From Deltaproteobacteria bacterium (GTDB lineage: Bacteria > Chloroflexota > Dehalococcoidia > Dehalococcoidales > BS750m-G39): a DNA stretch of 64,000 nucleotides. A program made the translations under genes and the position numbers. Under the pieces are notes generated by a model, which worked only from the letters and a program-made list of their open reading frames with translations, had not been told where the DNA came from and searched no databases. This document shows, one piece after another, positions 1 through 64,000 of the stretch (positions are counted from its first letter, which is position 1; each line of letters opens with the position of its first letter). The stretch is from the NCBI GenBank assembly GCA_030603275.1, contig JAUVYB010000005.1, forward strand, positions 13,928 through 77,927. Reading direction: 5' to 3'.

Positions 1-469
1 CACAGTGCTGGAGCTGGGGGCGGAAGCCGGCCATATCTAAAAGGTGCATCTCAAAGTAGCGCAGTATTAAATCGTTATCGCCGTCCTGGCTTAAGCTTTG
101 CAGGGTCTCTACCAGTAGCTGGAACAGGGGGTAGTCTTCCACATTATCGGCGGCGAACTGGTTGACCAGCTCGGTGGCGTAGAGGGCGTAGGAGGTGAGG
201 TCGAGGTCTGTTTTGAGGGGCATAAAGCTGTTGATGGTCTGGGAGCCGATTATGGTATCCAGGTTGCGCCCGCGCGCCAGAGACAGCTGGCTGTGGGTGA
301 GCAGTTCCAGGTGCCCGGCCATCTTGCTGCGGGGGCGCCTGACCCCCTTGGCTACCGCCTGAATCTTGCCCAGGTGGGGGGTATAGAGGGTGAGTATCCT
401 GCCCGCCTCCCCCAGCTTGGTCTTTTTGATTATTACGGCTTCTGTTTGGTAGTTACGTGGTTTAGACAT
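1..469 (-). CDS. recO: DNA repair protein RecO, N-terminal ~156 aa (gene continues past the window start)
   Basis: Absent from the ORF track because it is cut by the window edge. My minus-strand translation from the ATG at 469 gives MSKPRNYQTEAVIIKKTKLGEAGRILTLYTPHLGKIQAVAKGVRRPRSKMAGHLELLTHSQLSLARGRNLDTI..., a typical RecO OB-fold N-terminus. Confidence 0.85.
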   Translation of the reverse strand, partial: MSKPRNYQTEAVIIKKTKLGEAGRILTLYTPHLGKIQAVAKGVRRPRSKMAGHLELLTHSQLSLARGRNLDTIIGSQTINSFMPLKTDLDLTSYALYATELVNQFAADNVEDYPLFQLLVETLQSLSQDGDNDLILRYFEMHLLDMAGFRPQLQHC

Positions 470-478
470 TTTATTGAT

Positions 479-1054
479 CTATTTATTGAAGTTTACTTTA
501 TCTGGTTCTCTATAATCTCTTTTTAACAGGATATCTCTTTCTTTTAAGAGACAGGCTCTATTGTGCGCTATAGCTTTATCAAATTCTTCGCTGTGCCATG
601 CTTCAATACATAAACGTCCCATATCGTGAAATGGGTCATCATAATTCGGTATATCCAGACTCATTCTCGCTGCCGCTTTACTTTCGAATTTAAATTCTTG
701 TAGTTCCCCATCGAAGTTAATTGTTATTCCTATATGATGAAACCAGACACTGCTCTCAAAACCAGTATTGAAGGCATAAAAGGGTCTTTCAAGGCGGTTT
801 AAAATCTGTTCCGTTTGTGATTTTAATTCTTCGATAGCTTCTCTATCTTGGGCGCAGAATATTTGAAGTTCCTTATCATTGATTAGGCCGAAGATTACTT
901 GCTGTAAATTCTCGCATTGTCTTGAATCATTACAGGCGGTATATGACCTGTTTCTGGTAAATTCTCCAATGGTTTCAATATCAATGATTGTGCCTTTGAA
1001 AGAACCGGAGGGAGTAATTTCTTTATGCTCTATTATCACCTTTGTTGTTCCCAA
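479..1054 (-). CDS. Putative DEDDh-type 3'-5' exonuclease / RNase H-like fold protein (function uncertain)
   Basis: 191-aa ORF. Candidate Exo motifs: IIDIETIG (D-x-E), AFNTGFE, HSEEFD (H-x4-D). Its stop lies 10 nt upstream of the recO start. Clearly AT-rich compared with both flanks. Confidence 0.45.
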   Translation of the reverse strand: MGTTKVIIEHKEITPSGSFKGTIIDIETIGEFTRNRSYTACNDSRQCENLQQVIFGLINDKELQIFCAQDREAIEELKSQTEQILNRLERPFYAFNTGFESSVWFHHIGITINFDGELQEFKFESKAAARMSLDIPNYDDPFHDMGRLCIEAWHSEEFDKAIAHNRACLLKERDILLKRDYREPDKVNFNK

Positions 1055-1105
1055 AGTGTTTGAACCTGACTTTCCGTAACCCCTTCCTTAAAGAGTGGGG
1101 GGAGT

Positions 1106-1157
1106 GACCCTTCCACTTAAGGGTGGAGGGTGGGAATAGATATAAAAAGGGGAGGGG
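1106..1157. repeat. G-rich intergenic repeat, family C, copy 1
   Basis: CTTAAGGGTGGAGGGTGGGAATAGATATAAAAAGGGGAGGGG, very similar to the copies at 15253-15319 and 25644-25708. Abuts the stop codon of the minus-strand ORF 1158..1487. Confidence 0.7.
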
Positions 1158-1487
1158 TCATCCCTCCTCGGCAAACCAGCCTTCCTTGGTCAGAATCTCC
1201 CCAACCATCATTGTGCTGGGGACATCTCCCCTGGAGACTTGTACTGCCGCCCTGCCGCCGACGGCGCTGGCCACCCTGGCCGCCGCCTGGTGGGTAAAAC
1301 CGGCGCACAGGTAGATGGACTGGACTCCCTGGTTTTGCACTAGGTCCTTGGCCACCTCGACGGCGGCGTCGAAGTCCATCATCTCGATGACTACTGTAGT
1401 AAACTCCAGCTTGGAGGTCTTGATTGTTGACCGGTACTTGGCGGGGTCGCCGTCGGGCGCCATAACGATAAAGGCCGATTTAAACAT
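1158..1487 (-). CDS. Small conserved protein of unknown function (possibly DUF6506-like; from memory only)
   Basis: 109-aa ORF with composition matching its neighbours, sitting between recR and the exonuclease-like gene. No catalytic motif recognised. Confidence 0.5.
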   Translation of the reverse strand: MFKSAFIVMAPDGDPAKYRSTIKTSKLEFTTVVIEMMDFDAAVEVAKDLVQNQGVQSIYLCAGFTHQAAARVASAVGGRAAVQVSRGDVPSTMMVGEILTKEGWFAEEG

Positions 1488-1500
1488 GATAGTAACTCCT

Positions 1501-2112
1501 TTAAAATTCCTGCCTGCCCTCTATAGCCCGGGTGAGGGTGACATCATCGGCGTATTCCAGCTCGGTGCCGAAGGGAAGCCCCCGCGCCAGGCGGGTGACC
1601 ACGATGCCTAAGGGGGAAATGAGCTTGTTGAGATACATGGCGGTGGTTTCCCCTTCCAGATTGGGGTTGGTGGCCAGTATGACCTCGGTTACCGAGCCGT
1701 CCCGCAGACGGTCCATCAGCTCTTTGATTCTTATATCGTCAGTGCCCACCCCCTCGGTGGGGGAGATGGCGCCGTGGAGGACGTGGTACAGCCCGTTATA
1801 TATCTTGGTATGCTCCAGTGCCAGTATGTCCTGCGGCTGTTCCACGATGCAAATCTTGCTCCGCTCCCGCTGGGAGTTGCGGCAGATGGGGCAGGGGTCG
1901 GTATCGGTGATATTAAAGCAGACCGAGCATAGTTTGGTCTGCTGCTTTACCGAGAGCAGGGCTTCGGCCAGCATCTTGGTCTGCTCTTCCGGCGCCCGGA
2001 GCAGGTTATAGGCCAGACGCTGGGCGCTCTTGGGCCCGATGCCGGGCAGTTTATTTAGTTCCTGTATTAACCTGGCTACCGCACCTGAGGTAGGTGTGAG
2101 ATTTGAGTCCAA
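1501..2112 (-). CDS. recR: Recombination protein RecR
   Basis: 203 aa. Helix-hairpin-helix [18 protein letters not shown]4 zinc finger [16 protein letters not shown], Toprim-like C-terminal half. Confidence 0.95.
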
Positions 2113-2146
2113 TATACGCTCTCCCCTCTAAATATTATTATTAGGT

Positions 2147-2232
2147 AACCCTATCCCCTTTATCCCCTTCCCCTCAACAAGGGGAAGAGGAGGAGAATTC
2201 TAAAAGGGGGACTTTGTCCCTCTTAAACACCC
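2147..2232. repeat. Two-hairpin composite intergenic repeat, family AB, copy 1 (partly degenerate)
   Basis: AACCCTATCCCCTTTATCCCCTTCCCCT...AAGGGGAAG...CCTCTTAAACACCC. Matches the reverse complement of 12039-12128. Confidence 0.75.
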
Positions 2233-2290
2233 TATATTCTTTAGTTCCGCTCCTCTTGACCCCCGATAAAGCGGGAGATTGGGAGCACCA

Positions 2291-2325
2291 GCCCCTTAGG
2301 GCGGGTGGGTATGGGAAGAAAAACC
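2291..2325. repeat. G-rich repeat, family C, short copy 2
   Basis: CCTTAGGGCGGGTGGGTATGGGAAGAAAAA resembles the family C core CTTAAGGGYGGNGGGTGGGAA. Confidence 0.45.
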
Positions 2326-2366
2326 CTTTTTAATCGCCCCTTATTTTTTAATTTTACCCCTTAAAT

Positions 2367-2672
2367 TCAGGTCAGGCCGGGGATATTGAGGCCTCCGGTT
2401 AGTTTGCCCATGCGCTCGGCGGCAAGCTCCTGGGATTTGGAGAGGGCTTCGTTTACCGCCGTCATTACCAGGTCTTCCAGCATTTCAACGTCATCGGGCT
2501 CTATCGCCTCGGGCGATATTTTTACCGATAGCACCTGCTGTTGACCGTTGACGGTGACCTTGACGGCACCTCCTCCCGAGGAGGTTTCAATGATAGCTTC
2601 GGCAAGCTCTGCCTGAGCCTTGGCCAGCTTGGCCTGGAGCTCCTGGGCCTGACGCATAAAAGACCTGTTCAC
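2367..2672 (-). CDS. ybaB: Nucleoid-associated protein YbaB/EbfC
   Basis: 101 aa. QELQAKLAKAQAEL...GGGAVKVTVNGQQQV..V.I.PE... is the typical YbaB pattern. Classic position between dnaX and recR. Confidence 0.9.
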   Translation of the reverse strand: MNRSFMRQAQELQAKLAKAQAELAEAIIETSSGGGAVKVTVNGQQQVLSVKISPEAIEPDDVEMLEDLVMTAVNEALSKSQELAAERMGKLTGGLNIPGLT

Positions 2673-4303
2673 TTTTCCTCCACGCTGATAACCTGGGCGC
2701 CGAGCCTTTTGGCGGCGTCCACCAGGTGGTTGTCTTCTGCCTCATATACGCAGCGCACCTGGCAGGGGCGCCCCAGAAAGTTGCTGATGATTGCCCTGGC
2801 GACCTGCTGATTTTCTATTGTCTCCATCTTGTCCTTGTGAATGGGGTATTTAAAGGCCAGAATCACGGTATCGTCTTCAATGGCTACCGGTTTGACCCCG
2901 GCGCTCCTGAGAATGGCGATGGCCGGGGTTCTCTTAACCTCCTCCGGCGCCTTCTCCATGACATCTTTCCAGTTGACCCTAAGACGCTCGATTTCATTGT
3001 TTATCTCGAGTGGGGTGGTGGGGGTGTCATTGGCCTTTGTTGACTTTGCCTTAGACTCGGCTGGTTTTGCCTTAGGCTCGGCCACTGGTTCGGGTGCCGG
3101 TTCCGGTTTGGCCGCTGGCTTGGTTACCGGCTCGGCCTTGGCTGTTGGGGGTTTGGGTGGATAGGCCTTTGTGACCGGCGGGGGAGGTTCTTGCTTTGCC
3201 TGGGGAGCCGGGCTTTTTATTTGCTCAGCCGGCGGCTGGACGCAGTCTACCAGTGCCAGCTCCAGGGGCAGGGTGGAGTAGTTATCAAAGCCGAGGTCAA
3301 GCTGGCCGAAGAGCTTGATTGATTTTGATATCTGGGCTAAAGAGGTTTTAGCCGCCAGCTGTTTTAGTTCGGCCTTATCTTCGGCGGTGATGTCTACGGC
3401 GTCTTCCGAGCCGGTCTTTACCAGCAGCAGCTGCCGGAGGTACTCTACTACCTCACGGTTGAACTGGCGCAGGTCGAGCCCGTCACTGTTGACACCGTTT
3501 ATGGTTGTCACTCCGCCGGCGATGTCACCGGCTACTATGTGCCTGACTAATTCCTTGGCCCGCTGGTCCCCGGTAATGCCCAGGATAGCCTGGACCTGGT
3601 TGAGGCTGATTTCGGTGCCGTAGTAGGTGGTCATCTGCTCCAGCAGGTTTTCGGCATCGCGCAGGCTGCCGGTGGCGCTCTTGGCGATGAGGTTTAGCCC
3701 CTCCGGTTCCAGCTTGATGCCTTCCGTTTCACAGATGCGGGTTAGCTTGGAGATTACGTCTGGGCGGGAGATGCGCCTGAAGTCGAAGCGCTGGCACCGG
3801 GACAGGATGGTGGCCGGGATTTTATGGGCTTCGGTGGTGGCCAGAATAAAGACGATATAGGGGGGTGGTTCCTCCAGGGTTTTGAGCAGGGCATTGGAGG
3901 CACTATTACTGAGCATATGGACTTCATCGATGATATAGACCTTATAGCGGGCCTGGTTGGGGGCGTAGTTCACCTTCTCGCGCAGGCTACGGATATCGTC
4001 AACTCCGGTGTTGGAGGCGGCATCGACCTCAATTACGTCCAGCGCCCGGCCCTCGGTTATGGCCCGGCACATATCGCAGTTATTGCACGGTTCGCCCTTG
4101 CCGTTGCTGAGGCAGTTGAGCGCCTTGGCCAGAATACGCCCGGTGCTGGTCTTGCCGGTTCCCCGGGGGCCGTAAAAGAGATAAGCATGGGATACACGCC
4201 CGCTACTGAGGGCATTGCTTAATGTTTGAGTCACCTGTTCCTGACCGACTATTTCGGCCAGGGTTTGGGGGCGCCACTTGCGATAAAAGACCTGGGATGT
4301 CAT
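2669..4303 (-). CDS. dnaX: DNA polymerase III subunit gamma/tau
   Basis: 544 aa. Walker A GPRGTGKTS, zinc module CNNCDMC, DEVHML, ILSRCQRF, then a P/A/K-rich linker. Overlaps ybaB by 4 nt. Confidence 0.95.
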   Translation of the reverse strand: MTSQVFYRKWRPQTLAEIVGQEQVTQTLSNALSSGRVSHAYLFYGPRGTGKTSTGRILAKALNCLSNGKGEPCNNCDMCRAITEGRALDVIEVDAASNTGVDDIRSLREKVNYAPNQARYKVYIIDEVHMLSNSASNALLKTLEEPPPYIVFILATTEAHKIPATILSRCQRFDFRRISRPDVISKLTRICETEGIKLEPEGLNLIAKSATGSLRDAENLLEQMTTYYGTEISLNQVQAILGITGDQRAKELVRHIVAGDIAGGVTTINGVNSDGLDLRQFNREVVEYLRQLLLVKTGSEDAVDITAEDKAELKQLAAKTSLAQISKSIKLFGQLDLGFDNYSTLPLELALVDCVQPPAEQIKSPAPQAKQEPPPPVTKAYPPKPPTAKAEPVTKPAAKPEPAPEPVAEPKAKPAESKAKSTKANDTPTTPLEINNEIERLRVNWKDVMEKAPEEVKRTPAIAILRSAGVKPVAIEDDTVILAFKYPIHKDKMETIENQQVARAIISNFLGRPCQVRCVYEAEDNHLVDAAKRLGAQVISVEEK

Positions 4304-4384
4304 ATTCGCTCGCCCTTATTATACCCTAATATGGCCTGATTTCCCAAGAGGCTTTAGCCTTAAATAGACTTTTAGATTTTATTT

Positions 4385-4434
4385 TATTTAAATAAAAGAA
4401 GCCAGCTTTACCGGTTTGCACCAGTAAAGCTGGC
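4385..4434 (-). terminator. Rho-independent terminator downstream of CetZ-like gene A
   Basis: On the minus strand, an 11-bp stem (GCCAGCTTTAC, arms at 4401-4411 and 4424-4434) is followed by TTCTTTTATTTAAAT. It starts 22 nt after the stop at 4457. Confidence 0.6.
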
Positions 4435-4456
4435 TAGATTAGCTACTATCTTGAGT

Positions 4457-5632
4457 TTATAGCAGCGAGGGCAGGTCTTTTGATGCCTCTTCTATTTCCT
4501 TGAGTTTGCCCTCAAACTCCTCCCGTCTTCCCTTAAGTTCGTGGATAACGCCGCTGGCTTTGGTGTAGTAGCCCTTGACCTTTTCCACGGCATTAAGCTC
4601 CGACAGGAGCAGGGTGATGTCGATCAGGCTTTTCTCCCTGGGATAATCGCCATTCCTTATCACTGCCTCCGGACTGATGGTCCTGAGGTAATCTCCCAGC
4701 TCCTTGACTAGGTCCATATTCATTTCCTTGGCTGGAGCCGAGACCAGGTAGATGGCCCTGCCCGAGTCGGCCGGATTGCACTTGAGCGACAGTTCGCTTA
4801 AGGCTTCATCCATGGCTTGGATTCCGCGGTGAGTTTCGGTGCTCTTCTTGACGAAGTTCTTGGATAGGAAGGAGAACCATTTGAAGGCGGGCACCGGTGC
4901 TTTGCCGTAGCCGATTACTGTCCAGCCGGCCAGGCTCTGGATGATGTCACCGGCATCGACTATCTTGGCCCCGATGTGCTTGGGTTTTTTCTCCTCACCG
5001 GCGCAGAGCAGGTTGTAGAATGGCTCAGCGATTAGGGCGTTGATCTTGGTCAGGTTGTTCTTAAGCGAGAAGTCCTTCCTGACATACCTCTGGTTGTCAA
5101 CCAGGAAAACGGCATCTACTGTTGGATACAGGGATTTGAGACAGGTGGCGGTATTATAAACGGTTCTTTCCTCGGTTTCCTCTTCATGGGCGAAGGGGAG
5201 AACGGCCATGGCGTAGATGGGCTTGTCCAGATAGCGCTCTCTTAGCATCTGGGCGATTATAGGGATTGCCCCTGAGCCGGTACCGCCGGCGACGCCGGCG
5301 ATGAGCAGGAAGGCATCGGTCTCGAAGAAGTGCCGTGCCGTCCTGATGGCGTCTACGACCTTGTCGCTGTCCTCTTTGGCCACTTCGGCGCCCAGCTCGT
5401 TTATCTTGCCGACGCCGTGGCCACCGGTCCTCCGACCTCCGATGAGGATTCGGTGCTGGTAGTCACCGCTTATAACTCTTAGTCCGCTTAAGTCGGCGGC
5501 ATCGGTGTTTACGGCGAAAGCGCCGGTAACTATCTCAATGCCGCGCTGACTGCGTGCCCGCTTATTTAACTGGGCGAACTCGTCAGCGATCCTGCCGCCG
5601 CACTGTCCCAGCCCCACAACCACTAGTTTCAT
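4457..5632 (-). CDS. Tubulin/FtsZ-superfamily GTPase, CetZ-like, paralog A
   Basis: 391 aa. MKLVVVGLGQCGG (tubulin-type GQCG), GHGVG, AGGTGSG signature, VLPF, DAVFLVDN, T7-like VDAGDI. Charged C-terminal helix ending in DLPSLL. Confidence 0.75.
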   Translation of the reverse strand: MKLVVVGLGQCGGRIADEFAQLNKRARSQRGIEIVTGAFAVNTDAADLSGLRVISGDYQHRILIGGRRTGGHGVGKINELGAEVAKEDSDKVVDAIRTARHFFETDAFLLIAGVAGGTGSGAIPIIAQMLRERYLDKPIYAMAVLPFAHEEETEERTVYNTATCLKSLYPTVDAVFLVDNQRYVRKDFSLKNNLTKINALIAEPFYNLLCAGEEKKPKHIGAKIVDAGDIIQSLAGWTVIGYGKAPVPAFKWFSFLSKNFVKKSTETHRGIQAMDEALSELSLKCNPADSGRAIYLVSAPAKEMNMDLVKELGDYLRTISPEAVIRNGDYPREKSLIDITLLLSELNAVEKVKGYYTKASGVIHELKGRREEFEGKLKEIEEASKDLPSLL

Positions 5633-5660
5633 ATTTCACCTCTAAGTTCAGAATACTGTC

Positions 5661-5688
5661 ATTTTAGCATGTTATTCAGTCTTGTCAA
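5661..5688 (-). promoter_or_regulatory. Sigma-70-like promoter for paralog A
   Basis: Minus strand: TTGACA (5688-5683), 16-nt spacer, TAAAAT (5666-5661). An AGAGGTGA Shine-Dalgarno precedes the ATG at 5632. Confidence 0.5.
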
Positions 5689-5693
5689 CATAT

Positions 5694-6869
5694 CTAATCC
5701 AGAGTAGGGAGCTCGTCGCCTGTATGATGCATTTCTTTCACTTGCTCCCGGGTTTCTTTATCTATTTCCACCTGCTTGTCAAATAGCTCGGTAGCGTGGC
5801 TGAATAGAGTTTCCACCCGACCTACCCTGGCTAATCCGGAAGCCAATAATGTTAGCGAGACTTCCTTGCCTCTTCGGGGGTAATCACCCATTCTGACTAC
5901 TGCTTTAGGAGCTCGCTCTTGCAACAGAGTCGCCACCTCTTCTATGGCGCTCAGGGTAATAGTTCCTCTGGGGGCGGTGAGCAGGACCAGGATTCTCCTG
6001 GCCTCTGCCAGGTCGATTGATACCGACAGGTTGCTTATTGCCTTGTCCAGGGCTCCGGCTACGGAGCCGTGTTCCCTGGCTTCTTCCCGGAAGTGCGACT
6101 TGTTAAGGCGGTGGAAGGTGCCCATTTCAATCTGCCCCCGGCCGATGGCGGTGATGCCGCCCAGGGTCTGTTTGATATCCCCGGCATCCAGCACCTTGCT
6201 TCCCAGGTATTTCATCCTTTTCTCTTCACCGGCGCAGAAAAGGTCATAGAAATTATTAACGAACTCGTGGTTTATCTGGTGCAGATTTCGGGAGAAGCTG
6301 TTGTCCCGGCGGGCGAAGCGTTCGTTATCCACCAGAAAGACGGCGTCAGCGTACTGGCTGACCGTTTTTAAACAGGTGGCGGTATTGGTTACAGCATAGG
6401 AGGTAAGTCCGTTTTCTTCGTAGCCGAAGGGAAGCACTATGACGGCGTAGACCGGCTTATCCATCCTTTCCTTGAGTGACTTGACCACCCAGCCGATGGA
6501 GCCGGAGCCGGTACCCCCACCGCCGCTGGCTATGGTCAGAACTGCGTCGGTTTCGTGGAATTTTCTGGAGTCCAGGATGTTATCGGTGATGGTCGAGTGG
6601 CTTTCCCGGATAATCTTGGCGGCATCGAAATTCATTTTGCCCACGCCATGGCCGAAGGTTCTCACCCCGCCGATGACAATCCGGTGGTGCCTGTCGGTGG
6701 GGATGTGCTTGAATCCGCCTAAATCGGCTTCATCGGTGTTAACGGCGAAGGCATCGGTTAGGATTTCAATCCGGCGGGTAAAGAGTGACCGGGCGTGAGT
6801 GTTGAGGGCATAAAACTGGTCGGCAATGTTGCAGCCGCACTGTCCAAAACCTACAACGACTATTTTCAT
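5694..6869 (-). CDS. Tubulin/FtsZ-superfamily GTPase, CetZ-like, paralog B
   Basis: 391 aa. MKIVVVGFGQCG, GHGVG, exact tubulin signature GGGTGSG, VLPF, DAVFLVDN, LDAGDI. C-terminal tail DELPTLD. Roughly 45% identical to paralog A by eye. Confidence 0.75.
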   Translation of the reverse strand: MKIVVVGFGQCGCNIADQFYALNTHARSLFTRRIEILTDAFAVNTDEADLGGFKHIPTDRHHRIVIGGVRTFGHGVGKMNFDAAKIIRESHSTITDNILDSRKFHETDAVLTIASGGGGTGSGSIGWVVKSLKERMDKPVYAVIVLPFGYEENGLTSYAVTNTATCLKTVSQYADAVFLVDNERFARRDNSFSRNLHQINHEFVNNFYDLFCAGEEKRMKYLGSKVLDAGDIKQTLGGITAIGRGQIEMGTFHRLNKSHFREEAREHGSVAGALDKAISNLSVSIDLAEARRILVLLTAPRGTITLSAIEEVATLLQERAPKAVVRMGDYPRRGKEVSLTLLASGLARVGRVETLFSHATELFDKQVEIDKETREQVKEMHHTGDELPTLD

Positions 6870-6899
6870 CGTCCACCTCGCAAAGGGGAATAATGTTTT

Positions 6900-6929
6900 A
6901 TTTTAGGCATGGTTAGCCTAAATTGTCAA
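6900..6929 (-). promoter_or_regulatory. Sigma-70-like promoter for paralog B
   Basis: Minus strand: TTGACA (6929-6924), 18-nt spacer, TAAAAT (6905-6900). Same hexamers as the paralog A promoter. Confidence 0.45.
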
Positions 6930-6943
6930 TTACTACCTTGGTA

Positions 6944-7972
<1,029 letters not shown>

Positions 7973-8980
7973 TTAAGCGATTTTTGTCCTTCGCCGACTG
8001 CGATGGAGCATATCGAGGAAGGCTTCGACCCTGGTTTTAAGGTGGTGGGTCAGGGAGAACTCGTCATTGCCTTCCAGTGTCAGGATGGGCAATTTTAACT
8101 TATTTCTAAAGATTATATCACCGATGCCGCGGTAGCAGAAGGCCTGGACATAGTGGATGACGCCGTCCACCCGGCGCTTGTTTAATTCGGCGGTGATGTC
8201 CTTAAGTCTATCATATATGGAGTATGGATATGTATAGTTTGAGTACTGTTCGGCCAGCGAGTTGCCGGGGTGGGGCATGGCGAACTGGCGCTGGATTTCG
8301 TTGAAGACCACCCTGGCCCCCTTTGTCTCCAGATATTTATAGAGGTCCTGGCCGTAGACCGAGGGCACCCCGATATAGGCTATTCTCAGCCAGTCCGGTG
8401 GATATGATGGGCGCTTGAGGCACTTTTCCACTAATTCTTTCAGCTCTTTCTGGTAGTTATGATAGTCCTGATTAAAGTCTGAGGAAGATACCAGCCAGAG
8501 GTGGTTCTCCAGCCCGCTGGCCACCCCCTGTTTCCAGGTAAGCTCGTCCAGCTTTAGCGCCAGCCGGCGGCAGGGCTTTAGTTCTTCTTTGACCTGCCCG
8601 GCGGCGTCCAGGGTGGTGTTTAAGGTTTTTGCCAGCGACTCTAACGCATCTTGCATTTTCTGGCGGTCGGGCCGGTCCGGGTAGGCGAAGGGTATGGTCT
8701 TGATTCCTTTAAGTTTTAGCACCTCCATGAGCATGACGGTATTTGAACAGTCGCCGGTGGTGACGCAGAGGATGGTATCAATTTTATGCTCCAGGCAGGC
8801 CCCGTAGATTCCCTTAATCCAGCTGCAGCAGTTGAGGGGGAAGCCGGCACGTTCGGCGATGTTGATTAATCTTTCCGGGTTGGGGTCGGCGATAAAGACA
8901 TTATTGAGGTCTACCGGCTGGTAGCCGGCGGCTAATAATATTTCTATAGGAACGGTGGTGGTGATGCCTATTTTATTCAC
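7973..8980 (-). CDS. 2-hydroxyacyl-CoA dehydratase family protein (HgdB/BcrC-like, solitary)
   Basis: 335 aa. N-terminal IGITTTVPIEILLAAGY and conserved Cys positions typical of the family, recalled from memory. No partner subunit or activator gene nearby. Confidence 0.6.
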   Translation of the reverse strand: MNKIGITTTVPIEILLAAGYQPVDLNNVFIADPNPERLINIAERAGFPLNCCSWIKGIYGACLEHKIDTILCVTTGDCSNTVMLMEVLKLKGIKTIPFAYPDRPDRQKMQDALESLAKTLNTTLDAAGQVKEELKPCRRLALKLDELTWKQGVASGLENHLWLVSSSDFNQDYHNYQKELKELVEKCLKRPSYPPDWLRIAYIGVPSVYGQDLYKYLETKGARVVFNEIQRQFAMPHPGNSLAEQYSNYTYPYSIYDRLKDITAELNKRRVDGVIHYVQAFCYRGIGDIIFRNKLKLPILTLEGNDEFSLTHHLKTRVEAFLDMLHRSRRRTKIA

Positions 8981-9989
8981 TGGTTTTCGCTTTTTGGGGA
9001 AGGCGGTAGTACAGGATATCCTCCCGGGTGAATTTTTCCAGCTCTCCCTTAACCCTCATCGCTTCCAGGTGGGCCAGTGTTTCCAGTAGGGCCATTCTCT
9101 TGTCCCAGGTGCCCAGCTTATACCAGCCGACGCCGTTGACATCGTGCATCCAGGTTATCCCGGTGGTCAGCTCGAAGGCCGTCTTGGAGTCGTAGCCGAG
9201 GGCGGCCATAATTTCGGCGTTTCTTAAGCTGTGGTGCAGGGTAATGCCCTCAATCCTGTCTTTGAGTCCGGTGAAGGGCTGCTCGTGGCCGGGCAGGACG
9301 AGGTCGACATCCAGCCGTTTAAGGCTATTGATTGAATCCAGGTAATCACCCAGCGGGTTGGAGCCCGACTGCGGGTTCATGCCGACATAGGGGGTAATAG
9401 TTGGCAGTATGTGGTCTCCCGAAAACAATATTTTCTTATCCGGCTCGTAGAGGCAGATATGCCCCGGGGCGTGCCCCGGCGTGGGCAGGACGTTGAAGCT
9501 GAAATCGCCGCAGGTGATGGCCTCGCCGCCGTAGAGGGTGACATCGGGCATGGCGGGGGTAACGAACTTCAGCATCGGCAGGGAGGCTTTTTGGAGTTCG
9601 GCGAGCCGGTCCGGCGGCACCCCGTTGCCCTTTAACCACAGGCTCATCTCCTTGAGAAGCTCGTCCATGTTGACGTATCTTGACTCAATAACGTCCTTTT
9701 CCAGGTGGTGAAAATACAGGGTGGCGCCGAAAAGGTTTTTAAGCTTGCCGGCCATGCCGTAGTGGTCGGGGTGGGCGTGGGTGACAACTATGCGGGAGAT
9801 TTCCCGGCCGTTGATGCCAAGCTCTGCCAGCTGTTTTTTCAGTGAGGCGAAGGCCTCTTCCGTGTTCCAGCCGGTGTCAACCAGCAGATAGCCGTTATCC
9901 CCTTTGACCAGGTAGGTATTGATATGGCTCACGGTGGGGATGGGCAACGGCAGCGGCATACGATATATACCAGGTATGACCTCAATCAT
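8973..9989 (-). CDS. MBL-fold metallo-hydrolase
   Basis: 338 aa. THAHPDHYG metal-binding motif plus downstream H/D ligands. Overlaps the next gene by 8 nt. Confidence 0.85.
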   Translation of the reverse strand: MIEVIPGIYRMPLPLPIPTVSHINTYLVKGDNGYLLVDTGWNTEEAFASLKKQLAELGINGREISRIVVTHAHPDHYGMAGKLKNLFGATLYFHHLEKDVIESRYVNMDELLKEMSLWLKGNGVPPDRLAELQKASLPMLKFVTPAMPDVTLYGGEAITCGDFSFNVLPTPGHAPGHICLYEPDKKILFSGDHILPTITPYVGMNPQSGSNPLGDYLDSINSLKRLDVDLVLPGHEQPFTGLKDRIEGITLHHSLRNAEIMAALGYDSKTAFELTTGITWMHDVNGVGWYKLGTWDKRMALLETLAHLEAMRVKGELEKFTREDILYYRLPQKAKTSE

Positions 9990-10004
9990 GTCTCACCTGC
10001 GGCT

Positions 10005-11775
<1,771 letters not shown>

Positions 11776-11860
11776 GTATAGCGATTATAGCACCTGAAGC
11801 TGGGGTCGGCAAAGGGGGGTTTTTATAGATGGTTGCTGCCCCGCCCAGTTTTAGAAGTCG

Positions 11861-11891
11861 TTTTTCGTCCCACCCTCCCACCCTTCAGAGG
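11861..11891. repeat. G-rich repeat, family C, copy 3 (inverted)
   Basis: The reverse complement reads CCTCTGAAGGGTGGGAGGGTGGGACGAAAAA. It lies in a 369-bp repeat-filled intergenic region. Confidence 0.5.
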
Positions 11892-12038
11892 TTGGAACCT
11901 TTCTCCAACTCGCTTTTATGGGGGTGGGGGGAGAAGGGGAGGAAAGCCGAAGTATTTTTTGGGCGTTTGGTAGAAGCGAAAACTTGTTGAAGGTAGTCAT
12001 TCCTTTTGGGTGGAGGGAGAAGGGGAAGCGACTAATCA

Positions 12039-12128
12039 GGGGTGTTTAAGAGGGGGCGAAGCCCCCTCTTCTTAAAAAATTATTCCCCTTCCCCTTGCCA
12101 AGGGGAAGGGGATAAAGGGGATAGGGTT
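12039..12128. repeat. Two-hairpin composite repeat, family AB, copy 2 (best preserved, inverted relative to copy 1)
   Basis: GGGGTGTTTAAGAGGGGGC-GAA-GCCCCCTCTT...CCCCTTCCCCTT-GCCA-AAGGGGAAGGGGATAAAGGGGATAGGGTT. Has a 10-bp and a 12-bp perfect stem. Confidence 0.8.
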
Positions 12129-12144
12129 CCCTTATAAAAAATAT

Positions 12145-12717
12145 CTAATTAAACTTATTCATGGCCGGGGTCAGCCCCTCAGCGAGCAGGTAGAGGACGG
12201 CTTCGCTCACCCTGGGTATAATCTGGTTGATGGCCTTTTTTTCTTCAGATGTAAAATTGTTGAGCACATAGTCTATAATATCGTCTTCGCCGGGGTTGGC
12301 CTTATCCGGCCGGCCGATGCCCACCCGGATGCGGGTGAACTCCCGGGTGCCCAGCTCCTGGATAATAGAGCTAATGCCCTTGTGCCCCCCGGAGCCGCTG
12401 CCGGAACTTACGCGGATTTTAGCCAGGGGCAGGTCAAGGTCGTCGTGGATGACCAGCATGTCCTGGGGATTGACGCTGAATTTCCGCACCAGGCGGCTTA
12501 CCGACCGGCCGCTATTATTCATGTAGGTCTGGGGCCGGGCCAGCACCAACTTGTTTCCGGCCACCGCCCCCGTGCCGACGCGGGCCAGCCCCTGTTTGCG
12601 GTCGAACTTTATCCCCTGGGTGCGGGCGAAATATCTCAGGCAGATAAAGCCGATATTGTGGCGGTTACCGGCGTAGGACCGCCCCGGGTTACCTAAACCT
12701 ACGATTAGTTTCGTCAT
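12145..12717 (-). CDS. pth: Peptidyl-tRNA hydrolase
   Basis: 190 aa. LIVGLGNPG..Y...RHNIGF, bacterial Pth type. Confidence 0.95.
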   Translation of the reverse strand: MTKLIVGLGNPGRSYAGNRHNIGFICLRYFARTQGIKFDRKQGLARVGTGAVAGNKLVLARPQTYMNNSGRSVSRLVRKFSVNPQDMLVIHDDLDLPLAKIRVSSGSGSGGHKGISSIIQELGTREFTRIRVGIGRPDKANPGEDDIIDYVLNNFTSEEKKAINQIIPRVSEAVLYLLAEGLTPAMNKFN

Positions 12718-12744
12718 AAAGCATAATCTCCGGGAGGGGTATAG

Positions 12745-13116
12745 CTATTTTACCTTGCCCAGGCTGTAATCGGCATACGGCTGGTCGGTTTCCGGGTCCC
12801 AGTACCAGATGTCGCCGTCAATGATGGTTGTACAATCTACTATATATGTCTCTGTATATGAATCGTAGTAGTAGGCGGCCGAGACGATATAGCCGTCCCT
12901 GAGGGCATCCTCCTGTACCTCCAGGGCCTTGTTATACCACTCGCTGGCATAGTCGCAGATTGGCTTTTCGGAGACATCGTTGGCCTGCAGCCACTGCGTA
13001 AGCTCCTCATATGAGGAGAAGTCCCGGAGCTGACAGTTTGCGCCGCATCCCGCCAGCGTAATGGCTATCAGGCAGAAAGCCACCAGACCTGTTAATAACC
13101 AGCTGAAACGTTTCAT
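12745..13116 (-). CDS. Lipoprotein of unknown function
   Basis: 123 aa. Signal peptide with lipobox LAGC. The domain starting LRDFSSYEEL resembles the C-terminal domain of 17102..17764. Confidence 0.6.
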   Translation of the reverse strand: MKRFSWLLTGLVAFCLIAITLAGCGANCQLRDFSSYEELTQWLQANDVSEKPICDYASEWYNKALEVQEDALRDGYIVSAAYYYDSYTETYIVDCTTIIDGDIWYWDPETDQPYADYSLGKVK

Positions 13117-13131
13117 CTTTACCTCTTTCTG

Positions 13132-15186
<2,055 letters not shown>

Positions 15187-15227
15187 CTATTATATTACAT
15201 TTGGGCGGGTCTAACTACTATGGCTTA

Positions 15228-15255
15228 AGTATAGCAAAGCCGGTGGCTGGGTAAA
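15228..15255 (-). promoter_or_regulatory. Putative promoter of ligA (inside a 32-nt duplicated module)
   Basis: Minus strand: TTTACC, 16 nt, TATACT. The module 15225-15256 recurs at 17023-17054 with 2 mismatches. Confidence 0.4.
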
Positions 15256-15319
15256 AAGGGCTTTAGCCCGCTTACCTTAAAGGGTGGTGGGTGGGAAAAG
15301 ATTTAAAACGGGGGTGGGG
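15253..15319. repeat. G-rich repeat, family C, copy 4
   Basis: AAAAGGGCTTTAGCCCGCTTACCTTAAAGGGTGGTGGGTGGGAAAAGATTTAAAACGGGGGTGGGG. Overlaps the last codons of 15303..17003. Confidence 0.7.
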
Positions 15320-17003
15320 CCTTTCTTTCCGTTGATAGCTCATAGGGCCAGGAGGCGATGCTGCCGTCCATGAACTTGACATCCTTAAAGCCGGCGCCGT
15401 CCAGTATCCGCTGGGCCTGATAGGCGCGCACGCTGGTATGGCAGAAGATGACTATCTCGGCGTCTCCGGGCAGCTTATCAAGCTTCTGCCGTAGCTCACT
15501 GAGGGGTAAAAGTCTGGCCTGCGGAGCTTCTATGCGGTAGGCTTCCCACTCACCCGGCGAGCGTACGTCCAGGAAGATAAAGTCGTCCCCGCTTTTAAGT
15601 TTACTCTCTACCTCCATAGGGGTCAGCGCTCTGGCCAGGCCCGACTGCTTGTTGCGGATGACGTTGGCGGCGTTGTGCAGCGGGTCCAGGGCGCTGTTAT
15701 AGGGCGGGGCGTAGGCCAGGTCGGTATTGGCCAGGTCGTCAACGGTGGCGGAAAAGCTGAGGGCGGTGGCCAGCACGTCAATGCGTTTGGCCGTTTCGCC
15801 CGGTCCCACCACCTGACCGCCCAGCAGCTTGCCGCTGGATTTTTCCGCCACCAGCTTCACCAGAATCTCTTTGCCTTTGGGATAATATGTTGCGTGTTCG
15901 TAGCCGGGGACAAGGGAGGTTACTACGTCGTAGCCGGCGGCTTGCGCCTGCGACTGGCTGAGGCCGACCCGGCCTACATTATATTCAAAGACCTTGGCGA
16001 TGGACGTGCCGAGCACGCCGGGGAAGGTCTCATCACCGCCGGCGATATTGGTGCCGATGACACGGCCGTGTTTGTTGGCGGTGGAGCCCAGCGGCGCCAG
16101 TATCTTCTGCCCGGTGACCAGATGGATGTTCTCCACACAGTCCCCGCCGGCGTAGATATCGGGGTCGCTGGTCTGGAGGTGAGAGTTGACGGCGATGCCT
16201 CCGGTGGCGCCGATTTCAAGGCCGACATCTTTAGCCAGGCTGGTGTTGGGCCTGACGCCGATGGCCAGCAGCGCCAGGTCGGCTGCCAGTTCCGCCTTTT
16301 CGGTTATGACCCTGTTTACCCTGCCTTCTTTATCGCCCTCAAAGCCGGTTAAACTCTGCCCGAGCAGGAGCTTTACCCCCTTTTCCCGCAGGTGTTTTTC
16401 CACATAGGCGGCTGATTCGAAGTCGAGGAGGGCGGGCAGGACCCGGTCCAGGGCCTCGATCACACTGACCTCCAGCCCCTGGGAGACAAGCGCCTCCGCC
16501 ATCTCCAGGCCGATGAGGCCGGCGCCGATAATGACCGCCTTCTTGATTTTGCGCGGTGAGACTAAATTGCGGATGGCATGCGCCTCCTCTATCTTGGAGA
16601 GGGTGAAGATTCCGCTCAGGTTCTTTCCCTTTAAGTCCGGCACCATCGGCGTGCTGCCCGTGGCCAGCACCAGCTTATCGTATTCAATATTTGAAGCCCG
16701 GTCTGTTTCCAGGTTGAGAACCTCGACCCGGTGATTTTTACGGTCTATGGCCACAGCCCTGGTCCGGGTGAGCACGTCTATATTCATTACCTCTTTGAAG
16801 AAAGCGGGGCCGCGTGCTACCAGCTCCCGCCGGCTGTCAATTACTCCCGAAACATAGTAGGGGAGGCCGCAGGTTGCCACCGACAGGTTTTCTCCCTGCT
16901 CGACCATGGTTACTTGAGCCTGCTGGTCACAGCGGCGGGCCCTGGCGGCGGCTTTGGGGCCGCAGGCGGTACCACCGATGATAACTATATTATTCTTAGC
17001 CAT
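15303..17003 (-). CDS. CoA-disulfide reductase/NADH oxidase-family flavoprotein with C-terminal rhodanese domain
   Basis: GGTACGPKAA FAD motif, redox Cys in SVATCGLPYY, second Rossmann GAGLIGLE, rhodanese active site FCHTSVRA. I prefer the start at MAKNNIVIIGG (17003, preceded by AAGGGG) over the ORF-track start at 17021. Confidence 0.8.
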   Translation of the reverse strand: MAKNNIVIIGGTACGPKAAARARRCDQQAQVTMVEQGENLSVATCGLPYYVSGVIDSRRELVARGPAFFKEVMNIDVLTRTRAVAIDRKNHRVEVLNLETDRASNIEYDKLVLATGSTPMVPDLKGKNLSGIFTLSKIEEAHAIRNLVSPRKIKKAVIIGAGLIGLEMAEALVSQGLEVSVIEALDRVLPALLDFESAAYVEKHLREKGVKLLLGQSLTGFEGDKEGRVNRVITEKAELAADLALLAIGVRPNTSLAKDVGLEIGATGGIAVNSHLQTSDPDIYAGGDCVENIHLVTGQKILAPLGSTANKHGRVIGTNIAGGDETFPGVLGTSIAKVFEYNVGRVGLSQSQAQAAGYDVVTSLVPGYEHATYYPKGKEILVKLVAEKSSGKLLGGQVVGPGETAKRIDVLATALSFSATVDDLANTDLAYAPPYNSALDPLHNAANVIRNKQSGLARALTPMEVESKLKSGDDFIFLDVRSPGEWEAYRIEAPQARLLPLSELRQKLDKLPGDAEIVIFCHTSVRAYQAQRILDGAGFKDVKFMDGSIASWPYELSTERKAPPPF

Positions 17004-17025
17004 TTTTACACCCCTTTGCATTTTA

Positions 17026-17053
17026 AGTATAGCAAAGCTGGTGGCTGGGTGAA
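17026..17053 (-). promoter_or_regulatory. Putative promoter of the CoADR-rhodanese gene (second copy of the 32-nt module)
   Basis: Minus strand: TTCACC, 16 nt, TATACT, then AAGGGG and the ATG at 17003. Confidence 0.4.
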
Positions 17054-17101
17054 AGATAAAGCGTTATAATGTACCTTGATAACAATAGGGGGGTTGGTAA
17101 A

Positions 17102-17764
17102 ATGAGCTGGATAAAGTGGGCTCTCGTATCACTGGCTATATTAGTTTTTGTAAGTGCCGGCGGTTACGGCGTTTACTACGTGGCCTACGCTATGGGCGAC
17201 ACAGAGGGATATGGCCGGGGGTATTCAACGGGTCAGGATATTGGCTATAGCGCGGGGGAGCAGGTGGGCTACGATGATGGCTATATTTCCGGCAAAGCCG
17301 AGGGTTACGACGAAGGCTATGACCTGGGCCAGGCCGACGGCTACGACGAAGGCTATGACCAGGGTCTGGAAGCTGGCTTTGGCCACGGTTATGTTTTAAG
17401 AGATCCAACCTATGAAGAGGCGGTTGCCTTCCTCAAGAGGGACAAGACCAGTGATAATGAATATAATGATGATGACTACGGGGTTTATGTCTGCACCCAC
17501 TTTTCCCGGGATGTATGCAATAACGCCGAGGCCGAGGGGCTGCGCTGTGCTCTGGTTCATCTGCTATATCAAGGGGCGGGGCATGCCATAATAGCCTTTG
17601 ATACCGTCGATGAAGGGTTGGTCTACTTCGACGCCATAACCGATGAGGTAGTCATACCGGAAGTGGGCAAACGTTATTACAAGTGTATAGAGCCCAGGGA
17701 GGGTTACTATTACCTGCCACCTGATTTTGATGACACCATACTGGATATTCTGGTTATCTGGTAG
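17102..17764 (+). CDS. Membrane-anchored protein with a long GxxxG (GY) repeat and a C-terminal Cys/His-containing domain
   Basis: Start chosen at MSWIKWALVSLAILVFV (TM helix; AGGGGGG upstream). Contains 63 aa of (E/D)GYxxGY repeats, then a domain with VCTHFS and GHAIIAFDT. Confidence 0.6.
   Translation: MSWIKWALVSLAILVFVSAGGYGVYYVAYAMGDTEGYGRGYSTGQDIGYSAGEQVGYDDGYISGKAEGYDEGYDLGQADGYDEGYDQGLEAGFGHGYVLRDPTYEEAVAFLKRDKTSDNEYNDDDYGVYVCTHFSRDVCNNAEAEGLRCALVHLLYQGAGHAIIAFDTVDEGLVYFDAITDEVVIPEVGKRYYKCIEPREGYYYLPPDFDDTILDILVIW
17204..17392 (+). repeat. Coding repeat: 16 glycines at exact 4-residue spacing
   Basis: EGYGRGYSTGQDIGYSAGEQVGYDDGYISGKAEGYDEGYDLGQADGYDEGYDQGLEAGFGHGY. Confidence 0.85.
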
Positions 17765-17837
17765 CGGGCTTGTGTCCTGGGCGCGGTATACGGTAAACTT
17801 AGGTTAGCCGAATTTCCCTATATAGAAAGAGGAGACC

Positions 17838-19151
17838 TTGGCTGAAATCCGTCCCTTCCGGGGAGTGCGTTATAACTGGGAACTGGCCGGAGGGCTGGCC
17901 GACATTATCTGCCCCCCGTATGATGTTATTACCCCACAGCTGCAGCAGGAGTTGTATCACCGCAGCCCCTATAATTTTGTCCGCATAGAGGCCGGGCGGG
18001 AGCTGGCGCAGGACACCAATACGGATAATAAATATACGCGTTCCGCGGCTACACTGGAGCAGTGGCTGGCGGAGGGCGTCCTGGCGGCTGACCCGGCGCC
18101 GGCTGTATATATCCACGACCACTATTTCAGCTACGAGGGCAAGGAATTGCGGCGCCGCAATATAATCGCCGGGGTCAGGCTGGAGGAGTGGGATAAGAAA
18201 GTAGTCCGACCCCATGAGGGAATACTGGCCGAATACAAGGGCGACCGCTTTAGCCTGCTCTGGGCGCTCCAGGCCAATACCAGCCCCATTCTGGCCCTGT
18301 TCGAGGACCGGGGGCAGCAGGTGGCTTCATTACTGGCGAAAGCCGGGGAGAGCCGGCCGGTAGTTAATTTCAGCGAATCCAACGGCGAGAGGCACGAGCT
18401 GCGGGCTATCACCCAGCCCGATATAATCAGCCGGCTTGCCGGATATTTGGCCGATTCGCCCCTGTATATTGCCGACGGGCACCACCGCTACGAGAGCGCG
18501 CTGGCTTTCCAGCGGGAGAGGCGCTCCGATGTTTCGTCAACGGGGGATAAGGCCTACGATTGCGTCATGATGGCGCTGGTGGATTTTGCCGACCCCGGTG
18601 TCCTGATTCTGCCGCCGCACCGGCTGGTGGGGGGGATACCCAGAGCCGCTTTGAGCCAGTTATCAACCAAGCTAAAGTCTTTATTTGATATTGAGGAGTT
18701 GCCGCTTGATGCGCCCGATGTCTGGGGTAGAGTCGACCAGCTGCTTGCCGCCGGAGGCAAGGACGAGGTTAGATTTGCCCTTTTCGGCCTGGCCGAAGAC
18801 CGCCTGCTGATACTAAAGCTGCGCGATTTTGCCGCCGCCAGCCAGATGATGCCCTATTTCCATTCCGCGCTCTATAAGAAGCTGGATGTAAGCGTGCTTG
18901 AACACGTGCTACTGGAAGAGCTGCTGGGGCTGGGCAGCGGTGGGGAGGGGGCTGTGCTTGCCTTCAGCTACGAGGGACGGGATGCCGTTAACCGGGTGCT
19001 GGAGCAGGAATACCAGCTTGCCTTTTTGTTAAGGCCGATTAAGCCGGAGGTAATCAGGGCGGTTGCCGACGCCGACGACCGGATGCCGAGAAAGTCCACC
19101 TATTTTTACCCCAAAGCCCCGGCGGGACTGGTCTTGCACCGGCTGGTGTAA
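17838..19151 (+). CDS. DUF1015 domain-containing protein
   Basis: 437 aa. N-terminus IRPFRGVRYN, internal IADGHHRYESA, C-terminal MPRKSTYFYPK, all typical of DUF1015 as I recall it. Confidence 0.8.
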   Translation: MAEIRPFRGVRYNWELAGGLADIICPPYDVITPQLQQELYHRSPYNFVRIEAGRELAQDTNTDNKYTRSAATLEQWLAEGVLAADPAPAVYIHDHYFSYEGKELRRRNIIAGVRLEEWDKKVVRPHEGILAEYKGDRFSLLWALQANTSPILALFEDRGQQVASLLAKAGESRPVVNFSESNGERHELRAITQPDIISRLAGYLADSPLYIADGHHRYESALAFQRERRSDVSSTGDKAYDCVMMALVDFADPGVLILPPHRLVGGIPRAALSQLSTKLKSLFDIEELPLDAPDVWGRVDQLLAAGGKDEVRFALFGLAEDRLLILKLRDFAAASQMMPYFHSALYKKLDVSVLEHVLLEELLGLGSGGEGAVLAFSYEGRDAVNRVLEQEYQLAFLLRPIKPEVIRAVADADDRMPRKSTYFYPKAPAGLVLHRLV

Positions 19152-19165
19152 GGGGGGGGGTAGCG

Positions 19166-19591
19166 ATGAACAAAAAGTGGATGCCGATAACAGCCGGGGT
19201 TCTGGATATTTTATACGGGGCGTGGTATGCCTTTATATTGTTGTTCACTATTATAAAGATCCTAACTTCACCTTGGCCAGATTTAAATGTTGTTTGGACG
19301 TCAGATATAATATTTTGGGCAATAATGACTGCTTTTGCAGTGCCGGCGATAGTCGGCGGCGTTTACGCTTTCAAAAGAAAAAGATTTTGGTTGGCATTAG
19401 CTGGGGCAATTGTTGCCGCTATTATCCCGGTAGCATTTATGGTTGACTATTGGATTCGGTTTGATCCTAGTGATTTAGCCTCTTTATATAGACTTCAGGG
19501 CGGTGCGGGATTTCCCGCTTTTTTGTGGATTCCGGCCATAGTTGCTATCATTCTAATAGTCCTATCACGGAAGCAGTTTGCGGGGAGGTAG
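19166..19591 (+). CDS. Small integral membrane protein (about 4 TM helices), unknown function
   Basis: 141 aa with hydrophobic segments. More AT-rich than its neighbours. Confidence 0.55.
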   Translation: MNKKWMPITAGVLDILYGAWYAFILLFTIIKILTSPWPDLNVVWTSDIIFWAIMTAFAVPAIVGGVYAFKRKRFWLALAGAIVAAIIPVAFMVDYWIRFDPSDLASLYRLQGGAGFPAFLWIPAIVAIILIVLSRKQFAGR

Positions 19592-19617
19592 GGTGGGATA
19601 GCATTATCTAGCCGGCG

Positions 19618-20793
19618 CTAAGTAGACTTTATATAACGTCTCTTGCCCGCTCTTATAATATCATCTTTTTGAACGATATAATTCACGTCTTTCTCTCTTT
19701 TATCATTAATATATACACCACCCTGATCAATAAGACGCCTGGCTTCGCTCTTACTTTTAGCCAGCTGGTTTTCCACGAGATAATCCTGAAGACTCTTGCC
19801 TGACTTGGTACCCAGGGCTATCTTCTCCGGCACCTCTTTCCTCTGCACCGTCCTTTCAAAGTGCCCTTCGGCTTCGGCGGCTGCTTTCCGGTCATAGAGC
19901 TGGGCAATGATTTCCCGTGCCAGCCGTTTTTTGAGCGTCATGGGGTTGGCGGTGGTGTTATCCAGTCCCTTTTTGAACTGCTCCAGCTCCTCGTCGGGGA
20001 CATCGGTCAACAGCTCAAAGTAGTTTATAATCAGGCTATCGGGGACGGACATCACCTTGCCGTATATCTGCTCCGGCGTTTCAGCGACGCCGATATAGTT
20101 ACCCAGGCTCTTGCTCATCTTCTGGCTGCCGTCCGTGCCCACCAGCAGGGGGACCATAAAGCACTGCTGGGGGGGTTGGCCGACCATGGACTGGAGCTCC
20201 CGGCCTACCAGGAAGTTGAATTTCTGGTCGGTGCCGCCGAACTCTACATCGGCCTTAATCGCCACCGAGTCGTAGGCCACGAGGAGGGGGTAGAGCAGCT
20301 CGGTGATGGCGATGGGTTTCTCGGCTTTATAGCGGGCGCTGAAGTCGTCCCGCGCCAGGAACTGGGCCACGGTGAACTTGCTGGTGAGCTGGATAATATC
20401 AGTCAGCGTGAACTTGCCGAACCATTCGCTCTGCCACCTGATTTCGGTCTTTTTCTTATCGACTATCTTGAAGAACTGCTGCATGTAGGTTTGGGCGTTG
20501 GCCTTGACCTGCTCCAGGGTCAGCATGGGGCGGGTGACCGACATGCCGCTGGGGTCGCCGATCTGGGCCGTCCAGTCGGCGACGATGAGGACAATCTGGT
20601 GCCCCAGCTCCTGGAACTGCCGCAGCTTGCGCAGGGCTACCATATGACCTAAATGGATATCGGGGAAGCTGGGGTCAAAGCCCTCCTTCAAGCGCAGTTT
20701 TTTGCCCGAGCGCAAAAGCGCCCTCATCTCTTCTTCGACGATGATTTCCGCCACCCCGCGTTTCAGCACATAATCGATGTCTAGATTTGTCAT
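19618..20793 (-). CDS. tyrS: Tyrosine--tRNA ligase
   Basis: 391 aa. HLGH (as DIHLGHMV), KMSKS, C-terminal S4 domain (ARRLIDQGGVYINDKR). Confidence 0.95.
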   Translation of the reverse strand: MTNLDIDYVLKRGVAEIIVEEEMRALLRSGKKLRLKEGFDPSFPDIHLGHMVALRKLRQFQELGHQIVLIVADWTAQIGDPSGMSVTRPMLTLEQVKANAQTYMQQFFKIVDKKKTEIRWQSEWFGKFTLTDIIQLTSKFTVAQFLARDDFSARYKAEKPIAITELLYPLLVAYDSVAIKADVEFGGTDQKFNFLVGRELQSMVGQPPQQCFMVPLLVGTDGSQKMSKSLGNYIGVAETPEQIYGKVMSVPDSLIINYFELLTDVPDEELEQFKKGLDNTTANPMTLKKRLAREIIAQLYDRKAAAEAEGHFERTVQRKEVPEKIALGTKSGKSLQDYLVENQLAKSKSEARRLIDQGGVYINDKREKDVNYIVQKDDIIRAGKRRYIKST

Positions 20794-20796
20794 AGC

Positions 20797-21729
20797 TTAA
20801 CTTCCACCTCTGGTTTTTAACATGTCTTTGCCCTGTATTATATCCTCGGCTATCTGCTCTTTTAGCTGCTCCGGGGTATCAAACTTTTTTTCGTCACGGA
20901 GGCGCCCGATGATATCTATTGCCAGCTCCCGCCCGTAGAGGTCGCCGTTATAGTCAAGGAGGTAGACTTCGACCAACCGCTGGCCGCCGCCGAAAGTAGG
21001 ACGGTGGCCGATGTTGGTCATGGCGGAGTAGGTCTGGCCGTCAATATGAGCCCGGCAGGCATAGACGCCCCCGGCGGGGAGGGCCTGCCCCGGCTCTACG
21101 TCCAGATTGGCGGTGGGGAAACCCAATTCTTTGCCGCGCTTATCCCCAGTAACTACCCGTCCCTGAAGTCTAAAAGGACGTCCCAGCAGCTTTTGCGCCC
21201 GTTTCATATCGCCTTCGGCCAGTGCTTTTCTGATAGCGGTGCTGCTTACCACCTGGCCGTCTATGGTCAGCGGGGGCACCACCGTTACGCTGAAACCCAT
21301 CTCCTGTCCCAGCCGGCGCAGGGCATCAATATCGCCCTGACGATCTTTACCCAGGGCGAAGTCGGGCCCGATGACCAGCCCCTTCATTTTGAGGTATTCT
21401 TTGAGTAACTCTAGAAATTGTTTCGGGCTTAAGGAGGCTAACTGGGGGGTGAAGGGGAGGGGGAGAACGATATCGACGCCTTCGTTTTTGAGCAGGGCTA
21501 TTCTCTGTTCAAGGCCGGTAAGGGAGGGCAGTTTGGTTTGGGGTGAAAGCACCTCCCGGGGGTGCTGGCTGAAGGTTATCACACCGCTTAAACTTCCCTG
21601 CTTGCGGGCAAGCTCCTTCAGTTGAGCGATAAGGTGTTTGTGGCCCAGGTGTACCCCGTCAAAGACGCCGATGGTCAGCAACATCTCCTTCTGGGGGGAA
21701 AATTTGCCCAGCCCTTGTTCTACCGACAT
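20797..21729 (-). CDS. ribF: Bifunctional riboflavin kinase / FMN adenylyltransferase
   Basis: 310 aa. IGVFDGVHLGH, ...GFPTANL..., E.YLLD..GDLYG. Confidence 0.95.
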   Translation of the reverse strand: MSVEQGLGKFSPQKEMLLTIGVFDGVHLGHKHLIAQLKELARKQGSLSGVITFSQHPREVLSPQTKLPSLTGLEQRIALLKNEGVDIVLPLPFTPQLASLSPKQFLELLKEYLKMKGLVIGPDFALGKDRQGDIDALRRLGQEMGFSVTVVPPLTIDGQVVSSTAIRKALAEGDMKRAQKLLGRPFRLQGRVVTGDKRGKELGFPTANLDVEPGQALPAGGVYACRAHIDGQTYSAMTNIGHRPTFGGGQRLVEVYLLDYNGDLYGRELAIDIIGRLRDEKKFDTPEQLKEQIAEDIIQGKDMLKTRGGS

Positions 21730-21781
21730 AGCTTTTTATACTAGCATACCCCTATATTAGCGTCAATAAAATATAATTTTT

Positions 21782-21866
21782 GGGGTGTTTAAGAGGGGCG
21801 CCAGCCCTTCTTTTTAAAAACTATTTCCCCCTCCCTTACAAGGGAGGGGGATTAAGGGGGTGGGTT
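21782..21866. repeat. Two-hairpin composite repeat, family AB, copy 3 (inverted)
   Basis: GGGGTGTTTAAGAGGGGC-GCCA-GCCCTTCTT...CCCCCTCCC-TTACAA-GGGAGGGGGATTAAGGGGGTGGGTT. Confidence 0.8.
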
Positions 21867-21929
21867 GCTGAGCAAATAACTAAGCGGGTTAGGTTAATAA
21901 ATAACTTTCTTGTGCTATACTTGGCTTGA

Positions 21930-22001
21930 GCCAGCGTAGCTCAGGGGTAGAGCAGCGGTTTCGTAAACCGCCGGTCGTCAGTTCGAATCTGACCGCTGGC
22001 T
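21930..22001 (+). tRNA. tRNA-Thr (anticodon CGT)
   Basis: Hand-folded cloverleaf: acceptor GCCAGCG/CGCTGGC, D arm GCTC/GAGC, anticodon stem GCGGT/ACCGC with loop TTCGTAA, T arm GTCAG-TTCGAAT-CTGAC. No encoded CCA. Confidence 0.93.
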
Positions 22002-22097
22002 GTCTTTGTTTGGGGTTCTGTTGCCGACATTTTGCCGACAAACTGTCTAGCACCCGGGGGAACCCGCGAGTACAGCCAGATACAAAATTGGGCTTAT

Positions 22098-22169
22098 GCC
22101 AGCGTAGCTCAGGGGTAGAGCAGCGGTTTTGTAAACCGCCGGTCGTCAGTTCGAATCTGACCGCTGGCT
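22098..22169 (+). tRNA. tRNA-Thr (anticodon TGT)
   Basis: Identical to the previous tRNA except for one base, C34 to T34 (anticodon loop TTTGTAA). Confidence 0.93.
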
Positions 22170-23222
22170 GTCTTTGTTTTCGTAGACCTTTATTCTTCTC
22201 AGCTTGAGTATCAGGAAGACCTCTTTACCCACCGCCAGGCTCATATCCTCAAAGATGTGGTGGGGCATGCCCGCCAGCAGGTTAAGCGCCCCCGCCTTGA
22301 GCCCGATTCTGACCGTCTCGTTGGTGGGGTTGATGCTGGTTACAAGCGCCTTAAAGCGGTTTACCTCCGGCCCCGGTGGGTGGGTTTCCGAGATGTGTAT
22401 ATCGCTGGGGAGGAGGGCAATGCGGTGAACCGCCTCTCCGTCATGGGGGACGATTATGGGCAGGCCGCCGCAGCCGACCTCCATAACCCCTTTGCCTAAG
22501 CTGCGGCAGTAGTCGCAGTCCAGAATATTGGGCGCCCCGATGAAATCGGAGACCTTTTCGTTCTGGGGGTAGAAAAACACCCTTTCCGGCTTATCCACCT
22601 GCTCCAGGCAGCCGTTCTGGATAACGGCTATGCGGTCGGCCATCTCCTCGGCCTCCTGAAGGTCGTGGGTTACGTAGGCGGTGGTGATTCCCAGCCTCTG
22701 CTGGAGCTGCTTGAGCTCAGTCCTGAGGTACTTGGCGGTGGGCACATCCAGGCTGGATAAAGGTTCATCAAGGAGCAGTACTTTAGGGGATGGCGCCAGC
22801 GCCCTTGCCAGAGCCACCCGCTGTTTTTCCCCGCCGCTCAAGTTTTTGGGGTAGCGCGAGGCCAGGTGCTCTATCTTCATCATCTGGAGGAGTTGTTTTA
22901 CCCGGCTTTCAGCCTGTTGCGGCGTTTGTTTTTTGGCGGTCAGGCCGTAGGCGATATTGGCGGCGACATCAAGGTGGGGGAACAAGACTAAATCCTGAAA
23001 GAGGTAGCCCACCTCTCGCTTATTGGCGGGGAGCTTGTCCACCGCCACCCCGTCAAAGAGCACCGAGCCCCGGTAGTCGGTCAGGCCGGCGATAATGTTG
23101 ACCACGGTGGTCTTGCCGGCACCGTTGGGCCCCAGCAGCACCATTAATTCTTTGTCCCGTATCTTGAGGTTGACATCGCGGCAGATGTACTGGCATATAT
23201 TCTTTAGCTCTATAGCGGGCAT
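22146..23222 (-). CDS. ABC transporter ATP-binding protein with C-terminal TOBE-like domain
   Basis: 358 aa. Walker A GPNGAGKT, signature LSGGEKQR, Walker B LLLDEP. The roughly 120-aa C-terminal extension looks like those of ModC/CysA/WtpC. The last 24 nt are antisense to tRNA-Thr(TGT). Confidence 0.88.
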   Translation of the reverse strand: MPAIELKNICQYICRDVNLKIRDKELMVLLGPNGAGKTTVVNIIAGLTDYRGSVLFDGVAVDKLPANKREVGYLFQDLVLFPHLDVAANIAYGLTAKKQTPQQAESRVKQLLQMMKIEHLASRYPKNLSGGEKQRVALARALAPSPKVLLLDEPLSSLDVPTAKYLRTELKQLQQRLGITTAYVTHDLQEAEEMADRIAVIQNGCLEQVDKPERVFFYPQNEKVSDFIGAPNILDCDYCRSLGKGVMEVGCGGLPIIVPHDGEAVHRIALLPSDIHISETHPPGPEVNRFKALVTSINPTNETVRIGLKAGALNLLAGMPHHIFEDMSLAVGKEVFLILKLRRIKVYENKDSQRSDSN

Positions 23223-23223
23223 A

Positions 23224-23979
23224 TCATCTCCACCTGGTGGTCATTCTGGCTTCCAGGTACTGGAAAAACCTCTCGAAGGCGAGGCACATCACGGCTAATA
23301 CTATCAGGCAGACAATAATGATGTCTATGCGGATGAGGCTTTCCGCCCTCATCATCAGGGCGCCGATGCCGGTGGGTATTGCCACCATCTCGGCGGCGAT
23401 TATTACCCGCCAGGCCATACCGGCATTTAGCCTTAAGCCGGTGAAGATATTGGGCAGGGCCAGTGGCATGACCACGGTGGCTAAAATCCTGGTGTCGGAG
23501 GCCCCCAGCGTCCTGGCTACCTGTATGTATTGCTTATCCACGTTTCTGATGCCGGTGACGGTATTGTAGAGGACGGGGAAGAAGGAGCTGATAAAGATTA
23601 TGGCGATGGGAAGCATCTCGTTGATACCAACCCAGAGCATGAGCAGCGGCAGCCAGCCCAGTGCGGGGATGGGGTAAAACAGGCTGATTATGGGGTGCAA
23701 CGTCTTGTTGGCATTCTCCACCCAGCCCATCACCGTGCCCACGGCGATACCGGCTATGGAGCCGGCGCAGAAGCCGATTAGCACCCTGCCCAGGCTGGTC
23801 AGAAAATTATCACCCAGCACCCCGCTGGCGGTTAGATGGTAGAATTCCAGTACCACCACCGAGAAGGGGGGAAAAGATAGCTCGCCGGGGACTAAATTCA
23901 ATCTGGCCACCAGTTCCCAGACAGCCAGAAAGATGACTACTGGTAGCAGCCCCCACCCCGGCCTGATTTTCTTAAGCAC
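23224..23979 (-). CDS. ABC transporter permease (NitT/TauT-like)
   Basis: 251 aa, multi-pass, with an EAA-like loop (ARTLGAS..RILATVVMPLALP). Confidence 0.85.
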   Translation of the reverse strand: MLKKIRPGWGLLPVVIFLAVWELVARLNLVPGELSFPPFSVVVLEFYHLTASGVLGDNFLTSLGRVLIGFCAGSIAGIAVGTVMGWVENANKTLHPIISLFYPIPALGWLPLLMLWVGINEMLPIAIIFISSFFPVLYNTVTGIRNVDKQYIQVARTLGASDTRILATVVMPLALPNIFTGLRLNAGMAWRVIIAAEMVAIPTGIGALMMRAESLIRIDIIIVCLIVLAVMCLAFERFFQYLEARMTTRWR

Positions 23980-24986
23980 TATTGAGCCTCCAGGAAGGTC
24001 AAGTCCAGAATATCTGCGGTGTTAAAGCTGTTCTTGATGTAGCCGAGACTGGCGATGTAGTCTATGGTATCCTGGACTATCTCCGGGTCGATATCGGTGG
24101 TATATTCCAGCCTTTCCATAGACCGCAGCATCACTTCGGGGGTGATTTCCAGCCCGCTGGCGACCTCTCCTGCCTCGTTCGGGAAAACCTCACCGCCGGC
24201 GGCTTGCATCTGCCCGGCCACGACCCCGGCGGCTTCATCTGGGTGCTCATTTATCCAGTCCGTCGCCCTTTGCGATACATTGACCAACTTCTGGACGACC
24301 TCGGGGTTATTATCTATCAGCTCCTGCTTGACCACCAGCACACTGCCCTGCATATCAGGCCAGACATCCTGGCTGGTGAGCAGCATGGTAAAGCCGAGCT
24401 CTTCGGTCATGGTCGCCCACTGCTCGGGGAGAAAAGCGGCGTCCAGCTGTCCCGTCTTGATGGCCAGCACCAGTTTGGGCGGGTTCATGCGCCGGGTATT
24501 GTTTAATATTTTGTCTTCATCAAGGTTATAGTTATCTATCGTCCTGTGCATGAGCACGTCGACGGCGCCGCCTTCCCGGACGCAGCCGAGGCGGGTGCCG
24601 GGATTTTCCAGGTCCCTGACCGTTTTTATTTTGGCGGGGTCTACCACAAGTCCGTAGCCGTACTTGTGCGTACCGGCGACTATTTTTATGGGCACGCCGC
24701 CGTTGGCGTAGACATTTATCGCCGGCACCAGGCATATATAGGCAACCTCAATTTCATCCCGGGCCAGGGCTGAAGCCAGCGCCATGCCGGTTACATAGCT
24801 CTCGTAGGCGGTGAGATTTAATCCTGCCTCCTCGAACCAGCCCTTGTCCTGGCTGATGTAGGCGCCGGCGGCGTGGTCCATAAACTCCACCGCCATGCCG
24901 ATGGGTGCTTCATCCGGAGCGGGACAGCCGGCAACCGGGATTAGAGCCAGTATTCCCGCCAGAAGTGCAATAAGTAGCTTTTTCAT
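23979..24986 (-). CDS. ABC transporter substrate-binding lipoprotein (NMT1/SsuA-like)
   Basis: 335 aa. Lipobox VAGC. The overall pattern matches NMT1/THI5-like periplasmic binding proteins, recalled from memory. Confidence 0.75.
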   Translation of the reverse strand: MKKLLIALLAGILALIPVAGCPAPDEAPIGMAVEFMDHAAGAYISQDKGWFEEAGLNLTAYESYVTGMALASALARDEIEVAYICLVPAINVYANGGVPIKIVAGTHKYGYGLVVDPAKIKTVRDLENPGTRLGCVREGGAVDVLMHRTIDNYNLDEDKILNNTRRMNPPKLVLAIKTGQLDAAFLPEQWATMTEELGFTMLLTSQDVWPDMQGSVLVVKQELIDNNPEVVQKLVNVSQRATDWINEHPDEAAGVVAGQMQAAGGEVFPNEAGEVASGLEITPEVMLRSMERLEYTTDIDPEIVQDTIDYIASLGYIKNSFNTADILDLTFLEAQ

Positions 24987-25051
24987 TTTTCTCTTTCTAG
25001 ATTAAACGGTTATATTGCGTTAGATATAGCGCTGGCTAAAAAATTATTACA

Positions 25052-25435
25052 CTACTCTTCCACCTCCTTCACAAACTGTTGGAACCTGGCCTGCAACTGC
25101 CTGTACCGTTCCACTACCTTACGTCCCTCATCGGTTAACCTGGTGCGGCCTCCCCCCGGCCCGCCGGCGACCTTCTCCACCAAGGGTGACGGCGCCAGGC
25201 GGTTGGCCGCCTCCACCCAGAGCCAGGCGTTGCGGTAGCCCAGCTTCATCGAGCGGGCGGCGGCGGCGATTGAGCCGAACCTGTCAATGCGCTCCAGCAG
25301 CATCTCCCTGCCCCCTCCCATGTAAAGCTCGCCGTCTTTTTCCAGCCATATCCGCCCCCTTACCGAGTAGCCCGGCCGGGGGTGGCGGGAGAGGTGAGGC
25401 GGTTTTTTGACGGTGAATTTGGGTATCTCGGTCAT
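25052..25435 (-). CDS. ModE N-terminal-domain-like winged-helix regulator (no Mop/TOBE domain)
   Basis: 127 aa. GSIAAAARSMKLGYRNAWLWVEAANRLAPSPLVEKVAGGPGGGRTRLT parallels the ModE HTH segment. Confidence 0.7.
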   Translation of the reverse strand: MTEIPKFTVKKPPHLSRHPRPGYSVRGRIWLEKDGELYMGGGREMLLERIDRFGSIAAAARSMKLGYRNAWLWVEAANRLAPSPLVEKVAGGPGGGRTRLTDEGRKVVERYRQLQARFQQFVKEVEE

Positions 25436-25522
25436 TTTTTGGCTCTTATGAAGCGGTCAGTGTTATATTACAGGCGATATAGCCCTTTTGTCAAATGGGA
25501 TTGTGACACCACAAATTTTATC

Positions 25523-25606
25523 AACCCACCCCCTTAATCCCCCTCCCTTACAAGGGAGGGGGAAAGTATTTATAAAAGAGGGGCGTCAGCCCCTCTTAAA
25601 CACCCC
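25523..25606. repeat. Two-hairpin composite repeat, family AB, copy 4
   Basis: AACCCACCCCCTTAATCCCCCTCCC-TTACAA-GGGAGGGGG...AAGAGGGGC-GTCA-GCCCCTCTTAAACACCCC. Confidence 0.8.
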
Positions 25607-25643
25607 ACTGGGTTAACATTTTTTTTAAAAAAAGGGGGGGATG

Positions 25644-25708
25644 AAAAGGGCGTCAGCCCTTTTACCTTAAAGGGCGGCGGGTGGGAATAGATAAAAATGG
25701 GGGTGGGG
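25644..25708. repeat. G-rich repeat, family C, copy 5
   Basis: AAAAGGGC-GTCA-GCCCTTTT hairpin followed by ACCTTAAAGGGCGGCGGGTGGGAATAGATAAAAATGGGGGTGGGG. Abuts the stop of 25709..26287. Confidence 0.75.
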
Positions 25709-26287
25709 TTAGCTTATTTGAGACTGGTAATCGTCTCTGGTATTAATATCAGAGATAACGCTTGCCGAATCAACTGCCACCTTAAGGACATCATCGGGGT
25801 GCTGCCGGATTATCTCCCTCCCGCCGATATCGCCCTCCAGCTCCAGCAGCTCCGCTTTGTATTTAATGTCAAAGATAATGGGGTGGCCTCTTTTGCCCCG
25901 GTGGGTGGGGACGGCAATGCCTTTATCGTGGCTATTAAATGCGTCTATCAGCTGGTTGATAGTCCGGCTTTCCACCAGAGGCTGGTCGCCCAAAGCCAGC
26001 ATGACCGCCTGTGACTTGGGGTCAACCAGAATGAGCCCGGCAACTATGGAGGTGCTCATCCCCTGGCTGTAGTTGTGATTGAGCATTATTTTGACCGGTT
26101 TGGTGGCTATGGCCCTGGTTATTTCCTCCGCTTTATGCCCCACCACCACGATAGTCTCGTCAACCGATGAATTTAGCAGGTTGTCAATGGTCTGCTCCAG
26201 CAGGGTATGTTTGCCCAGGGGCATTAGTTGCTTGGGCTCACCCATCCGCTTTGATTCGCCGGCGGCCAGAAGTATTGCTGATAGCAT
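25709..26287 (-). CDS. MobA/MocA-like nucleotidyltransferase (molybdenum cofactor cytidylyl/guanylyl-transferase family)
   Basis: Start chosen at MLSAILLAAGESKRMG (26287), which removes the overlap with the upstream XRE gene. Typical NTP_transf_3 N-terminus. Confidence 0.75.
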   Translation of the reverse strand: MLSAILLAAGESKRMGEPKQLMPLGKHTLLEQTIDNLLNSSVDETIVVVGHKAEEITRAIATKPVKIMLNHNYSQGMSTSIVAGLILVDPKSQAVMLALGDQPLVESRTINQLIDAFNSHDKGIAVPTHRGKRGHPIIFDIKYKAELLELEGDIGGREIIRQHPDDVLKVAVDSASVISDINTRDDYQSQIS

Positions 26288-26300
26288 TGGCTGCTTTCTA

Positions 26301-26684
26301 TCAGGACGGCTCTTTTTGGCTACTGTTCTGGGCAATGCTCTTAAGAATGCTCAAGATGCCGATGATAGCGCGCTGGGTTTCTATCGGTTCTCTTGACAGC
26401 ATCTTGGCCACGTAAGGGTCCAGCCCCTCCTGGCTCTCGCTCCCGAGAGGGGTGCCGGGTGAGAGATAGCCAGCCAGCATGAACAGCTCGTCCTCGTCAA
26501 AACCGAGGGGTCTGGCTATCTTGCGCAGGATACTGGCCGAGGGGAAACGCTCTCCCCGTTCGATTCTGCCCAGGTGTGATGCCGATACGCCGGCCCTGGC
26601 GGCGAGCTCCCGCAGGGTCAACGGCACCATAACCCTCTGCCTCTTGATTATGGTACTAAGGTTAGTTCCAGTAGTAGTATCCAT
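26301..26684 (-). CDS. XRE-family helix-turn-helix transcriptional regulator
   Basis: 127 aa. LTLRELAARAGVSASHLGRIERGERFPS. Confidence 0.8.
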   Translation of the reverse strand: MDTTTGTNLSTIIKRQRVMVPLTLRELAARAGVSASHLGRIERGERFPSASILRKIARPLGFDEDELFMLAGYLSPGTPLGSESQEGLDPYVAKMLSREPIETQRAIIGILSILKSIAQNSSQKEPS

Positions 26685-26744
26685 GGCTTAGATTGTGCTT
26701 CGCCTGGTGACAAAAGTCAAGCCCTTTTCCTATTTTGTTCATAA

Positions 26745-27770
26745 CTAATCTATTTTTAAGACGGCCGCACCCTGGATTTTGCCTTTTTTGAGCAAAATTA
26801 GTGCCTCGTTGGCCTCTTCCAGCTTGAATTCCTGTACCTCGGGGATAATGGGAATCCGGGCGGCCAGGGGCAGAAACTCCAGAACGTCACGCCGGGTGAT
26901 ATTGGCCACGCTTTTTATCTCTTTTTCGCACCAGAGATGGCCTGAGTAATCTAATCCCAAAAGGGATTCTTTATCCTTTTCTTCCTTGCTGATGGCGTTT
27001 ATGACCAGCCTGCCCCCGTTTTCCAGAGCCTTTAAGGCGGCCACTACCGGGCTCCAGGCCGGGGTAAAGTCAATGGCGCAGTTGAGGCTGGCGGGTGGGG
27101 TCTCCCCGGTGGCCCCGGTCCAATCGGCGCCCAGTTTTTTGGCCAGAGCCTGGTGCTCTTTCTGCCCCGGCCGGGTAAAGACAAAGACCTTGCCGTTGGG
27201 ATATTTATATTTGGCCAACTGGATAACGATGTGGGCTGAAGCCCCGAAGCCGAACAGCCCCAGAACCTGGCCGTCTTCCAGGGTGGTCAGCCTTAACGCC
27301 CGGTAGCCGATGGCCCCGGCGCAGAGGAGGGGGGCCGCCTGGGAATCGGTGAAACGAGCGGGAACTGGATAGGCGAAGTCCTCCGGCACCACCGTGTACT
27401 GGGCGTAGCCGCCATTGGCCTGACAGCCGGTGCCCTGAAAGTCGGGGCATAGGTTTTCCTCGCCTCCCCGGCAGAAGTGGCATTTGCCGCAGGCGGAGTG
27501 AATCCAGGCGATGCCCGCCCGGTCTCCAATGTTGAATTTGGTCGCCCCCGGCCCCGGCTTTTCCATCCGGCCGACGATTTCGTGGCCTAAGATTATGGGT
27601 AGTTTGGGCTGGAGCCTGCCTTCGATTTCGTCCAGCTCGGTGTGGCAGACGCCGCAGGCGGCGATTTTGACCAGTATTTCCCCTGCTTTGGGCTGTGGGG
27701 TGGGCAGCTCCACCAGCTCCAGGGGTCTGCTATCAATGGGGGCTGTGCGCTTTAGAATCTGCGCTTTCAT
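26745..27770 (-). CDS. Zinc-dependent alcohol dehydrogenase family protein
   Basis: 341 aa. GVCHTELDE, GHEIVG, structural Zn cysteines C..C..C.......C, Rossmann GFGASAH. Confidence 0.88.
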   Translation of the reverse strand: MKAQILKRTAPIDSRPLELVELPTPQPKAGEILVKIAACGVCHTELDEIEGRLQPKLPIILGHEIVGRMEKPGPGATKFNIGDRAGIAWIHSACGKCHFCRGGEENLCPDFQGTGCQANGGYAQYTVVPEDFAYPVPARFTDSQAAPLLCAGAIGYRALRLTTLEDGQVLGLFGFGASAHIVIQLAKYKYPNGKVFVFTRPGQKEHQALAKKLGADWTGATGETPPASLNCAIDFTPAWSPVVAALKALENGGRLVINAISKEEKDKESLLGLDYSGHLWCEKEIKSVANITRRDVLEFLPLAARIPIIPEVQEFKLEEANEALILLKKGKIQGAAVLKID

Positions 27771-27951
27771 CTTGGCCTGTTCTCCACCGCATTATACCGC
27801 TTGCGACCTGTCAATGCGAGGGGGCATTGATGTTTTTTTGATGTAAATTTGACGTTTTGCTGATGCCGTTTCTAGGCTTTTTTGATTGCTATGGTGCTAT
27901 GTTATTGGTAAGCCCGATTACGCTTCGAGGCGGGCAGAACAGGAGGTAAGC

Positions 27952-29328
27952 ATGAAAAGGAAAATTTTGGGCATGATAACCATTGTGGCAGTGATTCTGG
28001 GGGTGGTAATAGCCGTCCCGGCGGTCGCGGCGGATGTTACGGTGAGTATAGACGCCCCGGCGCAGGTATCCCCCGCCAGCGATTTCACCGTTAATATTAA
28101 TATCACGGAGGTGACCGACTTTGACGCCTGTAACTATGATGTTTCTTTTGACGCCTCGGTGCTGAGGCTGGATAACGTCACCTCCGGGCTGATAGGCTCA
28201 ACCGCGATACCGGTTGATGTCTATAACGAGATTAGCGCCGGCACCTACCGGGTTATTCAGAATGTCCCCGGTATCTCAGGGGTATCCGGTACCGGCTACC
28301 TGGGGGTGCTGAGCTTTCATGTCCTTGGCGCTGAGGGCGACAGCAGCACCATAACTTTCTCCAACGGCGTGATTGCCAGCAGCCTGGCCGAGGAGATAAC
28401 GGCCACCTGGGTGGGCGGCTCGGTGGAGGTGACGGTGACGCCGGTGGCGGTTAGTATAGACGCCCCGGCTGAAGTCAGCCCCGCCAGCGATTTCACCGTT
28501 AACGTCAATATCGGCGATATTACCGACTTCGATGCCGTTAGCTTTGACGTCTCCTTTGATACCCTGGTGCTGCGGCTGGATGATGTAACCGCCGGGCTGA
28601 TAGGCGCAACCGCGATACCGGTGGATATCTATAGCGAGGTTGAGGTGGGGACATGGCGGGTTGTCCAGAACGTGCCCGGTGTAACCGGCGTGACCGGCTC
28701 CGGGTATCTGGCGGTTTTGCACTTCCATGTTATCGGCGCTGACGGCGACGGCAGCGCTATAAGCCTGTCCAACGGCGTGCTTTCCAATAACCTGGCCGAG
28801 GAGATAACGGCCACCTGGACCGGTGATTCGGTGACTATTGCCGATAACACCGCGCCGGTGGTGACCATAACGCCGTTTACCCCCGACCCGACCGATAACA
28901 CCACCCCGACCTTAACCGGCACCGCCACCGATGAATCTAATATAAGCACGGTGGAGTACAAGGTTGATGACGGCATCTGGACGGCGGCGACGGCCAGTGA
29001 CGGCGCCTTTGACAGCCCCAGCGAGAGTTATACCTTTACCACGGCCGCCCTTTCCGAGGCAGAGCATACGGTATACGTCCGGGCTACCGATTCGGCGGGT
29101 AACACTACCGCCGAGGTCGATTACGCCAGTGACAGCTTTACCGTGCAGACGGTGGCACCTGGAGACGCCAACGGTGACGGCACCGTTAATGTCCTTGATA
29201 TCACCAGGGTGGAGAGGGCGATAGCCGCCCTTGATCCTGAAACCCCCGGCTCTGATGCCAATCAGGACGGCGTGATTAACGTGCTGGATATTACCCGGAT
29301 AGAGAGGATGATTGCTGGCCTGGGTTAG
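27952..29328 (+). CDS. Secreted/anchored protein: 2 cohesin-like domains + Ig-like domain + C-terminal dockerin
   Basis: Start at MKRKILGMITIVAVILG (AGGAGG lies 6 nt upstream). Two ~136-aa repeats follow the cohesin pattern (F.VN.NI...TDFDA..(Y/F)DVSFD..VLRLD.VT.G). C-terminal duplicated DANGDGTVNVLDITRVERAIA / DANQDGVINVLDITRIERMIA. Confidence 0.75.
   Translation: MKRKILGMITIVAVILGVVIAVPAVAADVTVSIDAPAQVSPASDFTVNINITEVTDFDACNYDVSFDASVLRLDNVTSGLIGSTAIPVDVYNEISAGTYRVIQNVPGISGVSGTGYLGVLSFHVLGAEGDSSTITFSNGVIASSLAEEITATWVGGSVEVTVTPVAVSIDAPAEVSPASDFTVNVNIGDITDFDAVSFDVSFDTLVLRLDDVTAGLIGATAIPVDIYSEVEVGTWRVVQNVPGVTGVTGSGYLAVLHFHVIGADGDGSAISLSNGVLSNNLAEEITATWTGDSVTIADNTAPVVTITPFTPDPTDNTTPTLTGTATDESNISTVEYKVDDGIWTAATASDGAFDSPSESYTFTTAALSEAEHTVYVRATDSAGNTTAEVDYASDSFTVQTVAPGDANGDGTVNVLDITRVERAIAALDPETPGSDANQDGVINVLDITRIERMIAGLG
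28036..28839 (+). repeat. Tandem ~408-nt duplication encoding the two cohesin-like domains
   Basis: The units start at 28036 and 28444. About 80% nucleotide identity by eye over the aligned stretches. Confidence 0.8.
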
Positions 29329-29699
29329 TCGTCATCCTTTTCTAGCTGGTGCAGCCGGGCATCGCTGATGCCGAAGTGGTGGGCTATTTCGTGCTTGACC
29401 ACCCGCTGGACCTCGGCGCTGATATTGCCCCCGTAGCGGCATTTGGTCTCGATTGACCGCTGGAATATGGTTATCTTGTCCGGCGGCACCAGCCCGTAGT
29501 GCCAGCCCCGCTCGGTCTGAGGTACCCCCTCGTAGAGGCCGAGCAGTGTTTCACTCCGCTCCAGCCCCAGATGGAGCAGCTGGTCGGGCGTGGGCTGGTC
29601 TTCCACCACGATATCTATGTTCTCCAGCCTATCGAGAAACTCCTCAGGCAAATCATCCACCGCCCTGGCCACCAGCCGTTCGAAACTGCCTCTATCCAT
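29325..29699 (-). CDS. Minimal zincin metallopeptidase-family protein (DUF1025-like)
   Basis: 124 aa. HEIAHHFG zinc-binding motif near the C-terminus. Confidence 0.7.
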   Translation of the reverse strand: MDRGSFERLVARAVDDLPEEFLDRLENIDIVVEDQPTPDQLLHLGLERSETLLGLYEGVPQTERGWHYGLVPPDKITIFQRSIETKCRYGGNISAEVQRVVKHEIAHHFGISDARLHQLEKDDD

Positions 29700-29784
29700 A
29701 ATCTAAGCCATTTTAGCTTAATTATATCATTGTGGTATAATTTGGGGCAGTGTTAACTAGGTCACATCGTGCTAGAGGTAGAGA

Positions 29785-30591
29785 ATGAGCGCTGAACTAA
29801 GCCGCTTAATCGTCCTTATAAAGGGGGGTGGGGAGGTGGCCAGTGGGGTGGCCCATAAGCTGGCCCGTGCCCGCTTCCGCGTCTGCCTGACCGAAACTGC
29901 TGAGCCCCTGGCCGTCAGCCGGGGGGTCGCCTTCTGCGAGGCAATCTATGACGGGGAGAAGGAGGTTGAGGGGATAGTTGCCCGGCGGGCTGAATCGGCC
30001 GTTGAGATTCATAAGCTGTGGCGGGAGGGACGTGTAGCTATCATCGTTGACCCCAAAACATCGGTCAGGAAAACGTTTAAACCCCAGGTGCTGGTTGACG
30101 CTATAATGGCCAAGAAGAACCTGGGGACAAAAATTAACCATGCCCCGCTGGTTATCGGGCTGGGGCCTGGCTTTGGGGCGGGCAAGGATGTCCATATGGT
30201 GGTGGAGACCAACAACAGCGAGAGGCTGGGGAGGGTAATTCTTGAGGGGGAGGCCGAGAAGGATACCGGAATCCCGGTCGCTATCGGCGGCCTGACCCAT
30301 GAGCGGGCGCTGCACGCTGCCGGAGACGGCCTTTTCCTGACCGACCGATATATAGGTGACCCGGCCAGCGCCGGCGAGGTGGTGGCTACGGTGGCTGGAA
30401 AGCCGGTCAGGGCGGAGATAGACGGTATAGTCCGGGCCATGCTGCGGGACGGGACAACGGTTAAAAAGGGGACGAAGCTGGGGGAGATAGACCCTTCCGG
30501 GGATAAAGAGGACTGTTATACCATTCGCCCCAGGGTGAGGGCGATTGCCGGCGGGGTTTTAGAGGCGATAATGATGCGCTACAATGCTTAG
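29785..30591 (+). CDS. yqeB: YqeB/EF2563-family selenium-dependent molybdenum hydroxylase system protein
   Basis: 268 aa. IKGGGEVASGVAHKLARARF.V...E...PLAVSRGVAF.EAIYDG matches my recollection of the YqeB family. Adjacent to xdhC. Confidence 0.7.
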   Translation: MSAELSRLIVLIKGGGEVASGVAHKLARARFRVCLTETAEPLAVSRGVAFCEAIYDGEKEVEGIVARRAESAVEIHKLWREGRVAIIVDPKTSVRKTFKPQVLVDAIMAKKNLGTKINHAPLVIGLGPGFGAGKDVHMVVETNNSERLGRVILEGEAEKDTGIPVAIGGLTHERALHAAGDGLFLTDRYIGDPASAGEVVATVAGKPVRAEIDGIVRAMLRDGTTVKKGTKLGEIDPSGDKEDCYTIRPRVRAIAGGVLEAIMMRYNA

Positions 30592-30608
30592 GTTTAGAGG
30601 TTCTAGAG

Positions 30609-31382
30609 ATGAATGATATTTACCAGGAGATAGTAAGGGTTAAGGCGGAGGGGGAGGAGGCGGCGCTGGTCACGGTTGTTTCGGCCAGCGGCTCCACGCC
30701 CAGAGAGGAAGGGGCCAAGATGCTGGTCAGCCCCGACGGCAGCATTTTGGGAACAATCGGCGGCGGTAGCCTGGAAGTCCAGGTAATCAAGGAGGCGGTT
30801 AAGGTGATAAAGCAGGCCAAGCCAAAGCGTCTCTACATGAGCTTGACCGCTGAGGAAGCCGGGGAGATGGGGATGATATGCGGTGGGGAGCTGGAGGTGT
30901 TTATCGAGCCTATCCTGACCACGCCTGCCTTATATATATTCGGCGGTGGGCATATCGCGCTGTCGCTGGCCAGGATGGGCAAGCTGGTCGGCTTTAATAT
31001 TACTGTCATCGACGACCGGGCTGATTTCGCCAGTGCCGAGAGGTTCCCCGAAGCCGATGTTATCCTGGCCGAGGACTTTACCAAATCATTCCCTAAGCTA
31101 AAGATAGATAAATCGAGCTACATCGTGATTGTTACCCATGGTCACCAGCATGACGAGGTGGTGCTGGAGTGGGCGGTGGGCACCCCGGCTAAGTATATCG
31201 GCATGATAGGCAGCAAAACCAAAAACGAGACTATATTCTCCCACCTGCTGGCCAGGGGAATATCCCGGGAGCAGATGGACAGGGCCCATGCCCCGATTGG
31301 CCTGGAAATAGAGGCGCAGACGCCGGAGGAGATAGCCGTCAGCATCCTGGCGGAGGTAATAAAAGTCCGGCGGTCTTCTTAA
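30609..31382 (+). CDS. xdhC: XdhC/CoxI-family molybdenum hydroxylase accessory protein
   Basis: 257 aa. N-terminal XdhC_CoxI-like segment (ALVTVVSASGSTPRE.GAKMLV) and a Rossmann-like half (IFGGGHIA). Confidence 0.82.
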   Translation: MNDIYQEIVRVKAEGEEAALVTVVSASGSTPREEGAKMLVSPDGSILGTIGGGSLEVQVIKEAVKVIKQAKPKRLYMSLTAEEAGEMGMICGGELEVFIEPILTTPALYIFGGGHIALSLARMGKLVGFNITVIDDRADFASAERFPEADVILAEDFTKSFPKLKIDKSSYIVIVTHGHQHDEVVLEWAVGTPAKYIGMIGSKTKNETIFSHLLARGISREQMDRAHAPIGLEIEAQTPEEIAVSILAEVIKVRRSS

Positions 31383-31414
31383 GCAGGCGCGGTGGTTTAA
31401 TAAGGGGGAAAGGC

Positions 31415-31888
31415 ATGGTAAGACCGATGGGCAATCGGCCGAAGTGGCTGGCCGGTTTGATGATACTGGTTTTAGCCGTCCTTGTTATCAGTGGTTGTCC
31501 CCCGGTTGAGCCGCCGCCGATTAACCAACCCCCCGCTGAGCAACCGCCGACTGACCAGCCGCTGACCGGGCAACCGCCGGTTGATGAACCGCCGGCTAAT
31601 CAGCCCCCGGTTATAAACAGGCTGTTTTCGGAGTACCGTCAAGTTAAAAGGTCTACGGCCACTCCTGTTGAATGTTCTGCCTCAGACCCGGATGGGGACG
31701 AACTGAGCTATGTCTGGTCAGCCACCGGCGGGACTATCACCGGTGAGGGAGCGGCGGTTAGCTGGGCAGCTCCTGAGAAGTCGGGCACCTATACCATTAC
31801 CGTCACGGTAGCTGATGGCCGGGATGGTCAGGCCGCAGAAACTATAGATATTAAAGCTGCCTGCTGCCCGATAAAGGCAGACGAGTAA
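31415..31888 (+). CDS. Lipoprotein with proline-rich repeats and a PKD/Ig-like domain
   Basis: 157 aa. Lipobox ISGC. Repeats PPINQPPAEQPPTDQPLTGQPPVDEPPANQPP, then SASDPDGDELSYVWSATGG. Confidence 0.6.
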   Translation: MVRPMGNRPKWLAGLMILVLAVLVISGCPPVEPPPINQPPAEQPPTDQPLTGQPPVDEPPANQPPVINRLFSEYRQVKRSTATPVECSASDPDGDELSYVWSATGGTITGEGAAVSWAAPEKSGTYTITVTVADGRDGQAAETIDIKAACCPIKADE

Positions 31889-31897
31889 CCTTTAGCA

Positions 31898-32461
31898 CTA
31901 GAACAGGGGTTTGCAGAGGACTTCCTTGACCTTGAGGTCGAAAAAGTCCTCGGAGTTGACTGGCCGCAGTACCACCGCCGTATCCACCCCACGGCCGGTG
32001 CCGCCGATAACGATGATATCCTCGTCGGTGCGCACCAGGCCGGCGTCAGCCGCCATAAGGGCGATTTCACAGACTACCTTCATGCCCTGTCCGAATATAC
32101 GCAGGGTGTTAGCCACCGTTTCCTCGAAGAGGTACATATTGAACTTCTTGCGCATCGCCCGGCCCAGTCCCGAGAAAAGGTGGGTGGCGGTGAGCAGGGG
32201 GACGCCGGCGCTAACTAGCTTCTGCCGGTTCTCTTCGGTGAACTCCTGGAAATTTGGCTCTCTCATACCAGTAAAGTGGCTGACCGCCACTATTCTGGCT
32301 CCCTTAAAGACCTCCACCGCCTTTAACGCGGTATCCCCGCTGGTAGAGGCTACCAGAATGCTCTTTATGCCCAACTCTTCCGCCCTGATCCCGACCAGGC
32401 GCAGCACTTCATCGGTGTTCTGCTTCCCGGGCTCGGGAAAATAGGTTATCTTTGCTTCCAT
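31898..32461 (-). CDS. Stand-alone pyruvate kinase C-terminal (alpha/beta) domain-like protein
   Basis: 187 aa. ILVASTSGDTALK...RIVAV pattern as in the PK C domain. Last gene of the fdhD-Ubl-E1 operon. Confidence 0.6.
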   Translation of the reverse strand: MEAKITYFPEPGKQNTDEVLRLVGIRAEELGIKSILVASTSGDTALKAVEVFKGARIVAVSHFTGMREPNFQEFTEENRQKLVSAGVPLLTATHLFSGLGRAMRKKFNMYLFEETVANTLRIFGQGMKVVCEIALMAADAGLVRTDEDIIVIGGTGRGVDTAVVLRPVNSEDFFDLKVKEVLCKPLF

Positions 32462-32509
32462 TATTTCTGACTCCTCCCTGTGATTTACCCCCCGGCAATA
32501 CGTTTACAC

Positions 32510-33268
32510 TTATTTCCTGTCTTTTGCCGGCTTTCCGCAGTGCGGGCAATCGGGGTCTTTTTTAACCTTGAACTCGGTAAATTTCATGTTAAGCCCGTCG
32601 TAGACTAAAAGTCTATTGGCCAGCATCTGCCCTATCCCCACCAAGTATTTTATCACCTCTGTCGCCTGGATGCAGCCGATAACCGCCGGCGTTACCCCTA
32701 TGACCGGGAATTCCTCCTCGGCGATGGTTCCCCGGTAGACGCATCTAAGGCAGGCGGTCTGGCCCGGTATTACGGTCATGGCCCTGCCCTCAAAGCCGTA
32801 GACCGCACCGTGAAAGAAGGGGATATTTTTTTCTATGGCGGTTTTATTGAGCAGATAGCGGGTGGGCAGGTTGTCCATGGCATCGACGATGAGGTCACAG
32901 CCTTCCACCAGCCGGGAGACATTGGCTTTGGTTATTCTTTTCTCGACGGCTTCTATTTTTACCTGCGGGTTCAGTTGTTTTAGCTTGCCCTTAGCTGAAC
33001 TGACTTTTTTTTGGCCGATGTCCTCCGGCCAGTGCAGGATCTGCCGGTTAAGGTTGCTCAGTTCTACCTTATCGTGGTCAACGATGCGCAGTGTGCCCAC
33101 TCCGGCAGCGGCCAGATAGGTGGCTGAGGAAGAGCCAAGGCCGCCGGCGCCGGCAATAAAGACCGTGGCCCTTTTTAGCTTTTCCTGCCCTTTTTGCCCG
33201 AAGCCTTTAAGCATTATCTGGCGGGCATATTTTTCCTGCTCGTCTTGGTTGAGCATTTTGCCGGTCAC
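32510..33268 (-). CDS. ThiF/MoeB/HesA-family E1-like adenylyltransferase
   Basis: 252 aa. YARQI...GQ.KL....V.I.GAGGLGS, D.D.VE.SNLNRQ, zinc cysteines CLRC and CPHC. No rhodanese domain. Confidence 0.85.
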   Translation of the reverse strand: MTGKMLNQDEQEKYARQIMLKGFGQKGQEKLKRATVFIAGAGGLGSSSATYLAAAGVGTLRIVDHDKVELSNLNRQILHWPEDIGQKKVSSAKGKLKQLNPQVKIEAVEKRITKANVSRLVEGCDLIVDAMDNLPTRYLLNKTAIEKNIPFFHGAVYGFEGRAMTVIPGQTACLRCVYRGTIAEEEFPVIGVTPAVIGCIQATEVIKYLVGIGQMLANRLLVYDGLNMKFTEFKVKKDPDCPHCGKPAKDRK

Positions 33269-33282
33269 CCCCTCTTAATAGG

Positions 33283-33498
33283 CTAGCCGCCGCCGATTAT
33301 CGTGTCCAGAACAGTGATTTCGGCCACATCCGGGTCTATCCGGTAGATGACCTCGCCGGTTTTGCTGTTGGCTACCAGACCGCCCAGAGGGTCAGCGTAG
33401 GTTTCGTCCAGGATTTTTCTGGCTTCCTCAACCGTCAACTCTTTTTCTCCTCCCGACGCGAAACGGACCTTGATTTTTGGTTCCATAATAGTAAACAA
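33283..33498 (-). CDS. Ubiquitin-like (MoaD/ThiS-type) small protein ending in GGG
   Basis: 71 aa (67 if it starts at MEPKIKV). C-terminus DPDVAEITVLDTIIGGG fits the beta-grasp sulfur-carrier pattern. Lies 14 nt upstream of the E1 gene. Confidence 0.55.
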   Translation of the reverse strand: MFTIMEPKIKVRFASGGEKELTVEEARKILDETYADPLGGLVANSKTGEVIYRIDPDVAEITVLDTIIGGG

Positions 33499-33530
33499 CT
33501 CCCCCGGTTAAGGCAAGCCTTGAGGGCGGT

Positions 33531-34259
33531 TTATTCTACCTCCTGTCCCTTCACTCTCCACTCGCTGGCGTAGAGGTTCATCTTTTTATCCCGGGCAAAG
33601 CCGACCAGGGTCACCCCCAGATTTTGGGCCAGCCTCACCCCCAGGTTAGTGGGAGCGGCTCTGGAGATAAGCAGGGGAACGTTTCTCTTAGCCACCTTGA
33701 GCAGTATCTCCGATGAGACCCGCCCGCTGGTGATTAGCAAGCGCCCGGTGGTGGCTATATCTTTGAGCAGACATTCCCCGAAGACCTTGTCTATGGCATT
33801 GTACCGGCCGATGTCATCGCTGAAGACCAGAATGTTTTCAGTATCGGCCAGGGCGGCGCTGTGTACCCCGCCGGTGTCTTTGAATAGTTGAGAGCTCTGT
33901 ACAAAATCGTCCATCAGGGCGAAGACCTGGGGGGCTGATATTGCAATATCGGAATCTACTTTTTTGGCCTGGGTGTGGGGGGTGGGCTTGATATCTTTTT
34001 TGGTTTTCACCCGCACCGTGCCCTTCTTCCGGTCGACGGTTATCTTTGTGATATCATCGTGGCTGTTGATTAAGCCTTCGGAGGCGAGGAAGCCGACCGC
34101 CAGGTAGTTAAGCTTCTGGGGGGAGCAGGGCAGAGTGGCCACCTCTTTGTTATTGAGGGTGATGGTAAGGGGAAACTCCATGACTACTATGTCGGTATCG
34201 ATACTCCGACCGGTCCCGGTAACGCGCCATATGGGGAACTGCTCCATAGTATCTGCCAT
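33531..34259 (-). CDS. fdhD: FdhD/NarQ-family formate dehydrogenase accessory sulfurtransferase (without the Cys loop)
   Basis: 242 aa. FKDTGGVHSAAL, DDIGRYNAIDK, SGRVSSEILLKVA...PLLISRAAPT, GVTLVGFAR. The loop that carries CxxC in E. coli FdhD has no cysteine here. Confidence 0.82.
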   Translation of the reverse strand: MADTMEQFPIWRVTGTGRSIDTDIVVMEFPLTITLNNKEVATLPCSPQKLNYLAVGFLASEGLINSHDDITKITVDRKKGTVRVKTKKDIKPTPHTQAKKVDSDIAISAPQVFALMDDFVQSSQLFKDTGGVHSAALADTENILVFSDDIGRYNAIDKVFGECLLKDIATTGRLLITSGRVSSEILLKVAKRNVPLLISRAAPTNLGVRLAQNLGVTLVGFARDKKMNLYASEWRVKGQEVE

Positions 34260-34393
34260 TGCTACCTCTATATTATATACATTTTCACCCTTTGCGCCTA
34301 TACCCGCATATTTTGTCTTGGCGCACTGCCTATTTAATGTTACAATAGTGGCTGTTTAATCCCCTTCTAAAAAAGCGGGTCCAGCAGGCGGGT

Positions 34394-34420
34394 GTAATCT
34401 GGCAAAAACAGGGAATTGAC
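34394..34420 (+). promoter_or_regulatory. 11-bp-periodic pentamer repeats (GlnR-box-like) overlapping the -35 element
   Basis: GTAAT-ctggca-AAAAC-agggaa-TTGAC. The 16-mer GTAATCTGGCAAAAAC shares 12/16 positions with GTAATCTGTTGGAAAC upstream of amt. Confidence 0.4.
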
Positions 34421-34444
34421 AAAGAATATTGTATCTGATATGAT
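34416..34444 (+). promoter_or_regulatory. Sigma-70-like promoter of the long plus-strand operon
   Basis: TTGACA (34416-34421), 17-nt spacer, TATGAT (34439-34444). Confidence 0.6.
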
Positions 34445-34446
34445 GT

Positions 34447-34474
34447 GGTATACGGCAACCGTTGGCCGTATACC
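34447..34474 (+). promoter_or_regulatory. Perfect 10-bp inverted repeat at the predicted transcript start (operator or 5' hairpin)
   Basis: GGTATACGGC-aaccgttg-GCCGTATACC, immediately followed by the AGGAG Shine-Dalgarno of the GTG-initiated ferredoxin gene. Confidence 0.45.
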
Positions 34475-34484
34475 AGGAGTCTAA

Positions 34485-34952
34485 GTGAAAAAGGTCTACG
34501 TTAAGGAAGAGTTCTGTATCGGCTGCCGCCTCTGCGAGGTGTACTGCCAGCTTAAGCACGCCCGGTCAAAAGACCTGGTCAAGGCGTTCAACAGGGAATA
34601 CCCGCCGCCACTACCCAGAATCCGGGTGGACGAGAAGGGGGTGGTATCGCTATCGGTGCGATGCCAGCAGTGTGACGATGCCCCCTGTGTACAGGCCTGC
34701 CTTACCGGCGCACTCAGCCGCGACCCGGAGAGCCGGCTGGTCAATGTGGATGAGGATAGGTGCATCGGCTGCTGGACCTGCCTGCTGGTCTGCCCGCTGG
34801 CGGCGATAAAGCCGGATACGGAGCAGAAGAGGGCGCTCAAATGCGACCTCTGCCAGGGGGAGGAAGTCCCGGTCTGCGTGGCTAATTGCCCCAATGAGGC
34901 GCTGGTCTATGTTGAGGTGCCGGATGGGACTCCCGTGGCGGAAAACGGTTGA
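34485..34952 (+). CDS. 4Fe-4S dicluster ferredoxin-like protein
   Basis: 155 aa with four Cys clusters: CIGCRLCEVYC, CQQCDDAPC, CIGCWTCLLVC, CDLC......C..C. Confidence 0.85.
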   Translation: MKKVYVKEEFCIGCRLCEVYCQLKHARSKDLVKAFNREYPPPLPRIRVDEKGVVSLSVRCQQCDDAPCVQACLTGALSRDPESRLVNVDEDRCIGCWTCLLVCPLAAIKPDTEQKRALKCDLCQGEEVPVCVANCPNEALVYVEVPDGTPVAENG

Positions 34953-34973
34953 CCGAATAAAAGAGGGGGTGTT

Positions 34974-35345
34974 TTGATGTCACATAACTGGGGACCGCAT
35001 TATATTGTTCCTTCAGAGGTGATGAAGAAATATTCGGGGAATGTTTTATTGCGGGAGGAGCTTGACGAGGAGCTGCTGGGCAAGGAGCTGGCGGAGATGG
35101 GTCTCACCGGGCCTATCGTGCGGATAACCAACCCCTGGTACTACCGCCCGAAGAGCGCCAGTACCTGGATTAAGATAGGGGAGTCCCGGGACAAGCAGGA
35201 TAACTTTTCGGTGCGCTGGGATACCAACGGCCTGGCGAACGGGCAGTACGAGATACTGGGGTTGATGCATGTTTTTGTCAAGAAGAACGGTGAGGAGACA
35301 GCTATCGCCCGGGAAAACGTGGTGGAAATTACCGTCGAGAATTGA
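34974..35345 (+). CDS. Hypothetical protein (C-terminal Ig-like beta-sandwich suspected)
   Basis: 123-aa ORF in operon context. No motif recognised. Confidence 0.45.
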   Translation: MMSHNWGPHYIVPSEVMKKYSGNVLLREELDEELLGKELAEMGLTGPIVRITNPWYYRPKSASTWIKIGESRDKQDNFSVRWDTNGLANGQYEILGLMHVFVKKNGEETAIARENVVEITVEN

Positions 35346-35374
35346 ACTCGGGTGGACAGAGGGAAGGATTTTAG

Positions 35375-36001
35375 ATGATTGCCATAATAGATTATGGCGC
35401 CGGCAACCTGCGCAGCGTGGTTAACGCCGTCAGCCGCCTGGGCTATGAGGCCAAGGTTGTTAACCGCCCTGAAGAGGTTATTAGCGCCCGGGTGGTTATA
35501 CTGCCCGGGGTGGGGGCGGCGGCTGATACCATGGCTAACCTGCAGAAAACGGGGTTGGACAGCGCGGTTAAGCGCTATGTCGCTGAGGGGTGGCCATTCC
35601 TGGGGGTCTGCATCGGGATGCAGGTGCTGTTCGGCGGCACCGAAGAGGGCGGCTGGCATGAGTGCCTGGGCGTTATCCCCGGCGCGGTGCGCAGGTTTGC
35701 ACCGGGCTTAAAGGTTCCCCACATGGGCTGGAACCAGGTAAAGCAAAAGATTGCTCACCCCATCTTCGAGGGCATACCCGATGAAGCTAACTTTTATTTT
35801 GTCCACAGCTACTATGTTAAGCCGGAGGACGGGTCGCTGGTGGCCGGCGAGACCGAGTACGGCATCCCGTTCTGCAGTGTTGTAACTAAAGATAACCTGG
35901 TGGCCACCCAGTTTCACCCGGAGAAGAGTGGGGAGGTGGGGCTAAAAATTTACGATAATTTTATCAGGGTTGCCCTGGGAGCCAAAGCGGGCAGGCGGTA
36001 A
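35375..36001 (+). CDS. hisH: Imidazole glycerol phosphate synthase, glutaminase subunit
   Basis: 208 aa. IAIIDYGAGNLRSV, LGVCIGMQVLF (catalytic Cys), HMGWN, FYFVHSY, QFHPEKS. Confidence 0.93.
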   Translation: MIAIIDYGAGNLRSVVNAVSRLGYEAKVVNRPEEVISARVVILPGVGAAADTMANLQKTGLDSAVKRYVAEGWPFLGVCIGMQVLFGGTEEGGWHECLGVIPGAVRRFAPGLKVPHMGWNQVKQKIAHPIFEGIPDEANFYFVHSYYVKPEDGSLVAGETEYGIPFCSVVTKDNLVATQFHPEKSGEVGLKIYDNFIRVALGAKAGRR

Positions 36002-36004
36002 GAA

Positions 36005-37351
36005 ATGGCGATAGCAGAGAAAATAAAGTATTTGATTATCGGCAACTCGGCGGGTGGCATCGGCGCCGCCGAGGCCATCCGCGGGGTGGATAAGGCGGGG
36101 ACACTGGCTATCGTCTCCGACGAGCCCTACCCGGCCTACTCGCGGCCGCTTATCTCCGAGCACCTTTCCGAGGGGCGTTCTCTGGAGAGGATGCTCTACC
36201 GCCCGGCCGATTTCTACGAGCAGAATAAAATAAAAACCGTCTTCGGTGATACAGTGGCGCGAATTGATTTCGGTGGGCGTACCCTTGAGCTGGAAAGCGG
36301 CCGAACTATTGCCTGGCAGAAGCTGCTGCTGGCTACCGGCGGCTCACCTATCGTGCCCGGGATGGAGGGTAAAGATTTAAAGGGGGTTTTCACCTTTACC
36401 ACCCTTGATGATGCTAAAGCAATAGATAAGTTCCTGAAGCAGCGCCAGGGCAGGATAAAAGCGGTGGTCATCGGCGGGGGGCTTATCGGGGTGAGCGCCA
36501 CCGAAGCCCTGTTAAAGAGGGGGGTGGAGATCAGCATCGTCGAGATGAAGGACTGGGTTTTGAACACCATCCTTGATGAGGAGGCGGCGGCCCTGGAAGC
36601 GGCGGCTCTGAGCGGGGCTGGTGTTGACATAATAACCGGACATACCGTGGCTAAAATAAACAGCAGTCTGCTGGATGAGGTCAACGGCGTCAGCCTGGAT
36701 GATGGGCGGTCTATACGATGCGATATGGTTGTCGTCGCCATCGGAGTTACGCCGCGCCTTGACCTGGTGGCTGATAACGGGGTTAAGACCAACCGGGGCA
36801 TAATCGTTGACCGCCGTATGGCTACATCCGTACCCGGTGTCTATGCCTGCGGTGATGTTGCCGAGGCCTATGATTTCGTCTACGGGGAGAACCGGGTAAC
36901 GCCGGTCTGGCCCAACGCCTATACCGGCGGCCGGGTCGCCGGCCTGAATATGGCCGGTAAGAAGGCGGAATACGGGGGCGGGACGGCCATGAACGCCCTA
37001 AAGTACTTCGGGGTGAATATCCTTTCGGCGGGGATGGTGAACCCGCCCGATGACAGCTACGAAGTTATCAGCCAGAGGGGCGATGGTATCTATAAAAAAG
37101 TGATAATTAAAGACGGGAAGATACTGGGCATGGTCTTTGTCGGCGATATCGAGAAAGCGGGCATTATCTATAATCTAATGAAGGACGGGGTAAAGGTGGG
37201 GTCTTTTAAAGAAACGCTGGTTGCCGACGACTTCGGCCTTGCCTCTCTGCCGGAGAAAATCTGGCGTGCCCGGCTGGATATACCGGCTTCCGAGGAGGCT
37301 TCCATAGTGCCCCCGGTTGAGCCAGCCGAAGAAGAGGTCGTTGATGAATAG
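36005..37351 (+). CDS. FAD/NAD(P)-dependent pyridine nucleotide-disulfide-family oxidoreductase
   Basis: 448 aa. IIGNSAGGIGAAEA, second dinucleotide fold VIGGGLIGVSA, ACGDVAE. Confidence 0.8.
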   Translation: MAIAEKIKYLIIGNSAGGIGAAEAIRGVDKAGTLAIVSDEPYPAYSRPLISEHLSEGRSLERMLYRPADFYEQNKIKTVFGDTVARIDFGGRTLELESGRTIAWQKLLLATGGSPIVPGMEGKDLKGVFTFTTLDDAKAIDKFLKQRQGRIKAVVIGGGLIGVSATEALLKRGVEISIVEMKDWVLNTILDEEAAALEAAALSGAGVDIITGHTVAKINSSLLDEVNGVSLDDGRSIRCDMVVVAIGVTPRLDLVADNGVKTNRGIIVDRRMATSVPGVYACGDVAEAYDFVYGENRVTPVWPNAYTGGRVAGLNMAGKKAEYGGGTAMNALKYFGVNILSAGMVNPPDDSYEVISQRGDGIYKKVIIKDGKILGMVFVGDIEKAGIIYNLMKDGVKVGSFKETLVADDFGLASLPEKIWRARLDIPASEEASIVPPVEPAEEEVVDE

Positions 37352-37376
37352 CCTTGCTTTTAAGGAGAAGCTTTAA

Positions 37377-38512
37377 GTGAGAGATATCGGGCGGATAAAT
37401 AACCCTAACCAGGATAACAAGATAATCGACGCCTGCTCTATATTCGGGGCGATGGATACCACCGGTAAACGGTTTTCCGGCGAGGGCGTCATCAGGGCTA
37501 TCGCCAACATGCACGACCGTGGCAACGGGCTGGGCGGCGGCTTTGCCGTCTACGGCCTCTACCCCGATTACGCCAACCAGTACGCCTTTCACGTGATGTT
37601 CCTGAGCCAGCAGGGCAGGCAGGAGACGGAGGCGTTTTTAAAGGATAACTTTGACCTTATCGAGCAGCAGGAGGTGCCCACCCGGCTGGCGCCGCCGATT
37701 AAGCACCCGCCGCTGGTACGGCGCTATTTTCTTGACATAAATAAAAATAAGCCAGGCAAGCAGTCCGGGGATGACTATGTATTAGAAAAGGTTATGACCA
37801 TAAATACCAAATTATCCGACAGCTTTGTCTTTTCCAGCGGTAAGAACATGGGGGTATTTAAGGGGGTGGGCTACCCCGAGGAGATAGCCGATTACTTCTG
37901 TTTGGAGCAGTACCAGGGCTACCTCTGGACGGCTCACGGGCGGTTCCCCACCAATTCCCCCGGCTGGTGGGGTGGTGCGCACCCGTTCTGTATCCTGGAC
38001 TGGACGGTTATTCACAACGGTGAGATTTCGTCCTACGGTATTAATCGCAGGTATTTGGAGCAGTTCGGCTACCAGTGTACCATGCAGACCGATACCGAGG
38101 TGGTGGCCTACGCCGTCGACCTGCTGATGCGCCAGCACCACCTGCCGCTGGAGGTAGTGGCCAAAATCCTGGCACCGCCTTTCTGGAATACTATCGGGCG
38201 CCTGCCGAAAGAGGAGCAGAAGCTGATGCTGGCTCTGCGCCAGGTGTACGGCAGCCTGCTCCTGAACGGGCCCTTCGCCGTAATTATCGCCCACCACGGT
38301 GAGATGATTGGGCTGACCGATCGTATACGCTTAAGGCCGCTGACGGTGGGGGAGAAGGGTGATATGCTCTATCTATCTTCTGAGGAATCGGCAATCCGCC
38401 TGATAGCCCCGGAGCTGGATAAGGCCTGGATACCGATGGGTGGCCAGCCGGTAGTCGGCAGGCTGAAGGTGGGGGCTAAAAATAGAGTAACCGCCGGGGG
38501 GGGCGAAATAAG

Positions 38513-38519
<7 letters not shown>
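37377..38519 (+). CDS. Glutamate synthase, class II (Ntn) glutamine amidotransferase domain protein (archaeal-type split GltS)
   Basis: 380 aa. Catalytic Cys in [10 protein letters not shown] follows a short propeptide. HGRFPTNS and HNGEISSYG-type motifs. GTG start. Confidence 0.82.
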
Positions 38520-39289
<770 letters not shown>

Positions 39290-39293
39290 GACG

Positions 39294-40799
39294 ATGAAGA
39301 CCTATATAGCACCCAAGTTTTTAGTAAAGCGAGACCCGGAGCGCTGTATCCAGTGCCAGGTTTGTGTTAACCAGTGCAGCTTTGACGCTAATTACTATGA
39401 TGCCGAGGACAACGAGGTCAGGAGCCGCGAGGAGAACTGCGTCGGCTGCCACCGCTGCGAGGTATTTTGCCCCACCCAGGCGCTGACCATCAGCCGCAAC
39501 CCGCAGGAATATCGCGAGAACTATAACTGGCGCCCAGAGGTTATCGAAGATATCTTAAGGCAGGCCGAGACCGGCGGGGTGCTGCTGACCGGCATGGGTG
39601 ACGACAAGGGACAGAAGATTTACTGGGACCACCTGCTGCTCAATGCCAGCCAGGTGACCAACCCTTCTATAGACCCCCTCCGTGAGCCGATGGAGCTTGT
39701 TACCTGGCTGGGGCGGAAACCCGACCGGCTGGAGCTTGATGATAAATCACGGAATCTGAAAACGGAGCTGGCTCCCCAGGTGAGGCTGGAGGTGCCGGTG
39801 ATGTTTGCCGCCATGTCCTACGGGGCGGTGAGTCTTAATGTGCACCGGTCTCTGGCCCGGGCGGCTACCGAGATGGGTACCCTCTGGAACACCGGTGAGG
39901 GGGGACTGCACCCCAGCCTGTATAAATACGGCGATAACACCATTGTCCAGGTGGCTTCCGGGCGCTTCGGCGTGCAGGCCGACTACCTGAACGCGGGAAG
40001 GGTGGTCGAGATAAAAATCGGGCAGGGAGCCAAGCCGGGAATCGGCGGGCATTTGCCCGGGGAGAAGGTAAGCGCCGAGGTATCGTTAACCAGGATGATT
40101 CCCCAGGGCACCGACGCTATATCGCCGGCGCCGCAGCATGATATTTACTCTATTGAGGACCTGGCGCAGCTTATATACGCTTTGAAAGAGGCGACCAACT
40201 ACACCAAGCTGATATCGGTCAAGATTGCCGCCGTCCATAACGCGGCGGCTATCGCCAGCGGCATGGTGCGGGGCGGCGCCGATATTATCGTCCTTGACGG
40301 GCTCCGGGGCTCTACCGGTGCGGCGCCAAAGGTTATCCGTGACAATGTGGGCATTCCCATCGAGCTGGCGTTGGCCGCGGTTGACAGCCGTTTACGTCAG
40401 GAGGGCATACGCAACCAGGCCTCTATAGTGGTCTCCGGCGGCATCAGAAACAGCGGCGACGTGGCCAAGGCCATCGCCCTGGGGGCTGACGCCGTCTATA
40501 TCGGCACGGCGGCCCTCATTGCCCTGGGCTGCCATGTCTGCCAGCAGTGCCATACCGGCAAGTGCGCCTGGGGGCTCTGCACCACCGACCTCCGCCTGAC
40601 CAAGCGGGTCAATCCCGACATCGGCGCCCGAAGGCTGGCTAATTTGCTGCGGGGCTGGAGCATCGAGCTAAAAGATATACTGGGTGGGCTGGGGGTCAAC
40701 GCCATCGAGAGCCTGCGGGGCAACCGCCTGCACCTGAGAGGTGTTGGCTTAAGCGATACCGAGCTGGAAATTCTGGGAGTAGGGATGGCAGGGAGCTAG
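39294..40799 (+). CDS. Glutamate synthase FMN-binding/catalytic domain protein with N-terminal 2x[4Fe-4S] motif
   Basis: 501 aa. CIQCQVCVNQC and CVGCHRCEVFC. QGAKPG.GG.LPG.KV, GG.GA.P, CHTGKC-type 3Fe-4S region. Confidence 0.9.
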   Translation: MKTYIAPKFLVKRDPERCIQCQVCVNQCSFDANYYDAEDNEVRSREENCVGCHRCEVFCPTQALTISRNPQEYRENYNWRPEVIEDILRQAETGGVLLTGMGDDKGQKIYWDHLLLNASQVTNPSIDPLREPMELVTWLGRKPDRLELDDKSRNLKTELAPQVRLEVPVMFAAMSYGAVSLNVHRSLARAATEMGTLWNTGEGGLHPSLYKYGDNTIVQVASGRFGVQADYLNAGRVVEIKIGQGAKPGIGGHLPGEKVSAEVSLTRMIPQGTDAISPAPQHDIYSIEDLAQLIYALKEATNYTKLISVKIAAVHNAAAIASGMVRGGADIIVLDGLRGSTGAAPKVIRDNVGIPIELALAAVDSRLRQEGIRNQASIVVSGGIRNSGDVAKAIALGADAVYIGTAALIALGCHVCQQCHTGKCAWGLCTTDLRLTKRVNPDIGARRLANLLRGWSIELKDILGGLGVNAIESLRGNRLHLRGVGLSDTELEILGVGMAGS

Positions 40800-40801
40800 C
40801 A

Positions 40802-41560
40802 ATGGCGAGCAGAAAGAACTCAGTGGTTAAGATGGATGCCGGCGGCGTTTACTACCGGGAGCTTAACGCTAACTTAAGAAAAGCCGTTACCAACAGCACC
40901 CGCCGCATCGAGCTCCGCAACGTCTACGGGCAGAGGTACATCGGCACCGATTTGAATAAGCCGGTGGAGATTGAGATATTCGGCACTCCCGGTAACGACC
41001 TGGGGGCCTTTATGAACGGGCCCAGGATTATCGTCTGGGGCAACGCCCAGGACGGCTGCGGCAATACCATGAACGAGGGCGAAATAGTAATCCACGGCCA
41101 CGCCGGAGATATTATCGGGCTATCGGCGCGGGGTGGCAAAATCTTTGTCCGCGATGACGTGGGCTACCGGGCGGGCATCCATATGAAGGAGTACCGGGAT
41201 CGTAAGCCGGCGCTGGTTATCGGGGGCACCGCCCAGGACTTTGTCGGCGAGTATATGGCCGGCGGTGTGCTGATCCTGCTGGGCCTGAATTTAAAAGAGG
41301 GCGAGAGTCATAAAGCCAATTTTATCGGCACAGGCATGCACGGCGGCGTTATCTACCTGAGGGGAAGCGTCGAGGAGTACCAGCTGGGTAAGGAGGTAGG
41401 CGTCGCCCAGCTGGAGGACGCCGACCGTCAGGTTCTTAAGCAGCTGGTCGGCGAGTTCGCCGCCCACTTCGGCTACGATGCTGGCGAGATACTGAAGCAT
41501 AAGTTTATAAAGCTGTTTCCCCGCTGGCTGCGGCCTTACGGCCGGCTCTACGCCTATTGA
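40802..41560 (+). CDS. Glutamate synthase GXGXG-motif domain protein (GltB domain 3-like)
   Basis: 252 aa. Repetitive beta-helix pattern: G.AG...G..M.GG.I.V.G.AGD..G. Confidence 0.85.
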   Translation: MASRKNSVVKMDAGGVYYRELNANLRKAVTNSTRRIELRNVYGQRYIGTDLNKPVEIEIFGTPGNDLGAFMNGPRIIVWGNAQDGCGNTMNEGEIVIHGHAGDIIGLSARGGKIFVRDDVGYRAGIHMKEYRDRKPALVIGGTAQDFVGEYMAGGVLILLGLNLKEGESHKANFIGTGMHGGVIYLRGSVEEYQLGKEVGVAQLEDADRQVLKQLVGEFAAHFGYDAGEILKHKFIKLFPRWLRPYGRLYAY

Positions 41561-41575
41561 TGGGGGTGGACAATA

Positions 41576-42241
41576 TTGCGGCTGCTGATGATAGCTCAAG
41601 AAACCGGGGCGTTGGCCGAGTTGCGTTCCGAAATCGCTCGTAACGGCTTTGCCTGTGACATAGTTCCCCATGGTGAGGGGGTGCTTGAGGAGATAACCGT
41701 CCAACGCCCTGATTTAGTCCTGGTTGAGATGGGCGGTAACCTGCCCGCTGACGAGGTAGGGGAGCTCGTCCGGAGGCTGAAAGGGGAAAGGCGCCTGCCG
41801 GTTATAGCCCTGCTCCCCGGAGATACGCTGGACAGCCTTAACGGCAGTCTTGATGTTGATGATTTTATCACCAGCCCCTGCGATGCGCATGAGCTGGTCT
41901 TGAGAGCCAGGCGAGTTTTAAGCCGGGCCCGGAACATTGACGGCGGCGAGCTAATCAAGTGTGACGGCTTGTTGATAGACCTGGCCAAGTGTGAGGTGAT
42001 CCTGGAGGGCGAAATAATTGAGCTTACCTTTAAAGAGTATGAGATGCTAAAGTTCCTGGCCAGCCACCGGGGCCGTGTCTATAGTCGTGAAGCCCTGCTT
42101 AACAAGGTCTGGGGCTATGACTACTACGGTGGCGACAGGACGGTGGATGTGCATGTGCGGAGACTGAGAAGCAAGATTGAGGACGCAAAGCACACCTTCA
42201 TCGAGACGGTGAGAAATATCGGCTACCGCTTTAAGGTGTAA
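41576..42241 (+). CDS. OmpR/PhoB-family DNA-binding regulator with a degenerate (pseudo-)receiver domain; GlnR-like
   Basis: 221 aa, TTG start. The winged-helix half is conventional (LTFKEYEMLKFL...VWGYDYYGGDRTVDVHVRRLRSKI...VRNIGYRF). In the receiver half, QE replaces the acidic DD pair, Glu51 sits where the phospho-Asp should be (DLVLVEMGG), no Thr/Ser is seen, and DDFITSP replaces DDY.TKP. Confidence 0.8.
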   Translation: MRLLMIAQETGALAELRSEIARNGFACDIVPHGEGVLEEITVQRPDLVLVEMGGNLPADEVGELVRRLKGERRLPVIALLPGDTLDSLNGSLDVDDFITSPCDAHELVLRARRVLSRARNIDGGELIKCDGLLIDLAKCEVILEGEIIELTFKEYEMLKFLASHRGRVYSREALLNKVWGYDYYGGDRTVDVHVRRLRSKIEDAKHTFIETVRNIGYRFKV

Positions 42242-42282
42242 ATAAAGGTTATTGAATTAGCTTTTAGAGAGGTGAGATTTAA

Positions 42283-43872
42283 ATGTGCGGAATTGCTGGT
42301 TGTTACGGAGCTAAGGATGTTGAGACGGTAAACCGTATGCTCGATGCCATGGAGCACCGGGGGCCCGATGACCGTGGCGTCTATAACTTCAGTGGTGCTG
42401 TTTTAGGCCATACCAGGCTGTCCATCGTTGATGTGGCTGGCGGTCACCAGCCGATACTGACCGCCGACGGCCAAACAGGCATAATCTGCAACGGCGAAAT
42501 CTATAACTTTCGCCAGATTAGAGAGGGCCTTCCCCCCAGCTATGAGTTCACCACCGACTCCGACACCGAGGTCATACTGCACCTTTATCGGGAGAAGGGG
42601 CCGGAGTGCGTAAAAGAGCTGGACGGCATGTTTGCCTTCGCCATCATGGACGGCGGCAAATTATTGCTGGCCCGCGACTCAATCGGCATCAAGCCCCTAT
42701 ATTACGGCTATGCCGACGGCCGGTTTTATTTCTCCTCCGAGTTGGGTGCCATGACCCTGGCCGGAGTAGATGAGGTTCATGAGTTTCCGGCCGGCTCTTA
42801 CTACACGCCAGAGAGCGGCTTCGTTGAGTATTATAAGCTACCGGAGATTCGGGAGCACCTTCTGGCCGATTTTGATGAAGCCAGCCGCCTAATTAGGGAG
42901 ACCTTTATAGCAGCGGTTAAGAAGCGGCTGCTTTCCGATAAGCTGATTCACGTTGGCTCCTTCTGCAGCGGTGGCTTGGACAGCAGCCTGGTGGCGGCTA
43001 TCGCCGCCGAGGAAATCCCCAACCTGCACACCTTTGTCGTGGGCATGATAGACGCCGACGGTAACGAGAGTGACGACCTCAAGGCGTCCCGGATTGCCGC
43101 CGAACATATAGGCTCGACGCACCACGAGCTGATTTTCACCGAGGACGAGTACTACGAGGCACTGCCAATAGTTATCAAGAAGCTGGAGAGCTACGACCCG
43201 TCGCTGGTACGCTGTGCCGTACCCTGCTACTTCACCTGCAAGCTGGCCGCCGACTATGTCACCGTAGTGCTCACCGGTGAAGGCGCCGACGAAATCTTCA
43301 CCGGCTATCACTATATGAAGCACTATCCCACCGATGAGCTTAATGAGGAGGCGATGCGCTGTATCGGCAACCTGCATAACATCAACCTCCAGCGCGCCGA
43401 CCGCATGGGCATGCTCTTTAGCCTGGAGCTGAGAGTGCCTTTCCTGGATACGGCCATGATTGACCTGGCCACGAAGATTCCGCCCGAGCTTAAGATAAGG
43501 CAGTCCGAGGACGGCGAGAGCATGATTGAGAAGTGGATCCTGCGCAAGGCCTTCGAGGGGACGGGCTATCTGCCCGAAGAAATACTCTGGCGTTACAAGG
43601 TCCAGTACACCCAGGGGGCCGGATGCGAGAGCCTGGGGGAGAAGCTGGCCGAGTCGGAAGTGAGCGAGGATGAGTACCAGCGCATCAAAGCGGAGAACCC
43701 CGATGCCGTAATTAACAGCCGCGAGGCGGCCTACTACTTTAAGATATTCCGCGAGTTTCATCCGCAGGATTCGGTGCTCGGTTCTATCGGTATCTGGACC
43801 GGCTTTGACTTCGCTGAGGAAAGGGAGCAGGTGCAGGGAACAGTCGACGGTGACCTCAAACACGTGCGATAG
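42283..43872 (+). CDS. asnB: Asparagine synthase (glutamine-hydrolysing)
   Basis: 529 aa. N-terminal MCGIAG nucleophile, SGGLDSS PP-loop. Confidence 0.93.
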   Translation: MCGIAGCYGAKDVETVNRMLDAMEHRGPDDRGVYNFSGAVLGHTRLSIVDVAGGHQPILTADGQTGIICNGEIYNFRQIREGLPPSYEFTTDSDTEVILHLYREKGPECVKELDGMFAFAIMDGGKLLLARDSIGIKPLYYGYADGRFYFSSELGAMTLAGVDEVHEFPAGSYYTPESGFVEYYKLPEIREHLLADFDEASRLIRETFIAAVKKRLLSDKLIHVGSFCSGGLDSSLVAAIAAEEIPNLHTFVVGMIDADGNESDDLKASRIAAEHIGSTHHELIFTEDEYYEALPIVIKKLESYDPSLVRCAVPCYFTCKLAADYVTVVLTGEGADEIFTGYHYMKHYPTDELNEEAMRCIGNLHNINLQRADRMGMLFSLELRVPFLDTAMIDLATKIPPELKIRQSEDGESMIEKWILRKAFEGTGYLPEEILWRYKVQYTQGAGCESLGEKLAESEVSEDEYQRIKAENPDAVINSREAAYYFKIFREFHPQDSVLGSIGIWTGFDFAEEREQVQGTVDGDLKHVR

Positions 43873-43902
43873 TCCAACCGCCGCCCCCACCTCTATCCAT
43901 CT

Positions 43903-43940
43903 GTAACATAAATTTAACCCCCCTGTAATCTGTTGGAAAC
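43903..43940 (+). promoter_or_regulatory. Four pentamer direct repeats at 11-bp periodicity upstream of amt (GlnR-box-like a-n6-b-n6-a-n6-b)
   Basis: GTAAC-ataaat-TTAAC-ccccct-GTAAT-ctgttg-GAAAC. Ends 47 nt upstream of the amt ATG. Confidence 0.45.
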
Positions 43941-43986
43941 AATCGCCTGTTAAGCTGGAGATAGTTGAAGCATTGGGGAGTTAAAG

Positions 43987-45393
43987 ATGACTATGGACTT
44001 GAGAAGCAAAGTGATGAGGATAACAATAAGAGGGGTGTTAACTTTTAGCCTTGTCTGTCTGTTGTGGCTGGCATGGGCGGCAATGAAAGGTAGTATAGCT
44101 TTGGCTGCTGATCCCACCGGACTAGGAGGCACGGCAGATGCGGCGATAGACTATGTGTGGATATTAGTCTGTGCCTTCCTGGTGATGTTTATGCAGCCAG
44201 GGTTTGCTATGGTCGGGGCCGGATTCACCCGGGCTAAGAATGCCGGGAACTTTATGACTAAAAACTTGATGGATTTTGTGATTGGCTCACTAACTTTCTT
44301 CTTCGTGGGTTATGCCCTGATGATGGGCGGCGACTGGCACGGTCTCTGGGGCACAGAAGGCTGGTTCATGCTTGGTGAGTATTATGATGTTGATGCTTAT
44401 CTCAATATGTTCTGGATGCTGGTCTTCTGTGCTACTGCTGCTACCATTGTCGCCGGTGCTGTCGCCGAGCGGCTGAAGTTTAAGGCTTATCTTATCTATA
44501 GTGTAGTAGTCAGTGCCATTATTTATCCCATCTATGGTCACTGGGTGTGGGGAGGAGGCTGGCTTTCCAGTCTGCCGCTCGGGCTAGGCGCTCTGGACTT
44601 TGCCGGTTCGGGGGTAGTTCATGCCGTTGGTGGTCTCGTTGGCTTAGCTGGAGCAATCGTTCTCGGTCCGAGGTTTGGCAGATATGATAAGAGCGGAAAG
44701 CCACGGGCAATCCCCGGGCATAGCATAACGCTGGCTACCCTGGGAGTCTTTATCCTGTGGTTTGGCTGGTTTGGCTTTAACCCGGGCAGTACTTGTGATG
44801 CGCACCATCTGAGAATATCGGTTATCGCCGTCAACACCAATCTGGCAGCGGCTGCCGGTGGACTGGCCGCACTCCTTGTAGCCTACTGGAAGACAAGGAA
44901 ATGGGATATAGGTATGCTTATCAATGGCATATTAGCCGGACTTGTCGCCATTACTGCCCCCTGCGCCTGGGTAGAGGGTTGGGCAGCAATTGTGATTGGT
45001 CTTATCGGTGGTGTGCTAATGTATGCCAGTGTCAAGTTCCTTGAAGCTAAGAGGATAGATGACCCGGTGGGGGCAGTGAGTGTGCACGGTGCTTGTGGTC
45101 TGTGGGGTCTGCTTAGCGTCGGTTTCTTTGCCGATGGAACCTATGGTAATTACTCAGTTGACGCACCATATGTCACCGGTCTATTTTACGGGGGGGGAGG
45201 TGAGCAGTTACTCGCCCAGCTTATCAGTGTAGTAGTGGTTGCCGTTTGGGCATTCGGTATGGGCTACCTAACTTTTAAGCTAATGAATAAGGCTTTTGGC
45301 ATTCGTGTATCCCCTGAAGAGGAGCTGCAGGGATTGGATATCCCCGAGCATGGCGCACCAGCTTATCCCGACTTTATTACTAAGCAAAGTTAG
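43987..45393 (+). CDS. amt: Ammonium transporter
   Basis: 468 aa. FMQPGFAMV, D.AG..VVH..GG, W.GW.GFN, multiple TM helices. Confidence 0.95.
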   Translation: MTMDLRSKVMRITIRGVLTFSLVCLLWLAWAAMKGSIALAADPTGLGGTADAAIDYVWILVCAFLVMFMQPGFAMVGAGFTRAKNAGNFMTKNLMDFVIGSLTFFFVGYALMMGGDWHGLWGTEGWFMLGEYYDVDAYLNMFWMLVFCATAATIVAGAVAERLKFKAYLIYSVVVSAIIYPIYGHWVWGGGWLSSLPLGLGALDFAGSGVVHAVGGLVGLAGAIVLGPRFGRYDKSGKPRAIPGHSITLATLGVFILWFGWFGFNPGSTCDAHHLRISVIAVNTNLAAAAGGLAALLVAYWKTRKWDIGMLINGILAGLVAITAPCAWVEGWAAIVIGLIGGVLMYASVKFLEAKRIDDPVGAVSVHGACGLWGLLSVGFFADGTYGNYSVDAPYVTGLFYGGGGEQLLAQLISVVVVAVWAFGMGYLTFKLMNKAFGIRVSPEEELQGLDIPEHGAPAYPDFITKQS

Positions 45394-45429
45394 GTCAGCG
45401 GCAATATGGAATAAGGGGGCGTGAAGAAA

Positions 45430-45768
45430 ATGAAGAAGATAGAGGCGATAATTAGGGTAGAGAAATTTGAGGAGGTGAAGGAAGCTTTGAAGGAATTGGG
45501 CTACCCTGGAATGACCAAGACCCTCGTTGAGGGTCATGGCAAGCAGAAAGGGCTTAAGCAACAGTTTCGCGGTACAACATTTGAAGTAGAAATGGTGCCC
45601 AAGTTAAAACTGGAAATTGTAGTGCTTGACGAAGATGTATCTAGGACACTCGCGGCTATCGTCAGAGGTGCTAGGACTGATGATGTCGGTGACGGCAAGA
45701 TTTTTGTCCTGCCGGTGGAGCATGCGGTGCGCGTCCGCACCGGTGATATAGACGAAAATGCCGTCTAG
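45430..45768 (+). CDS. glnB: P-II family nitrogen regulatory protein
   Basis: Start at MKKIEAIIR gives the canonical 112 aa. GDGKIFV. The T-loop reads GHGKQKGLKQQFRGTTF, so Phe sits where enterobacterial P-II has the uridylylated Tyr51. Confidence 0.93.
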   Translation: MKKIEAIIRVEKFEEVKEALKELGYPGMTKTLVEGHGKQKGLKQQFRGTTFEVEMVPKLKLEIVVLDEDVSRTLAAIVRGARTDDVGDGKIFVLPVEHAVRVRTGDIDENAV

Positions 45769-45880
45769 GCAGGTTGCGAGGTGTAGCAGTATGTAGTACA
45801 TTGATGATAATAAGTACATTGATTGTAAAATAGCTAAATTCTATAAATAAAAATAAGTATTACCAAAGGAGGTGGTAACA

Positions 45881-47224
45881 ATGGCCAACAGGAGCAGGGA
45901 AGAGGCTAATGATTATATTTTAAAGATGGCCAAGGAGCATGATGTTAAGTTTATCCGGCTGTGGTTTACCGATATACAGGGTATACTAAAGAGCTTTGCC
46001 ATCACCGTGGAAGAGCTGGAAGGAGCCATGACCGAAGGGATGGGCTTTGACGGGTCGTCAATTCAGGGATTTGCCCGGATTGATGAGAGTGATATGGTGG
46101 CCCTGCCTGACCCGGATACCTTTCAGCTGCTGCCCTGGAGGCCGCGTGAGCACAATGCCGTGGCCCGCATGTTCTGTGATGTCTTAAGGCCGGGGGGCGA
46201 GCCTTTTGAGGGTGACCCCAGATTTGTCCTTAAGAGGAACCTGAAGCGGGCGGCCGACCTGGGCTATACTTTTTATGTGGGACCGGAACTGGAGTTCTTC
46301 TATTTTCAGGATTCCGAGAGCACCGTGCTGCTGGACCAGGGAGGCTACTTTGATTTGACTCCGCGGGATGCCGCTATCGAGATGAGGAAGGATACCGTTC
46401 TGGACCTGGAGGATATGGGTATCGGCGTTGAGTATTCCCACCACGAAGTCGCCCCCAGCCAGCATGAAATAGACATGAGGTATACCGATGCCCTGACCAT
46501 GGCCGATAACGTGATGACCTATCGCCTTGTTGTCAAAGAGGTAGCCTTCAGGCATGGCGTCTATGCCACCTTTATGCCCAAGCCCGTCTTCGGCATCAAC
46601 GGCAGCGGCATGCACGTTCACCAGTCGCTTTTCAATGGCGACCGGAACGCCTTCTTTGATAAAGCTGATGAATACCATCTGTCCAAGATAGCCAGGAGCT
46701 ATATAGCCGGACTGCTGGCACACGCTCCCGAGATTACGGCGGTGACCAACCAGTGGGTCAACTCTTACAAGCGGCTGGTTCCCGGTTACGAGGCGCCGGT
46801 ATACCTGTCTTGGGCGCGGCGCAACCGCTCTGACCTTATCCGAGTCCCGGAGTACCGGCCGGGCAGGGAAAAGGCGACCAGACTTGAATACCGCTCTCCC
46901 GACCCGGCCTGCAACCCCTATCTGGCCTTCAGTGTCATGCTGGCCGCCGGGCTGGAGGGAATTGAGAAGGGCCTGGAGCCGCCTCCGCCGGTAGAAGAGA
47001 ATGTCTATGAGATGTCCGTAGAGGAAAGGCAGAAGCGGGGCATAGGCACCCTGCCGGCCAGCCTGCTGGAAGCCATACTGTTAGCCGAGAAGAGTGAGCT
47101 AGTGCGCAAGGCTCTTGGCGACCATGTTTTTGAGGCTTTCATCCAGAACAAGAAGATAGAGTGGGGAAATTACCGCGCTCAGGTAACCGAATACGAGCTG
47201 AAGAAGTACCTGCCCATATTATAA
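45881..47224 (+). CDS. glnA: Glutamine synthetase, type I
   Basis: Start at MANRSREE (AAGGAGG lies 8 nt upstream). FTD..G, GFDGSS, GPE.EFF, HHEVA..Q.E, NGSGMH.H.S. Confidence 0.95.
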   Translation: MANRSREEANDYILKMAKEHDVKFIRLWFTDIQGILKSFAITVEELEGAMTEGMGFDGSSIQGFARIDESDMVALPDPDTFQLLPWRPREHNAVARMFCDVLRPGGEPFEGDPRFVLKRNLKRAADLGYTFYVGPELEFFYFQDSESTVLLDQGGYFDLTPRDAAIEMRKDTVLDLEDMGIGVEYSHHEVAPSQHEIDMRYTDALTMADNVMTYRLVVKEVAFRHGVYATFMPKPVFGINGSGMHVHQSLFNGDRNAFFDKADEYHLSKIARSYIAGLLAHAPEITAVTNQWVNSYKRLVPGYEAPVYLSWARRNRSDLIRVPEYRPGREKATRLEYRSPDPACNPYLAFSVMLAAGLEGIEKGLEPPPPVEENVYEMSVEERQKRGIGTLPASLLEAILLAEKSELVRKALGDHVFEAFIQNKKIEWGNYRAQVTEYELKKYLPIL

Positions 47225-47244
47225 AGTCTGAGAGGGGGGCCGCT

Positions 47245-48999
47245 ATGCCGCAGTTGGGTGATGCCCGCAGGCTGCGCATCGGGATGGCTCAGCTCAACGC
47301 TACCGTGGGTGATTTTGCCGGCAACCGGCGGAAAATCCTGAGTGCCATTAAAGAAGCCAGGTCTCTGGGAGTGGATTTGCTCGCTCTTCCCGAACTGGCT
47401 ACATGCGGCTATCCCCCCGAAGACCTGCTTTTTAAGCCCAAGTTTATCGCCGAAAACCTGCGTTCGCTGGAAAAGGTGGTCGAGGCTTCATCGGGGTTAG
47501 CTGTCGTCGTCGGCTTTGTTGATGCCAGAGAGGACATCTATAACGCGGCGGCCGTAATTCACGACGGCAGGCTAGCCGGCGTCTATCACAAGATATTTCT
47601 GCCCAACTACGGCGTCTTTGATGAGAACCGCTACTTCCGCGCCGGCAACCAATGCCCGGTCTATACTATCGGCGGCATCGGGCTGGGCATCAACATCTGT
47701 GAGGACATCTGGTACGAGGATGGGCCGGCTACCGCCCAGGCCAATGCTGGAGCCGAGGTTATCGTTACCATAAGCGCTTCGCCCTATCACTTCGGCAAGG
47801 TGGATTTGCGGGAAAGGATGATAGTATCCCGCGCCGTGGACAACGTGGCTATCTTCACTCACACCAACCTGGTGGGAGGGCAGGATGAGCTGGTCTTCGA
47901 CGGCAACAGTATAGCCGTGGATGAGAAGGGGCAGCTGCTGGCCCGGGGCAGGCAGTTTGAGGAGGACCTGATAGTGGCCGACCTGGATGTTGAATCCGTC
48001 TTCCGGGCGCGTCTTCACGACCCCAGGTGGCGCAAAGAGCCACCGCCTGCCGGGGAGCCAGGGTGTCCCACCCCCAAAATAGTGGTATCCGAGGCGCCGT
48101 TCGAGCTGAAGAAACCGGCCTTACCCCCCAGACAGGTTGAGCTGCGGGGGTCGCCCGGCGAGGTCTATGATGCGCTGGTGCTGGGCACCGGTGACTATGT
48201 GCACAAGAACGGCTTTGAGAAGGTATTAATTGGTCTTTCCGGGGGGTTGGACTCGAGCCTGGTGGCGGCTATTGCCGTTGACGCCTTGGGCAAGTCCAAC
48301 GTGGTGGGGGTGGCTATGCCTTCCCGGTACTCTTCCCCCGGCAGCCTTTCCGACGCCGGGTTGCTGGCCAAAAACCTGGGCATAAAGCTGCTGACCATTC
48401 CAATCGAGAAGATTTTTAAAGCCTATCTGGATACGCTGGCCGGGGCTTTTAAGGAGACGGAACCCAATGTAGCCGAGGAGAATATCCAGGCCCGCATCAG
48501 GGGCAATATACTGATGGCGCTGTCCAATAAGTTCGGCTGGCTGGTGCTGCCCACCGGTAACAAAAGCGAGATGGCCACCGGCTACACCACGCTGTACGGG
48601 GACATGGCCGGCGGCTTTGCCGTGATAAAGGATGTGCCCAAGACAATGGTCTATGAGCTGGCCGGATACCGTAACCGGCTTTCCGGTTATGAGCTGATAC
48701 CGGCTACTATTATGGATAAGCCTCCTTCGGCGGAGCTGAAGCCGGAGCAAAAGGATATTGACACCCTACCTCCATATGAGCTGCTTGACCCGGTGCTGAC
48801 GGCATATGTCGAGGAGGATAAGAGCGTGGAGCAGATAATCGCCCTGGGCAACGATGAAAAAGTGGTAAAGCGAGCGGCCCGGCTGGTGGACGCCAGCGAG
48901 TACAAGCGCCGCCAGGCGCCGCCGGGGGTTAAGATAACCCCCAGAGCATTTGGCAGGGACAGGCGGCTGCCCATTACCAACCGCTTCAAGGGTTCATAA
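47245..48999 (+). CDS. nadE: Glutamine-dependent NAD+ synthetase (nitrilase-type glutaminase + NAD synthetase domains)
   Basis: Start at MPQLGDARRLRIGMAQLN, just after the glnA stop. CN-hydrolase half (ELATCGYPPEDL, ICED). Synthetase half with SGGLDSS. Confidence 0.92.
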   Translation: MPQLGDARRLRIGMAQLNATVGDFAGNRRKILSAIKEARSLGVDLLALPELATCGYPPEDLLFKPKFIAENLRSLEKVVEASSGLAVVVGFVDAREDIYNAAAVIHDGRLAGVYHKIFLPNYGVFDENRYFRAGNQCPVYTIGGIGLGINICEDIWYEDGPATAQANAGAEVIVTISASPYHFGKVDLRERMIVSRAVDNVAIFTHTNLVGGQDELVFDGNSIAVDEKGQLLARGRQFEEDLIVADLDVESVFRARLHDPRWRKEPPPAGEPGCPTPKIVVSEAPFELKKPALPPRQVELRGSPGEVYDALVLGTGDYVHKNGFEKVLIGLSGGLDSSLVAAIAVDALGKSNVVGVAMPSRYSSPGSLSDAGLLAKNLGIKLLTIPIEKIFKAYLDTLAGAFKETEPNVAEENIQARIRGNILMALSNKFGWLVLPTGNKSEMATGYTTLYGDMAGGFAVIKDVPKTMVYELAGYRNRLSGYELIPATIMDKPPSAELKPEQKDIDTLPPYELLDPVLTAYVEEDKSVEQIIALGNDEKVVKRAARLVDASEYKRRQAPPGVKITPRAFGRDRRLPITNRFKGS

Positions 49000-49024
49000 G
49001 GCGGAAGGCAATGCCGGAGGGCTA

Positions 49025-49053
49025 TTCGTTTTCTTGGTTGTGCGTGTTATAAT
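49025..49053 (+). promoter_or_regulatory. Sigma-70-like promoter upstream of nrpR
   Basis: TTCGTT, 17 nt (ending in TG-T), TATAAT (49048-49053). Confidence 0.45.
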
Positions 49054-49075
49054 ACTGGGAAATCTTTAGCAGGGA

Positions 49076-50086
49076 ATGGAGAAACTGATGGCGGAACAGG
49101 TTGTCGGCTCCGATGCCGAAGGTAAGCTAATATCCATCCTTAAAATCTTAAGCGAGTCATCAGAAACACTGGGGTCAATCACTATCGCCCGGCGGCTTGC
49201 GGGCGAGGGGGTTTTCTTGAGTGAGAGGGCGGTGAGGTATCACCTGAGGATAGCCGACGAGCGCGGCTATACCCAGCCGGCAGGCCGGGACGGGCGGATG
49301 ATTACTCCCAAAGGGCGGCAGGAGGTTAAGGAGGCCTTAGCCCCGCAGCACCTGGGTTTCGTGCGCGAGAAGCTGGAGATGCTGGCCTACCAGACCACCT
49401 TCGACCCGGTAAAACGCAGCGGCCAGTTGCCCATAAATACGTCACTTGTTGATAAGGATAAGTTCAAAAAGGCGCTTTCGGCGATGAAGGACGCCTTTAA
49501 GGCCGGGATTTGCGTAAGCGAGCTGGTGGCCACGGCGTCAGAGGGAGAGAAGCTGGGGGCGGCGGTTGTGCCCGCTGGTAAAATTGGTTTTGCCACCGTT
49601 TGCAGCGTGGTGACCAACGGTGTGCTGCTAAAGTCTGGTGTCCCTATGGAATTCAGGTTTGGCGGCGTGCTCGAAATCAGAAATTCCAAGCTGAGGCGAT
49701 TTGTGGCCATAATTGACTATGCCGGTACCTCCGTCGACCCCTCCGAGCAGTTTGTCCGGGCTAAGATGACCAGCGTTGGCGAAGCCTCCCGGACGGGGAG
49801 TGGCAAGATACTGGGCGTTTTCAGGACGATACTGGCGCCGGCCAGGGAAATCTTCGAGGAGAAGGTAGCCCTGCTTAAAGAGGTGGGCATCGGCGGTGTC
49901 TATGCCGTGGGCGATACCAGTGAGCCGCTCTGCCAGATTCCGGTAGTCCTGAACCGGATTGGCATTGTTCAGTTGGGTGGTCTTAATCCGGTGGCGGCCG
50001 CCGTTGAGGCTGGAATCGAGATTGAAAACGTGGCCGAGAACGGTTTGATTGATTTCCAGGAGCTGCATAGTTTCTGGGAGCTTTAG
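49076..50086 (+). CDS. nrpR: NrpR-type nitrogen regulator (winged HTH + one NRD/DUF128 domain)
   Basis: 336 aa. LISILKILSES...LGSITIARRL...LSERAVRYHLRIADERGY....GR.GR.ITPKG..E, then LGFV..K.E.L.Y.TTFD, matching my recollection of methanogen NrpR. Confidence 0.72.
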   Translation: MEKLMAEQVVGSDAEGKLISILKILSESSETLGSITIARRLAGEGVFLSERAVRYHLRIADERGYTQPAGRDGRMITPKGRQEVKEALAPQHLGFVREKLEMLAYQTTFDPVKRSGQLPINTSLVDKDKFKKALSAMKDAFKAGICVSELVATASEGEKLGAAVVPAGKIGFATVCSVVTNGVLLKSGVPMEFRFGGVLEIRNSKLRRFVAIIDYAGTSVDPSEQFVRAKMTSVGEASRTGSGKILGVFRTILAPAREIFEEKVALLKEVGIGGVYAVGDTSEPLCQIPVVLNRIGIVQLGGLNPVAAAVEAGIEIENVAENGLIDFQELHSFWEL

Positions 50087-50098
50087 TTACGGCGTTAT

Positions 50099-51190
50099 TT
50101 AGCCGGGTATATTTACTACCAGAGTTGTCCCTTTGCCTGGTGTTGACTTTACTTCAAGAGTGCCACCCAACAGCCGAGCCCGCTCCCGCATTCCAGCCAG
50201 TCCCAGCTTCCCGCTGCGGGGGAGGTCGTCAACGCCTCCCCGCAGTTCAAAGCCCTGGCCGTTGTCGGTTATGGTCACCTTGACTTCGTCTCCGCCGAAC
50301 TCCATTGCCACCTGCGCCTCAGAGGCGTGGGCATGCCGCCTGATATTGTTGAGCGCCTCCTGAACTATGCGGAAGAGCAGTAGCTCAACTTCAGGCGTGA
50401 AACGCCTTTCTCCGCCGAGTATCTTTAGTTCGGCATCTATTCCGTCGGACTCTTGCAAGCCCTTGACCAATGACCTAACTGCCGGGATTAAGCCTAAATC
50501 GTCCAGCAGGGACGGGCGCAGGTCTTGAACGAAGCGCTGCATACTCTGCAGCCCGCGATTGAGCTGGGTCTGCAGGTCTTTGAGGAACAGGACCTCATTG
50601 GAAGCGAAGCCATGCTTCTTCCTGATGAAGTTATCCAGTTGACGCGAAAGAGAACTCAGCACCTGAGCCGTATCATCATGAAGCTCCCGGGCAATACGTT
50701 TCCGCTCCTCCTCCTGAGCCTTGGTTATCTGCTGTAGATGGTGGCGCAGGTTTTCTTCGGCACGCTTTCGCTCGGTGGCGTCTTCCAGGGTCTCGATGGC
50801 GCCGATTATCTTTCCGGCTTTATCTCTGATGGGGCTGGCGGTAAAGTGAAGCCACCTTCCGTTTTTGCCGAGGTCTAGGAAGAAGTCTTCGGCTTCATAG
50901 GCGCCGTCAAGCAACCGGGATTTTTTACACATGCCTTGATAATATGTCTCAATTTCGTTTTCCCGGGCTCCGTCCACCATTAAATCGGCCATAGTCGGCC
51001 TTTTTTCGCTGTAGAATGCCCGCCACTGCTCATCGGTGTCGATTATCTTGTCCCTTTTTAAACCGGTAAGGGCTTCAATGGCTATGTTCCAGTAGATAAC
51101 CCGGTGCTGATTATTGATGACAAACGAGGGAATAGAAGAGCCATCAATAATCTTAGCCAGCATTTCCGAGCCCAGTAGACTTTGAGCCAT
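50099..51190 (-). CDS. Sensor histidine kinase (PAS + HisKA_3 + HATPase_c), cytoplasmic
   Basis: 363 aa. H-box ARELHDDTAQ, N-box EALNNIRRHA, G-boxes DNGQGF and GLAGMRERA. Confidence 0.85.
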   Translation of the reverse strand: MAQSLLGSEMLAKIIDGSSIPSFVINNQHRVIYWNIAIEALTGLKRDKIIDTDEQWRAFYSEKRPTMADLMVDGARENEIETYYQGMCKKSRLLDGAYEAEDFFLDLGKNGRWLHFTASPIRDKAGKIIGAIETLEDATERKRAEENLRHHLQQITKAQEEERKRIARELHDDTAQVLSSLSRQLDNFIRKKHGFASNEVLFLKDLQTQLNRGLQSMQRFVQDLRPSLLDDLGLIPAVRSLVKGLQESDGIDAELKILGGERRFTPEVELLLFRIVQEALNNIRRHAHASEAQVAMEFGGDEVKVTITDNGQGFELRGGVDDLPRSGKLGLAGMRERARLLGGTLEVKSTPGKGTTLVVNIPG

Positions 51191-51227
51191 AGATATTACC
51201 CCGCTATCTCAACTCAATAAAGGGGAT

Positions 51228-51893
51228 TCAAGGCAGCTCTTCCAGAGTGAACCAGCCTTTTCTCAGGCCGTACAGCACTGCCTCGGTGCGGGAGCCGACT
51301 CCCAGTTTATTGAAGATAGTCCTCAGGTGACCCTCAACGGTGCGGTTGCTCAGGTGAAGTTTATCGGCGATGTTCTTATTGGTCATACCCTTGGCGGCCA
51401 GCTTGAGGATGTCTGCCTCACGGTTGCTGAGGTGATCGGAGGGTCTTTCCAGACCCCGCGTCTTGCCCGGCAGTTTAAAGTAATTCATGACCTTGCGGGC
51501 GACTATGGGGTCGAGGACGGGCTCACCCTTATAGACCGCCCGGATGGCGCGGATGAGTTCATCTCCGCTGACATTCTTTAACAGGTAACCGGCGGCGCCA
51601 ACCTTGAGCAGGGCGAAGACGTATTCGTCATCGTCGTAGGCGCTTAAGATGAGCACTGCTGTGCGGGGACTTATTAGCTTGATTTGCCGGGTGGCTTCGA
51701 TACCATTGAGCTTGGGCATGGCGATGTCCATGATGATAATATCGGGTTTCAGGTCGGTGGTCATCTGTACCGCTTCCTCGCCATCGCTGGCTTCGCCTAT
51801 AACCTTAACACCCTTCTCGTCTTCTATAAGACGGCGGATACCCTGCCGTGTTATCACATGGTCTTCAGCCAGAAGTACGTTTATACTGCTCAT
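51228..51893 (-). CDS. NarL/LuxR-family response regulator (canonical receiver)
   Basis: 221 aa. LAEDH, IIIMDIAMP (phospho-Asp), ILSAY, YLLKN. C-terminal HTH LSNREADILKLAAKGMTNKNIADKL. Confidence 0.9.
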   Translation of the reverse strand: MSSINVLLAEDHVITRQGIRRLIEDEKGVKVIGEASDGEEAVQMTTDLKPDIIIMDIAMPKLNGIEATRQIKLISPRTAVLILSAYDDDEYVFALLKVGAAGYLLKNVSGDELIRAIRAVYKGEPVLDPIVARKVMNYFKLPGKTRGLERPSDHLSNREADILKLAAKGMTNKNIADKLHLSNRTVEGHLRTIFNKLGVGSRTEAVLYGLRKGWFTLEELP

Positions 51894-52154
51894 AAACCTA
51901 TCTCCCCTTATGTAATCATATCAGAGCCGGGTATATCTATTCAAGCGTGGAAACAGCTGAACCCTTCACCTTTGGTTGGGTATTACTACCTGAGTTATAT
52001 CACCTAGTACTTCGCTGTTAATAAGTGATGCTGGCGCTGGGAAATACCTGCTTAAACAGAGCAATACCACTGGAGAAAACGGGCGTGATAACGGATGGAG
52101 ACGGGCTTTAAAAGTATTAACATAAAATTAGCGGATGGTGAAGGAGGTTAGCTG

Positions 52155-52652
52155 ATGGACCTTACCCTTGATTTCCCCAAAGTTAAGGCTATTGTAGAGA
52201 GCTATACGGAGAAGGTTGATTCCCTTATTGAAAGCTACGCCGGTAACAAGGAGCAGCTGATATCTCTACTGCAGGATATCCAGGCCGAATTTAACTACCT
52301 GCCGCAGGATGTGCTGGTTAAAATCAGCCAGAAGCTGGATATTCCCTTGAGCCAGGTTTTTAGCGTGGTTACCTTTTTCCGCGCTTTTACCTTGAAGCCG
52401 AGAGGACGTCATCTGGTGACCGTTTGTCTGGGCACTGCCTGTCATGTCAAGGGGGGGCAGAGGATGGTGGACAAGATGGAAAGGGATTACGGAATAAAGC
52501 CCGGCGAGACCACCGAGGATATGAGATTCAGTCTGGAGACAGTTAACTGCCTGGGTTGCTGTGCTCTGGGGCCGGTAGTGGTTGTCGACGGGAAATACGA
52601 AAGCAAGATGAACCCCGATAAGCTCGACCGCGTCTTGAGGGGATACAAATAA
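52155..52652 (+). CDS. NuoE/HndA-like [2Fe-2S] thioredoxin-fold subunit
   Basis: 165 aa. VCLGTACHVKG...C.GCC. Confidence 0.85.
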   Translation: MDLTLDFPKVKAIVESYTEKVDSLIESYAGNKEQLISLLQDIQAEFNYLPQDVLVKISQKLDIPLSQVFSVVTFFRAFTLKPRGRHLVTVCLGTACHVKGGQRMVDKMERDYGIKPGETTEDMRFSLETVNCLGCCALGPVVVVDGKYESKMNPDKLDRVLRGYK

Positions 52653-52671
52653 ACTCTTGAGGGGGCGTGAC

Positions 52672-54552
52672 ATGGTAGAGCAAGTGCGAAAGCTGTTAGA
52701 AAAAAGAGTAGAGAGTGCCGCCGAGTTGGAGAAGCTGCGGCAGTCAATACTTGACAAAAAAGACTCCAGCCGGACCTGCGTATCCGTGTGCGGGGGCACC
52801 GCCTGCCGTGCCGCCGGAGCTGAGGCGGTGGTAGATGCTTTTGTTGATGAAATCGAGAGACGGGAGCTCCAGATACAGGTGGAGCTAAAGGAAACGGGGT
52901 GTCACGGTTTCTGTGAACGGGGGCCTTTGGTGGTCATTCAACCCAAGAAGATTTTCTACCAGCAGGTAAAACCCGAGGATGTTCCCGAGATTATCGCTGA
53001 AACCGTATTGGGCGGCAAGGTTGTTGAGCGGCTGCTCTATGTAGACCCATCCACCCAAGAAAAAGTTATTTATGAACCTGATGTGCCGTTCTATAAGAAG
53101 CAAACACGAACTATTTTCGGTGCTAACGGAGAAATTGACCCGACAAATATTGAAGATTACATTGCCAGCGGCGGTTACTCCGCCCTGAGCAAGGTTCTTA
53201 CCGGCATGAAGCCCCAGGAGATTATTGACGAGGTTAAGAAGTCGGGCTTAAGGGGGCGGGGTGGTGGTGGCTTCCCCACCGGCCGGAAGTGGCAGTCCTG
53301 CCGTGATGCCGAGGCTGATATTAAATATGTAATCTGCAATGCTGATGAGGGTGACCCTGGTGCCTATCAGGATAGGGCCATCCTCGAAGGTAACCCCCAC
53401 AGCATCCTGGAGGGGATGATTATCGGCGCTTATGCCATCGGCTCCCACCAGGGCTATATCTATGTCCGCAACGAATATCCTTTAGCCGTAAGACATGCCC
53501 GGATAGCTATTGAGCAGGCCATGGATTACGGGCTGCTGGGGGAGAACATACTGGGCTCCGGCTTCGATTTCAAGGTGATGATAAATAAGGGGGGTGGCGC
53601 CTTCGTCTGCGGCGAGTCCAGCGCCCTGATGGCTTCTCTTGAAGGCAAGATAGGCGAGCCGAAGGCTAAATATGTCCACATGTCGGAGAAGGGGCTGTGG
53701 GATAGCCCCAGCCTGCTGAATAATGTCAAGACCTGGGCTAACGTGCCCCTGATAATTAACAAGGGGGCGGATTGGTTTTCTAAGATTGGCACCGCCGGCA
53801 GTAAGGGAACGATGATATTCTCCCTGGTGGGGAATATAAATAACACCGGCCTGGTGGAAGTGCCCATGGGGATAACGCTTAGGGAGATGATTTTCGACAT
53901 CGGGGGAGGCATCCCCAACGGCAAGAAGTTCAAGGCGGTGCAGACGGGTGGTCCTTCCGGCGGGTGTATTCCCGAGCAGTTCCTGGATACGCAGGTGGAT
54001 TTTGACGAGCTTACCAAGCTCGGCTCGATGATGGGCTCCGGCGGCATGATAGTCATAGATGAGGACACCTGCATGGTTGATGTCGCCAAGTACTTCGTTG
54101 AGTTCCTAAAAGGGGAGTCATGCGGCAAGTGCACCCCCTGCCGTGAGGGGATAAACCGGATGAGCGAAATCCTGAACGGCATTACCCATGGGAAGGGTAA
54201 GCAGGAAGACCTTGATACGCTGGAGGACCTGGCGGGGATTTTAAGCGCCGGCGCACTCTGTGCTCTGGGTCAAACGGCGGCCAATCCCGTGCTGAGCACC
54301 CTCCGTTACTTCCGTGATGAGTATCTTGCCCATATTGAGCAGAAGAAGTGCCCGGCCGGTGTCTGCCGGGAGTTAATCCAGTATTCTATTGACCCTGAGA
54401 CGTGCGAAGGTTGTCTCAGGTGTTTGAGGGCCTGTCCTACGGGCGCCATCACTGGCGGGAAGAGAGAGGTCCACACCCTGAATCAGGGGCTGTGTATCAA
54501 GTGCGGCGCCTGCTATGACGTTTGTAAATTCAATGCCGTAATAAGGCAGTGA
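52672..54552 (+). CDS. NuoF/HndC/HydB-like NAD(P)H-binding flavoprotein with N-terminal [2Fe-2S] and C-terminal 2x[4Fe-4S] domains
   Basis: Start at MVEQVRK. GRGGGGFPTG.KW, CNADEGDPGA, ESCGKCTPCREG, C-terminal CEGCLRCLRAC / CIKCGACYDVC. Confidence 0.9.
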   Translation: MVEQVRKLLEKRVESAAELEKLRQSILDKKDSSRTCVSVCGGTACRAAGAEAVVDAFVDEIERRELQIQVELKETGCHGFCERGPLVVIQPKKIFYQQVKPEDVPEIIAETVLGGKVVERLLYVDPSTQEKVIYEPDVPFYKKQTRTIFGANGEIDPTNIEDYIASGGYSALSKVLTGMKPQEIIDEVKKSGLRGRGGGGFPTGRKWQSCRDAEADIKYVICNADEGDPGAYQDRAILEGNPHSILEGMIIGAYAIGSHQGYIYVRNEYPLAVRHARIAIEQAMDYGLLGENILGSGFDFKVMINKGGGAFVCGESSALMASLEGKIGEPKAKYVHMSEKGLWDSPSLLNNVKTWANVPLIINKGADWFSKIGTAGSKGTMIFSLVGNINNTGLVEVPMGITLREMIFDIGGGIPNGKKFKAVQTGGPSGGCIPEQFLDTQVDFDELTKLGSMMGSGGMIVIDEDTCMVDVAKYFVEFLKGESCGKCTPCREGINRMSEILNGITHGKGKQEDLDTLEDLAGILSAGALCALGQTAANPVLSTLRYFRDEYLAHIEQKKCPAGVCRELIQYSIDPETCEGCLRCLRACPTGAITGGKREVHTLNQGLCIKCGACYDVCKFNAVIRQ

Positions 54553-54564
54553 AGGAGGTGTGTT

Positions 54565-55281
54565 ATGGCTAAGGTATGGATTGATGGTGAGACATCTATA
54601 GAGGTGGAGGACGCCGACGGGGTTAACGCGGTTAGCCTTACCGTCGACGACAAGGAGATTATTGTTTCGGCCGGCCAGACGATTCTGGAGGCGGTGCAGC
54701 GTGTGAATGGAATCGGCAATATCCCGGCTCTCTGTAATCACCCGGCCGTAAAACCCTATGGGGCTTGCCGGATATGCACCGTTGAGGTGAGCGAGGACGG
54801 GGGCTCTAAATTTAAATTCGTCGCCGCCTGCCTTTACCCGGTGAAAGAGGGCCTGGTGGTAAAGACCAACACGGAGAAAATCAGGACGCTGCGCAAGGGG
54901 ATAATAGAACTGATGCTGGCCCGGTGCCCTAACGTGAAGAGGATACAGGAGCTGGCTGATGAGTACGGGGTTGAGGAGCCGAGGTTTGTCCTGGGGGACC
55001 AGGACTGTATTCTCTGCGGCCTGTGCGTCAGGGCCTGCCAGGAGATAATAGGCAAGTCGGCGATAAGCCTGGTCAACCGGGGTATCTACCGGGAGGTGGC
55101 CGCCCCCTTCTACGCTTATGAGCTGACTGAGGAGTGCATAGGCTGTGGCGATTGTGCCTTTGTCTGCCCTACCGGCGCTATCGAGATGGGAGACGACGGA
55201 AAACCGATACTGCCCAAGGTAAAGATACCCTATGCCGAAATTGAGGCGCTGATGAAGAAGGAGGCGGTAACCCCTTCTTAA
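54565..55281 (+). CDS. Short NuoG/HydA N-terminal-like Fe-S protein ([2Fe-2S] + [4Fe-4S] clusters, no catalytic domain)
   Basis: 238 aa. C.....C..C plant-type 2Fe-2S, then CILCGLCVRAC and CIGCGDCAFVC. Ends where a hydrogenase or formate dehydrogenase catalytic domain would begin. Confidence 0.8.
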   Translation: MAKVWIDGETSIEVEDADGVNAVSLTVDDKEIIVSAGQTILEAVQRVNGIGNIPALCNHPAVKPYGACRICTVEVSEDGGSKFKFVAACLYPVKEGLVVKTNTEKIRTLRKGIIELMLARCPNVKRIQELADEYGVEEPRFVLGDQDCILCGLCVRACQEIIGKSAISLVNRGIYREVAAPFYAYELTEECIGCGDCAFVCPTGAIEMGDDGKPILPKVKIPYAEIEALMKKEAVTPS

Positions 55282-55303
55282 AGGCTGAATATTAATATAA
55301 GCA

Positions 55304-55335
55304 GAGGCACAGCCTTTTGGCTGTGCCTTTTTTGT
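55304..55335 (+). terminator. Rho-independent terminator (possibly bidirectional)
   Basis: AGGCACAGCC-tttt-GGCTGTGCCT followed by TTTTTGTT. Lies between convergent genes. Confidence 0.75.
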
Positions 55336-55383
55336 TGCCTTCTAACCTGAATCTTTTGGGCTTTAAGCGAATTGCTGGATTGC

Positions 55384-56718
55384 CTATATTATACCGGCCC
55401 CTTTGAGCTTCTTTAGCTTGGATGGTCCAAAGCCCAAGTATTTTAGGTAGGTGGGTGTATTATCGTAGCCCGCCGGGCGGCACACCCATTTTGTTCTTAC
55501 GGGCGTTTCTGACATTTTGTGCTGCGCCTGAGCAACAACGAGCTTTCCATAGATAGGGTCTTTGACCGGCGTAAAAATCCCCCTGTCCAACCAGTTGACG
55601 TCTTTCATGGTTTCTTCGGGAGAACAGACTGGCGCCACCACCGGAGTGATAGGGGCCAGGCGGCCATTCTGGGCATATTCTATAGACATGTTTACCAGTT
55701 CTTCGTTGGTGTATTTGCGTGTCTCAGCAAAGACCAGCGGCGCCCATTTCAATTGCTGCTCCTTTTCTGTAAAGACTGTCAGGTTCGTCCAATCGGCGGC
55801 TCCCCACTCGTCCCATTTTCCCACCATGTCGGCAAATGCCTGCCACATCTCCAGCCTTAAGCCGCCCAGGAAAACGGCGCCGTCCCTGGTCGGGGCGAAG
55901 CAGTAGAGCCAGGCGGCGGTATCCATGCTGCCGAAGCGCTCAGCAACGACACCGGCTCCCTCATACCACAATGCAGCGTAGTCGTCAAAGCGGGCGTAAG
56001 CTTCGGCAGTGGCCACATCCAGCGCTTGTCCTTCTCCAGTTATCCACCGCCAGTGCAGGGCGGCCATAATGCCAACTGCCGTAAAGGTTGCCGGCTGGGC
56101 CCAGCCTATCCAGGGGCCGGCCTTGGTGGGGACTGCCCAGGGACATTCATCATAGCCCTTGCCCTCGGGCAGAACCTCTCCTGTACCCGACTGTATCCCT
56201 GACCTGGCCTGAGCTATATTATCGTAGTCTGGCATTCGGCTCTGACTCATGGGGCCGAACTGACCGTAAGCCGTTATAGAGGCAAATATCAGCTTTGGGT
56301 TAATCTCTTTCAATTGCTCGTAGCCGATACCCCACCCGTCCATGACGCCGGGCTTGTAGGTCTCTATGAGTACATCAGCCTGCTTTACCAGGCTTTTAAG
56401 TATTTCTCTCCCCTCCGGCTTTTTGAGGTCCAGGGTAATATGAAACTTGTTTCTGCCCTCGGTAAGGTAGTTGAGGCCTTCACCTTTATAGAGCATGCCG
56501 TACGGTGTGCAGGTTCTAATGAAATCACCCTCCGGGGGTTCTATTCTTAAGACCTCAGCACCAAACTCGGCCAAGAGCGAGGAGCAATAGCATCCGGCGA
56601 AGCTTTTATAGCTCAAGTCCAGCACGGTTATATCGTCCAGAGCTTCAGGCCTGGTGTGGGCAATTCTGGGGTCATCCCTCTCTTTTATCCAGTCTGACCA
56701 GGATTGTTCCTTGTCCAT
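55384..56718 (-). CDS. Family III CoA-transferase (CaiB/BaiF family), subunit 2
   Basis: 444 aa. GAEVLRIEPPEGDFIR. Its start overlaps the stop of the upstream paralog (TAATG). Confidence 0.85.
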   Translation of the reverse strand: MDKEQSWSDWIKERDDPRIAHTRPEALDDITVLDLSYKSFAGCYCSSLLAEFGAEVLRIEPPEGDFIRTCTPYGMLYKGEGLNYLTEGRNKFHITLDLKKPEGREILKSLVKQADVLIETYKPGVMDGWGIGYEQLKEINPKLIFASITAYGQFGPMSQSRMPDYDNIAQARSGIQSGTGEVLPEGKGYDECPWAVPTKAGPWIGWAQPATFTAVGIMAALHWRWITGEGQALDVATAEAYARFDDYAALWYEGAGVVAERFGSMDTAAWLYCFAPTRDGAVFLGGLRLEMWQAFADMVGKWDEWGAADWTNLTVFTEKEQQLKWAPLVFAETRKYTNEELVNMSIEYAQNGRLAPITPVVAPVCSPEETMKDVNWLDRGIFTPVKDPIYGKLVVAQAQHKMSETPVRTKWVCRPAGYDNTPTYLKYLGFGPSKLKKLKGAGII

Positions 56719-58073
56719 TACCTTTGTTCCTTTTCTTTGCCGTCTTCCGCCACGATAAGCCCGGTCTTACCATCCCAGCCAGCCGGCGGCTGGCGTCCCG
56801 GCACATCAGCCCACTTGCCCAGGGCGCCGCATTCGTATAGCTGCTTGATTTCGTCCTCGCTTTTGCCCAGGTGGTGCGCCATTATATATTCGTTGTCAAA
56901 GCCTACCGCCCTGACTGACCGCTTGACCTTTGGCGGCGTCCTGGACATCATTACCGGAAATTCATAGTCGTGGTATTGACCGAGGAGAGGGTCATCGACA
57001 TCGGTGATGAAGCCTCGCTCCTGGAAATGCCTATCCTCCGCCACATCCTTGACGGTGTACACGCGGGACGCGGCGAAGCCGTGCTTTTCCGCCATCTCTT
57101 CAATCTCTCCGGCGGTCCTGGCTCTGGCCCAATCGGCGACGATTTTTAGAATTTGAGTGGCATTATCTTCCTTAAGCCGAGTGAGGTGGTCTTTAAATCT
57201 GGGGTCGCTGGCCAGCTCCGGCCTGCCCATAGCTGTGCACAGGCCTCCGAATTCCTCCGGGGCGGGGGCGGCTATAGCCACAAAAGCACCGTCGGCGCAG
57301 TAGAACGTGTCGGCGGGGCATATAGATACGTCCCTGTTACCGGCTGGCATGGCTGTCTTGCCCGTAATCTGCTGGTAAGGCCAGACCCAGGACATTGCCC
57401 GCATGATGTTTTCGCTCTGTGACAGCTCTATATACTGTCCCTTGCCCGTCCTCTCCCGATAGTGGAGGGCAGCCAGTACCGCCATCTCACCCATCAGTCC
57501 GCCGTAGTCGTCGCAGGGGTATATACTGCTCTTAAGCGGCGGCTGACCGGGGAAGCTGGACACCCAGGCATATCCGGAAAATCCCTGGGAGGCGCCGTCG
57601 TTGGAAGGCCTGTTTTCGGCGGCGTATTTTCCCCACTGGCCAAAGCCGTTCTTGGCGATGTAAATAATGCTGGGGTTAACCTCTTTGATTTGTCGGTAGC
57701 CAACGTCCCAGCCTTCCATCACCCCCGGCCGGAGGTTTTCTTCAATAATGTCAGACTTGGCGGCGAGTTCCAGAAACACCTTCTTCGCTTCAGCATTATG
57801 CAGGTCCAGGCCCAGCCAGTATTTGTTGGGGTTGTTGTGGGTAAATACCGGCCCGTAACCCTTGAATAAATAGCCAAAGGGAGTCATGTCACGACAGGTA
57901 TCCCCCATGGGTGGTAGCTCACACTTTATGACTTCGGCGCCCATCATTGCCAGAAAGCCTGGCCCCGAAGGACCCAGAATGAGAGTGCATACCTCAAGTA
58001 CCCTGATACCTTTTAACGGTGCTGGTTTAGAATTTTTATTTTCTTTATAGTTCTGCCAAGTCTTTTCTGCCAT
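56718..58073 (-). CDS. Family III CoA-transferase (CaiB/BaiF family), subunit 1
   Basis: 451 aa. GIRVLEV......P....LA.MGAEVIKCELPPMGDTCR. Confidence 0.85.
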   Translation of the reverse strand: MAEKTWQNYKENKNSKPAPLKGIRVLEVCTLILGPSGPGFLAMMGAEVIKCELPPMGDTCRDMTPFGYLFKGYGPVFTHNNPNKYWLGLDLHNAEAKKVFLELAAKSDIIEENLRPGVMEGWDVGYRQIKEVNPSIIYIAKNGFGQWGKYAAENRPSNDGASQGFSGYAWVSSFPGQPPLKSSIYPCDDYGGLMGEMAVLAALHYRERTGKGQYIELSQSENIMRAMSWVWPYQQITGKTAMPAGNRDVSICPADTFYCADGAFVAIAAPAPEEFGGLCTAMGRPELASDPRFKDHLTRLKEDNATQILKIVADWARARTAGEIEEMAEKHGFAASRVYTVKDVAEDRHFQERGFITDVDDPLLGQYHDYEFPVMMSRTPPKVKRSVRAVGFDNEYIMAHHLGKSEDEIKQLYECGALGKWADVPGRQPPAGWDGKTGLIVAEDGKEKEQR

Positions 58074-58376
58074 AAAAAGAAGCTGCTCTCCTCGCTCTAC
58101 GGGGCAAGAGCGATCTTTATCAGACTCTTCGTTGCCGCGAGCCTTTCAAACCCTTTCTCCACAATACTTTATCTTGATACCTCGCCGGTGGCGGCCTCTG
58201 GTTTTGGCCGTTCCTGTAACCTGATGGATCTTACTCCTTCACACACTGCGACTTTCATGGTACCCTACTATAATATGTTGTTGCTTTATCAAATATTTCA
58301 TAAGTTCCGGGTGGTGCAGATATATATTCGGCGGCAATAGTTTTGCTCAACAACCAAGAGGTCGGACACAGACCTC

Positions 58377-58722
58377 CTAGCTTCGTGGTGGGTGGTACAG
58401 TACAATAGGCAGAACTTTTAAGCTCGCCTTCACCCTGACCGTATAGTAGTATAACCTACAAACCTGTCGGAGGTAAAGTTGCCGAAGAAGTCGGTCAGGC
58501 TGCTCCTTTTCCGTCTCCTGCTGTCTGGCGCGGTCTTTAGCCGCTTCCTCAAGCTGGTCATAGAGGGAAAGACCCAGGATATCGCCCAGCACCTCCTTGT
58601 GCCTGGTGGGGGGGGGGGTGGTTGGTGCACTCGTCGGCGTGTCCCTGCCTGAGGAAGGCGCTGTTAATGAAGGTGGCGTAGTCCATGTGGAGGGTATTGA
58701 TAATCTTCTGCTGGGTCCGGGT
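58377..58722 (-). pseudogene. Relic of an SbcC/Rad50-like ATPase gene (internal ~75-aa fragment, frameshifted at a homopolymer)
   Basis: Minus-strand translation gives TRTQQKIINTLHMDYATFINSAFLRQGHADE. After a 1-nt frame change inside the 11-nt G run (58608-58618) it continues RHKEVLGDILGLSLYDQLEEAAKDRARQQ. A stop lies 2 codons upstream of the first block. No P-loop N-terminus or C-terminal domain is present. Confidence 0.5.
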
Positions 58723-58733
58723 TATTTATCTAT

Positions 58734-58762
58734 TTGTAAAGCTGGTCGCTTTGGTGTATAAT
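58734..58762 (+). promoter_or_regulatory. Sigma-70-like promoter of the zinc-ribbon / RNA-binding gene set
   Basis: TTGTAA, 17 nt (ending in TG-G-TG), TATAAT (58757-58762). Confidence 0.5.
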
Positions 58763-58828
58763 ATATTTAATAGTTTAGGTTTAGGTTATTACTAGCTTTT
58801 TAGAGTCCGCTCATATTTGTATTAAGTA

Positions 58829-58880
58829 TTGGATGACCCGAACTCCAACTAAAATTCCGGAGAGGGGAGGTCATCCAATG
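58829..58880 (+). promoter_or_regulatory. 5'-leader hairpin sequestering the Shine-Dalgarno sequence and start codon of zinc-ribbon gene 1
   Basis: TTGGATGACC (58829-58838) pairs perfectly with GGTCATCCAA (58869-58878). The 3' arm contains the last 2 nt of GGAGG and the A of the ATG at 58878. Confidence 0.55.
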
Positions 58881-59123
58881 TGCTTTCAGGACAAGTCGCT
58901 CCAATGTTCCGATTGTGGGGCCACATTTACTTTCAGCGCTGAGGAACAAGAGTTTTTCCAGTCTAAAGGCTTTACTAATGAGCCAAAGCGCTGTCCCTCG
59001 TGCCATACAGCAAGGAAGACAAAGCGTTACGGAGATGGTGACTACAGCTACAGATCCAGATCCTGGCAGCAGATGTTCCGTTTAAATTTCTATCAAGTGT
59101 TGGATGACCCCAACTCTAACTAA
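58878..59123 (+). CDS. Small zinc-ribbon protein (CxxC...CxxC, zf-trcl-like), paralog 1 with C-terminal extension
   Basis: Start at MCFQDKSLQCSDCG (GGAGG lies 7 nt upstream). CSDC...CPSC. 81 aa. Its stop lies inside the leader of paralog 2. Confidence 0.7.
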   Translation: MCFQDKSLQCSDCGATFTFSAEEQEFFQSKGFTNEPKRCPSCHTARKTKRYGDGDYSYRSRSWQQMFRLNFYQVLDDPNSN

Positions 59124-59147
59124 TAGAAGAGAGGAGGTCATCCAATG
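59100..59147 (+). promoter_or_regulatory. Second copy of the SD/AUG-sequestering hairpin (leader of zinc-ribbon gene 2)
   Basis: TTGGATGACC (59100-59109) pairs with GGTCATCCAA (59136-59145). ATG at 59145. Confidence 0.55.
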
Positions 59148-59333
59148 AGCTTTCAGGACAAAGAGATCCAATGTTCCGATTGTGGGACTACATTCACTTT
59201 CAGCGCTGGGGAACAAGAGTTCTTCCAGTCTAAAGGCTTTACCAATGAGCCTAAGCGCTGTCCCTCATGCCGTCGAGCCAACAAAGCGCAGCGTTCCGAT
59301 AGCGGAAACTATAGCCAAAGTTCCAAGTGGTGA
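59145..59333 (+). CDS. Small zinc-ribbon protein (zf-trcl-like), paralog 2
   Basis: 62 aa: MSFQDKEIQCSDCGTTFTFSAGEQEFFQSKGFTNEPKRCPSCRRANK. Confidence 0.72.
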   Translation: MSFQDKEIQCSDCGTTFTFSAGEQEFFQSKGFTNEPKRCPSCRRANKAQRSDSGNYSQSSKW

Positions 59334-59459
59334 ATGCTTTGTGCCTTCTACGTGAGCAGCTAATGCTGGTTTGCTTTTGAAGACATGCACAGGTCAGGAG
59401 TACCTGGCCTGTGTGCCACTAGAACAAGGATTACACAATGTAACAAGGAGGGTTCTAAT

Positions 59460-59813
59460 ATGAGAATCTATGTAGGTAACTTATCCTATGACGTGACTGA
59501 AGAGGAGTTAAGGGAAGATTTCGCCTCTTTTGGAAAGGTAGAGTCTATAGCTATTCCAACCGACAAATATAGCGGTAGAGCCAGAGGATTTGCCTTTGTC
59601 GAGATGCCTTCGGTGTCCGAGGGTCAGGCGGCAATCGCAGCTCTCAATGGCAAGACGGTAAAAGACCGGACTCTCACCGTGAATGCCGCACGCCCCCGTT
59701 CTGACAGCGGAGGCGGTGGATCCTATGGCGACAGAAGAGGTGGTGGGGGTGGTGGATTTGGTGGCGGTGGTAGAGGTGGTAGATCCGGGGGAGGAAGACA
59801 GCAAAGATATTAA
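59460..59813 (+). CDS. RRM-domain RNA-binding protein with glycine/arginine-rich tail
   Basis: Start at MRIYVGNLSY (RNP2; AAGGAGGG upstream). RNP1 RGFAFVEM. C-terminal GGGGSYGDRRGGGGGGFGGGGRGGRSGGGR. Confidence 0.87.
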   Translation: MRIYVGNLSYDVTEEELREDFASFGKVESIAIPTDKYSGRARGFAFVEMPSVSEGQAAIAALNGKTVKDRTLTVNAARPRSDSGGGGSYGDRRGGGGGGFGGGGRGGRSGGGRQQRY

Positions 59814-59933
59814 GTTATCTGGTGGCTGTCTAAGATTAAAGGTCGTGCTGGTATTTACATGAATCCAGAAACTGTTGCTGACACACTCGTGACAGATCGG
59901 CGTAGGGAAACCCGTTTCATAAAAGGGGGTAAC

Positions 59934-60269
59934 ATGAATATATATGTGGGTAACTTACCGCTTGAGGTGACTGAGGATGAACTGCGACAAGAATTCACGG
60001 CTTTCGGAGAAGTGATATCTGCAATCATTATGAATGATAAGTATATTGGTAGCGGCCAACAGCGCGGATATGGCTTTGTTCAAATGCCATCATCGTCTGA
60101 AGGTAACGCCGCAATTACTGCTCTCAATGACAAAACACTGGGGCATATGACTATTAGTGTTGTTGAGGCCCTCCCTCTTTCTGACAAAAAAGGCAATGGC
60201 TATTTTGTTGCCAGGAAACGTGGCTGGTCCAGTAGCAGAGTAAGACAAAGAAGATACAAAATCAGTTGA
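59934..60269 (+). CDS. RRM-domain RNA-binding protein with basic tail
   Basis: Start at MNIYVGNLPL (RNP2). RNP1 RGYGFVQM. C-terminal KRGWSSSRVRQRRYK. Confidence 0.85.
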   Translation: MNIYVGNLPLEVTEDELRQEFTAFGEVISAIIMNDKYIGSGQQRGYGFVQMPSSSEGNAAITALNDKTLGHMTISVVEALPLSDKKGNGYFVARKRGWSSSRVRQRRYKIS

Positions 60270-60323
60270 GTTGCCTGCCGTTTTTTAGGCGCAGGTGACT
60301 CTAAATTTTAACAAGGAGTTTTA

Positions 60324-61505
60324 ATGAGTTTCGAAACCTTCAATTTTGATCCGAGCATCATGGCCGGTGTACGTGCGCTCGGTTACATCACACCCACACC
60401 AATCCAGGATAAATCCATCCCGCCAATTATGCAGGGGCGTGATATCATTGGCATAGCCCAGACCGGAACCGGCAAGACTGCCGCTTTTGTGCTGCCGATT
60501 CTGCAGCGTCTACTGCCGGGCCCACGGGGCCGTGTCCGGGCTTTAATAGTATCGCCCACGCGTGAACTGGCCGAGCAAATAGGCGAGGCCATAAATGATT
60601 TGGGGGAACAAACCGGATTGCAGGGTCTAGCCATCTATGGTGGAGTGAGTATGGAGCAGCAAGTCCGGAAACTACGCAGCGGGGTTGACATAGTTGTTGG
60701 TTGTCCCGGCCGGCTGCTCGATCACCTTTGGAAGGGTACAGTTGATTTATCCCATCTGGAGGTTCTCGTAATCGATGAGGCGGACCGGATGTTTGATATG
60801 GGCTTTCTACCCAGCGTCAGGGGTATTCTGGAGTGTATATTAAACCGGCGGCAGACACTCCTTTTTTCGGCTACCATGCCCGGTGATATCCGGCGTCTGG
60901 TGCAAGAAATCCTGCACGACCCGGTCACAGTACAAATTGGCCGCTCGGCACCGGCAACCACCGTGTCACACTCACTGTATCCGGTAAAGCAGCACCTCAA
61001 GACGGCTCTGCTGAAGGAGCTATTAAACAAAACCAGAACAGAGTCGGTCCTTATCTTTACGCGTACCAAGCACCGCGCCGACCGCGTAGCGCAACAATTG
61101 ATAAGGGCAGGATATCGGGCGACCGCACTGCAGGGTAATATGCCTCAGTACCAGCGTAACGCCGCGCTTGCTGGCTTCCGCGATGGCTCATATAAGATCC
61201 TGGTGGCGACTGATATTGCCGCCCGAGGCATCGATGTTTTGGAAATTTCACACGTCGTCAACTACGATATGCCCGACAGTACGGACGCCTACACTCATCG
61301 CATCGGCCGTACCGGACGAGTTGGCAAAGCCGGTGATGCATTCACTTTAGTGACGGGTGAAGACACGGCCATGGTGCGCTCTCTTGAGCGCCTTCTTGAC
61401 CGACCGTTGGAGCACCGTACGCTAAAAAGCTTTGATTACACAAAGTCTGCACCAGCCAGAGAATACATCCGCACTACGCGTCAATTAGGACGACGTGCAG
61501 TATGA
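60324..61505 (+). CDS. DEAD-box ATP-dependent RNA helicase (RhlE/CshA-like)
   Basis: 393 aa. Q motif TPIQ, AQTGTGKT, PTRELA, DEAD, SAT, HRIGRTGR. Confidence 0.93.
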   Translation: MSFETFNFDPSIMAGVRALGYITPTPIQDKSIPPIMQGRDIIGIAQTGTGKTAAFVLPILQRLLPGPRGRVRALIVSPTRELAEQIGEAINDLGEQTGLQGLAIYGGVSMEQQVRKLRSGVDIVVGCPGRLLDHLWKGTVDLSHLEVLVIDEADRMFDMGFLPSVRGILECILNRRQTLLFSATMPGDIRRLVQEILHDPVTVQIGRSAPATTVSHSLYPVKQHLKTALLKELLNKTRTESVLIFTRTKHRADRVAQQLIRAGYRATALQGNMPQYQRNAALAGFRDGSYKILVATDIAARGIDVLEISHVVNYDMPDSTDAYTHRIGRTGRVGKAGDAFTLVTGEDTAMVRSLERLLDRPLEHRTLKSFDYTKSAPAREYIRTTRQLGRRAV

Positions 61506-61972
61506 CGGGTCTTGGCCTTTCTGAGAGTAAGGTGCAGGTAGACCCCCTCATAGCATGCTTCCGTTGCGGCGTGTGTTGCACTGAGTACCAGGTCAATCTT
61601 AGTCTGACAGAAGGGCAGCGTATTGCCGATAGGCTGGGGCTTGCCTGGGGGGAATTCCTGAACAGATACGTAGATAAGAATTGGCCTGGCATTAAGAACT
61701 TTCTCCTACGCAAGCGTAACGGGGCATGCGTCTTCCTTGAACGGATGGAGGGTAGCAAAGTGACCCGTTGCCGAATTCATGCTTTTAGACCATCATCTTG
61801 CATGGACTGGGTACCCAGCTTGTATCGGAGGGAGTGTCAGGGGGGACTTGCCAAATATTGGGGGCTGGCGGTCAGCCCCCCAGGTCAACTCAAGGGCTCT
61901 ACTGAAAATGTCCGGGAATTCTGTGATTTACTGGAATCATTAGTGACCTGTAATCCTCAAGACCTCAATTGA
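61502..61972 (+). CDS. YkgJ-family cysteine-cluster protein
   Basis: 156 aa. CFRCGVCC...C.FL....C.IH..RP..C. Overlaps the helicase stop by 4 nt. Confidence 0.72.
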   Translation: MTGLGLSESKVQVDPLIACFRCGVCCTEYQVNLSLTEGQRIADRLGLAWGEFLNRYVDKNWPGIKNFLLRKRNGACVFLERMEGSKVTRCRIHAFRPSSCMDWVPSLYRRECQGGLAKYWGLAVSPPGQLKGSTENVREFCDLLESLVTCNPQDLN

Positions 61973-62124
61973 TTTCCCCTTACGGCAAATTCCAACAAGA
62001 TGCCCCCGATTTAAGCCCGTTCGCTAGTTCGTATATTTGCCAACTTTGTCACGCAATAAATCATATTGTGCAGTACACGTTTCTACATAATTGCGTATTT
62101 TTTGATATGTTATAATAGTTGACG

Positions 62125-63282
62125 ATGAACAAAACCGCAACGAAACGCCACGTAAAGATAGTATGCACACTGGGTCCCGCCAGCAGCTCTCCCCGAGTTA
62201 TTGAAAATATGCTAAAAGGCGGCATGGACGTCGTACGCCTTAACCTAGCCCACGGGACACTTCAGGAGCACAGCCAGCTCATTTCTGAAGTTCGGTCGCT
62301 CAGTCAAAAGCTTAAACTTCCTGTAGGCATCCTCCTTGATCTTCCTGGTCTTAAACTTGGCCACGGGGATATCAAGGCCGTTTTCGGTCAGCATCTAGAT
62401 TTTGCTCTTACCGAGGACGCTGACTTCATTGCCCTATCTTTCATCTCCTCAGTGCGACAGGTACGAGAGGTCAAGCAGCTGCTTAGAAAAATGAAGGCTG
62501 ACATACCTGTCATTGTCAAGATAGAGGAAGCGCGGGCTTTGGAAGAGAGCGAAATCATACTTGAGGCTGGGGAAGGTATCATGGTGGCCAGAGGAGACCT
62601 GGCCCTGGACATAAGCATCGAGAAAGTGCCAATGGCCCAGAAAAGGCTGATAAAGGAGGCCAATCGTCAGGGAAAGCCGGTAATTACCGCCACCCAAATG
62701 CTTGAGTCTATGGTACGGTCAGCTACACCGACGAGGGCAGAGGCCACCGACGTAGCCAATGCTGTCCTTGATGGCAGTGACGCTCTGATGCTCTCTGAGG
62801 AAACGGCCATTGGTAGTTATCCCGTCGAAGCTATGGAGACAATGGTAAAAATAGCCCTGGAAGCTGAGGTAATGTTCCCCTATGAGGAGATACTCCACAG
62901 CCGTTGGCAGGATATCTTGCCTGAGGTTAATGATGCGGCTGCCAGAGCCGCCTGCCAGATGGCTCACCAGGTGCAAGCCAAGGCCATCGTCGCCTTTACC
63001 ACCGCTGGGACTACGGCCTTAAGGGTATCGAAATATAGACCGTATCATCCTATTCTGGCGATAACCCCATCGGCATCAGTGGTGAGACGTCTTTCGTTAG
63101 TCTGGGGAGTACTACCACTTGAAGAACCTGAGCCTGCAAATCTGGAGGAGGTCTTCGAGCTGGCAAGCCAAGCGGCATTGGAGACGAACCTCGCTAAGAG
63201 GGGCGACCTGATAGTGATTATTGCCGGAATTCCCCTGGCTGTTCCGGGAAGCACCAACTTAGTCAAAATACACTGTATCTAA
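62125..63282 (+). CDS. Pyruvate kinase-like protein lacking the B (lid) domain
   Basis: A-domain motifs are present (KIVCTLGP, VVRLNLAHG, VKIEE, MVARGDLA, ATQMLESM, MLSEETA) and the C domain is present. The sequence runs from LLDLPGLKLGHG directly into DIKAVFG...ADFIALSFI, where about 100 aa of B domain are expected. Confidence 0.72.
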   Translation: MNKTATKRHVKIVCTLGPASSSPRVIENMLKGGMDVVRLNLAHGTLQEHSQLISEVRSLSQKLKLPVGILLDLPGLKLGHGDIKAVFGQHLDFALTEDADFIALSFISSVRQVREVKQLLRKMKADIPVIVKIEEARALEESEIILEAGEGIMVARGDLALDISIEKVPMAQKRLIKEANRQGKPVITATQMLESMVRSATPTRAEATDVANAVLDGSDALMLSEETAIGSYPVEAMETMVKIALEAEVMFPYEEILHSRWQDILPEVNDAAARAACQMAHQVQAKAIVAFTTAGTTALRVSKYRPYHPILAITPSASVVRRLSLVWGVLPLEEPEPANLEEVFELASQAALETNLAKRGDLIVIIAGIPLAVPGSTNLVKIHCI

Positions 63283-63521
63283 TTTACACCTGGTCTAATC
63301 AGTTAACAGTTCTTGGCGGGAGCCGATTACCCCAATTCTTAACCGGATTTTAGCATTTGGCTATTGAATGCAGATCCTTCATCCGGGTTACCGATAAGCT
63401 TAGACATCGAATTGGCCCCGTTAGGGAAGGGGGATGTTATTATACTAGAACAATCGTTCCATTGTCAAGGGGTTTTAGTGGCCGTTTATAGGGAGTATAA
63501 TTGTATTTCAGAGTGAAAGAG

Positions 63522-64000
63522 ATGCCTGATGATGCCAGGATTTACGTCGGTACCTCTGGCTGGTCCTACCCGAAAGGGGAAGGCACCTGGAAAGGCTATT
63601 TCTACCCGTCAGGCAAGATAAATGAACTGGAGTACTACAGCCAGTTCTTCAACACGGTGGAAATCAACAGCTCGTTCTACAGACCGCCCAATCCCGGATA
63701 TGTGTATAACTGGGTTGAGCGAGTTCCAGAAGATTTTCTATTTACTGTCAAGCTCTGGCAGAAGTTCACCCACCCGAAGATGTATGAAGAGGCTACCGGT
63801 GAAGTGGCTGCAATATCCCAGGAAGACGTTGACCTGTTCAAGCATAGCATCGAGCCGCTGGCTAACTCAGGGAAGCTCGGTGCTCTGTTGGCGCAATTCC
63901 CGCCGAGTTTCAAAAATGACGGTTTTGGGAAGCAAATAATGGAAGCAGTTATCAGGACCTTTAGCGAGTACAGGCTGGCAGTTGAACTAAGACACCGGAG
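63522..64000 (+). CDS. DUF72 (YecE-like) family protein, N-terminal part (runs off the window end)
   Basis: Absent from the ORF track because it has no stop in the window. My translation: MPDDARIYVGTSGWSYPKGEGTWKGYFYPSGKINELEYYSQFFNTVEINSSFYRPP..., the typical DUF72 N-terminus. Confidence 0.85.
   Translation, partial: MPDDARIYVGTSGWSYPKGEGTWKGYFYPSGKINELEYYSQFFNTVEINSSFYRPPNPGYVYNWVERVPEDFLFTVKLWQKFTHPKMYEEATGEVAAISQEDVDLFKHSIEPLANSGKLGALLAQFPPSFKNDGFGKQIMEAVIRTFSEYRLAVELRHR

What the first reader, a model, noticed from the sequence alone, without database searches (positions are those of the whole stretch)
41576..42241. OmpR-family regulator with a pseudo-receiver (Glu at the phospho-Asp position) inside the nitrogen cluster: a GlnR analogue outside Actinobacteria?
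The DNA-binding half is a standard winged helix. It is very similar in wording to actinobacterial GlnR as I recall it (LTFKE(Y/F)E(M/L)LK(F/Y)LA.H.GRV..R..LL..VWGYDY(Y/F)GG.RTVDVHVRRLR.K). The receiver half lacks most conserved phosphorylation residues: QE instead of the acidic DD pair, DLVLVEMGG with Glu51 where the phospho-accepting Asp should be, no conserved Thr/Ser, and DDFITSP instead of DDY.TKP (Lys lost). No kinase gene is adjacent. By contrast, the NarL-type pair at 50.1-51.9 kb is fully canonical. The gene sits between glutamate synthase and asnB-amt-glnB-glnA. An orphan, phosphorylation-independent OmpR-type nitrogen regulator is the hallmark of GlnR in Actinobacteria. Finding its analogue here, with matching boxes at 43903-43940 and 34394-34420, suggests an undescribed nitrogen regulon.
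Basis: partly seen in the sequence, partly recalled or inferred. Interest (0 to 1): 0.65.

Follow-up and report, generated by a model that had tools for sequence, protein, structure and literature searches.

The report
GlnR-like nitrogen regulator in Dehalococcoidia
This gene encodes an orphan regulator with a degenerate, probably non-phosphorylatable signal domain; it is a distant relative of the actinobacterial nitrogen master regulator GlnR and most likely switches on the neighbouring ammonium-uptake and glutamine-synthesis genes in Dehalococcoidia, a group whose nitrogen control is not described in any paper I could search.

Summary
ORF 41576-42241 (+) encodes a 221-aa OmpR/PhoB-type protein. 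Its winged-helix domain scores strongly, but its receiver falls below Pfam's cut-off: Glu51 at the phospho-Asp site, Gln-Glu for the acidic pair, Pro81 for Thr/Ser, Ser100 for Lys. It lies between a split glutamate synthase operon and asnB-amt-glnB-glnA-nadE, with no partner kinase.

The closest solved structures are actinobacterial GlnR, and all GlnR DNA-contact residues are conserved. Upstream of amt lies GTAAC-n6-TTAAC-n6-GTAAT-n6-GAAAC (43903-43940), which is the GlnR box layout. A -10 hexamer follows 10 nt later and there is no -35.

This box, the regulator and amt/glnA travel together in 15 genome or contig loci (Dehalococcoidia MAGs where named). A metagenome scan for the box gave 120 contigs, with amt or glnA the first downstream gene at 85 of 121 matches. 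Some relatives pass Pfam's GlnR N-terminal domain cut-off.

The second proposed box (34394-34420) is weak and not conserved.

Best reading: a phosphorylation-independent GlnR-family activator of amt-glnB-glnA. No binding or phosphorylation experiment exists.

The parts
41576..42241 (+). GlnR-like orphan OmpR/PhoB-family regulator, 221 aa. The pseudo-receiver is residues 1-120 (41576-41935). The winged-helix DNA-binding domain is about residues 125-221 (41948-42238).
41726..41728 (+). Codon GAG for Glu51, at the position of the phospho-accepting Asp.
   Evidence: Glu in 119 of 121 close homologues
43903..43940 (+). GlnR-type box of four direct pentamers at 11-bp period: GTAAC (43903-07), TTAAC (43914-18), GTAAT (43925-29), GAAAC (43936-40).
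43951..43956 (+). -10-like hexamer TAAGCT, 10 nt after the last pentamer. No -35 hexamer is present.
   Evidence: (T 94%, A 87%, T 96% at these positions in 109 non-redundant boxes)
43987..47224 (+). Predicted target genes: amt (43987-45393), glnB (45421-45768), glnA (45872-47224).
34485..41560 (+). Upstream operon in which the regulator gene is the next cistron (16-nt gap): ferredoxin, 123-aa unknown, hisH, FAD oxidoreductase, glutamate synthase amidotransferase domain, hisF, FMN domain, GXGXG domain.
34416..34444 (+). Best sigma-70-type promoter of the region (TTGACA-17-TATGAT, with a TG extension). It drives the glutamate synthase / regulator operon.
34447..34474 (+). Inverted repeat GGTATACGGC-n8-GCCGTATACC, with conserved core CGGCAA-n4-TTGCCG, immediately after the -10. 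Candidate repressor operator, possibly for NrpR (inferred).
42283..43872 (+). asnB (glutamine-hydrolysing asparagine synthase) between the regulator and the box. It is present in only some related loci.
49076..50086 (+). NrpR homologue (archaeal-type nitrogen repressor family). It has its own extended -10 promoter, which is conserved in related loci.

Best explanation
The protein is a distant member of the GlnR branch of OmpR/PhoB regulators, and the window is probably from a Dehalococcoidia (Chloroflexota) genome.

Its N-terminal domain keeps the receiver fold but has lost the phosphorylation chemistry. I infer that it acts as a constitutive or otherwise-regulated dimerisation module, not as a kinase-driven switch.

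Its winged-helix domains bind head-to-tail to four GTAAC-like pentamers spaced 11 bp apart upstream of amt. Taking the -10 hexamer as -12 to -7, the pentamers lie at about -60, -49, -38 and -27.

The array replaces the missing -35 element, so the protein recruits RNA polymerase and activates amt-glnB(-glnA). This is the geometry solved for M. tuberculosis GlnR on the amtB promoter.

Shown here: the sequence features, the conserved box with its -10, and the linkage of regulator, box and amt/glnA. Inferred: DNA binding, activation, and independence from phosphorylation.

A further, weaker inference (about 0.35): the amount of regulator is set by the glutamate synthase operon promoter, whose conserved palindrome could be an operator for the NrpR repressor encoded in the cluster. 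NrpR is known from methanogens as a 2-oxoglutarate-responsive repressor. That would give a two-step cascade from NrpR to the GlnR-like activator to ammonium assimilation.
For: Protein:
- Strong Trans_reg_C match and sub-threshold receiver match.
- Glu51, Pro81, Ser100 and Gln8-Glu9 at the catalytic positions.
- In the wider box-linked family the phospho-site residue varies freely (E, D, A, N, T, V, Y), which argues that the residue is not needed as an acceptor.
- The receiver is still under purifying selection: dN/dS is 0.16-0.5, against 0.05-0.17 for the DNA-binding domain.
- Asp95-Asp96-Phe97 (Asp95 in at least 90% of family sequences), Glu106, Arg110 and Arg113 are conserved. From memory, these correspond to the alpha4-beta5-alpha5 dimer face of OmpR/PhoB proteins.

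Relation to GlnR:
- Best solved-structure hits are 8hig, 8hih and 8hml, which are GlnR.
- Against the family profile, the GlnR DNA-binding domain alone scores 149 bits, versus 116 for VicR and 101 for PhoB.
- The GlnR base contacts R186, V190, R193 and R194 and the phosphate contacts are all conserved.
- Dehalococcoidia relatives pass the GlnR_1st cut-off at 27.7-35.4 bits. They are clearly closer to GlnR (132-142 bits to the better-matching of the two GlnR fragments for P0321, P0341, P0349, P0375) than to PhoB or RegX3 (92-109 bits).
- GlnR nests with the family in 100 of 100 NJ bootstraps.

Cis element:
- The box is unique in the window.
- It is conserved in 15 related loci while the flanks diverge.
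- In the metagenome scan, the first downstream ORF is amt at 80 matches and glnA at 5, out of 121 matches.
- A regulator homologue lies directly upstream of the box in 60 cases (4 more have asnB directly upstream of the box).
- A TAnnnT hexamer lies exactly 10 nt downstream in 109 non-redundant boxes.
- No sigma-70 consensus promoter was found there.
- The published GlnR box is a(gTnAc)-n6-b(GaAAC) twice, with the b2 site downstream of the -35 element.

Orphan status: no conserved kinase in the neighbourhood.
Against: - There is no experimental evidence for binding, activation or absence of phosphorylation.
- The window protein itself fails Pfam GlnR_1st (14 bits). By BLAST its receiver half resembles canonical receivers (RegX3 30%, PhoB 29%) more than the GlnR N-terminal domain.
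Protein sequence alone therefore does not fix specificity.
- Similar repeat arrays occur as pho-box look-alikes upstream of pstS-like genes.
- Only one box lies in 64 kb, so a broad regulon is not shown.
- The tree has only four canonical outgroups, and its ingroup was picked by similarity to the query.
- The structure model is of moderate confidence (pLDDT 67).
- The signal that controls the protein is unknown.
- The NrpR-operator idea rests on position, palindromy and a remembered operator consensus.
Confidence: 0.75

Rival explanations
1. The protein is a functional analogue of GlnR, not a homologue. On this view it arose independently from a PhoB/RegX3-like response regulator, lost its phosphorylation residues by itself, and converged on a GTAAC-type site.
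For: By BLAST the receiver half is closer to RegX3 and PhoB than to the GlnR N-terminal domain, and full-length scores to GlnR and PhoB are nearly equal at 120 and 119 bits. The window protein does not reach the GlnR_1st cut-off. The recognition helix is shared with PhoB.
Against: Intermediate Dehalococcoidia proteins have the same box and the same amt-glnB-glnA context, pass GlnR_1st, and are distinctly closer to GlnR than to PhoB or RegX3. The family profile ranks GlnR first. NJ bootstrap support is 100 of 100. The four-site geometry is the same, including a site downstream of the -35 position.
Confidence: 0.2
2. The protein represses amt-glnB-glnA by occluding the promoter, and relief of repression gives induction.
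For: The box covers the -35 region. OmpR-family proteins, including GlnR, can repress some promoters (general knowledge).
Against: There is no -35 consensus next to a well-conserved -10, as expected for an activator-dependent promoter. The box ends 10 nt before the -10, as in pho boxes (from memory) and in the GlnR activation complex. In the GlnR structure, six residues contact the RNA polymerase beta flap. Three of them (His, Arg, Val) are identical here by my own reading of the alignments; Tyr-to-Phe and Phe-to-Tyr are conservative, and Gln is replaced by Ala.
Confidence: 0.1
3. It is an ordinary phosphorylation-dependent response regulator whose kinase is encoded elsewhere, using another acidic residue as acceptor.
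For: Some wider family members keep Asp at the site and Lys at position 100. Many close homologues have Asp53 two residues after Glu51.
Against: The window protein has Glu51 and Gly53, and lacks the acidic pair, the Thr/Ser and the Lys. The site residue varies freely across the family. No kinase is conserved near the gene in any locus.
Confidence: 0.04
4. The conserved box is bound by a different protein (NrpR or a PhoP/PhoB-type regulator), and the adjacent OmpR-type gene controls something else.
For: An NrpR homologue is encoded in the cluster and often sits directly upstream of the regulator. Box-like arrays occur upstream of pstS-like genes in unrelated contigs.
Against: Direct repeats at 11-bp period are the binding mode of OmpR/PhoB winged helices, whereas NrpR operators are palindromes (from memory). 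The box and regulator stay linked in loci that have no nrpR nearby (L136, L137). The pentamer matches the GTAAC read by the conserved GlnR-type residues.
Confidence: 0.05

Closest known systems
GlnR of Actinobacteria (orphan OmpR/PhoB-type global nitrogen regulator; structures 8HIH, 8HML, 8HIG)
   Same: - Two-domain OmpR/PhoB architecture with an atypical receiver and no partner kinase.
- All DNA base-contact and phosphate-contact residues are shared.
- The cis element is four pentamers (GTAAC-like) separated by 6 nt.
- The flagship target is amt/amtB with glnA.
- The last site lies downstream of the -35 position next to a good -10.
- Relatives in Dehalococcoidia carry the Pfam GlnR N-terminal domain.
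   Different: - The phylum is Chloroflexota (class Dehalococcoidia), not Actinobacteria.
- GlnR keeps an unphosphorylated Asp50 used for dimer contacts; here the residue is Glu.
- The receiver half of the window protein is too diverged to pass GlnR_1st.
- The gene is embedded in a glutamate synthase operon immediately next to its target, whereas from memory glnR is a stand-alone global regulator.
- It coexists with an NrpR homologue.
- Only one target promoter is visible.
PhoB (E. coli) and PhoP (B. subtilis) pho-box activation
   Same: Tandem direct repeats at 11-bp period that replace the -35 element and end about 10 nt before the -10. The recognition helix RTVDVHIRRLR is shared. The constitutively active PhoB D10A/D53E receiver (2jb9) appears among the fold matches, and mirrors the natural Gln8/Glu51 state here.
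   Different: PhoB and PhoP are phosphorylated by PhoR and control phosphate genes. Here the receiver lacks the chemistry and the targets are nitrogen assimilation genes.
Other phosphorylation-independent OmpR-type regulators (H. pylori HP1043/HsrA 2hqr, Chlamydia ChxR, cyanobacterial NblR)
   Same: A degenerate receiver used as a dimerisation domain, orphan status, and a winged-helix output.
   Different: These have unrelated targets and sites. They show much lower sequence similarity (2hqr scores 49 bits, against 114 for GlnR).
NrpR (euryarchaeal nitrogen repressor responsive to 2-oxoglutarate)
   Same: ORF 49076-50086 has the HTH plus NRD1_2 architecture. Homologues in Dehalococcoides were noted in 2007 (PMC1852104).
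   Different: It is a separate protein in the same cluster, not the finding itself. Its role and operator in Dehalococcoidia are untested.

Membership tests
Actinobacterial GlnR family | C-terminal OmpR/PhoB winged-helix domain with the GlnR DNA-contact residues (R186, V190, R193, R194 plus the phosphate contacts, S. erythraea numbering) | tested here: met
   Trans_reg_C scores 98.6 bits. Every listed residue is identical in the alignment to 8hig_A.
Actinobacterial GlnR family | N-terminal domain matching Pfam GlnR_1st (PF21695) above the gathering score | tested here: not met
   The window protein scores 14 bits against a cut-off of 27. 26 of 39 family members give weak hits. Relatives P0321, P0341, P0349, P0355 and P0389 do pass, at 27.7-35.4 bits.
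Actinobacterial GlnR family | Conserved but unphosphorylated Asp at the phospho-site (Asp50), used in dimer charge contacts | tested here: not met
   The window protein and 119 of 121 close homologues have Glu51. The residue varies across the wider family. The role of Asp50 is taken from the title of the reference cited in PMC10235972.
Actinobacterial GlnR family | Orphan: no cognate histidine kinase | tested here: met
   No kinase is conserved near the gene in any locus. The nearby HisKA_3 kinase pairs with a NarL-type regulator and is absent from L003. A distant kinase cannot be excluded.
Actinobacterial GlnR family | GlnR box (a site-n6-b site, twice; GTAAC/GaAAC-like pentamers) at amtB/glnA promoters | tested here: met
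   GTAAC-n6-TTAAC-n6-GTAAT-n6-GAAAC lies upstream of amt. It is conserved in all related loci and in more than 100 metagenome contigs. Physical binding was not tested.
Actinobacterial GlnR family | Phylogenetic grouping with GlnR rather than with canonical OmpR/PhoB regulators | tested here: inconclusive
   The NJ tree gives 100 of 100 bootstraps for GlnR plus the family, excluding PhoB, RegX3, MtrA and VbrR.
Actinobacterial GlnR family | Activity independent of Asp phosphorylation; activates transcription as a multimer contacting RNA polymerase | not testable with these tools
   Needs biochemistry.
Canonical OmpR/PhoB two-component response regulators | Receiver with the acidic pair, phospho-Asp, Thr/Ser and Lys; Pfam Response_reg above cut-off | tested here: not met
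   Response_reg scores 18.4 bits against 30.2. The residues are Gln8-Glu9, Glu51, Pro81 and Ser100.
Canonical OmpR/PhoB two-component response regulators | Adjacent cognate histidine kinase (HisKA type) | tested here: not met
NrpR family (for ORF 49076-50086) | N-terminal winged helix plus NrpR regulatory domains | tested here: met
   NRD1_2 scores 252.6 bits and HTH_12 scores 58.9 bits.

The most novel reading that the evidence does not exclude
Dehalococcoidia may run a hybrid, two-tier nitrogen circuit.

- An archaeal-type NrpR repressor that senses 2-oxoglutarate would gate the glutamate synthase operon through the conserved CGGCAA-n4-TTGCCG palindrome.
- That in turn would set the dose of an always-active GlnR-type activator whose Glu51 mimics a phosphorylated receiver.
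- The activator would then turn on amt-glnB-glnA.

On this reading the GlnR lineage is not an actinobacterial invention. It would be an older family shared by Chloroflexota and Actinobacteria, and its members form a natural series of receivers with the phospho-site replaced by E, A, N, T, V or Y.
Probability: 0.3. Interest if true: 0.7.

Novelty: new variant of a known kind. Interest (0 to 1): 0.6.

Why it matters
Transcriptional control of nitrogen assimilation in Dehalococcoidia is not described in any paper I could search. From my own knowledge, this class includes organohalide-respiring bioremediation organisms and abundant subsurface and marine lineages.

- The finding gives a concrete regulator, a 38-bp operator and a target operon. 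All three can be tested directly by EMSA, DAP-seq or reporter assays.
- From my own knowledge, GlnR is treated as specific to Actinobacteria. The PNAS paper I read describes it only in that phylum. This finding extends the GlnR type of regulator to a second phylum.
- The family offers a natural set of receiver domains in which the phospho-acceptor is replaced in many ways while the output is kept. That is useful for studying how response regulators become independent of kinases.
- It suggests an interplay with an archaeal-type NrpR repressor in a bacterium.

Tried and rejected
- **Second proposed box (34394-34420).** It scores low (8.6 against 24.3), seven other window positions score as high, and it is not conserved in L001 or L003. 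Rejected as a site.
- **More boxes in the window.** Pattern and weight-matrix scans found none beyond amt.
- **Known RNA element at the conserved palindrome or elsewhere in the cluster.** Rfam finds only two tRNAs in the window.
- **Structure.** With A3 the model is only moderately confident (pLDDT 67). Foldseek returns generic OmpR/PhoB regulators and does not single out GlnR.
- **Literature.** No paper in the library links GlnR-type regulators to Dehalococcoidia or Chloroflexi/Chloroflexota. The transcriptome paper on nitrogen limitation in D. ethenogenes 195 (Lee et al. 2012) is not held, so I could not check whether the homologue responds to nitrogen.
- **Non-nitrogen hits in the metagenome scan.** Of the matches with neither amt/glnA downstream nor a contig end, I checked four downstream ORFs. 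Two encode PstS-type binding proteins, one a porin-like protein and one a PHP-domain protein (L016, L132, L046, L056; L105 carries the same box and ORF length as L016). I treat these matches as background and pho-box look-alikes, not as regulon members.
- **NCBIfam.** The protein is not named. The best models (MtrA, PhoB, YycF) are all far below their cut-offs.
Full report
**1. What is at the coordinates**

ORF 41576..42241 (+) encodes 221 aa from a TTG start.
- Pfam gives a strong C-terminal Trans_reg_C match (98.6 bits). The N-terminal half gives only sub-threshold matches: Response_reg 18.4 bits (cut-off 30.2) and GlnR_1st 14 bits (cut-off 27).
- NCBIfam's best models (MtrA, PhoB, YycF) all fall far below their cut-offs.
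- In the HMMER alignment to RegX3 and in an alignment with 256 homologues, the catalytic positions read Gln8-Glu9 (acidic pair), Glu51 (phospho-Asp), Pro81 (Thr/Ser) and Ser100 (Lys). About six extra residues follow Glu51.
- Among the 121 homologues of 63% identity or more, Glu51 is present in 119. None of the other positions is canonical.
- An AlphaFold2 model is only moderately confident (mean pLDDT 67). It gives the (beta-alpha)5 order with Glu51 at the end of strand 3.
- Foldseek returns OmpR/PhoB regulators in general. Among them is the constitutively active PhoB D10A/D53E receiver, 2jb9.
- The pseudo-receiver is not decaying. Its dN/dS against eleven relatives (undefined for the most diverged) is 0.16-0.5, looser than the DNA-binding domain at 0.05-0.17 but still purifying.

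**2. Surroundings**

All on the + strand: ferredoxin; a 123-aa protein with no family; hisH; an FAD oxidoreductase with a Rubredoxin_C domain; the three domains of an archaeal-style split glutamate synthase with hisF between them; the regulator, 16 nt after the previous stop; asnB; amt; glnB; glnA; a glutamine-dependent NAD synthase; and a 336-aa protein.
- That last protein is an NrpR homologue (NRD1_2 252.6 bits, HTH_12 58.9 bits).
- The nearest kinase (50099-51190, -) is a HisKA_3 type next to a NarL-type regulator with Asp11, Asp56, Ser84 and Lys106. The pair is missing from the otherwise syntenic locus L003. The OmpR-type gene is therefore an orphan as far as the neighbourhood shows.

**3. 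Who carries it**

- A scan of one genome per GTDB species, using an alignment of the pseudo-receiver only, found 12 loci. Eleven are Dehalococcoidia or Dehalococcoidales MAGs. The twelfth (85% identity) is labelled "Deltaproteobacteria bacterium bin.571".
- The glutamate synthase, glnA and nadE proteins of the window are 75-98% identical to those loci. The window is therefore most probably from a Dehalococcoidia genome; this is an inference.
- In all 15 loci first collected, the order glutamate synthase, regulator, (asnB), amt, glnB, glnA, nadE, nrpR is kept (L009 lacks amt-glnB; L014 has no glutamate synthase genes upstream of the regulator), down to 53% regulator identity.

**4. The cis element**

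Upstream of amt lies GTAAC-n6-TTAAC-n6-GTAAT-n6-GAAAC (43903-43940).
- It is the only such array in the 64 kb: 0 are expected for the four-unit pattern, and its weight-matrix score is 30.6 against a next best of 18.8, which is the same site shifted.
- The same array stands in front of amt in the related loci while the flanks diverge (two of them, L008 and the first amt of L014, keep only the proximal pentamer pair). In L009, which has no amt, it stands in front of glnA.
The first ORF downstream is amt at 80 matches and glnA at 5, out of 121 matches. In 18 cases the contig ends.
- A homologue of the regulator (42-86% identity) lies directly upstream of the box in 60 cases (4 more have asnB directly upstream of the box), and the divergent glutamate synthase operon in 6.
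- In 109 non-redundant boxes, positions that were not part of the search pattern are also conserved. In particular a TAnnnT hexamer (T 94%, A 87%, T 96%) lies exactly 10 nt after the last pentamer.
- With that hexamer as the -10, the pentamers lie at about -60, -49, -38 and -27. No -35 consensus is present, and the consensus promoter scan finds nothing there.
- The few non-nitrogen hits include arrays upstream of pstS-like genes in low-GC contigs. I take these to be pho-box look-alikes.

**5. Relation to GlnR**

- The best solved-structure matches are 8hig_A, 8hih_O and 8hml_A. PMC10235972 identifies 8HIH as the M. tuberculosis GlnR transcription activation complex and 8HML as the S. erythraea GlnR DNA-binding domain on DNA. 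8hig_A is not named there, but its residue numbering fits the S. erythraea GlnR numbering used in that paper.
- That paper gives the GlnR element as a(gTnAc)-n6-b(GaAAC) twice, with consensus GTAAC. It lists the base contacts R186, V190, R193 and R194 and the phosphate contacts. All are identical in the window protein (alignment).
[quoted passage not shown] This is the geometry found here.
- A profile of 39 box-linked family members scores S. erythraea GlnR at 172 bits and M. tuberculosis GlnR at 165. RegX3 scores 156. The GlnR DNA-binding domain alone scores 149, against 116 for VicR and 101 for PhoB.
- The evidence is not one-sided. By BLAST the window protein's DNA-binding half is 51-54% identical to GlnR and 46% to PhoB. 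Its receiver half is closer to RegX3 (30%) and PhoB (29%) than to GlnR. The helix RTVDVH(V/I)RRLR is also in PhoB (sequence from memory).
- The link is made by intermediates. Relatives of a high-GC family member include MAG proteins labelled Dehalococcoidia. Some pass Pfam's GlnR_1st cut-off at 27.7-35.4 bits and show no Response_reg hit (one, P0349, also has a sub-threshold 18-bit match).
- Four of these intermediates (P0321, P0341, P0349, P0375) score 132-142 bits to the better-matching of the two GlnR fragments, against 92-109 to PhoB or RegX3. They are 39-43% identical to the window protein over its full length.
- Two further relatives whose loci I read (P0375, just below the cut-off, and P0312, with no GlnR_1st hit) sit as stand-alone genes directly upstream of amt-glnB-glnA, preceded by the same four-pentamer box.
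- In an NJ tree, GlnR nests with the family and the nearest 50%-identity cluster representatives. PhoB, RegX3, MtrA and VbrR fall outside in 100 of 100 bootstraps. This tree has few outgroups and a biased ingroup.
- Nearly all of the 150 nearest cluster representatives also have degenerate receivers.

**6. The wider family**

Among box-linked regulators, the residue at the phospho-site is E, D, A, N, T, V or Y, and Lys100 is present in some members. The window protein belongs to a sub-clade with Glu51 and with the gene fused into the glutamate synthase operon. Free variation at the acceptor position, together with a conserved Asp95-Asp96-Phe97 (Asp95 in at least 90% of family sequences) and Glu106/Arg110/Arg113 face, fits a receiver kept for dimerisation rather than for phosphotransfer. 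This is an inference.

**7. How it most likely works**

- Shown: the sequence features, the conserved operator with its -10, and the linkage.
- Inferred: four protomers bind head-to-tail to the four pentamers, replace the missing -35 and recruit RNA polymerase to transcribe amt-glnB(-glnA), as in the GlnR activation complex.
- What controls it is open. In this window the gene has no promoter of its own. It follows the glutamate synthase genes, which are driven by the best sigma-70-type promoter of the region (34416-34444, TTGACA-17-TATGAT).
- Directly after the -10 lies an inverted repeat (34447-34474; core CGGCAA-n4-TTGCCG). The same element is found at the same place in ten loci including this window, among them distant ones. 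In L014 it sits just upstream of the regulator gene, where there are no glutamate synthase genes.
- Its position suits a repressor operator. Its 14-bp span with outer GG and CC recalls the methanogen NrpR operator GGAA-n6-TTCC (from memory). NrpR is a 2-oxoglutarate-responsive repressor of nif and glnA in methanogens, and NrpR homologues in Dehalococcoides were noted in 2007.
- A cascade from NrpR to the GlnR-like activator to ammonium assimilation is therefore plausible but untested. I put it at about 0.35.
- Rfam finds no RNA family at this palindrome.

**8.

- The box at 34394-34420 is weak and not conserved.
- The cluster holds a second nitrogen regulator, NrpR.
- A regulon beyond amt-glnB-glnA is not visible in this window.

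**9. Novelty**

- The public databases call these proteins only "response regulator transcription factor", "OmpR family regulator" or "PhoP".
- The searchable literature holds no report of a GlnR-type regulator in Dehalococcoidia or Chloroflexota. I cannot exclude one in papers outside the library.
- I rate the finding a new variant of a known kind: a GlnR-family regulator in a second phylum, with Glu or other residues at the acceptor site, sitting next to its target and alongside NrpR.

Noticed in passing
window 49076-50086 (+): NrpR homologue (NRD1_2 252.6 bits plus an HTH) at the end of the nitrogen cluster. A conserved extended -10 (TGGTATAAT) precedes it in several loci. In many metagenome contigs an nrpR copy sits directly upstream of the GlnR-like gene, and some contigs carry two copies.
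   Followed up: partly
window 34447-34474 (+); also L004, L007, L010, L012, L014, L015, L050, L081, L087: Conserved inverted repeat (core CGGCAA-n4-TTGCCG) immediately after the -10 of the glutamate synthase operon promoter. It could be a repressor operator or a 5' hairpin. In the window one arm carries a T-to-G change with no compensating change.
   Followed up: partly
window 41573-41578: The regulator's ancestral start codon ATG (ATG TTG CGG in L081) reads ATA in the window. Translation must therefore start at the following TTG or at the rare ATA codon.
   Followed up: yes
window 34974-35345 (+): A 123-aa protein with no Pfam or NCBIfam family. It is conserved (46-89% identity) in the related clusters and is sometimes relocated next to glnA or nadE (L052, L066, L060, L126). 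It is an uncharacterised gene associated with the nitrogen cluster.
   Followed up: no
window 35375-36001 and 38513-39289 (+): hisH and hisF (imidazole glycerol phosphate synthase, a glutamine amidotransferase) are interleaved with the split glutamate synthase genes. Together with asnB and glutamine-dependent nadE, the whole cluster gathers glutamine-using enzymes.
   Followed up: no
window 43987-45393 versus the amt genes of L001, L003, L007 and others: The window's amt is only about 34% identical to the amt in most related loci, but 87-91% identical to those of L010, L011 and L015. The transporter type has been exchanged while the upstream box stayed the same. L014 has two amt genes, each with a box.
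   Followed up: partly
L016, L105, L132 (metagenome contigs, GC 0.34-0.42): The same four-pentamer pattern occurs upstream of PstS-type phosphate-binding protein genes in low-GC contigs that have no regulator homologue nearby. These are probably pho boxes of unrelated organisms.
   Followed up: partly
L004 (JABMRW010000047.1): The closest genome match to the window is labelled "Deltaproteobacteria bacterium bin.571", while all other matches are Dehalococcoidia. The label is probably a binning or classification error.
   Followed up: no
window 21930-22001 and 22098-22169 (+): Two tRNA genes. These are the only Rfam matches in the window.
   Followed up: no

Follow-up and report, generated by a model that had tools for sequence, protein, structure and literature searches.

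What controls the ammonium transporter gene of an uncultured Dehalococcoidales bacterium, and which protein reads the short, regularly spaced repeats that precede it? The gene, amt, lies in a metagenome-assembled genome (MAG) from the Chloroflexota, and the window – by which we mean the whole 64-kb stretch of DNA that was analysed – reads GTAAC-ataaat-TTAAC-ccccct-GTAAT-ctgttg-GAAAC at 43903–43940, that is, four pentamers whose 6-nt spacers give an exact 11-bp period and which end 47 nt before the amt ATG (43987). The answer that we favour, at a probability of roughly 80%, is that this array acts as the operator of an activator-dependent amt–glnB promoter, which would be driven by an orphan regulator resembling GlnR.

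GlnR boxes consist of a-sites (gTnAc) and b-sites (GaAAc) placed 6 nt apart, typically in the order a1–b1–a2–b2 (PMC10235972), and the ChIP-seq motif of the M. smegmatis protein is Gn2AC-n6-GnAACA, with essential A-C/T dinucleotides 9 nt apart (PMC3662644). The window array has the same make-up: four direct pentamers with 6-nt spacing and a GTAAC core, the invariant A-C/T dinucleotides 9 nt apart and recurring at 11-bp spacing, and a b2 site, GAAACA, that fits GnAACA down to the trailing A. It departs from actinobacterial GlnR boxes at b1, which is TTAAC and not GaAAC. The elements of the array and of the promoter behind it are as follows.

43903–43907, + strand: pentamer 1, GTAAC, an a1-like site, at about −60 to −56 relative to the inferred start of transcription; all 18 of 18 orthologous sites read G/T-T-A-A-C
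43914–43918, + strand: pentamer 2, TTAAC, at the b1 position, its first base T as against the actinobacterial G; T 15/18, T 17/18, A 17/18, A 18/18, C 15/18 in orthologous sites
43925–43929, + strand: pentamer 3, GTAAT, an a2-like site; G 15/18, T 14/18, A 18/18, A 18/18, T 15/18 in orthologous sites
43936–43941, + strand: pentamer 4 with its trailing A, GAAACA, a b2-like site, at about −27 to −22, downstream of the −35 position
43948–43956, + strand: inferred extended −10 element, TGtTAAGCT (TG at 43948–43949, hexamer TAAGCT at 43951–43956), 10 nt after pentamer 4

Position by position, the window array is identical to the consensus of its orthologues (GTAAC / TTAAC / GTAAT / GAAACA), and the A that follows pentamer 4 – a column that played no role in site selection – is present in 18/18 of the orthologous sites.

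The preliminary description of this DNA had reported the four pentamers, their exact periodicity and their distance from amt, all of which direct reading of the sequence confirms; it had also proposed a weight-matrix scan and phylogenetic footprinting as checks, and had named equivalent phasing at a chance frequency as the outcome that would count against it. That outcome was not found. The pattern [GT][AT]AA[CT], repeated four times at 11-bp phasing, has a single match on the two strands of the window and none in 500 first-order Markov windows. By a weight matrix derived from 18 orthologous sites, with the window left out, the array scores 52.2 bits, compared with 10.6 bits for the next independent match in the window and a maximum of 20.6 bits over 300 Markov windows. 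The array is far beyond chance. The matrix scan revealed no second four-pentamer array in the 64-kb window, isolated two-pentamer pairs (7, of which 3 inside the array, versus 5.1 ± 2.3 expected) point to no further sites there, and an Rfam scan of the window returned two tRNAs only, with no RNA element at the amt or glt-operon promoter.

Footprinting of amt upstream regions places the array in the same register across relatives from the Dehalococcoidia, Omnitrophota and Armatimonadota, a conservation that holds across phyla although the spacers vary. Some 20 Dehalococcoidia genomes carry the four-site array ahead of amt; a perfect four-pentamer array is present in 16 of 24 amt upstream regions, and three more keep 19 of the 20 positions. 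When the matrix was run over 1.25 Mb of fetched loci, all hits of at least 25 bits lay on the coding strand and nearly all either preceded amt or glnA or closely followed the regulator gene, the exception (L035, 28.2 bits) lying 2.6 kb from the regulator gene and 1.7 kb from amt. Some of these sites are independent of the matrix, namely those at second amt copies (L003, L004, L005, L010, L018) and at glnA (L027, L067).

Metagenome contigs, scanned for the exact pattern GTAACn6TTAACn6GWAAYn6GAAACA, tell the same story: at least 120 match, against about 2 expected by chance (a rough estimate for which the size of the collection was assumed), and among the 120 matches listed at least 92 have amt as the next recognisable gene and three to four have glnA. 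Contigs in which the first open reading frame after the array had seemed not to be amt turned out to hold off-frame calls lying over amt (L104, L118, L188) or truncated amt remnants (L088, L160, L190). Among the same listed matches, 99 contigs have enough upstream sequence to be testable, and in 72 of these the same strand carries a homologue of the regulator discussed below that ends at most 2.5 kb upstream.

Taken by gene, arrays precede amt–P-II in the window and in over 100 loci, and they precede glnA in L027, L067, L109, L124, L162 and L166, with two-pentamer boxes ahead of glnA in L008, L011, L017, L115, L175 and L195; where glnA has a two- or four-pentamer box of its own, the 10-nt spacing to the −10 element described below is kept. 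In many relatives glnA begins only 20–40 nt after the P-II gene and would thus belong to the same transcript. The window glnA has a separate promoter, TTGATT-17-TATAAA, without pentamers. The array is near-exclusive to amt and glnA, and amtB–glnK and glnA are among the direct targets of a GlnR regulon. The window Amt shares only about 34% identity with the Amt proteins of most relatives and 78–90% with those of a minority, which argues that the array was retained while the transporter gene was exchanged. On sequence grounds, then, this is a deeply conserved predicted binding array for a nitrogen regulator resembling GlnR.

The distance between the array and the −10 element is just as constant. 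TAnnnT lies exactly 10 nt after pentamer 4 in 18/18 genome sites (column counts T 18/18, A 17/18, T 17/18), and among 104 distinct metagenome sites listed the gap is 10 nt in 80, 11 nt in 11 and any other single length in at most 9. No −35-like hexamer was found 16–18 nt upstream of TAAGCT. A fixed 10-nt gap to the −10 element without a −35 element indicates that the array takes the place of the latter; on the assumption that transcription starts about 7 nt after the −10 element, the pentamers fall at about −60/−56, −49/−45, −38/−34 and −27/−23, with pentamer 3 covering the place where a −35 element would start. A consensus scan found no complete sigma-70 promoter upstream of the amt start codon; the lack of a stand-alone promoter is consistent with activator dependence, and is not counter-evidence to a promoter at this place. 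No terminator was found after asnB, the gene that precedes the array, and read-through may also feed amt.

This predicted geometry matches that of the GlnR transcription activation complex, whose amtB promoter scaffold (−64 to +13) has four sites in the order a1–b1–a2–b2 and a non-optimal −35 element (PMC10235972). There, four protomers are bound head-to-tail; at the b2 site, which follows the −35 element, the β flap and σ region 4 are contacted (PMC10235972). The likeness to the actinobacterial complex (8HIH) thus includes a proximal site downstream of the −35 position – the fixed gap puts pentamer 4 at about −27 to −23 from the inferred start – and the combination of a poor −35 with a good −10 element. 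With footprinting, metagenome scan and promoter geometry in agreement, the a-n6-b-n6-a-n6-b architecture of a GlnR box, proposed in the preliminary description, has been borne out, and the direct-repeat binding mode of the OmpR/PhoB family, with amt–glnB as its probable target, has become our central reading.

Which protein would bind here is suggested by the surrounding genes.

34485, + strand: start of the Fe–S protein gene
35375–41560, + strand: genes for a hisH-like protein, FAD oxidoreductase, GltB amidotransferase, hisF-like protein, GltB FMN and GXGXG proteins
41576–42241, + strand: GlnR-like orphan regulator of the OmpR family, the proposed array binder, 221 aa (Trans_reg_C 2.2e-28, residues 146–219)
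42283–43872, + strand: asnB
43975–43980, + strand: amt ribosome-binding site, GGGGAG
43987–45393, + strand: amt, ammonium transporter, 468 aa (Pfam Ammonium_transp 8e-131), the first gene behind the array
45421–45768, + strand: glnB/glnK (P-II; Pfam P-II 2e-28), 27 nt after amt and co-transcribed with it
about 45881–47224, + strand: glnA
47161–48999, + strand: nadE
49076–50086, + strand: NrpR homologue, winged helix plus NRD1/2 (Pfam NRD1_2 4e-75, HTH_12 5e-16)

Between 35375 and 43872 no gap between genes exceeds 41 nt, and the regulator gene, 1.7 kb upstream of the array, occupies the end of the glt operon in a translationally close-packed arrangement. About 25 Dehalococcoidia contigs repeat the gene order regulator, amt, P-II, glnA, nadE, with variants in the Omnitrophota and Armatimonadota; the closest genome contigs that carry the regulator are Dehalococcoidales MAGs.

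The regulator aligns over its full length with OmpR-family models, and its N-terminal half is modelled by AlphaFold2 as a (βα)5 receiver fold (pLDDT about 85), the DNA-binding domain being poorly modelled (mean pLDDT 68). Pfam Response_reg gives no hit at E≤1e-3, and the phospho-pocket is wholly replaced: Gln8/Glu9 occupy the positions of the Asp–Asp pair, Glu51 that of the phospho-acceptor Asp, Leu80 that of Thr and Ser100 that of Lys. Glu51 is invariant in the close subfamily, and across the wider family the position is taken by Asp, Glu, Ala, Leu or His; with the phospho-acceptor position so variable, phosphorylation cannot be required. In GlnR, a conserved Asp at this position serves charge interactions within the homodimer, and both MtbGlnR and SaeGlnR have it; the window protein differs in its Glu, at a position that is variable in its family. 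It nonetheless has the orphan, atypical receiver that is typical of GlnR, with a degenerate pocket and with the GXGXG protein and asnB, not a kinase, as neighbours; the sole kinase of the window (50099–51190) is paired with a NarL-type regulator of its own.

The DNA-contacting surface also speaks for GlnR. The contact set listed for the S. erythraea protein (SaeGlnR T149, K151, R169, W177, R186, T187, V190, H191, R193, R194, R196, T209, R211, N212 and Y215; PMC10235972) is identical at 15/15 positions in the window protein, as it is in almost every relative from the Dehalococcoidia, Omnitrophota and Armatimonadota; RegX3 and MtrA match at 11/15. Canonical regulators do not have the Asn of TVRN(I/V)GY, N212 being replaced by G or S. 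The β-flap contacts of MtbGlnR are mostly kept as well (H164, R167 and V168 identical; Y160F and F169Y). Together with the co-location with the array in 72/99 of the listed contigs, the contact residues support the earlier nomination of 41576–42241 as the candidate regulator.

Database comparisons place the protein in the OmpR family and, less sharply, near GlnR. The best PDB matches by sequence are 8hig (6e-32), RegX3 (8e-31) and M. tuberculosis GlnR 8hih (3e-30). The deposited GlnR structures are 8HIH and 8HML (PMC10235972), 8hig not being mentioned there; we take 8hig to be S. erythraea GlnR because the aligned sequence of its DNA-binding domain is identical to that of 8hml. Foldseek returned OmpR-family regulators, with MtbGlnR (8hih_N, titled as an M. 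tuberculosis initiation complex with GlnR) at rank 3, a search that does not discriminate GlnR from other OmpR-family proteins. There is no GlnR-specific NCBIfam model, the best matches (MtrA, PhoB) falling far below their cut-offs, and many homologues of the window regulator carry the JGI label ‘PhoP’. A neighbour-joining tree of residues 45–219 separates canonical from atypical regulators, GlnR among the latter, in 199/200 bootstraps, with a small outgroup sample; on the DNA-binding domain alone the same split is recovered in 27/200, and long-branch attraction could account for the clustering of the degenerate receivers. The regulator is probably GlnR-like and homologous to GlnR; strict orthology with the actinobacterial protein appears likely from a grouping that emerges only when the receiver is included.

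From this we infer binding, activation rather than repression, the stoichiometry, the transcription start and the signal input. Four regulator protomers would bind head-to-tail to the pentamers, centred near −58, −47, −36 and −25; the array would replace the missing −35 element, the promoter-proximal protomer sitting between the −35 position and TAAGCT; and the bound protomers would recruit and stabilise RNA polymerase, as in the Mycobacterium GlnR activation complex, thereby turning amt–glnB on.

The same family holds other proteins that read direct repeats. The E. coli PhoB protein binds 11-bp direct repeats through winged-helix domains arranged head-to-tail, and its box replaces the −35 element 10 bp upstream of the −10 element, activation proceeding through σ region 4. 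Bacillus-type PhoP boxes consist of four TT(A/T/C)ACA repeats at 11-bp phasing, the four repeats accommodating two dimers. With PhoB the window array shares 11-bp direct repeats in place of the −35 element, 10 bp from the −10 element (PhoB–DNA structure 1GXP); with the Bacillus boxes it shares the phasing and nearly the same repeat unit (TTAACA). It differs from the PhoB box in the repeat itself, which is CTGTCAT in E. coli, and in having four protomers in a row where PhoB places two per box. PhoB also depends on phosphorylation by a cognate kinase and governs a phosphate, not a nitrogen, regulon, just as Bacillus PhoP has a phosphorylatable receiver, PhoR as its partner and phosphate-starvation targets, whereas the window protein is encoded among nitrogen genes.

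It is therefore worth asking whether another OmpR/PhoB regulator, such as a canonical PhoP or PhoB, binds the array – as a Pho-box-like element or in phosphate–nitrogen cross-talk – and the neighbouring regulator has some other target. Canonical Firmicutes regulators share 11–14/15 of the contact residues, the Bacillus repeat is close to the one found here, and Streptomyces PhoP and GlnR compete at amtB (PMC10235972). In three to four unrelated contigs among the 120 metagenome matches listed, the pattern precedes genes of a phosphate type (PstS-like PBP_like_2, Na_Pi_cotrans, an OlsB-like acyltransferase, a canonical response regulator), so that other OmpR-family proteins can evidently read similar arrays and the pattern alone is not diagnostic. 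We nevertheless consider this explanation unlikely: more than 90% of the arrays among the matches listed go with amt or glnA rather than with pst genes, the array lies directly downstream of the atypical regulator in most of the testable ones, its association with that regulator survives the swap of amt for a distant paralogue, and it has no second copy in the window. A Pho box would be expected among phosphate-starvation genes, with a phosphorylatable PhoB or PhoP and its PhoR; here amt–glnB lie downstream, the regulator has no phospho-pocket, and no pst or pho genes accompany an array in the window.

The regulator might instead bind the array to repress amt, blocking its −35 region under nitrogen-rich conditions. 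The sites, spanning −60 to −23, would overlap the footprint of the polymerase, and actinobacterial GlnR does repress, depending on position (PMC10235972, PMC3662644), yet there is no recognisable −35 hexamer to occlude and, by consensus scan, no promoter that could stand alone; the strict 10-nt register is, moreover, the signature of activator-dependent promoters of the OmpR/PhoB type and equals the geometry of the activating GlnR complex, all of which makes repression quite improbable. That the phasing is accidental or structural, with no specific protein involved (phased A-tracts, curvature or an UP-like element), is effectively refuted, for although 11-bp-phased AA dinucleotides can bend DNA, random windows do not produce the pattern, and the non-A bases (G/T at position 1, C/T at position 5) are conserved by position, as is the trailing A, across phyla whose spacers differ.

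If the amt promoter is switched on by the GlnR-like regulator, the question becomes what sets the regulator itself, and this leads to the promoter of its operon.

34416–34471, + strand: promoter of the glt…regulator–asnB operon, TTGACA-17-TATGAT (34416–34444), followed by the palindrome ATACGGCAACCGTTGGCCGTAT (34450–34471)

The promoter is near-consensus, and the palindrome starts 5 nt after it. The preliminary description had noted that the second a–b pair of the array recurs almost verbatim in this region; the literal match is real, with one pentamer mismatch, and its significance did not hold up. The sequence concerned, GTAATctggcaAAAAC (34394–34409, + strand), has four matches in the window versus 2.5 expected, a number equalled or exceeded in 26/100 shuffles; it falls below any array threshold in the matrix scan, and the promoter that follows it has no need of an activator. 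Only the near-identical L130 retains it; the close relatives L198 and L001 have lost it by deletion, even though their −35 and −10 elements and palindrome are conserved. We judge it a chance or neutral match and do not count it as part of the system.

The palindrome has a different distribution. Unique within the window, it has 47 occurrences across 1.93 Mb of related loci, mostly just after the −10 element of glt, hisH or regulator gene promoters, and in four contigs it abuts pentamer 1 of the amt array. Its core, GGYAA-N4-TTRCC, is a 14-bp inverted repeat lying over the transcription start, the position of a repressor, and we propose that it is a repressor operator that sets the level of the regulator. 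Full-length NrpR homologues, one or two per cluster, are encoded in the related loci, and frequently one of them directly precedes the regulator gene. NrpR is a repressor released by 2-oxoglutarate, with the operator GGAAN6TTCC (PMC2723118, PMC4902934). The palindrome is possibly the operator of the NrpR homologue at 49076–50086, as co-occurrence and a partial resemblance to GGAAN6TTCC suggest: it has the same 14-bp span as the euryarchaeal operator, and the window cluster holds a full-length NrpR homologue, but the half-site sequence differs and the palindrome sits at a bacterial sigma-70 promoter.

A route from nitrogen status to amt can be sketched on this basis. According to the title of PDB entry 2jb9, PhoB D10A/D53E is constitutively active, and Glu51 together with Gln8 would be the natural counterpart of that double substitution; without normal phosphorylation, we propose, the activity of the regulator would be set mainly by its amount. 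That amount would in turn be set by the glt-operon promoter, whose start site is covered by the palindrome, maybe as an NrpR operator. The resulting cascade from NrpR to the regulator to amt is plausible, the signal input being its weakest step.

Its fullest form, which we advance only tentatively and think rather doubtful, is a two-tier hybrid nitrogen circuit of the Dehalococcoidia in which an archaeal-type NrpR that senses 2-oxoglutarate acts on ATRCGGYAANCGNTTRCCGYAT and so sets the abundance of a constitutively active, phosphorylation-independent, GlnR-like pseudo-response-regulator, which would then turn on amt–glnB(–glnA) through the array. NrpR would occupy ATRCGGYAANCGNTTRCCGYAT at two kinds of promoter, that of the glutamate-synthase operon and that of the regulator gene, and in some lineages, in which the palindrome lies directly against pentamer 1, a single promoter would bring the two proteins together.

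Set beside actinobacterial GlnR, the system proposed here shares the amt–P-II and glnA targets and an orphan OmpR/PhoB-type regulator with a non-canonical receiver and a complete set of DNA contacts; it differs in its host, a Dehalococcoidales MAG of the Chloroflexota, in the location of the regulator gene inside a glutamate-synthase-type operon adjoining the target, and in the NrpR encoded by the same cluster. In the literature searched, OmpR-type GlnR nitrogen control is described only for actinobacteria; the search, which was incomplete and leaves a prior description possible, found no report of OmpR-type GlnR or of GlnR boxes in Chloroflexi, Chloroflexota, Dehalococcoides or Chloroflexus.

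For the biology of these organisms, the finding means that GlnR box architecture, promoter geometry and DNA-contact residues extend to uncultured Dehalococcoidia, with related arrays in the Omnitrophota and Armatimonadota, and that the phospho-acceptor residue is dispensable in this regulator family. It also provides a testable regulon model for unculturable organisms, along with a matrix that picks out amt and glnA promoters in metagenomes with hardly any false positives. To our knowledge, the signal input of actinobacterial GlnR is not established. No cognate kinase is known for it (PMC10235972), and the linked NrpR genes and palindrome suggest a possible route by which a nitrogen signal may reach an orphan regulator of the GlnR type. 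Were the two-tier circuit true, it would supply a concrete input signal for such a regulator, and OmpR-type GlnR control would be an old trait of the Actinomycetota, Chloroflexota, Armatimonadota and Omnitrophota, and not an actinobacterial invention.

The Amt transporter encoded in the window (43987–45393) shares ~34% identity with the Amt found behind the same pentamer array – the proposed GlnR-like operator before amt-glnB – in most relatives (compared: L001–L022, related loci), and 78–90% with the Amt of loci L023, L157 and L171. The promoter array was thus retained through an exchange of the transporter gene.

The exact four-pentamer pattern also occurs upstream of non-amt genes in four metagenome contigs (L141, L144, L150 and L164), where the genes behind it encode a PstS-like binding protein, an OlsB-like N-acyltransferase, a Na/Pi cotransporter and a canonical OmpR-family response regulator. 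Such arrays appear to be Pho boxes belonging to unrelated organisms, built on an almost identical repeat unit.

In the GlnR-like orphan regulator (41576–42241), Cys27, Cys129 and Cys139 are kept within the amt-linked Dehalococcoidia subgroup, and are not kept in Omnitrophota, Armatimonadota or actinobacterial relatives. Among the fold matches of this protein is RitR, an atypical streptococcal regulator whose redox-switch Cys128 lies near the position of Cys129.

Other features of the window include an unannotated small ORF and a direct repeat in the glnA promoter region:

34974–35345, forward strand: unannotated 123-aa ORF (MMSHNWGPHYIVPSEV...), between the Fe-S gene and hisH
45796–45823 and 45819–45847, forward strand: glnA promoter region (direct repeat and inferred promoter)

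An ORF between the array and amt in locus L013 (MSYNWGPHFIVPSEV...) resembles the 123-aa ORF by eye; this may be a small protein travelling with the nitrogen cluster. The same interval holds a small acidic ORF of 60–77 aa (MSMDINQIIELWRGLSPRLA...) in L089, L094, L123, L151, L173, L176 and L180 (and L012), all members of one sublineage; a search of Pfam gave no match for it. The glnA direct repeat consists of two copies of GTACATTGAT with a period of 18 bp and overlaps the inferred promoter TTGATT-17-TATAAA; it is kept in L130, L163 and L198, and present as a single copy in L153. The glnA start is probably the ATG at 45881, with AAGGAGG 8 nt 5' of it, rather than the mechanically listed GTG at 45872.

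In the glt operon, the split archaeal-type glutamate synthase genes alternate with genes resembling hisH and hisF – the HisH and HisF types being the two subunits of imidazole glycerol phosphate synthase – and this interleaving is kept in most related loci:

35375–36001, forward strand: hisH-like gene
38513–39289, forward strand: hisF-like gene

NrpR, the nitrogen repressor of Euryarchaeota, senses 2-oxoglutarate. Its homologue in the window has orthologues at the same position in L001, L003, L004, L015, L019, L153 and others. Many related clusters hold a second full-length paralogue directly 5' of the GlnR-like regulator gene, 40–52% identical to the window NrpR and not present in the window. 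No connection to the pentamer array was found for the two-component pair adjoining nrpR.

49076–50086, forward strand: full-length NrpR homologue (winged helix and NRD1/2 domains), directly 3' of nadE
50099–51893, reverse strand: separate two-component pair (PAS-HisKA_3 histidine kinase and NarL/GerE-type response regulator)
L002 8946–10010: second NrpR paralogue
L009 8951–9949: second NrpR paralogue
L104 7657–8661: second NrpR paralogue
L117 2640–3644: second NrpR paralogue
L021 6776–7786: second NrpR paralogue
L017 4224–5222: second NrpR paralogue

Two further elements mark the glt-operon promoter region:

34318–34346, forward strand: second promoter-like element (TTGGCG-17-TACAAT with TG), ~100 nt 5' of the main promoter
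34450–34471, forward strand: conserved 22-bp palindrome ATRCGGYAANCGNTTRCCGYAT
L001 3307; L003 4029; L009 2174; L020 3331; L130 1150; L198 2816: same palindrome
L004 2878 and 5136; L010 9843 and 15962; L082 287; L175 361: same palindrome

The promoter-like element lies within a block (tttaatgttacaatagtggctgtt) kept in L130, L198 and L001. At strong sigma-70 promoters (those of the glt/hisH operons and of the regulator gene), the palindrome starts ~5 nt past the -10; in four contigs it stands directly against pentamer 1 of an amt array. It contains inverted GTAAC-like pentamers, and one pair of symmetric changes was observed (ATGCGG...CCGCAT). As a candidate operator, the palindrome may be of the NrpR type.

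Follow-up and report, generated by a model that had tools for sequence, protein, structure and literature searches.

We propose that a bacterial NrpR, whose gene closes a cluster for nitrogen assimilation, represses the operon for a split glutamate synthase (GOGAT) and a GlnR-type regulator by binding a dyad at its promoter, and that GlnR then activates the ammonium transporter gene amt. We give this reading as a whole, which is built on sequence comparison, a probability of about 0.6. Its evidence lies in the family membership and fold of the protein, the synteny of the cluster, the promoters, a dyad linked to nrpR across lineages and the GlnR boxes, all of which are observed. Throughout, "the window" denotes the complete stretch of 64,000 nucleotides that was analysed.

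A nitrogen cluster that ends in nrpR

The genes of the cluster, with the searches that identified them, are as follows.

34485-34952, + strand: 4Fe-4S protein, ferredoxin-like (Pfam)
34977-35345, + strand: small open reading frame
35375-36001, + strand: hisH (Pfam)
36005-37351, + strand: Pyr_redox_2 protein (Pfam)
37377-38519, + strand: GOGAT, GATase_2 (Pfam)
38513-39289, + strand: hisF (Pfam)
39294-40799, + strand: GOGAT, FMN domain with two Fe-S motifs (Pfam)
40802-41560, + strand: GOGAT, GXGXG (Pfam)
41576-42241, + strand: GlnR-like regulator, OmpR-type (Pfam, PDB matches)
42283-43872, + strand: asnB, glutamine-hydrolysing asparagine synthase (profile searches)
43987-45393, + strand: amt (profile searches)
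45421-45768, + strand: P-II/glnK (profile searches)
45872-47224, + strand: glnA (profile searches)
about 47242-48999, + strand: nadE, glutamine-dependent NAD+ synthase (profile searches)
49076-50086, + strand: nrpR, ATG start, 336 aa (Pfam, PDB search, AlphaFold model)

We compared the cluster proteins with 96 related loci by tblastn. The order GOGAT-glnR-amt-glnK-glnA-nadE-(carAB)-nrpR is kept in dozens of Dehalococcoidales contigs, in which NrpR is 73-98% identical, and the preliminary description of this DNA is supported in placing nrpR last, on the 3' side of the nitrogen genes. In some related loci carA-carB is inserted ahead of nrpR, and occasionally nrpR is detached from the cluster (L002); in CP070729.1 the two are unlinked. 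Beyond nrpR lies a convergent pair of genes for a histidine kinase and a LuxR-type regulator. Intergenic gaps within the operon at 34485-42241 are mostly 0-25 nt across loci, and gap sizes indicate four transcription units: the 4Fe-4S gene through GOGAT and the response regulator, amt with the P-II gene, glnA with nadE, and nrpR. Of the regulators encoded in the cluster, NrpR and GlnR alone are conserved.

The neighbours named in the preliminary description are likewise present: the GlnR-like regulator, a P-II protein with Phe at the uridylylation position, a glutamate synthase split into separate GATase_2, FMN and GXGXG genes, and CetZ-like genes. The Phe of P-II stands in GTTF, against GAEY in E. 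coli GlnB, at a position that we take by eye to be that of Tyr51. The CetZ-like genes are two in number, at 4457-5632 and 5694-6869 (Tubulin and CetZ_C).

The distribution of nrpR extends from these dozens of Dehalococcoidales contigs to Syntrophales and Planctomycetota-like loci. Elsewhere the neighbourhoods read nrpR-gdh, nrpR with a glutamate synthase-domain gene, or glnA-nrpR. Every nrpR context found is one of nitrogen assimilation at the 2-oxoglutarate node, comprising GOGAT, GDH, GS, Amt and P-II.

The open reading frame at 49076-50086 is as previously described, on the + strand from an ATG and with a product of 336 aa. GGAG lies 7 nt upstream of a second ATG at 49088, and most orthologues have 331-332 residues, suggesting that the real start may be 49088 instead of 49076. 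Pfam places the winged helix HTH_12 (PF08461) at residues 19-83 (E 4.8e-16) and NRD1_2 (PF01995, formerly DUF128) at residues 93-331, over profile positions 1-237 of 238 (E 4e-75); this one match, near end to end, indicates a single NRD. The profile search that had been called for thus returns the proposed architecture, an N-terminal winged HTH and one NRD/DUF128, and both motifs quoted for it, LSERAVRYHLRIADERGYTQ and LGFVREKLEMLAYQTTFD, are found in the translation. No NCBIfam model matches this protein.

By sequence, a single solved structure was matched, that of the MJ0159 NRD from Methanocaldococcus jannaschii (3NEK, E 1.2e-24), whose crystallised chain is the NRD alone, without a DNA-binding domain, unlike the full-length window NrpR. 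Our AlphaFold model (pLDDT 83.7, from a 31-sequence alignment) fits 3NEK with a target-normalised TM of 0.87-0.88 and an rmsd of 2.5 Å, at 30% identity over the structural alignment. The DNA-binding part of the model comprises H34-43 and H50-62 followed by a beta hairpin (66-76). Bacterial and archaeal members share an almost invariant recognition helix, ERAVRYHL, and a similar half-site is therefore expected in both. The gene is intact and securely assigned to the NrpR family, of which it is a true bacterial member. It is also an already annotated kind of gene, and its presence is in itself ordinary: public data hold many bacterial NrpR homologues annotated by similarity, close relatives of the window protein are labelled NrpR-type there, and some sources name bacterial relatives "global nitrogen regulator NrpRI".

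We examined the family further by searching exhaustively through 1.84 billion representatives at 50% identity, which gave 694 clusters at E<=1e-3. Of the 150 best matches, the 84 that are full-length were used for a neighbour-joining tree with midpoint rooting; its taxon names come from metagenome bins and its taxonomic reading is that of the named sequences, a large upper clade (P0139, P0151 and others) carrying no names. The clade of the window NrpR includes a paralogue from L008 and clusters named Syntrophobacterales and Planctomycetota, and its named members are all bacterial (Dehalococcoidia, Syntrophales/Syntrophobacterales and Planctomycetota). Sequences from Hadarchaeota, Halobacteriota, Methanosarcinales/Methanoperedens and Methanosphaera were placed in other clades; the Methanosphaera representative (557 aa) has two NRDs, and those of Methanosarcinales and Methanoperedens are 38% identical to the window NrpR. 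A Syntrophobacterales NrpR used as seed drew thousands of matches, the best 120 of which are 62-100% identical to it, and the named taxa among these 120 are mostly Syntrophales, Syntrophobacterales or "Deltaproteobacteria". Among the species-genome loci that carry NrpR, 15 of 16 are Dehalococcoidales, Dehalococcoidia or Dehalococcoidaceae, and the remaining one, labelled Deltaproteobacteria, is 98% identical. The window itself is DNA of a Dehalococcoidales bacterium.

By sequence comparison the window NrpR falls in a bacterial subfamily that is already established and whose single-NRD layout is NrpRI-like. An earlier study (Gao and Gupta 2007, PMC1852104) reported two homologues of NrpR (MMP0607) per Dehalococcoides genome and ascribed them to lateral transfer, so that nrpR in this lineage has been known since 2007; they come from the same bacterial class as the window NrpR and, as in L008, number two per genome, and that report listed their presence only. 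In some Dehalococcoidales (L008, L110) a second full-length NrpR paralogue adjoins glnR. Given the all-bacterial named clade and the known bacterial homologues, this gene is not evidence for the "substantial archaeal-like content" suggested before, and "archaeal-type" is a historical label that, judged by the tree, overstates the case for this protein. The tree does set apart a clade whose named members are bacterial, a possibility already raised; the gene contexts found are those of nitrogen assimilation and not unrelated ones.

A predicted operator at the GOGAT-glnR promoter

The regulatory elements considered below are these.

34416-34444, + strand: GOGAT-glnR operon promoter, TTGACA-17-TATGAT with TG extension, near-consensus sigma-70, 11/12 matches
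34453-34468, no strand: predicted NrpR operator CGGCAACCGTTGGCCG, starting 9 nt beyond the -10 and covering the probable transcription start
34485-42241, + strand: operon predicted to lie under the operator, 4Fe-4S protein through GlnR-like regulator
43903-43940, + strand: four-site GlnR element GTAAC-n6-TTAAC-n6-GTAAT-n6-GAAAC, 20/20 matches
49025-49053, + strand: nrpR promoter, weak -35 TTCGTT (49025-49030) and extended -10 TGTTATAAT (49045-49053)

The methanogen operator GGAA-N6-TTCC had been sought in the local promoters without success, and the DNA target of this NrpR was accordingly described as unknown. Our searches agree on the exact form, of which the 64-kb window holds none (1.3 expected); with one mismatch allowed there are 29 copies against 30.6 expected, which is no enrichment. 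The operator sought probably exists, in a variant form, at 34453-34468, which gives the protein a candidate target. This site lies 14.6 kb upstream of nrpR, at the promoter heading the same cluster, and CGGCAACCGTTGGCCG forms the centre of an inverted repeat of 28 bp (34447-34474). Across lineages the 16-bp dyad has the consensus CGGCAACCGGTTGCCG, or CGGnAAnCGnTTnCCG when made symmetric. Taken over 14 positions this becomes GGCA-N6-TGCC, each half-site of which departs from GGAA-N6-TTCC at a single base. In the window the site reads GGCA-ACCGTT-GGCC and departs from the methanogen form at three positions, and for this reason the exact and one-mismatch searches missed it.

The dyad is found 6-12 nt after the -10 of the GOGAT-operon promoter in all eight lineages whose sequence reaches that promoter (the window, L007, L027, L038, L074, L084, L095 and the more distant L110). 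Equivalent TTGACA-17-TAnnnT promoters are present in L007, L038, L051, L074, L084, L095 and L110. The dyad also stands ahead of hisH in L051 and ahead of carA in L084, and both orientations with respect to transcription are seen. We scanned about 1 Mb of loci with a position weight matrix built from the dyads themselves; the dyad sites scored 21.7-28.4 bits and a second L084 site 17.6, with noise at or below 16.9. All loci were gathered through nrpR, and co-occurrence with the dyad is counted in nrpR-linked loci. The promoters of glnA, amt and nrpR in this cluster yielded no dyad. The idea of an operator upstream of glnA or amt was considered and rejected; none turned up, and both promoters carry direct repeats of GlnR type.

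We considered that the palindrome might act in the RNA of the GOGAT operon, as a hairpin or attenuator in its 5' leader. The window repeat, which would fall within that leader, does reach a 10-bp stem (GGTATACGGC/GCCGTATACC, 34447-34474), but in several copies of the dyad the possible stem is only 3-6 bp, and the two central positions are symmetrically conserved though they are unable to pair in a hairpin. The occurrence of the dyad in both orientations also speaks against a leader, and Rfam has no family covering 34453-34468. We regard an RNA element as highly improbable and read the dyad as a putative protein-binding site in DNA.

The promoter of nrpR itself presents a different picture. An alignment of 52 distinct orthologous upstream regions shows a weak, TTCAGT-like -35 (TT), GCG-TGGTATAAT and a downstream AAA, all conserved, and no conserved dyad. 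Lack of a conserved dyad suggests that nrpR of the window is probably expressed constitutively and appears to be unregulated; autoregulation of this gene was rejected on the same alignment. Incomplete palindromes at TATAATA, such as GTGCTATAATAGCAC in L010, L012 and L013, are confined to particular clades, and we judged that they arise because the -10 is self-complementary. Nitrogen supply does not regulate nrpR expression in methanogens (PMC9765008), and the operator-less promoter found here fits that behaviour.

The same half-sites beside nrpR in other lineages

In Syntrophales and Syntrophobacterales, where NrpR is about 47% identical to that of the window, nrpR forms an operon with the glutamate dehydrogenase gene gdh, or in L104 with a glutamate synthase-domain gene. 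The Syntrophales nrpR promoter reads TTGACA-17-TAGGTG or TAGAGA, followed by CGGCAA-AGGA-TGGCCG-A-TTGCCG directly before the ATG; in L099 the dyad at this promoter is CGGCAA-ATGA-TTGCCG. The pattern derived from Syntrophales, CGGCAA-N4-TKGCCG, has one match in the 64-kb window, at 34453, and none of 100 shuffles contained any match. Likewise, in L103 the hexamers CGGCAA/TTGCCG occur eight times at no more than 276 nt from the nrpR start (P = 2e-9), and L109, with divergent gdh and nrpR, carries four exact hexamers (P = 3e-3) plus GGCAAATTGATGCC and ATACGGCAAGAGTGCCGTAT. In a Planctomycetota-like locus, the sequence separating gdh from a small winged-helix gene contains a perfect CGGAAACACGTTTCCG, of the form GGAA-N6-TTCC. 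Spacing differs elsewhere, the dyads of L107 and L109 being two bases shorter and that of L103 having N15. The glnA-nrpR locus of Methanoperedens gave no clean dyad, only GGAA-N12-TTCC.

These comparisons bear on which protein reads the dyad. A true NrpR might have its targets outside the window, for example at nif, and the site at 34453-34468 might serve another regulator, such as one of LacI/PurR type. The central bases are CG in Dehalococcoidales, where the dyads fit xGnAAnCGnTTnCx with the CG invariant, and AAnCGnTT is a generic LacI/PurR signature; the PurR box aCGCAAACGTTTGCGt is one LacI-family box that resembles them. In Syntrophales, however, the same half-sites stand at the promoter of nrpR itself around AGGA or ATGA, and the centre in L110 is TAGG. 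The genes carA and those for glutamine amidotransferases could fit a purine or pyrimidine regulon, but no LacI-family gene was found in the roughly 1 Mb of loci searched for one, and NrpR and GlnR are the sole conserved regulators of the cluster, with the direct-repeat boxes of GlnR separately accounted for. The evidence linking the dyad to NrpR is drawn from nrpR-bearing loci, and one nrpR lineage, the Planctomycetota-like one, has the exact methanogen operator form. On sequence evidence we consider a LacI/PurR-type reader less likely than NrpR, and unlikely overall, and we infer that NrpR is the protein binding the predicted dyad.

The bacterial protein could also have drifted in function, responding to another ligand or acting as an activator or dual regulator of enzymes at the carbon/nitrogen junction (GDH, GOGAT). 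Such drift would agree with the 30% identity to the solved archaeal NRD and with the Syntrophales partner gdh, which would not normally be induced by nitrogen limitation. Set against this are an NRD that matches its profile end to end with the fold kept, contexts that all concern nitrogen assimilation at the 2-oxoglutarate node, and an operator after the -10, which is typical of a repressor. Drift seems to us quite improbable, less so than an RNA element, and we retain repression by NrpR, a sign of regulation taken from the position of the operator after the -10. Methanogen NrpR operators are placed just after the TATA box, and the dyad over the likely transcription start here mirrors that placement.

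GlnR and a proposed nitrogen cascade

The regulator at 41576-42241 matches Trans_reg_C (E 2e-28), and its receiver scores 18 bits, below the Pfam cut-off. The receiver is without equivalents of PhoB D10 in the acidic pocket, of D53 and of the conserved Lys K105, the phospho-acceptor Asp being Gly in the window copy, and no kinase gene adjoins the regulator gene within the operon. The best PDB matches are the GlnR entries 8HIG, 8HIH and 8HML, of which 8HIH and 8HML were identified as such through PMC10235972. Its sequence makes this protein a GlnR of the actinobacterial type, an orphan and atypical OmpR/PhoB regulator.

The GlnR cis-element comprises four sites, gTnAc / GaAAC with a GTAAC consensus, separated by six-base gaps, and is typified at amtB (PMC10235972). 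The element at 43903-43940 agrees with this design; its last site stands at the would-be -35 of the amt promoter and is followed by a -10-like GTTAAGCT. Scanning both strands of about 1 Mb of loci for arrays of at least 16/20 matches, we found 20 of 21 directly upstream of amt. Of the 21 loci in which amt is preceded by an intergenic region of 80 nt or more, 20 have such an array. The glnA promoters carry weaker GlnR-type versions: a half-element GTACA-n6-GTAAA lies upstream of the window glnA at 45814-45829, and L010, L012 and L013 have TGTAACA-tgat-TGTAACA. The window system is like that of actinobacterial GlnR in its orphan, atypical OmpR/PhoB regulator and its four GTAAC-type sites with 6-nt gaps at the amt promoter, and unlike it in its Chloroflexota host, the position of the gene at the end of the GOGAT operon and the replacement of the phospho-acceptor Asp by Gly.

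We suggest the following sequence of events. NrpR would be made constitutively from its own strong extended -10 promoter. Under nitrogen sufficiency, that is at low 2-oxoglutarate, it would occupy CGGCAA-N4-TKGCCG, immediately past the -10 element of the 34416-34444 promoter, and would block the operon for the ferredoxin-like protein, HisH/HisF, the split glutamate synthase and the GlnR-type regulator. A rise in 2-oxoglutarate would release NrpR from the DNA and so permit synthesis of GOGAT and of GlnR, which in turn would switch on amt-glnK, and probably glnA-nadE, by way of the GTAAC-type boxes. In L008 and L110, the second NrpR paralogue, inside the operon just before glnR, would add autoregulation. 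The role of 2-oxoglutarate as effector of the window NrpR is inferred by analogy: sensing of this metabolite is knowledge from archaeal NrpR, as cited in PMC11957540.

The proposed system resembles that of Methanococcus maripaludis NrpR (MMP0607) in its N-terminal winged helix with near-identical recognition helix ERAVRYH, its NRD sensor domain, its linkage to nitrogen genes and, as predicted here, a palindromic operator with outer GG...CC over 14 bp just after the core promoter. As in methanogens (PMC9765008), the regulator gene itself is probably without nitrogen regulation. The M. maripaludis type differs in having two NRDs (representatives of 540-580 aa) against one here, and archaeal TATA/BRE promoters with GGAA-N6-TTCC against sigma-70 promoters with a candidate operator of consensus GGCA-N6-TGCC. 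A point against our model is the predicted target, GOGAT-glnR here versus an archaeal regulon of nif, glnA and amtB-glnK, the M. maripaludis targets being nif, glnA and amtB.

In architecture the closer likeness is to NrpRI of Methanosarcina mazei, which has a winged helix and a single NRD in about 330 aa. That protein partners with the NRD-only NrpRII, which contacts archaeal general transcription factors; no NRD-only, NrpRII-like gene was found in the window or the loci. To our knowledge, NrpR has been studied experimentally only in methanogens, and our literature search found no report of an operator, a regulon or a GlnR link for a bacterial NrpR. What this analysis adds for bacterial NrpR is a specific and falsifiable prediction of an operator and a cascade.

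We advance the broadest form of this proposal tentatively, at somewhat less than even odds: a two-tier cascade, deduced from sequence patterns, in which a 2-oxoglutarate-sensing NrpR would repress the GOGAT and GlnR operon and GlnR would activate ammonium uptake and glutamine synthetase, with CGGCAA and GGAA-N6-TTCC belonging to one family-wide code. The predicted operator and the wiring of NrpR above GlnR offer a testable scheme of nitrogen control in Dehalococcoidales that are uncultured and environmentally abundant. If true, one repressor family would work with both archaeal and bacterial RNA polymerases, and the CGGCAA half-site together with GGAA-N6-TTCC would define a recognition code for NrpR across the family. 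Two regulators from different lineages would likewise have been joined in one nitrogen cascade, modified in other anaerobic bacteria.

Second NrpR paralogues and the gdh partner

Some Dehalococcoidales encode a second full-length NrpR paralogue, at positions 100-1164 of L008 and 10001-11002 of L110 (L handles denote related nrpR-bearing loci from other contigs). These paralogues share 42-49% identity with the window protein, and their genes lie directly 5' of a glnR-like gene or overlap it. The second paralogue of L110 is situated within the GOGAT operon; immediately 5' of the start codon of its L008 counterpart we found two TTGCC half-sites, of the type that makes up the predicted NrpR operator dyad.

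Beyond Dehalococcoidales, glutamate dehydrogenase (gdh) is the conserved partner of bacterial nrpR (L097, L099, L101-L103, L105 and L109; L097, L099 and L101-L103 are Syntrophales/Syntrophobacterales loci), the two forming an nrpR-gdh operon or divergent genes. In L105, an 84-aa protein with the NrpR-type winged helix alone is encoded beside gdh.

Genes around nrpR and elsewhere in the window

The following features were located 3' of nrpR and in the remainder of the window.

50099-51893, minus strand: PAS-HisKA_3 kinase and LuxR-type regulator pair, convergent with nrpR
52155-55281, plus strand: putative nuoE/nuoF-like ORFs and a third ORF, after the kinase/LuxR-type pair
4457-5632, minus strand: tubulin/FtsZ-superfamily gene, 391 aa
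5694-6869, minus strand: adjacent tubulin/FtsZ-superfamily gene, 391 aa
21930-22001, plus strand: tRNA gene (Rfam)
22098-22169, plus strand: tRNA gene (Rfam)

By tblastn, the putative nuoE/nuoF-like ORFs within 52155-55281, so labelled on sequence alone, are 40-58% identical to counterparts near nrpR in L011 and L015; thus part of this neighbourhood recurs beside nrpR there. In L001, a contig 98% identical, nadE has shrunk at about 2210-2366 to an in-frame remnant of ~20 codons that fuses its first and last codons, so that nrpR follows glnA almost directly. The bin label of L001, Deltaproteobacteria bin.571, conflicts with the taxonomic labels of all other relatives.

Both tubulin/FtsZ-superfamily proteins match PF21011, the C-terminal domain model of CetZ, a family described from archaea. 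Scanning the window with Rfam gave no matches besides the two tRNA genes.

The GOGAT operon and the GlnR-like regulator

A single, closely packed operon holds the genes for the imidazole glycerol phosphate synthase subunits, hisH (35375-36001) and hisF (38513-39289), interspersed with those for the split glutamate synthase; related contigs keep this interleaved order.

34977-35345, plus strand: 122-aa ORF between the Fe-S gene and hisH

This ORF has no Pfam match; counterparts occur in L084 (72% identity) and L095 (46%), and most other loci are without it.

Actinobacterial GlnR structures are the nearest matches of the cluster's OmpR-type regulator (41576-42241). Its phospho-acceptor Asp is replaced by Gly in the window copy and is retained in orthologues. 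Upstream of amt, a perfect four-site GlnR element, GTAAC-n6-TTAAC-n6-GTAAT-n6-GAAAC, spans 43903-43940 and is kept in 20 of 21 related loci. Together, regulator and element suggest a GlnR regulon of actinobacterial type in Chloroflexota.

Follow-up and report, generated by a model that had tools for sequence, protein, structure and literature searches.

Structures that open and close a ribosome-binding site (RBS) are known from several systems. Zipper thermometers such as ROSE and fourU pair the Shine-Dalgarno sequence (SD) and the AUG in a hairpin of the 5' untranslated region (5'UTR), and the known examples are weak, mismatched hairpins. The λ cIII mRNA and the translational riboswitch platforms each have two alternative structures, one of which exposes the RBS. 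Masked-RBS translational coupling is found between the coat and replicase genes of MS2 and at many ribosomal-protein and trp/gal operon junctions. For csp leaders it was shown experimentally that an open fold hides the anti-RBS, while a locked fold pairs the anti-RBS with the RBS (PMC8034633).

The leader described here precedes the first of two zinc-ribbon genes in a contig of a member of the Dehalococcoidia, of which a stretch of 64,000 nucleotides (the window) was analysed computationally. It resembles the csp thermoswitches (S. aureus cspB and cspC with their O and L folds, E. coli cspA, and L. monocytogenes cspA) in the length of the 5'UTR (about 108 nt predicted here and about 110-160 nt there) and in having two exclusive folds, the open one of which is a long imperfect 5' hairpin that sequesters the anti-RBS. 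Paralogous genes with paralogous leaders and cold-shock-type neighbours are further points in common. Unlike the csp leaders, it belongs to a gene for a zf_Tbcl zinc ribbon instead of a cold-shock-domain protein, it occurs in the phylum Chloroflexota, class Dehalococcoidia, and it resembles the Rfam cspA family neither in sequence nor by covariance model. In addition, only a small shift of the equilibrium with temperature is predicted here, and the second copy, which is embedded in the upstream open reading frame (ORF), has no anti-sequestor. With the λ cIII mRNA and the riboswitch platforms the leader shares the principle that alternative pairing of three strands would decide on access to the RBS; it differs from them in having no evident ligand-binding domain, no evident dependence on RNase III, and no conservation of the enclosed spacer.

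To judge from these comparisons at the sequence level, the locus combines a functionally csp-like two-state leader with classical masked-RBS coupling, and the leader is a new and widespread RNA family outside the described csp leader families. With more than 170 instances in Dehalococcoidia and other Chloroflexota, it adds a widespread structured RNA that has no Rfam entry, in a group of bacteria that is almost without genetics. Comparative evidence for the leader is unusually good in that both of its competing folds covary; support of this kind is rarer than covariation for one structure. Through the leader, a very large, uncharacterised zinc-ribbon family is connected with control at the post-transcriptional level and with RRM, DEAD-box, and S21 genes, and the second copy indicates that a regulatory hairpin can, after duplication, be used again as a device for translational coupling.

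The zinc-ribbon genes and their duplicated leader

Gene 1 (58878-59123, plus strand) encodes a zf_Tbcl zinc ribbon of 81 amino acids and gene 2 (59145-59333, plus strand) one of 62 amino acids; they match PF13451 with 71.5 and 78 bits, respectively, at a cut-off of 24 bits. Proteins of this family, which comprises 5,331 representative clusters, contain two CxxC pairs, the Cys residues of which are invariant in the alignments. Most other loci have a single zf_Tbcl gene, which is orthologous to gene 2. Two RRM_1 genes (59460-59813 and 59934-60269) and a gene for a DEAD-box RNA helicase (60324-61505) follow on the plus strand, and a gene for a CxxCxxCC protein is also present downstream of these. 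The RRM and DEAD-box neighbours had already been pointed out from the sequence of the window, and the cold-shock character of the neighbourhood recurs in other genomes: of 80 loci, 36 have RRM genes downstream and 12 have a DEAD-box helicase gene nearby, and in locus L087 the zinc-ribbon gene is followed by S21 and RRM genes. In the window, no terminator-like site was called between the genes. A cold-shock or RNA-metabolism role is thus suggested for the zf_Tbcl family. A dependence of the leader switch on the helicase or the RRM proteins can only be conjectured. Nothing relevant on the leader RNA or on the zf_Tbcl protein family was found in the literature. Fragmented ORFs on the minus strand (58377-58686), considered as the remnant of an SbcC-like gene, matched nothing in Pfam.

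Each of the two genes is preceded by a hairpin with two perfect 10-nt arms, as was stated in the preliminary description and is borne out by direct reading of the plus strand. In copy 1 the 5' arm TTGGATGACC (58829-58838) and the 3' arm GGTCATCCAA (58869-58878) are complementary over all 10 bp, with the SD (GGAGG) at 58866-58870 and the ATG of gene 1 at 58878-58880. Copy 2 (59100-59147) consists of the same arms, a loop, an SD, and an ATG, and has no 5' anti-sequestor block. Its 5' arm (59100-59109) is coding sequence of gene 1, and its 3' arm (59136-59145), again a perfect 10-bp complement, overlaps the SD (GGAGG, 59133-59137) and the ATG of gene 2 (59145-59147). Both 3' arms open with the last two G residues of the SD and close with the A of the ATG, in agreement with the extent first given for them. 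The loops are 30 nt (58839-58868) and 26 nt (59110-59135) long and have the motif C(G/C)AACTC(C/T)AACTAA in common, as had been noted before. Loop 1 can be divided into a conserved 5' part, CGAACUCCAACUA (58839-58851), and a 3' part on the same strand that comprises a run of purines and the beginning of the SD. In the RNA of leader 1, the 5' arm reads UUGGAUGACC (58829-58838); it is the anti-SD, or anti-RBS, and is common to two mutually exclusive folds, which are called ON and OFF here. The 3' arm, GGUCAUCCAA (58869-58878), is sequestered together with the SD and the start codon in the OFF fold.

Both inverted repeats were also detected by a repeat search of the sequence. Folded in isolation, hairpin 1 has a predicted free energy of -20.3 kcal/mol (z -3.15; 1 of 200 shuffled sequences was as good) and hairpin 2 one of -20.8 kcal/mol (z -5.31; none of 200). 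The repeat unit spans approximately 270 nt, and its two copies are 82-83% identical.

Conservation of the hairpin at the start site

The hairpin was found upstream of zf_Tbcl (PF13451) genes in 80 genome loci, nearly all of them from metagenome-assembled genomes of Dehalococcoidia and collected by a scan with the 62-amino-acid protein, and in 87 metagenome matches. The nearest of the loci come from bins of Dehalococcoidales, the order to which the window most likely belongs. Every homolog is preceded by one and the same leader pattern, gtaTTGGATGACC..ACTCTAAC(T/C)AA..AGAGAGGAGGTCATCCAATG. RNAalifold, applied to 85 short and to 84 full leaders, returned exactly the ten pairs of the preliminary description. 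In the 85 leaders, 96.9% of the cells of these pairs are paired, compared with 34-55% in controls in which the strands were slid against each other; orthologous leaders that had lost the potential to pair, which would have spoken against the structure, are thus not what was encountered. The hairpin is therefore a conserved plus-strand RNA structure, and it buries the initial base of the start codon along with a portion of the SD.

The covariation that had been missing when only the two copies in the window were compared is supplied by the orthologous leaders upstream of the zf_Tbcl homologs in the 80 loci. Double-sided changes occur at four pairs of the OFF hairpin, and much of this variation comes from one clade in which UUGG...CCAA-ATG is replaced by ACGG...CCGU-UG with pairing kept. 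In this ACGG clade (ACGG...CCGT in the DNA) the start codon has changed from ATG to TTG, by which the pair at its first base changes from UA to AU. The remaining variation consists of A-to-G changes in the 5' arm or C-to-U changes in the 3' arm, which give G:U pairs on the plus strand and A.C mismatches on the other strand. Taken together, the compensatory changes and the changes that allow only G:U pairing indicate that the SD/AUG hairpin acts as an RNA of the plus strand.

A perfect 10-nt inverted repeat near a promoter could also be the operator of a transcription factor, in which case the DNA palindrome itself would be the conserved element. This deserves next to no credence: only on the plus strand do the single-sided substitutions leave a G:U pair, and a symmetrical DNA site would acquire A.C mismatches from them, which rules out a DNA palindrome. 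The spacing of the arms varies from about 24 to 31 nt. The second copy, moreover, is inside a coding region. A covariance model built from the leader alignment points in the same direction, as it scores 17 bits on the reverse strand versus 71-76 bits on the forward strand.

The same model recovered only the two copies in the window (76 bits for hairpin 2 and 71 bits for the other). When it was run on 405 kb of related loci, all sites that it returned were immediately upstream of zf_Tbcl genes. Neither in the window nor in these 405 kb did it detect the leader at the neighbouring RRM and helicase genes. A metagenome scan with the exact arms gave 123 matches, 87 of which precede zf_Tbcl genes, mostly of a two-domain form of approximately 100 amino acids. 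About 27 of the 123 are GC-rich chance matches. Some 8 others are motif-like, with an AT-rich loop, and are located at contig ends or have lost the start codon, and no zf_Tbcl ORF could be read from them. One motif-like match (L173) precedes a different ORF.

Such restriction to one gene family is typical of autoregulated leaders. The zinc-ribbon protein, or an RRM protein, could bind the leader and select or stabilise one of its folds, most simply the OFF fold, which would amount to autoregulation with temperature not being the primary signal. We regard this protein feedback as the main alternative to temperature as the signal, and as possible, if rather doubtful. The absence of the leader from the co-located RRM and helicase genes is in its favour, as this pattern is no worse a fit to gene-specific feedback than to a general temperature sensor; in S. 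aureus, a cold-shock protein favours the locked fold of the cspB and cspC leaders (PMC8034633), and since the two folds differ by no more than about 4 kcal/mol, a modest energy of binding could be enough to tip the balance. Database searches gave no sign that the zinc ribbons bind RNA: a sequence search of the PDB gave only generic C2H2 zinc fingers, a scan of NCBIfam gave nothing, and with an AF2 model (pLDDT 76) no Foldseek match to the PDB below E = 0.3 was obtained. The two helices also account for nearly all conserved nucleotides of the leader, which leaves little conserved single-stranded sequence as a binding site.

Three smaller features of the hairpin were considered and dropped. An inner helix, CUCU:AGAG, is paired in 81.8% of the cells and shows zero double changes. 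A pseudoknot between AACUC in the loop and GAGUU in codons 2-3 is not reflected in covariation on inspection of the alignment, where the variants ATGGTT, ATGGCT, and ATGTGC occur. The 5' arm UUGGAUGACC resembles UUGGAUCACC and might be taken to mimic the 3' tail of 16S rRNA, which is only a consequence of its pairing with the extended SD; the window contains no 16S sequence.

The promoter-proximal block and the competing helix

A sigma-70-type consensus promoter is located upstream of leader 1 on the plus strand (TTGTAA at 58734-58739, a 17-nt spacer, and TATAAT at 58757-58762). It is the only promoter-like site of this strand in 58300-60400, and in an alignment of 190 nt of upstream sequence TTGCAAA-N17-(TG)nTATAAT is kept at the same distance in nearly all of the 84 orthologous leaders. 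From this consensus, transcription is expected to start at approximately 58768-58771. The promoter ends some 115 nt before the ATG, and the leader would be about 108 nt long. The conserved position of the promoter places the block that directly follows it, rGUGGUUUyAGUUUAGGUUAUyAC, at the very 5' end of the predicted transcript.

This block contains the anti-sequestor strand (58771-58790, plus strand), which pairs with 58832-58851 in the ON fold: UAGUU (58771-75) with 58847-51, GGUUU (58778-82) with 58840-44, and GGUUAUU (58784-90) with 58832-38. The strand common to ON and OFF is thus 58832-58838. What had been described as a loop with shared sequence is indeed shared between the copies, yet it is not merely a loop, as its conserved 5' part and the 5' arm jointly make up the 3' strand of a second, covarying, long-range helix. 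The shared loop motif CNAACTCYAACTAA would accordingly be conserved because of its base-pairing with the 5' end of the transcript.

The ON helix has 17 pairs, 90.9% of which are paired across the leaders versus 21-53% in slid controls. Double-sided changes are found at seven pairs and amount to 45 double-change cells, while shuffled alignments gave 12.7 +/- 9.7 and none of 500 shuffles reached 45. One pair is GC in 37 leaders, AU in 33, and GU in 7, with A.C in 0; by parsimony on the gene tree, each of its two columns has undergone at least 13-18 changes, which means that the covariation of the ON helix stems from more than one event. RNAalifold recovered the core of the helix from truncated leaders, and in leaders cut before the SD its mean pair probability is 0.88, with a value above 0.5 in 79 of 84. 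The same helix was found in an independent set of 83 metagenome leaders, picked solely by the sequence of the OFF helix: 85% is paired there versus 23-51% in slid controls, and the pair mentioned above is AU in 31 and GC in 31 of them. A short flanking helix, (G/A)CUU:AAGU, holds in the main clade, has A.C mismatches in others, and is absent from the ACGG clade.

Since the ON helix begins only a few nucleotides from the predicted transcription start, it could serve mRNA stability by shielding the 5' end from RNases that depend on access to that end, with the SD hairpin being incidental or tuning basal translation. This is quite unlikely. The ON helix and the equally conserved SD/AUG hairpin use one strand in common and exclude each other, which is hard to explain without translational control, and hairpin 2 has retained the SD-sequestering half without having a 5' end to protect.

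The competition of three strands is also the typical layout of expression platforms, and a U4 run follows the stem at codons 2-3, so that a small-molecule riboswitch, or an attenuator in which the SD hairpin is the terminator and the ON helix the antiterminator, might be envisaged. Both are highly improbable. The spacer enclosed by the ON helix (58791-58828, plus strand) varies in sequence and length and contains clade-specific small local hairpins, with no conserved core in the alignments, which argues against a ligand-binding pocket. The conserved positions in the leader alignments are those of the two helices, the SD, and the promoter, and an invariant unpaired core of the kind seen in riboswitches is absent. 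Rfam has no family at 58700-59200, neither at the gathering threshold in a scan of the window nor, in 58300-60400, at E values up to 10; a sub-threshold match to the DUF1874 family at 58536-58629 was judged to be due to chance. As for an attenuator, the U run is only 4 nt long and lies 6 nt past the stem, the 3' arm of which holds the SD and the start codon, and a site scan called no terminator-like site in 58300-60400.

Predicted switching of leader 1 and coupling of gene 2

On balance, the approximately 108-nt leader 1 is probably a bistable translational switch of the sequestor/anti-sequestor type. The energies of its folds are nearest-neighbour estimates. In full-length leaders the SD hairpin is favoured in 64 of 84, and the ON fold is the predicted ground state in 15-19 of the 84. 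By constrained folding, OFF is the more stable of the two at every temperature, by about 4 kcal/mol; for the leader in the window the values at 37 °C are -23.2 kcal/mol for ON and -26.4 kcal/mol for OFF. The barrier on the direct path from ON to OFF, for which findpath gives heuristic upper bounds, is estimated to rise from about 17 kcal/mol at 37 °C to about 26 kcal/mol at 10 °C.

The sequence of events that we propose is as follows. During transcription the ON fold, in which 58771-58790 pairs with 58832-58851 and the SD and AUG are single-stranded, would form first because both its strands are transcribed before the SD. In the OFF fold, 58829-58838 would pair with 58869-58878 and bury the two G residues (GG) of the SD together with the A of the AUG; this hairpin, of approximately -20 kcal/mol, is presumably closed to the 30S subunit. 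As OFF is slightly more stable, the mRNA would relax from ON to OFF, more slowly in the cold, and the switch would be kinetically controlled, with the amount of protein being set by the speed, or the occurrence, of this relaxation. By analogy with the csp thermoswitches the trigger is probably low temperature: in the cold the ON fold would persist, and RNA chaperones or a helicase could hasten equilibration.

A purely thermodynamic temperature switch was rejected, as the predicted probability of the ON fold increases only modestly on cooling, being 0.08 at 55 °C and 0.30 at 0 °C, where OFF is still about 4 kcal/mol more stable. The preliminary description had proposed a temperature- or helicase-dependent translational switch, which is taken here as a single SD hairpin that melts as a thermometer does or is opened directly by the DEAD-box helicase. 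In favour of such a lone hairpin are the occlusion of the SD and AUG, a trait that it shares with the ROSE and fourU elements, and the synteny with helicase and RRM genes. When the folding was computed over a range of temperatures, however, no melting was predicted below 80 °C, and the probability that the 3' arm is unpaired remained at or below 0.14 up to that temperature. Unlike the ROSE and fourU hairpins, the stem has ten perfect pairs, is far too stable at about -20 kcal/mol, faces a competing conserved helix, and matches nothing in Rfam. Melting would also activate the gene as the temperature rises, the opposite of what a cold-shock neighbourhood would call for, and it leaves the conserved, covarying 5' block and "loop" unexplained. 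The lone hairpin is thus a very unlikely explanation.

The bistable switch could be extended to a more far-reaching idea, namely that the leader senses the RNA-folding capacity of the cell. The ON fold would then be a kinetic trap, the decay of which to OFF is catalysed by the products of the zinc-ribbon, RRM, and DEAD-box genes, so that protein output both reports and corrects a shortage of RNA-chaperone activity, and in the Chloroflexota the zf_Tbcl proteins would play the part that CspA-type cold-shock chaperones have elsewhere. We put this forward as speculation and consider it unlikely.

Copies 1 and 2 are not equivalent. The sequence upstream of copy 2 is gene 1 coding sequence, the 5' block with the anti-sequestor is absent, and the reading frame of gene 1 continues across the 5' arm of hairpin 2 (...Y Q V L D D P N S N) and closes with a TAA at 59121-59123, within loop 2 and 21 nt before the ATG of gene 2. 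The leader of gene 2 thereby encodes the last 19 codons of gene 1. An outer extension of hairpin 2 (59061-59071 with 59148-59158) is predicted to strengthen it further. As in masked-RBS coupling, the downstream RBS and start codon are contained in a stable hairpin with one strand in the upstream ORF and with the stop codon approximately 21 nt before the ATG. Other than in the classical cases, the hairpin derives from a regulatory leader hairpin, a copy of which has been put to new use, and this former leader encodes the 19 C-terminal residues of the gene 1 product.

Because the ORF of gene 1 extends over the 5' arm and stops in loop 2, translation of gene 2 should be coupled to that of gene 1. 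On completing gene 1, a ribosome would have melted hairpin 2 and come to its end beside the second SD, which would unmask the start of gene 2. With gene 2 coupled in this way, both genes would be governed by one switch, that of leader 1.

Conservation of the 81-amino-acid form of gene 1 likewise points to translational coupling. This form, with the tail ...SWQQMFRLNxYQVL(G/D)DPNSN, is found in approximately 35 protein clusters with 67-90% identity, and the tail variant L-G-D matches the G:U variant of the arm, UUGGGUGACC. The conserved length of 81 amino acids could in part be a by-product of conservation of leader 2 at the RNA level. The tandem duplication proposed at the outset does not look like a recent, private event, as the tandem layout with an 81-amino-acid gene 1 has been kept in these clusters. 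The layout was sampled in four contigs (L081-L084). In three of them (L082-L084) the same tandem is present with 21-26 nt between the stop codon and the second ATG. In L081 the second gene had not been called, yet its ORF is present 25 nt past the stop codon.

Duplication of the zinc-ribbon family with its leader

The domain family zf_Tbcl (PF13451), to which both tandem zinc-ribbon genes of the window belong, is very large: a protein-library search at E ≤ 0.001 returned 5,331 representative clusters, and its members include proteins with two to four domain copies in tandem. No publication on this domain family was found in the searchable literature. In some genomes, two leader-plus-gene units are present that are not arranged in tandem. 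The homologous locus L027 carries divergent units at 2327-2386 (minus strand) and 2947-3006 (plus strand), approximately 0.6 kb apart, while L018 and L043 each contain two units separated by 1.4-2.4 kb. The zf_Tbcl family has therefore been duplicated repeatedly along with its leader.

Exceptional loci were also observed. In L096, L197, and L203, the leader is present and the start codon is mutated. On the metagenome contig L173, one motif-like leader with an AT-rich loop (CAAGCTCCAGCTAAC) is located at approximately positions 26-73 of the minus strand; the ORF downstream of it (MVKVSSALYRELNN...) is unrelated, and no zinc-ribbon gene is found there.

Neighbouring genes in other Chloroflexota

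In other Chloroflexota (L085, L086, and L087), the same leader precedes a gene for a 101-amino-acid protein with two domains, zf_Tbcl and zf_Tbcl_2. In L085 and L086 (1501-2300), this gene is followed by one RRM gene; in L087 (1449-2838), it is followed by the gene for ribosomal protein S21 plus a pair of RRM genes. The rbp-rpsU operons of cyanobacteria are cold-regulated, and the S21-RRM linkage in L087 is reminiscent of them.

The AUG within the 5' arm

The 5' arm of the leader (GGAUGACC) contains an AUG, located in copy 1 at 58833-58835 on the plus strand. As it is in frame with zinc-ribbon gene 1, a 96-amino-acid ORF starting at 58833 was called in the ORF listing. This AUG is probably not used as a start codon, since it lacks a Shine-Dalgarno sequence and the equivalent AUG of copy 2 is out of frame.

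Flanking sequences and other RNA elements

A run of approximately 11 G residues lies within a G-rich stretch (approximately 58605-58625), some 110 nt 5' of the promoter predicted for gene 1. A Pfam scan of the short, fragmented minus-strand ORFs at 58377-58686 gave no match. This upstream region, with its G run and ORF fragments, may represent either a gene that has decayed or a homopolymer prone to sequencing errors.

Folding revealed a strong 12-bp hairpin on the plus strand (GCACAGGUCAGG-AGUA-CCUGGCCUGUGC; 59387-59414; -21.6 kcal/mol, z -3.7), located in the intergenic region that separates zinc-ribbon gene 2 from the first of the RRM genes and devoid of a U tract. The hairpin could act in RNA processing or RNA stability or, alternatively, belong to the RRM gene's own leader. 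A repeat search identified two identical plus-strand copies of the 10-mer TAACAAGGAG (59441-59450 and 60309-60318), the former immediately 5' of the start codon of the first RRM gene and the latter immediately 5' of that of the DEAD-box helicase gene. These two genes share a ribosome-binding site context, unlike that of the zinc-ribbon leaders. The sole Rfam matches in the window at the gathering threshold are two plus-strand tRNA genes (21930-22001 and 22098-22169).
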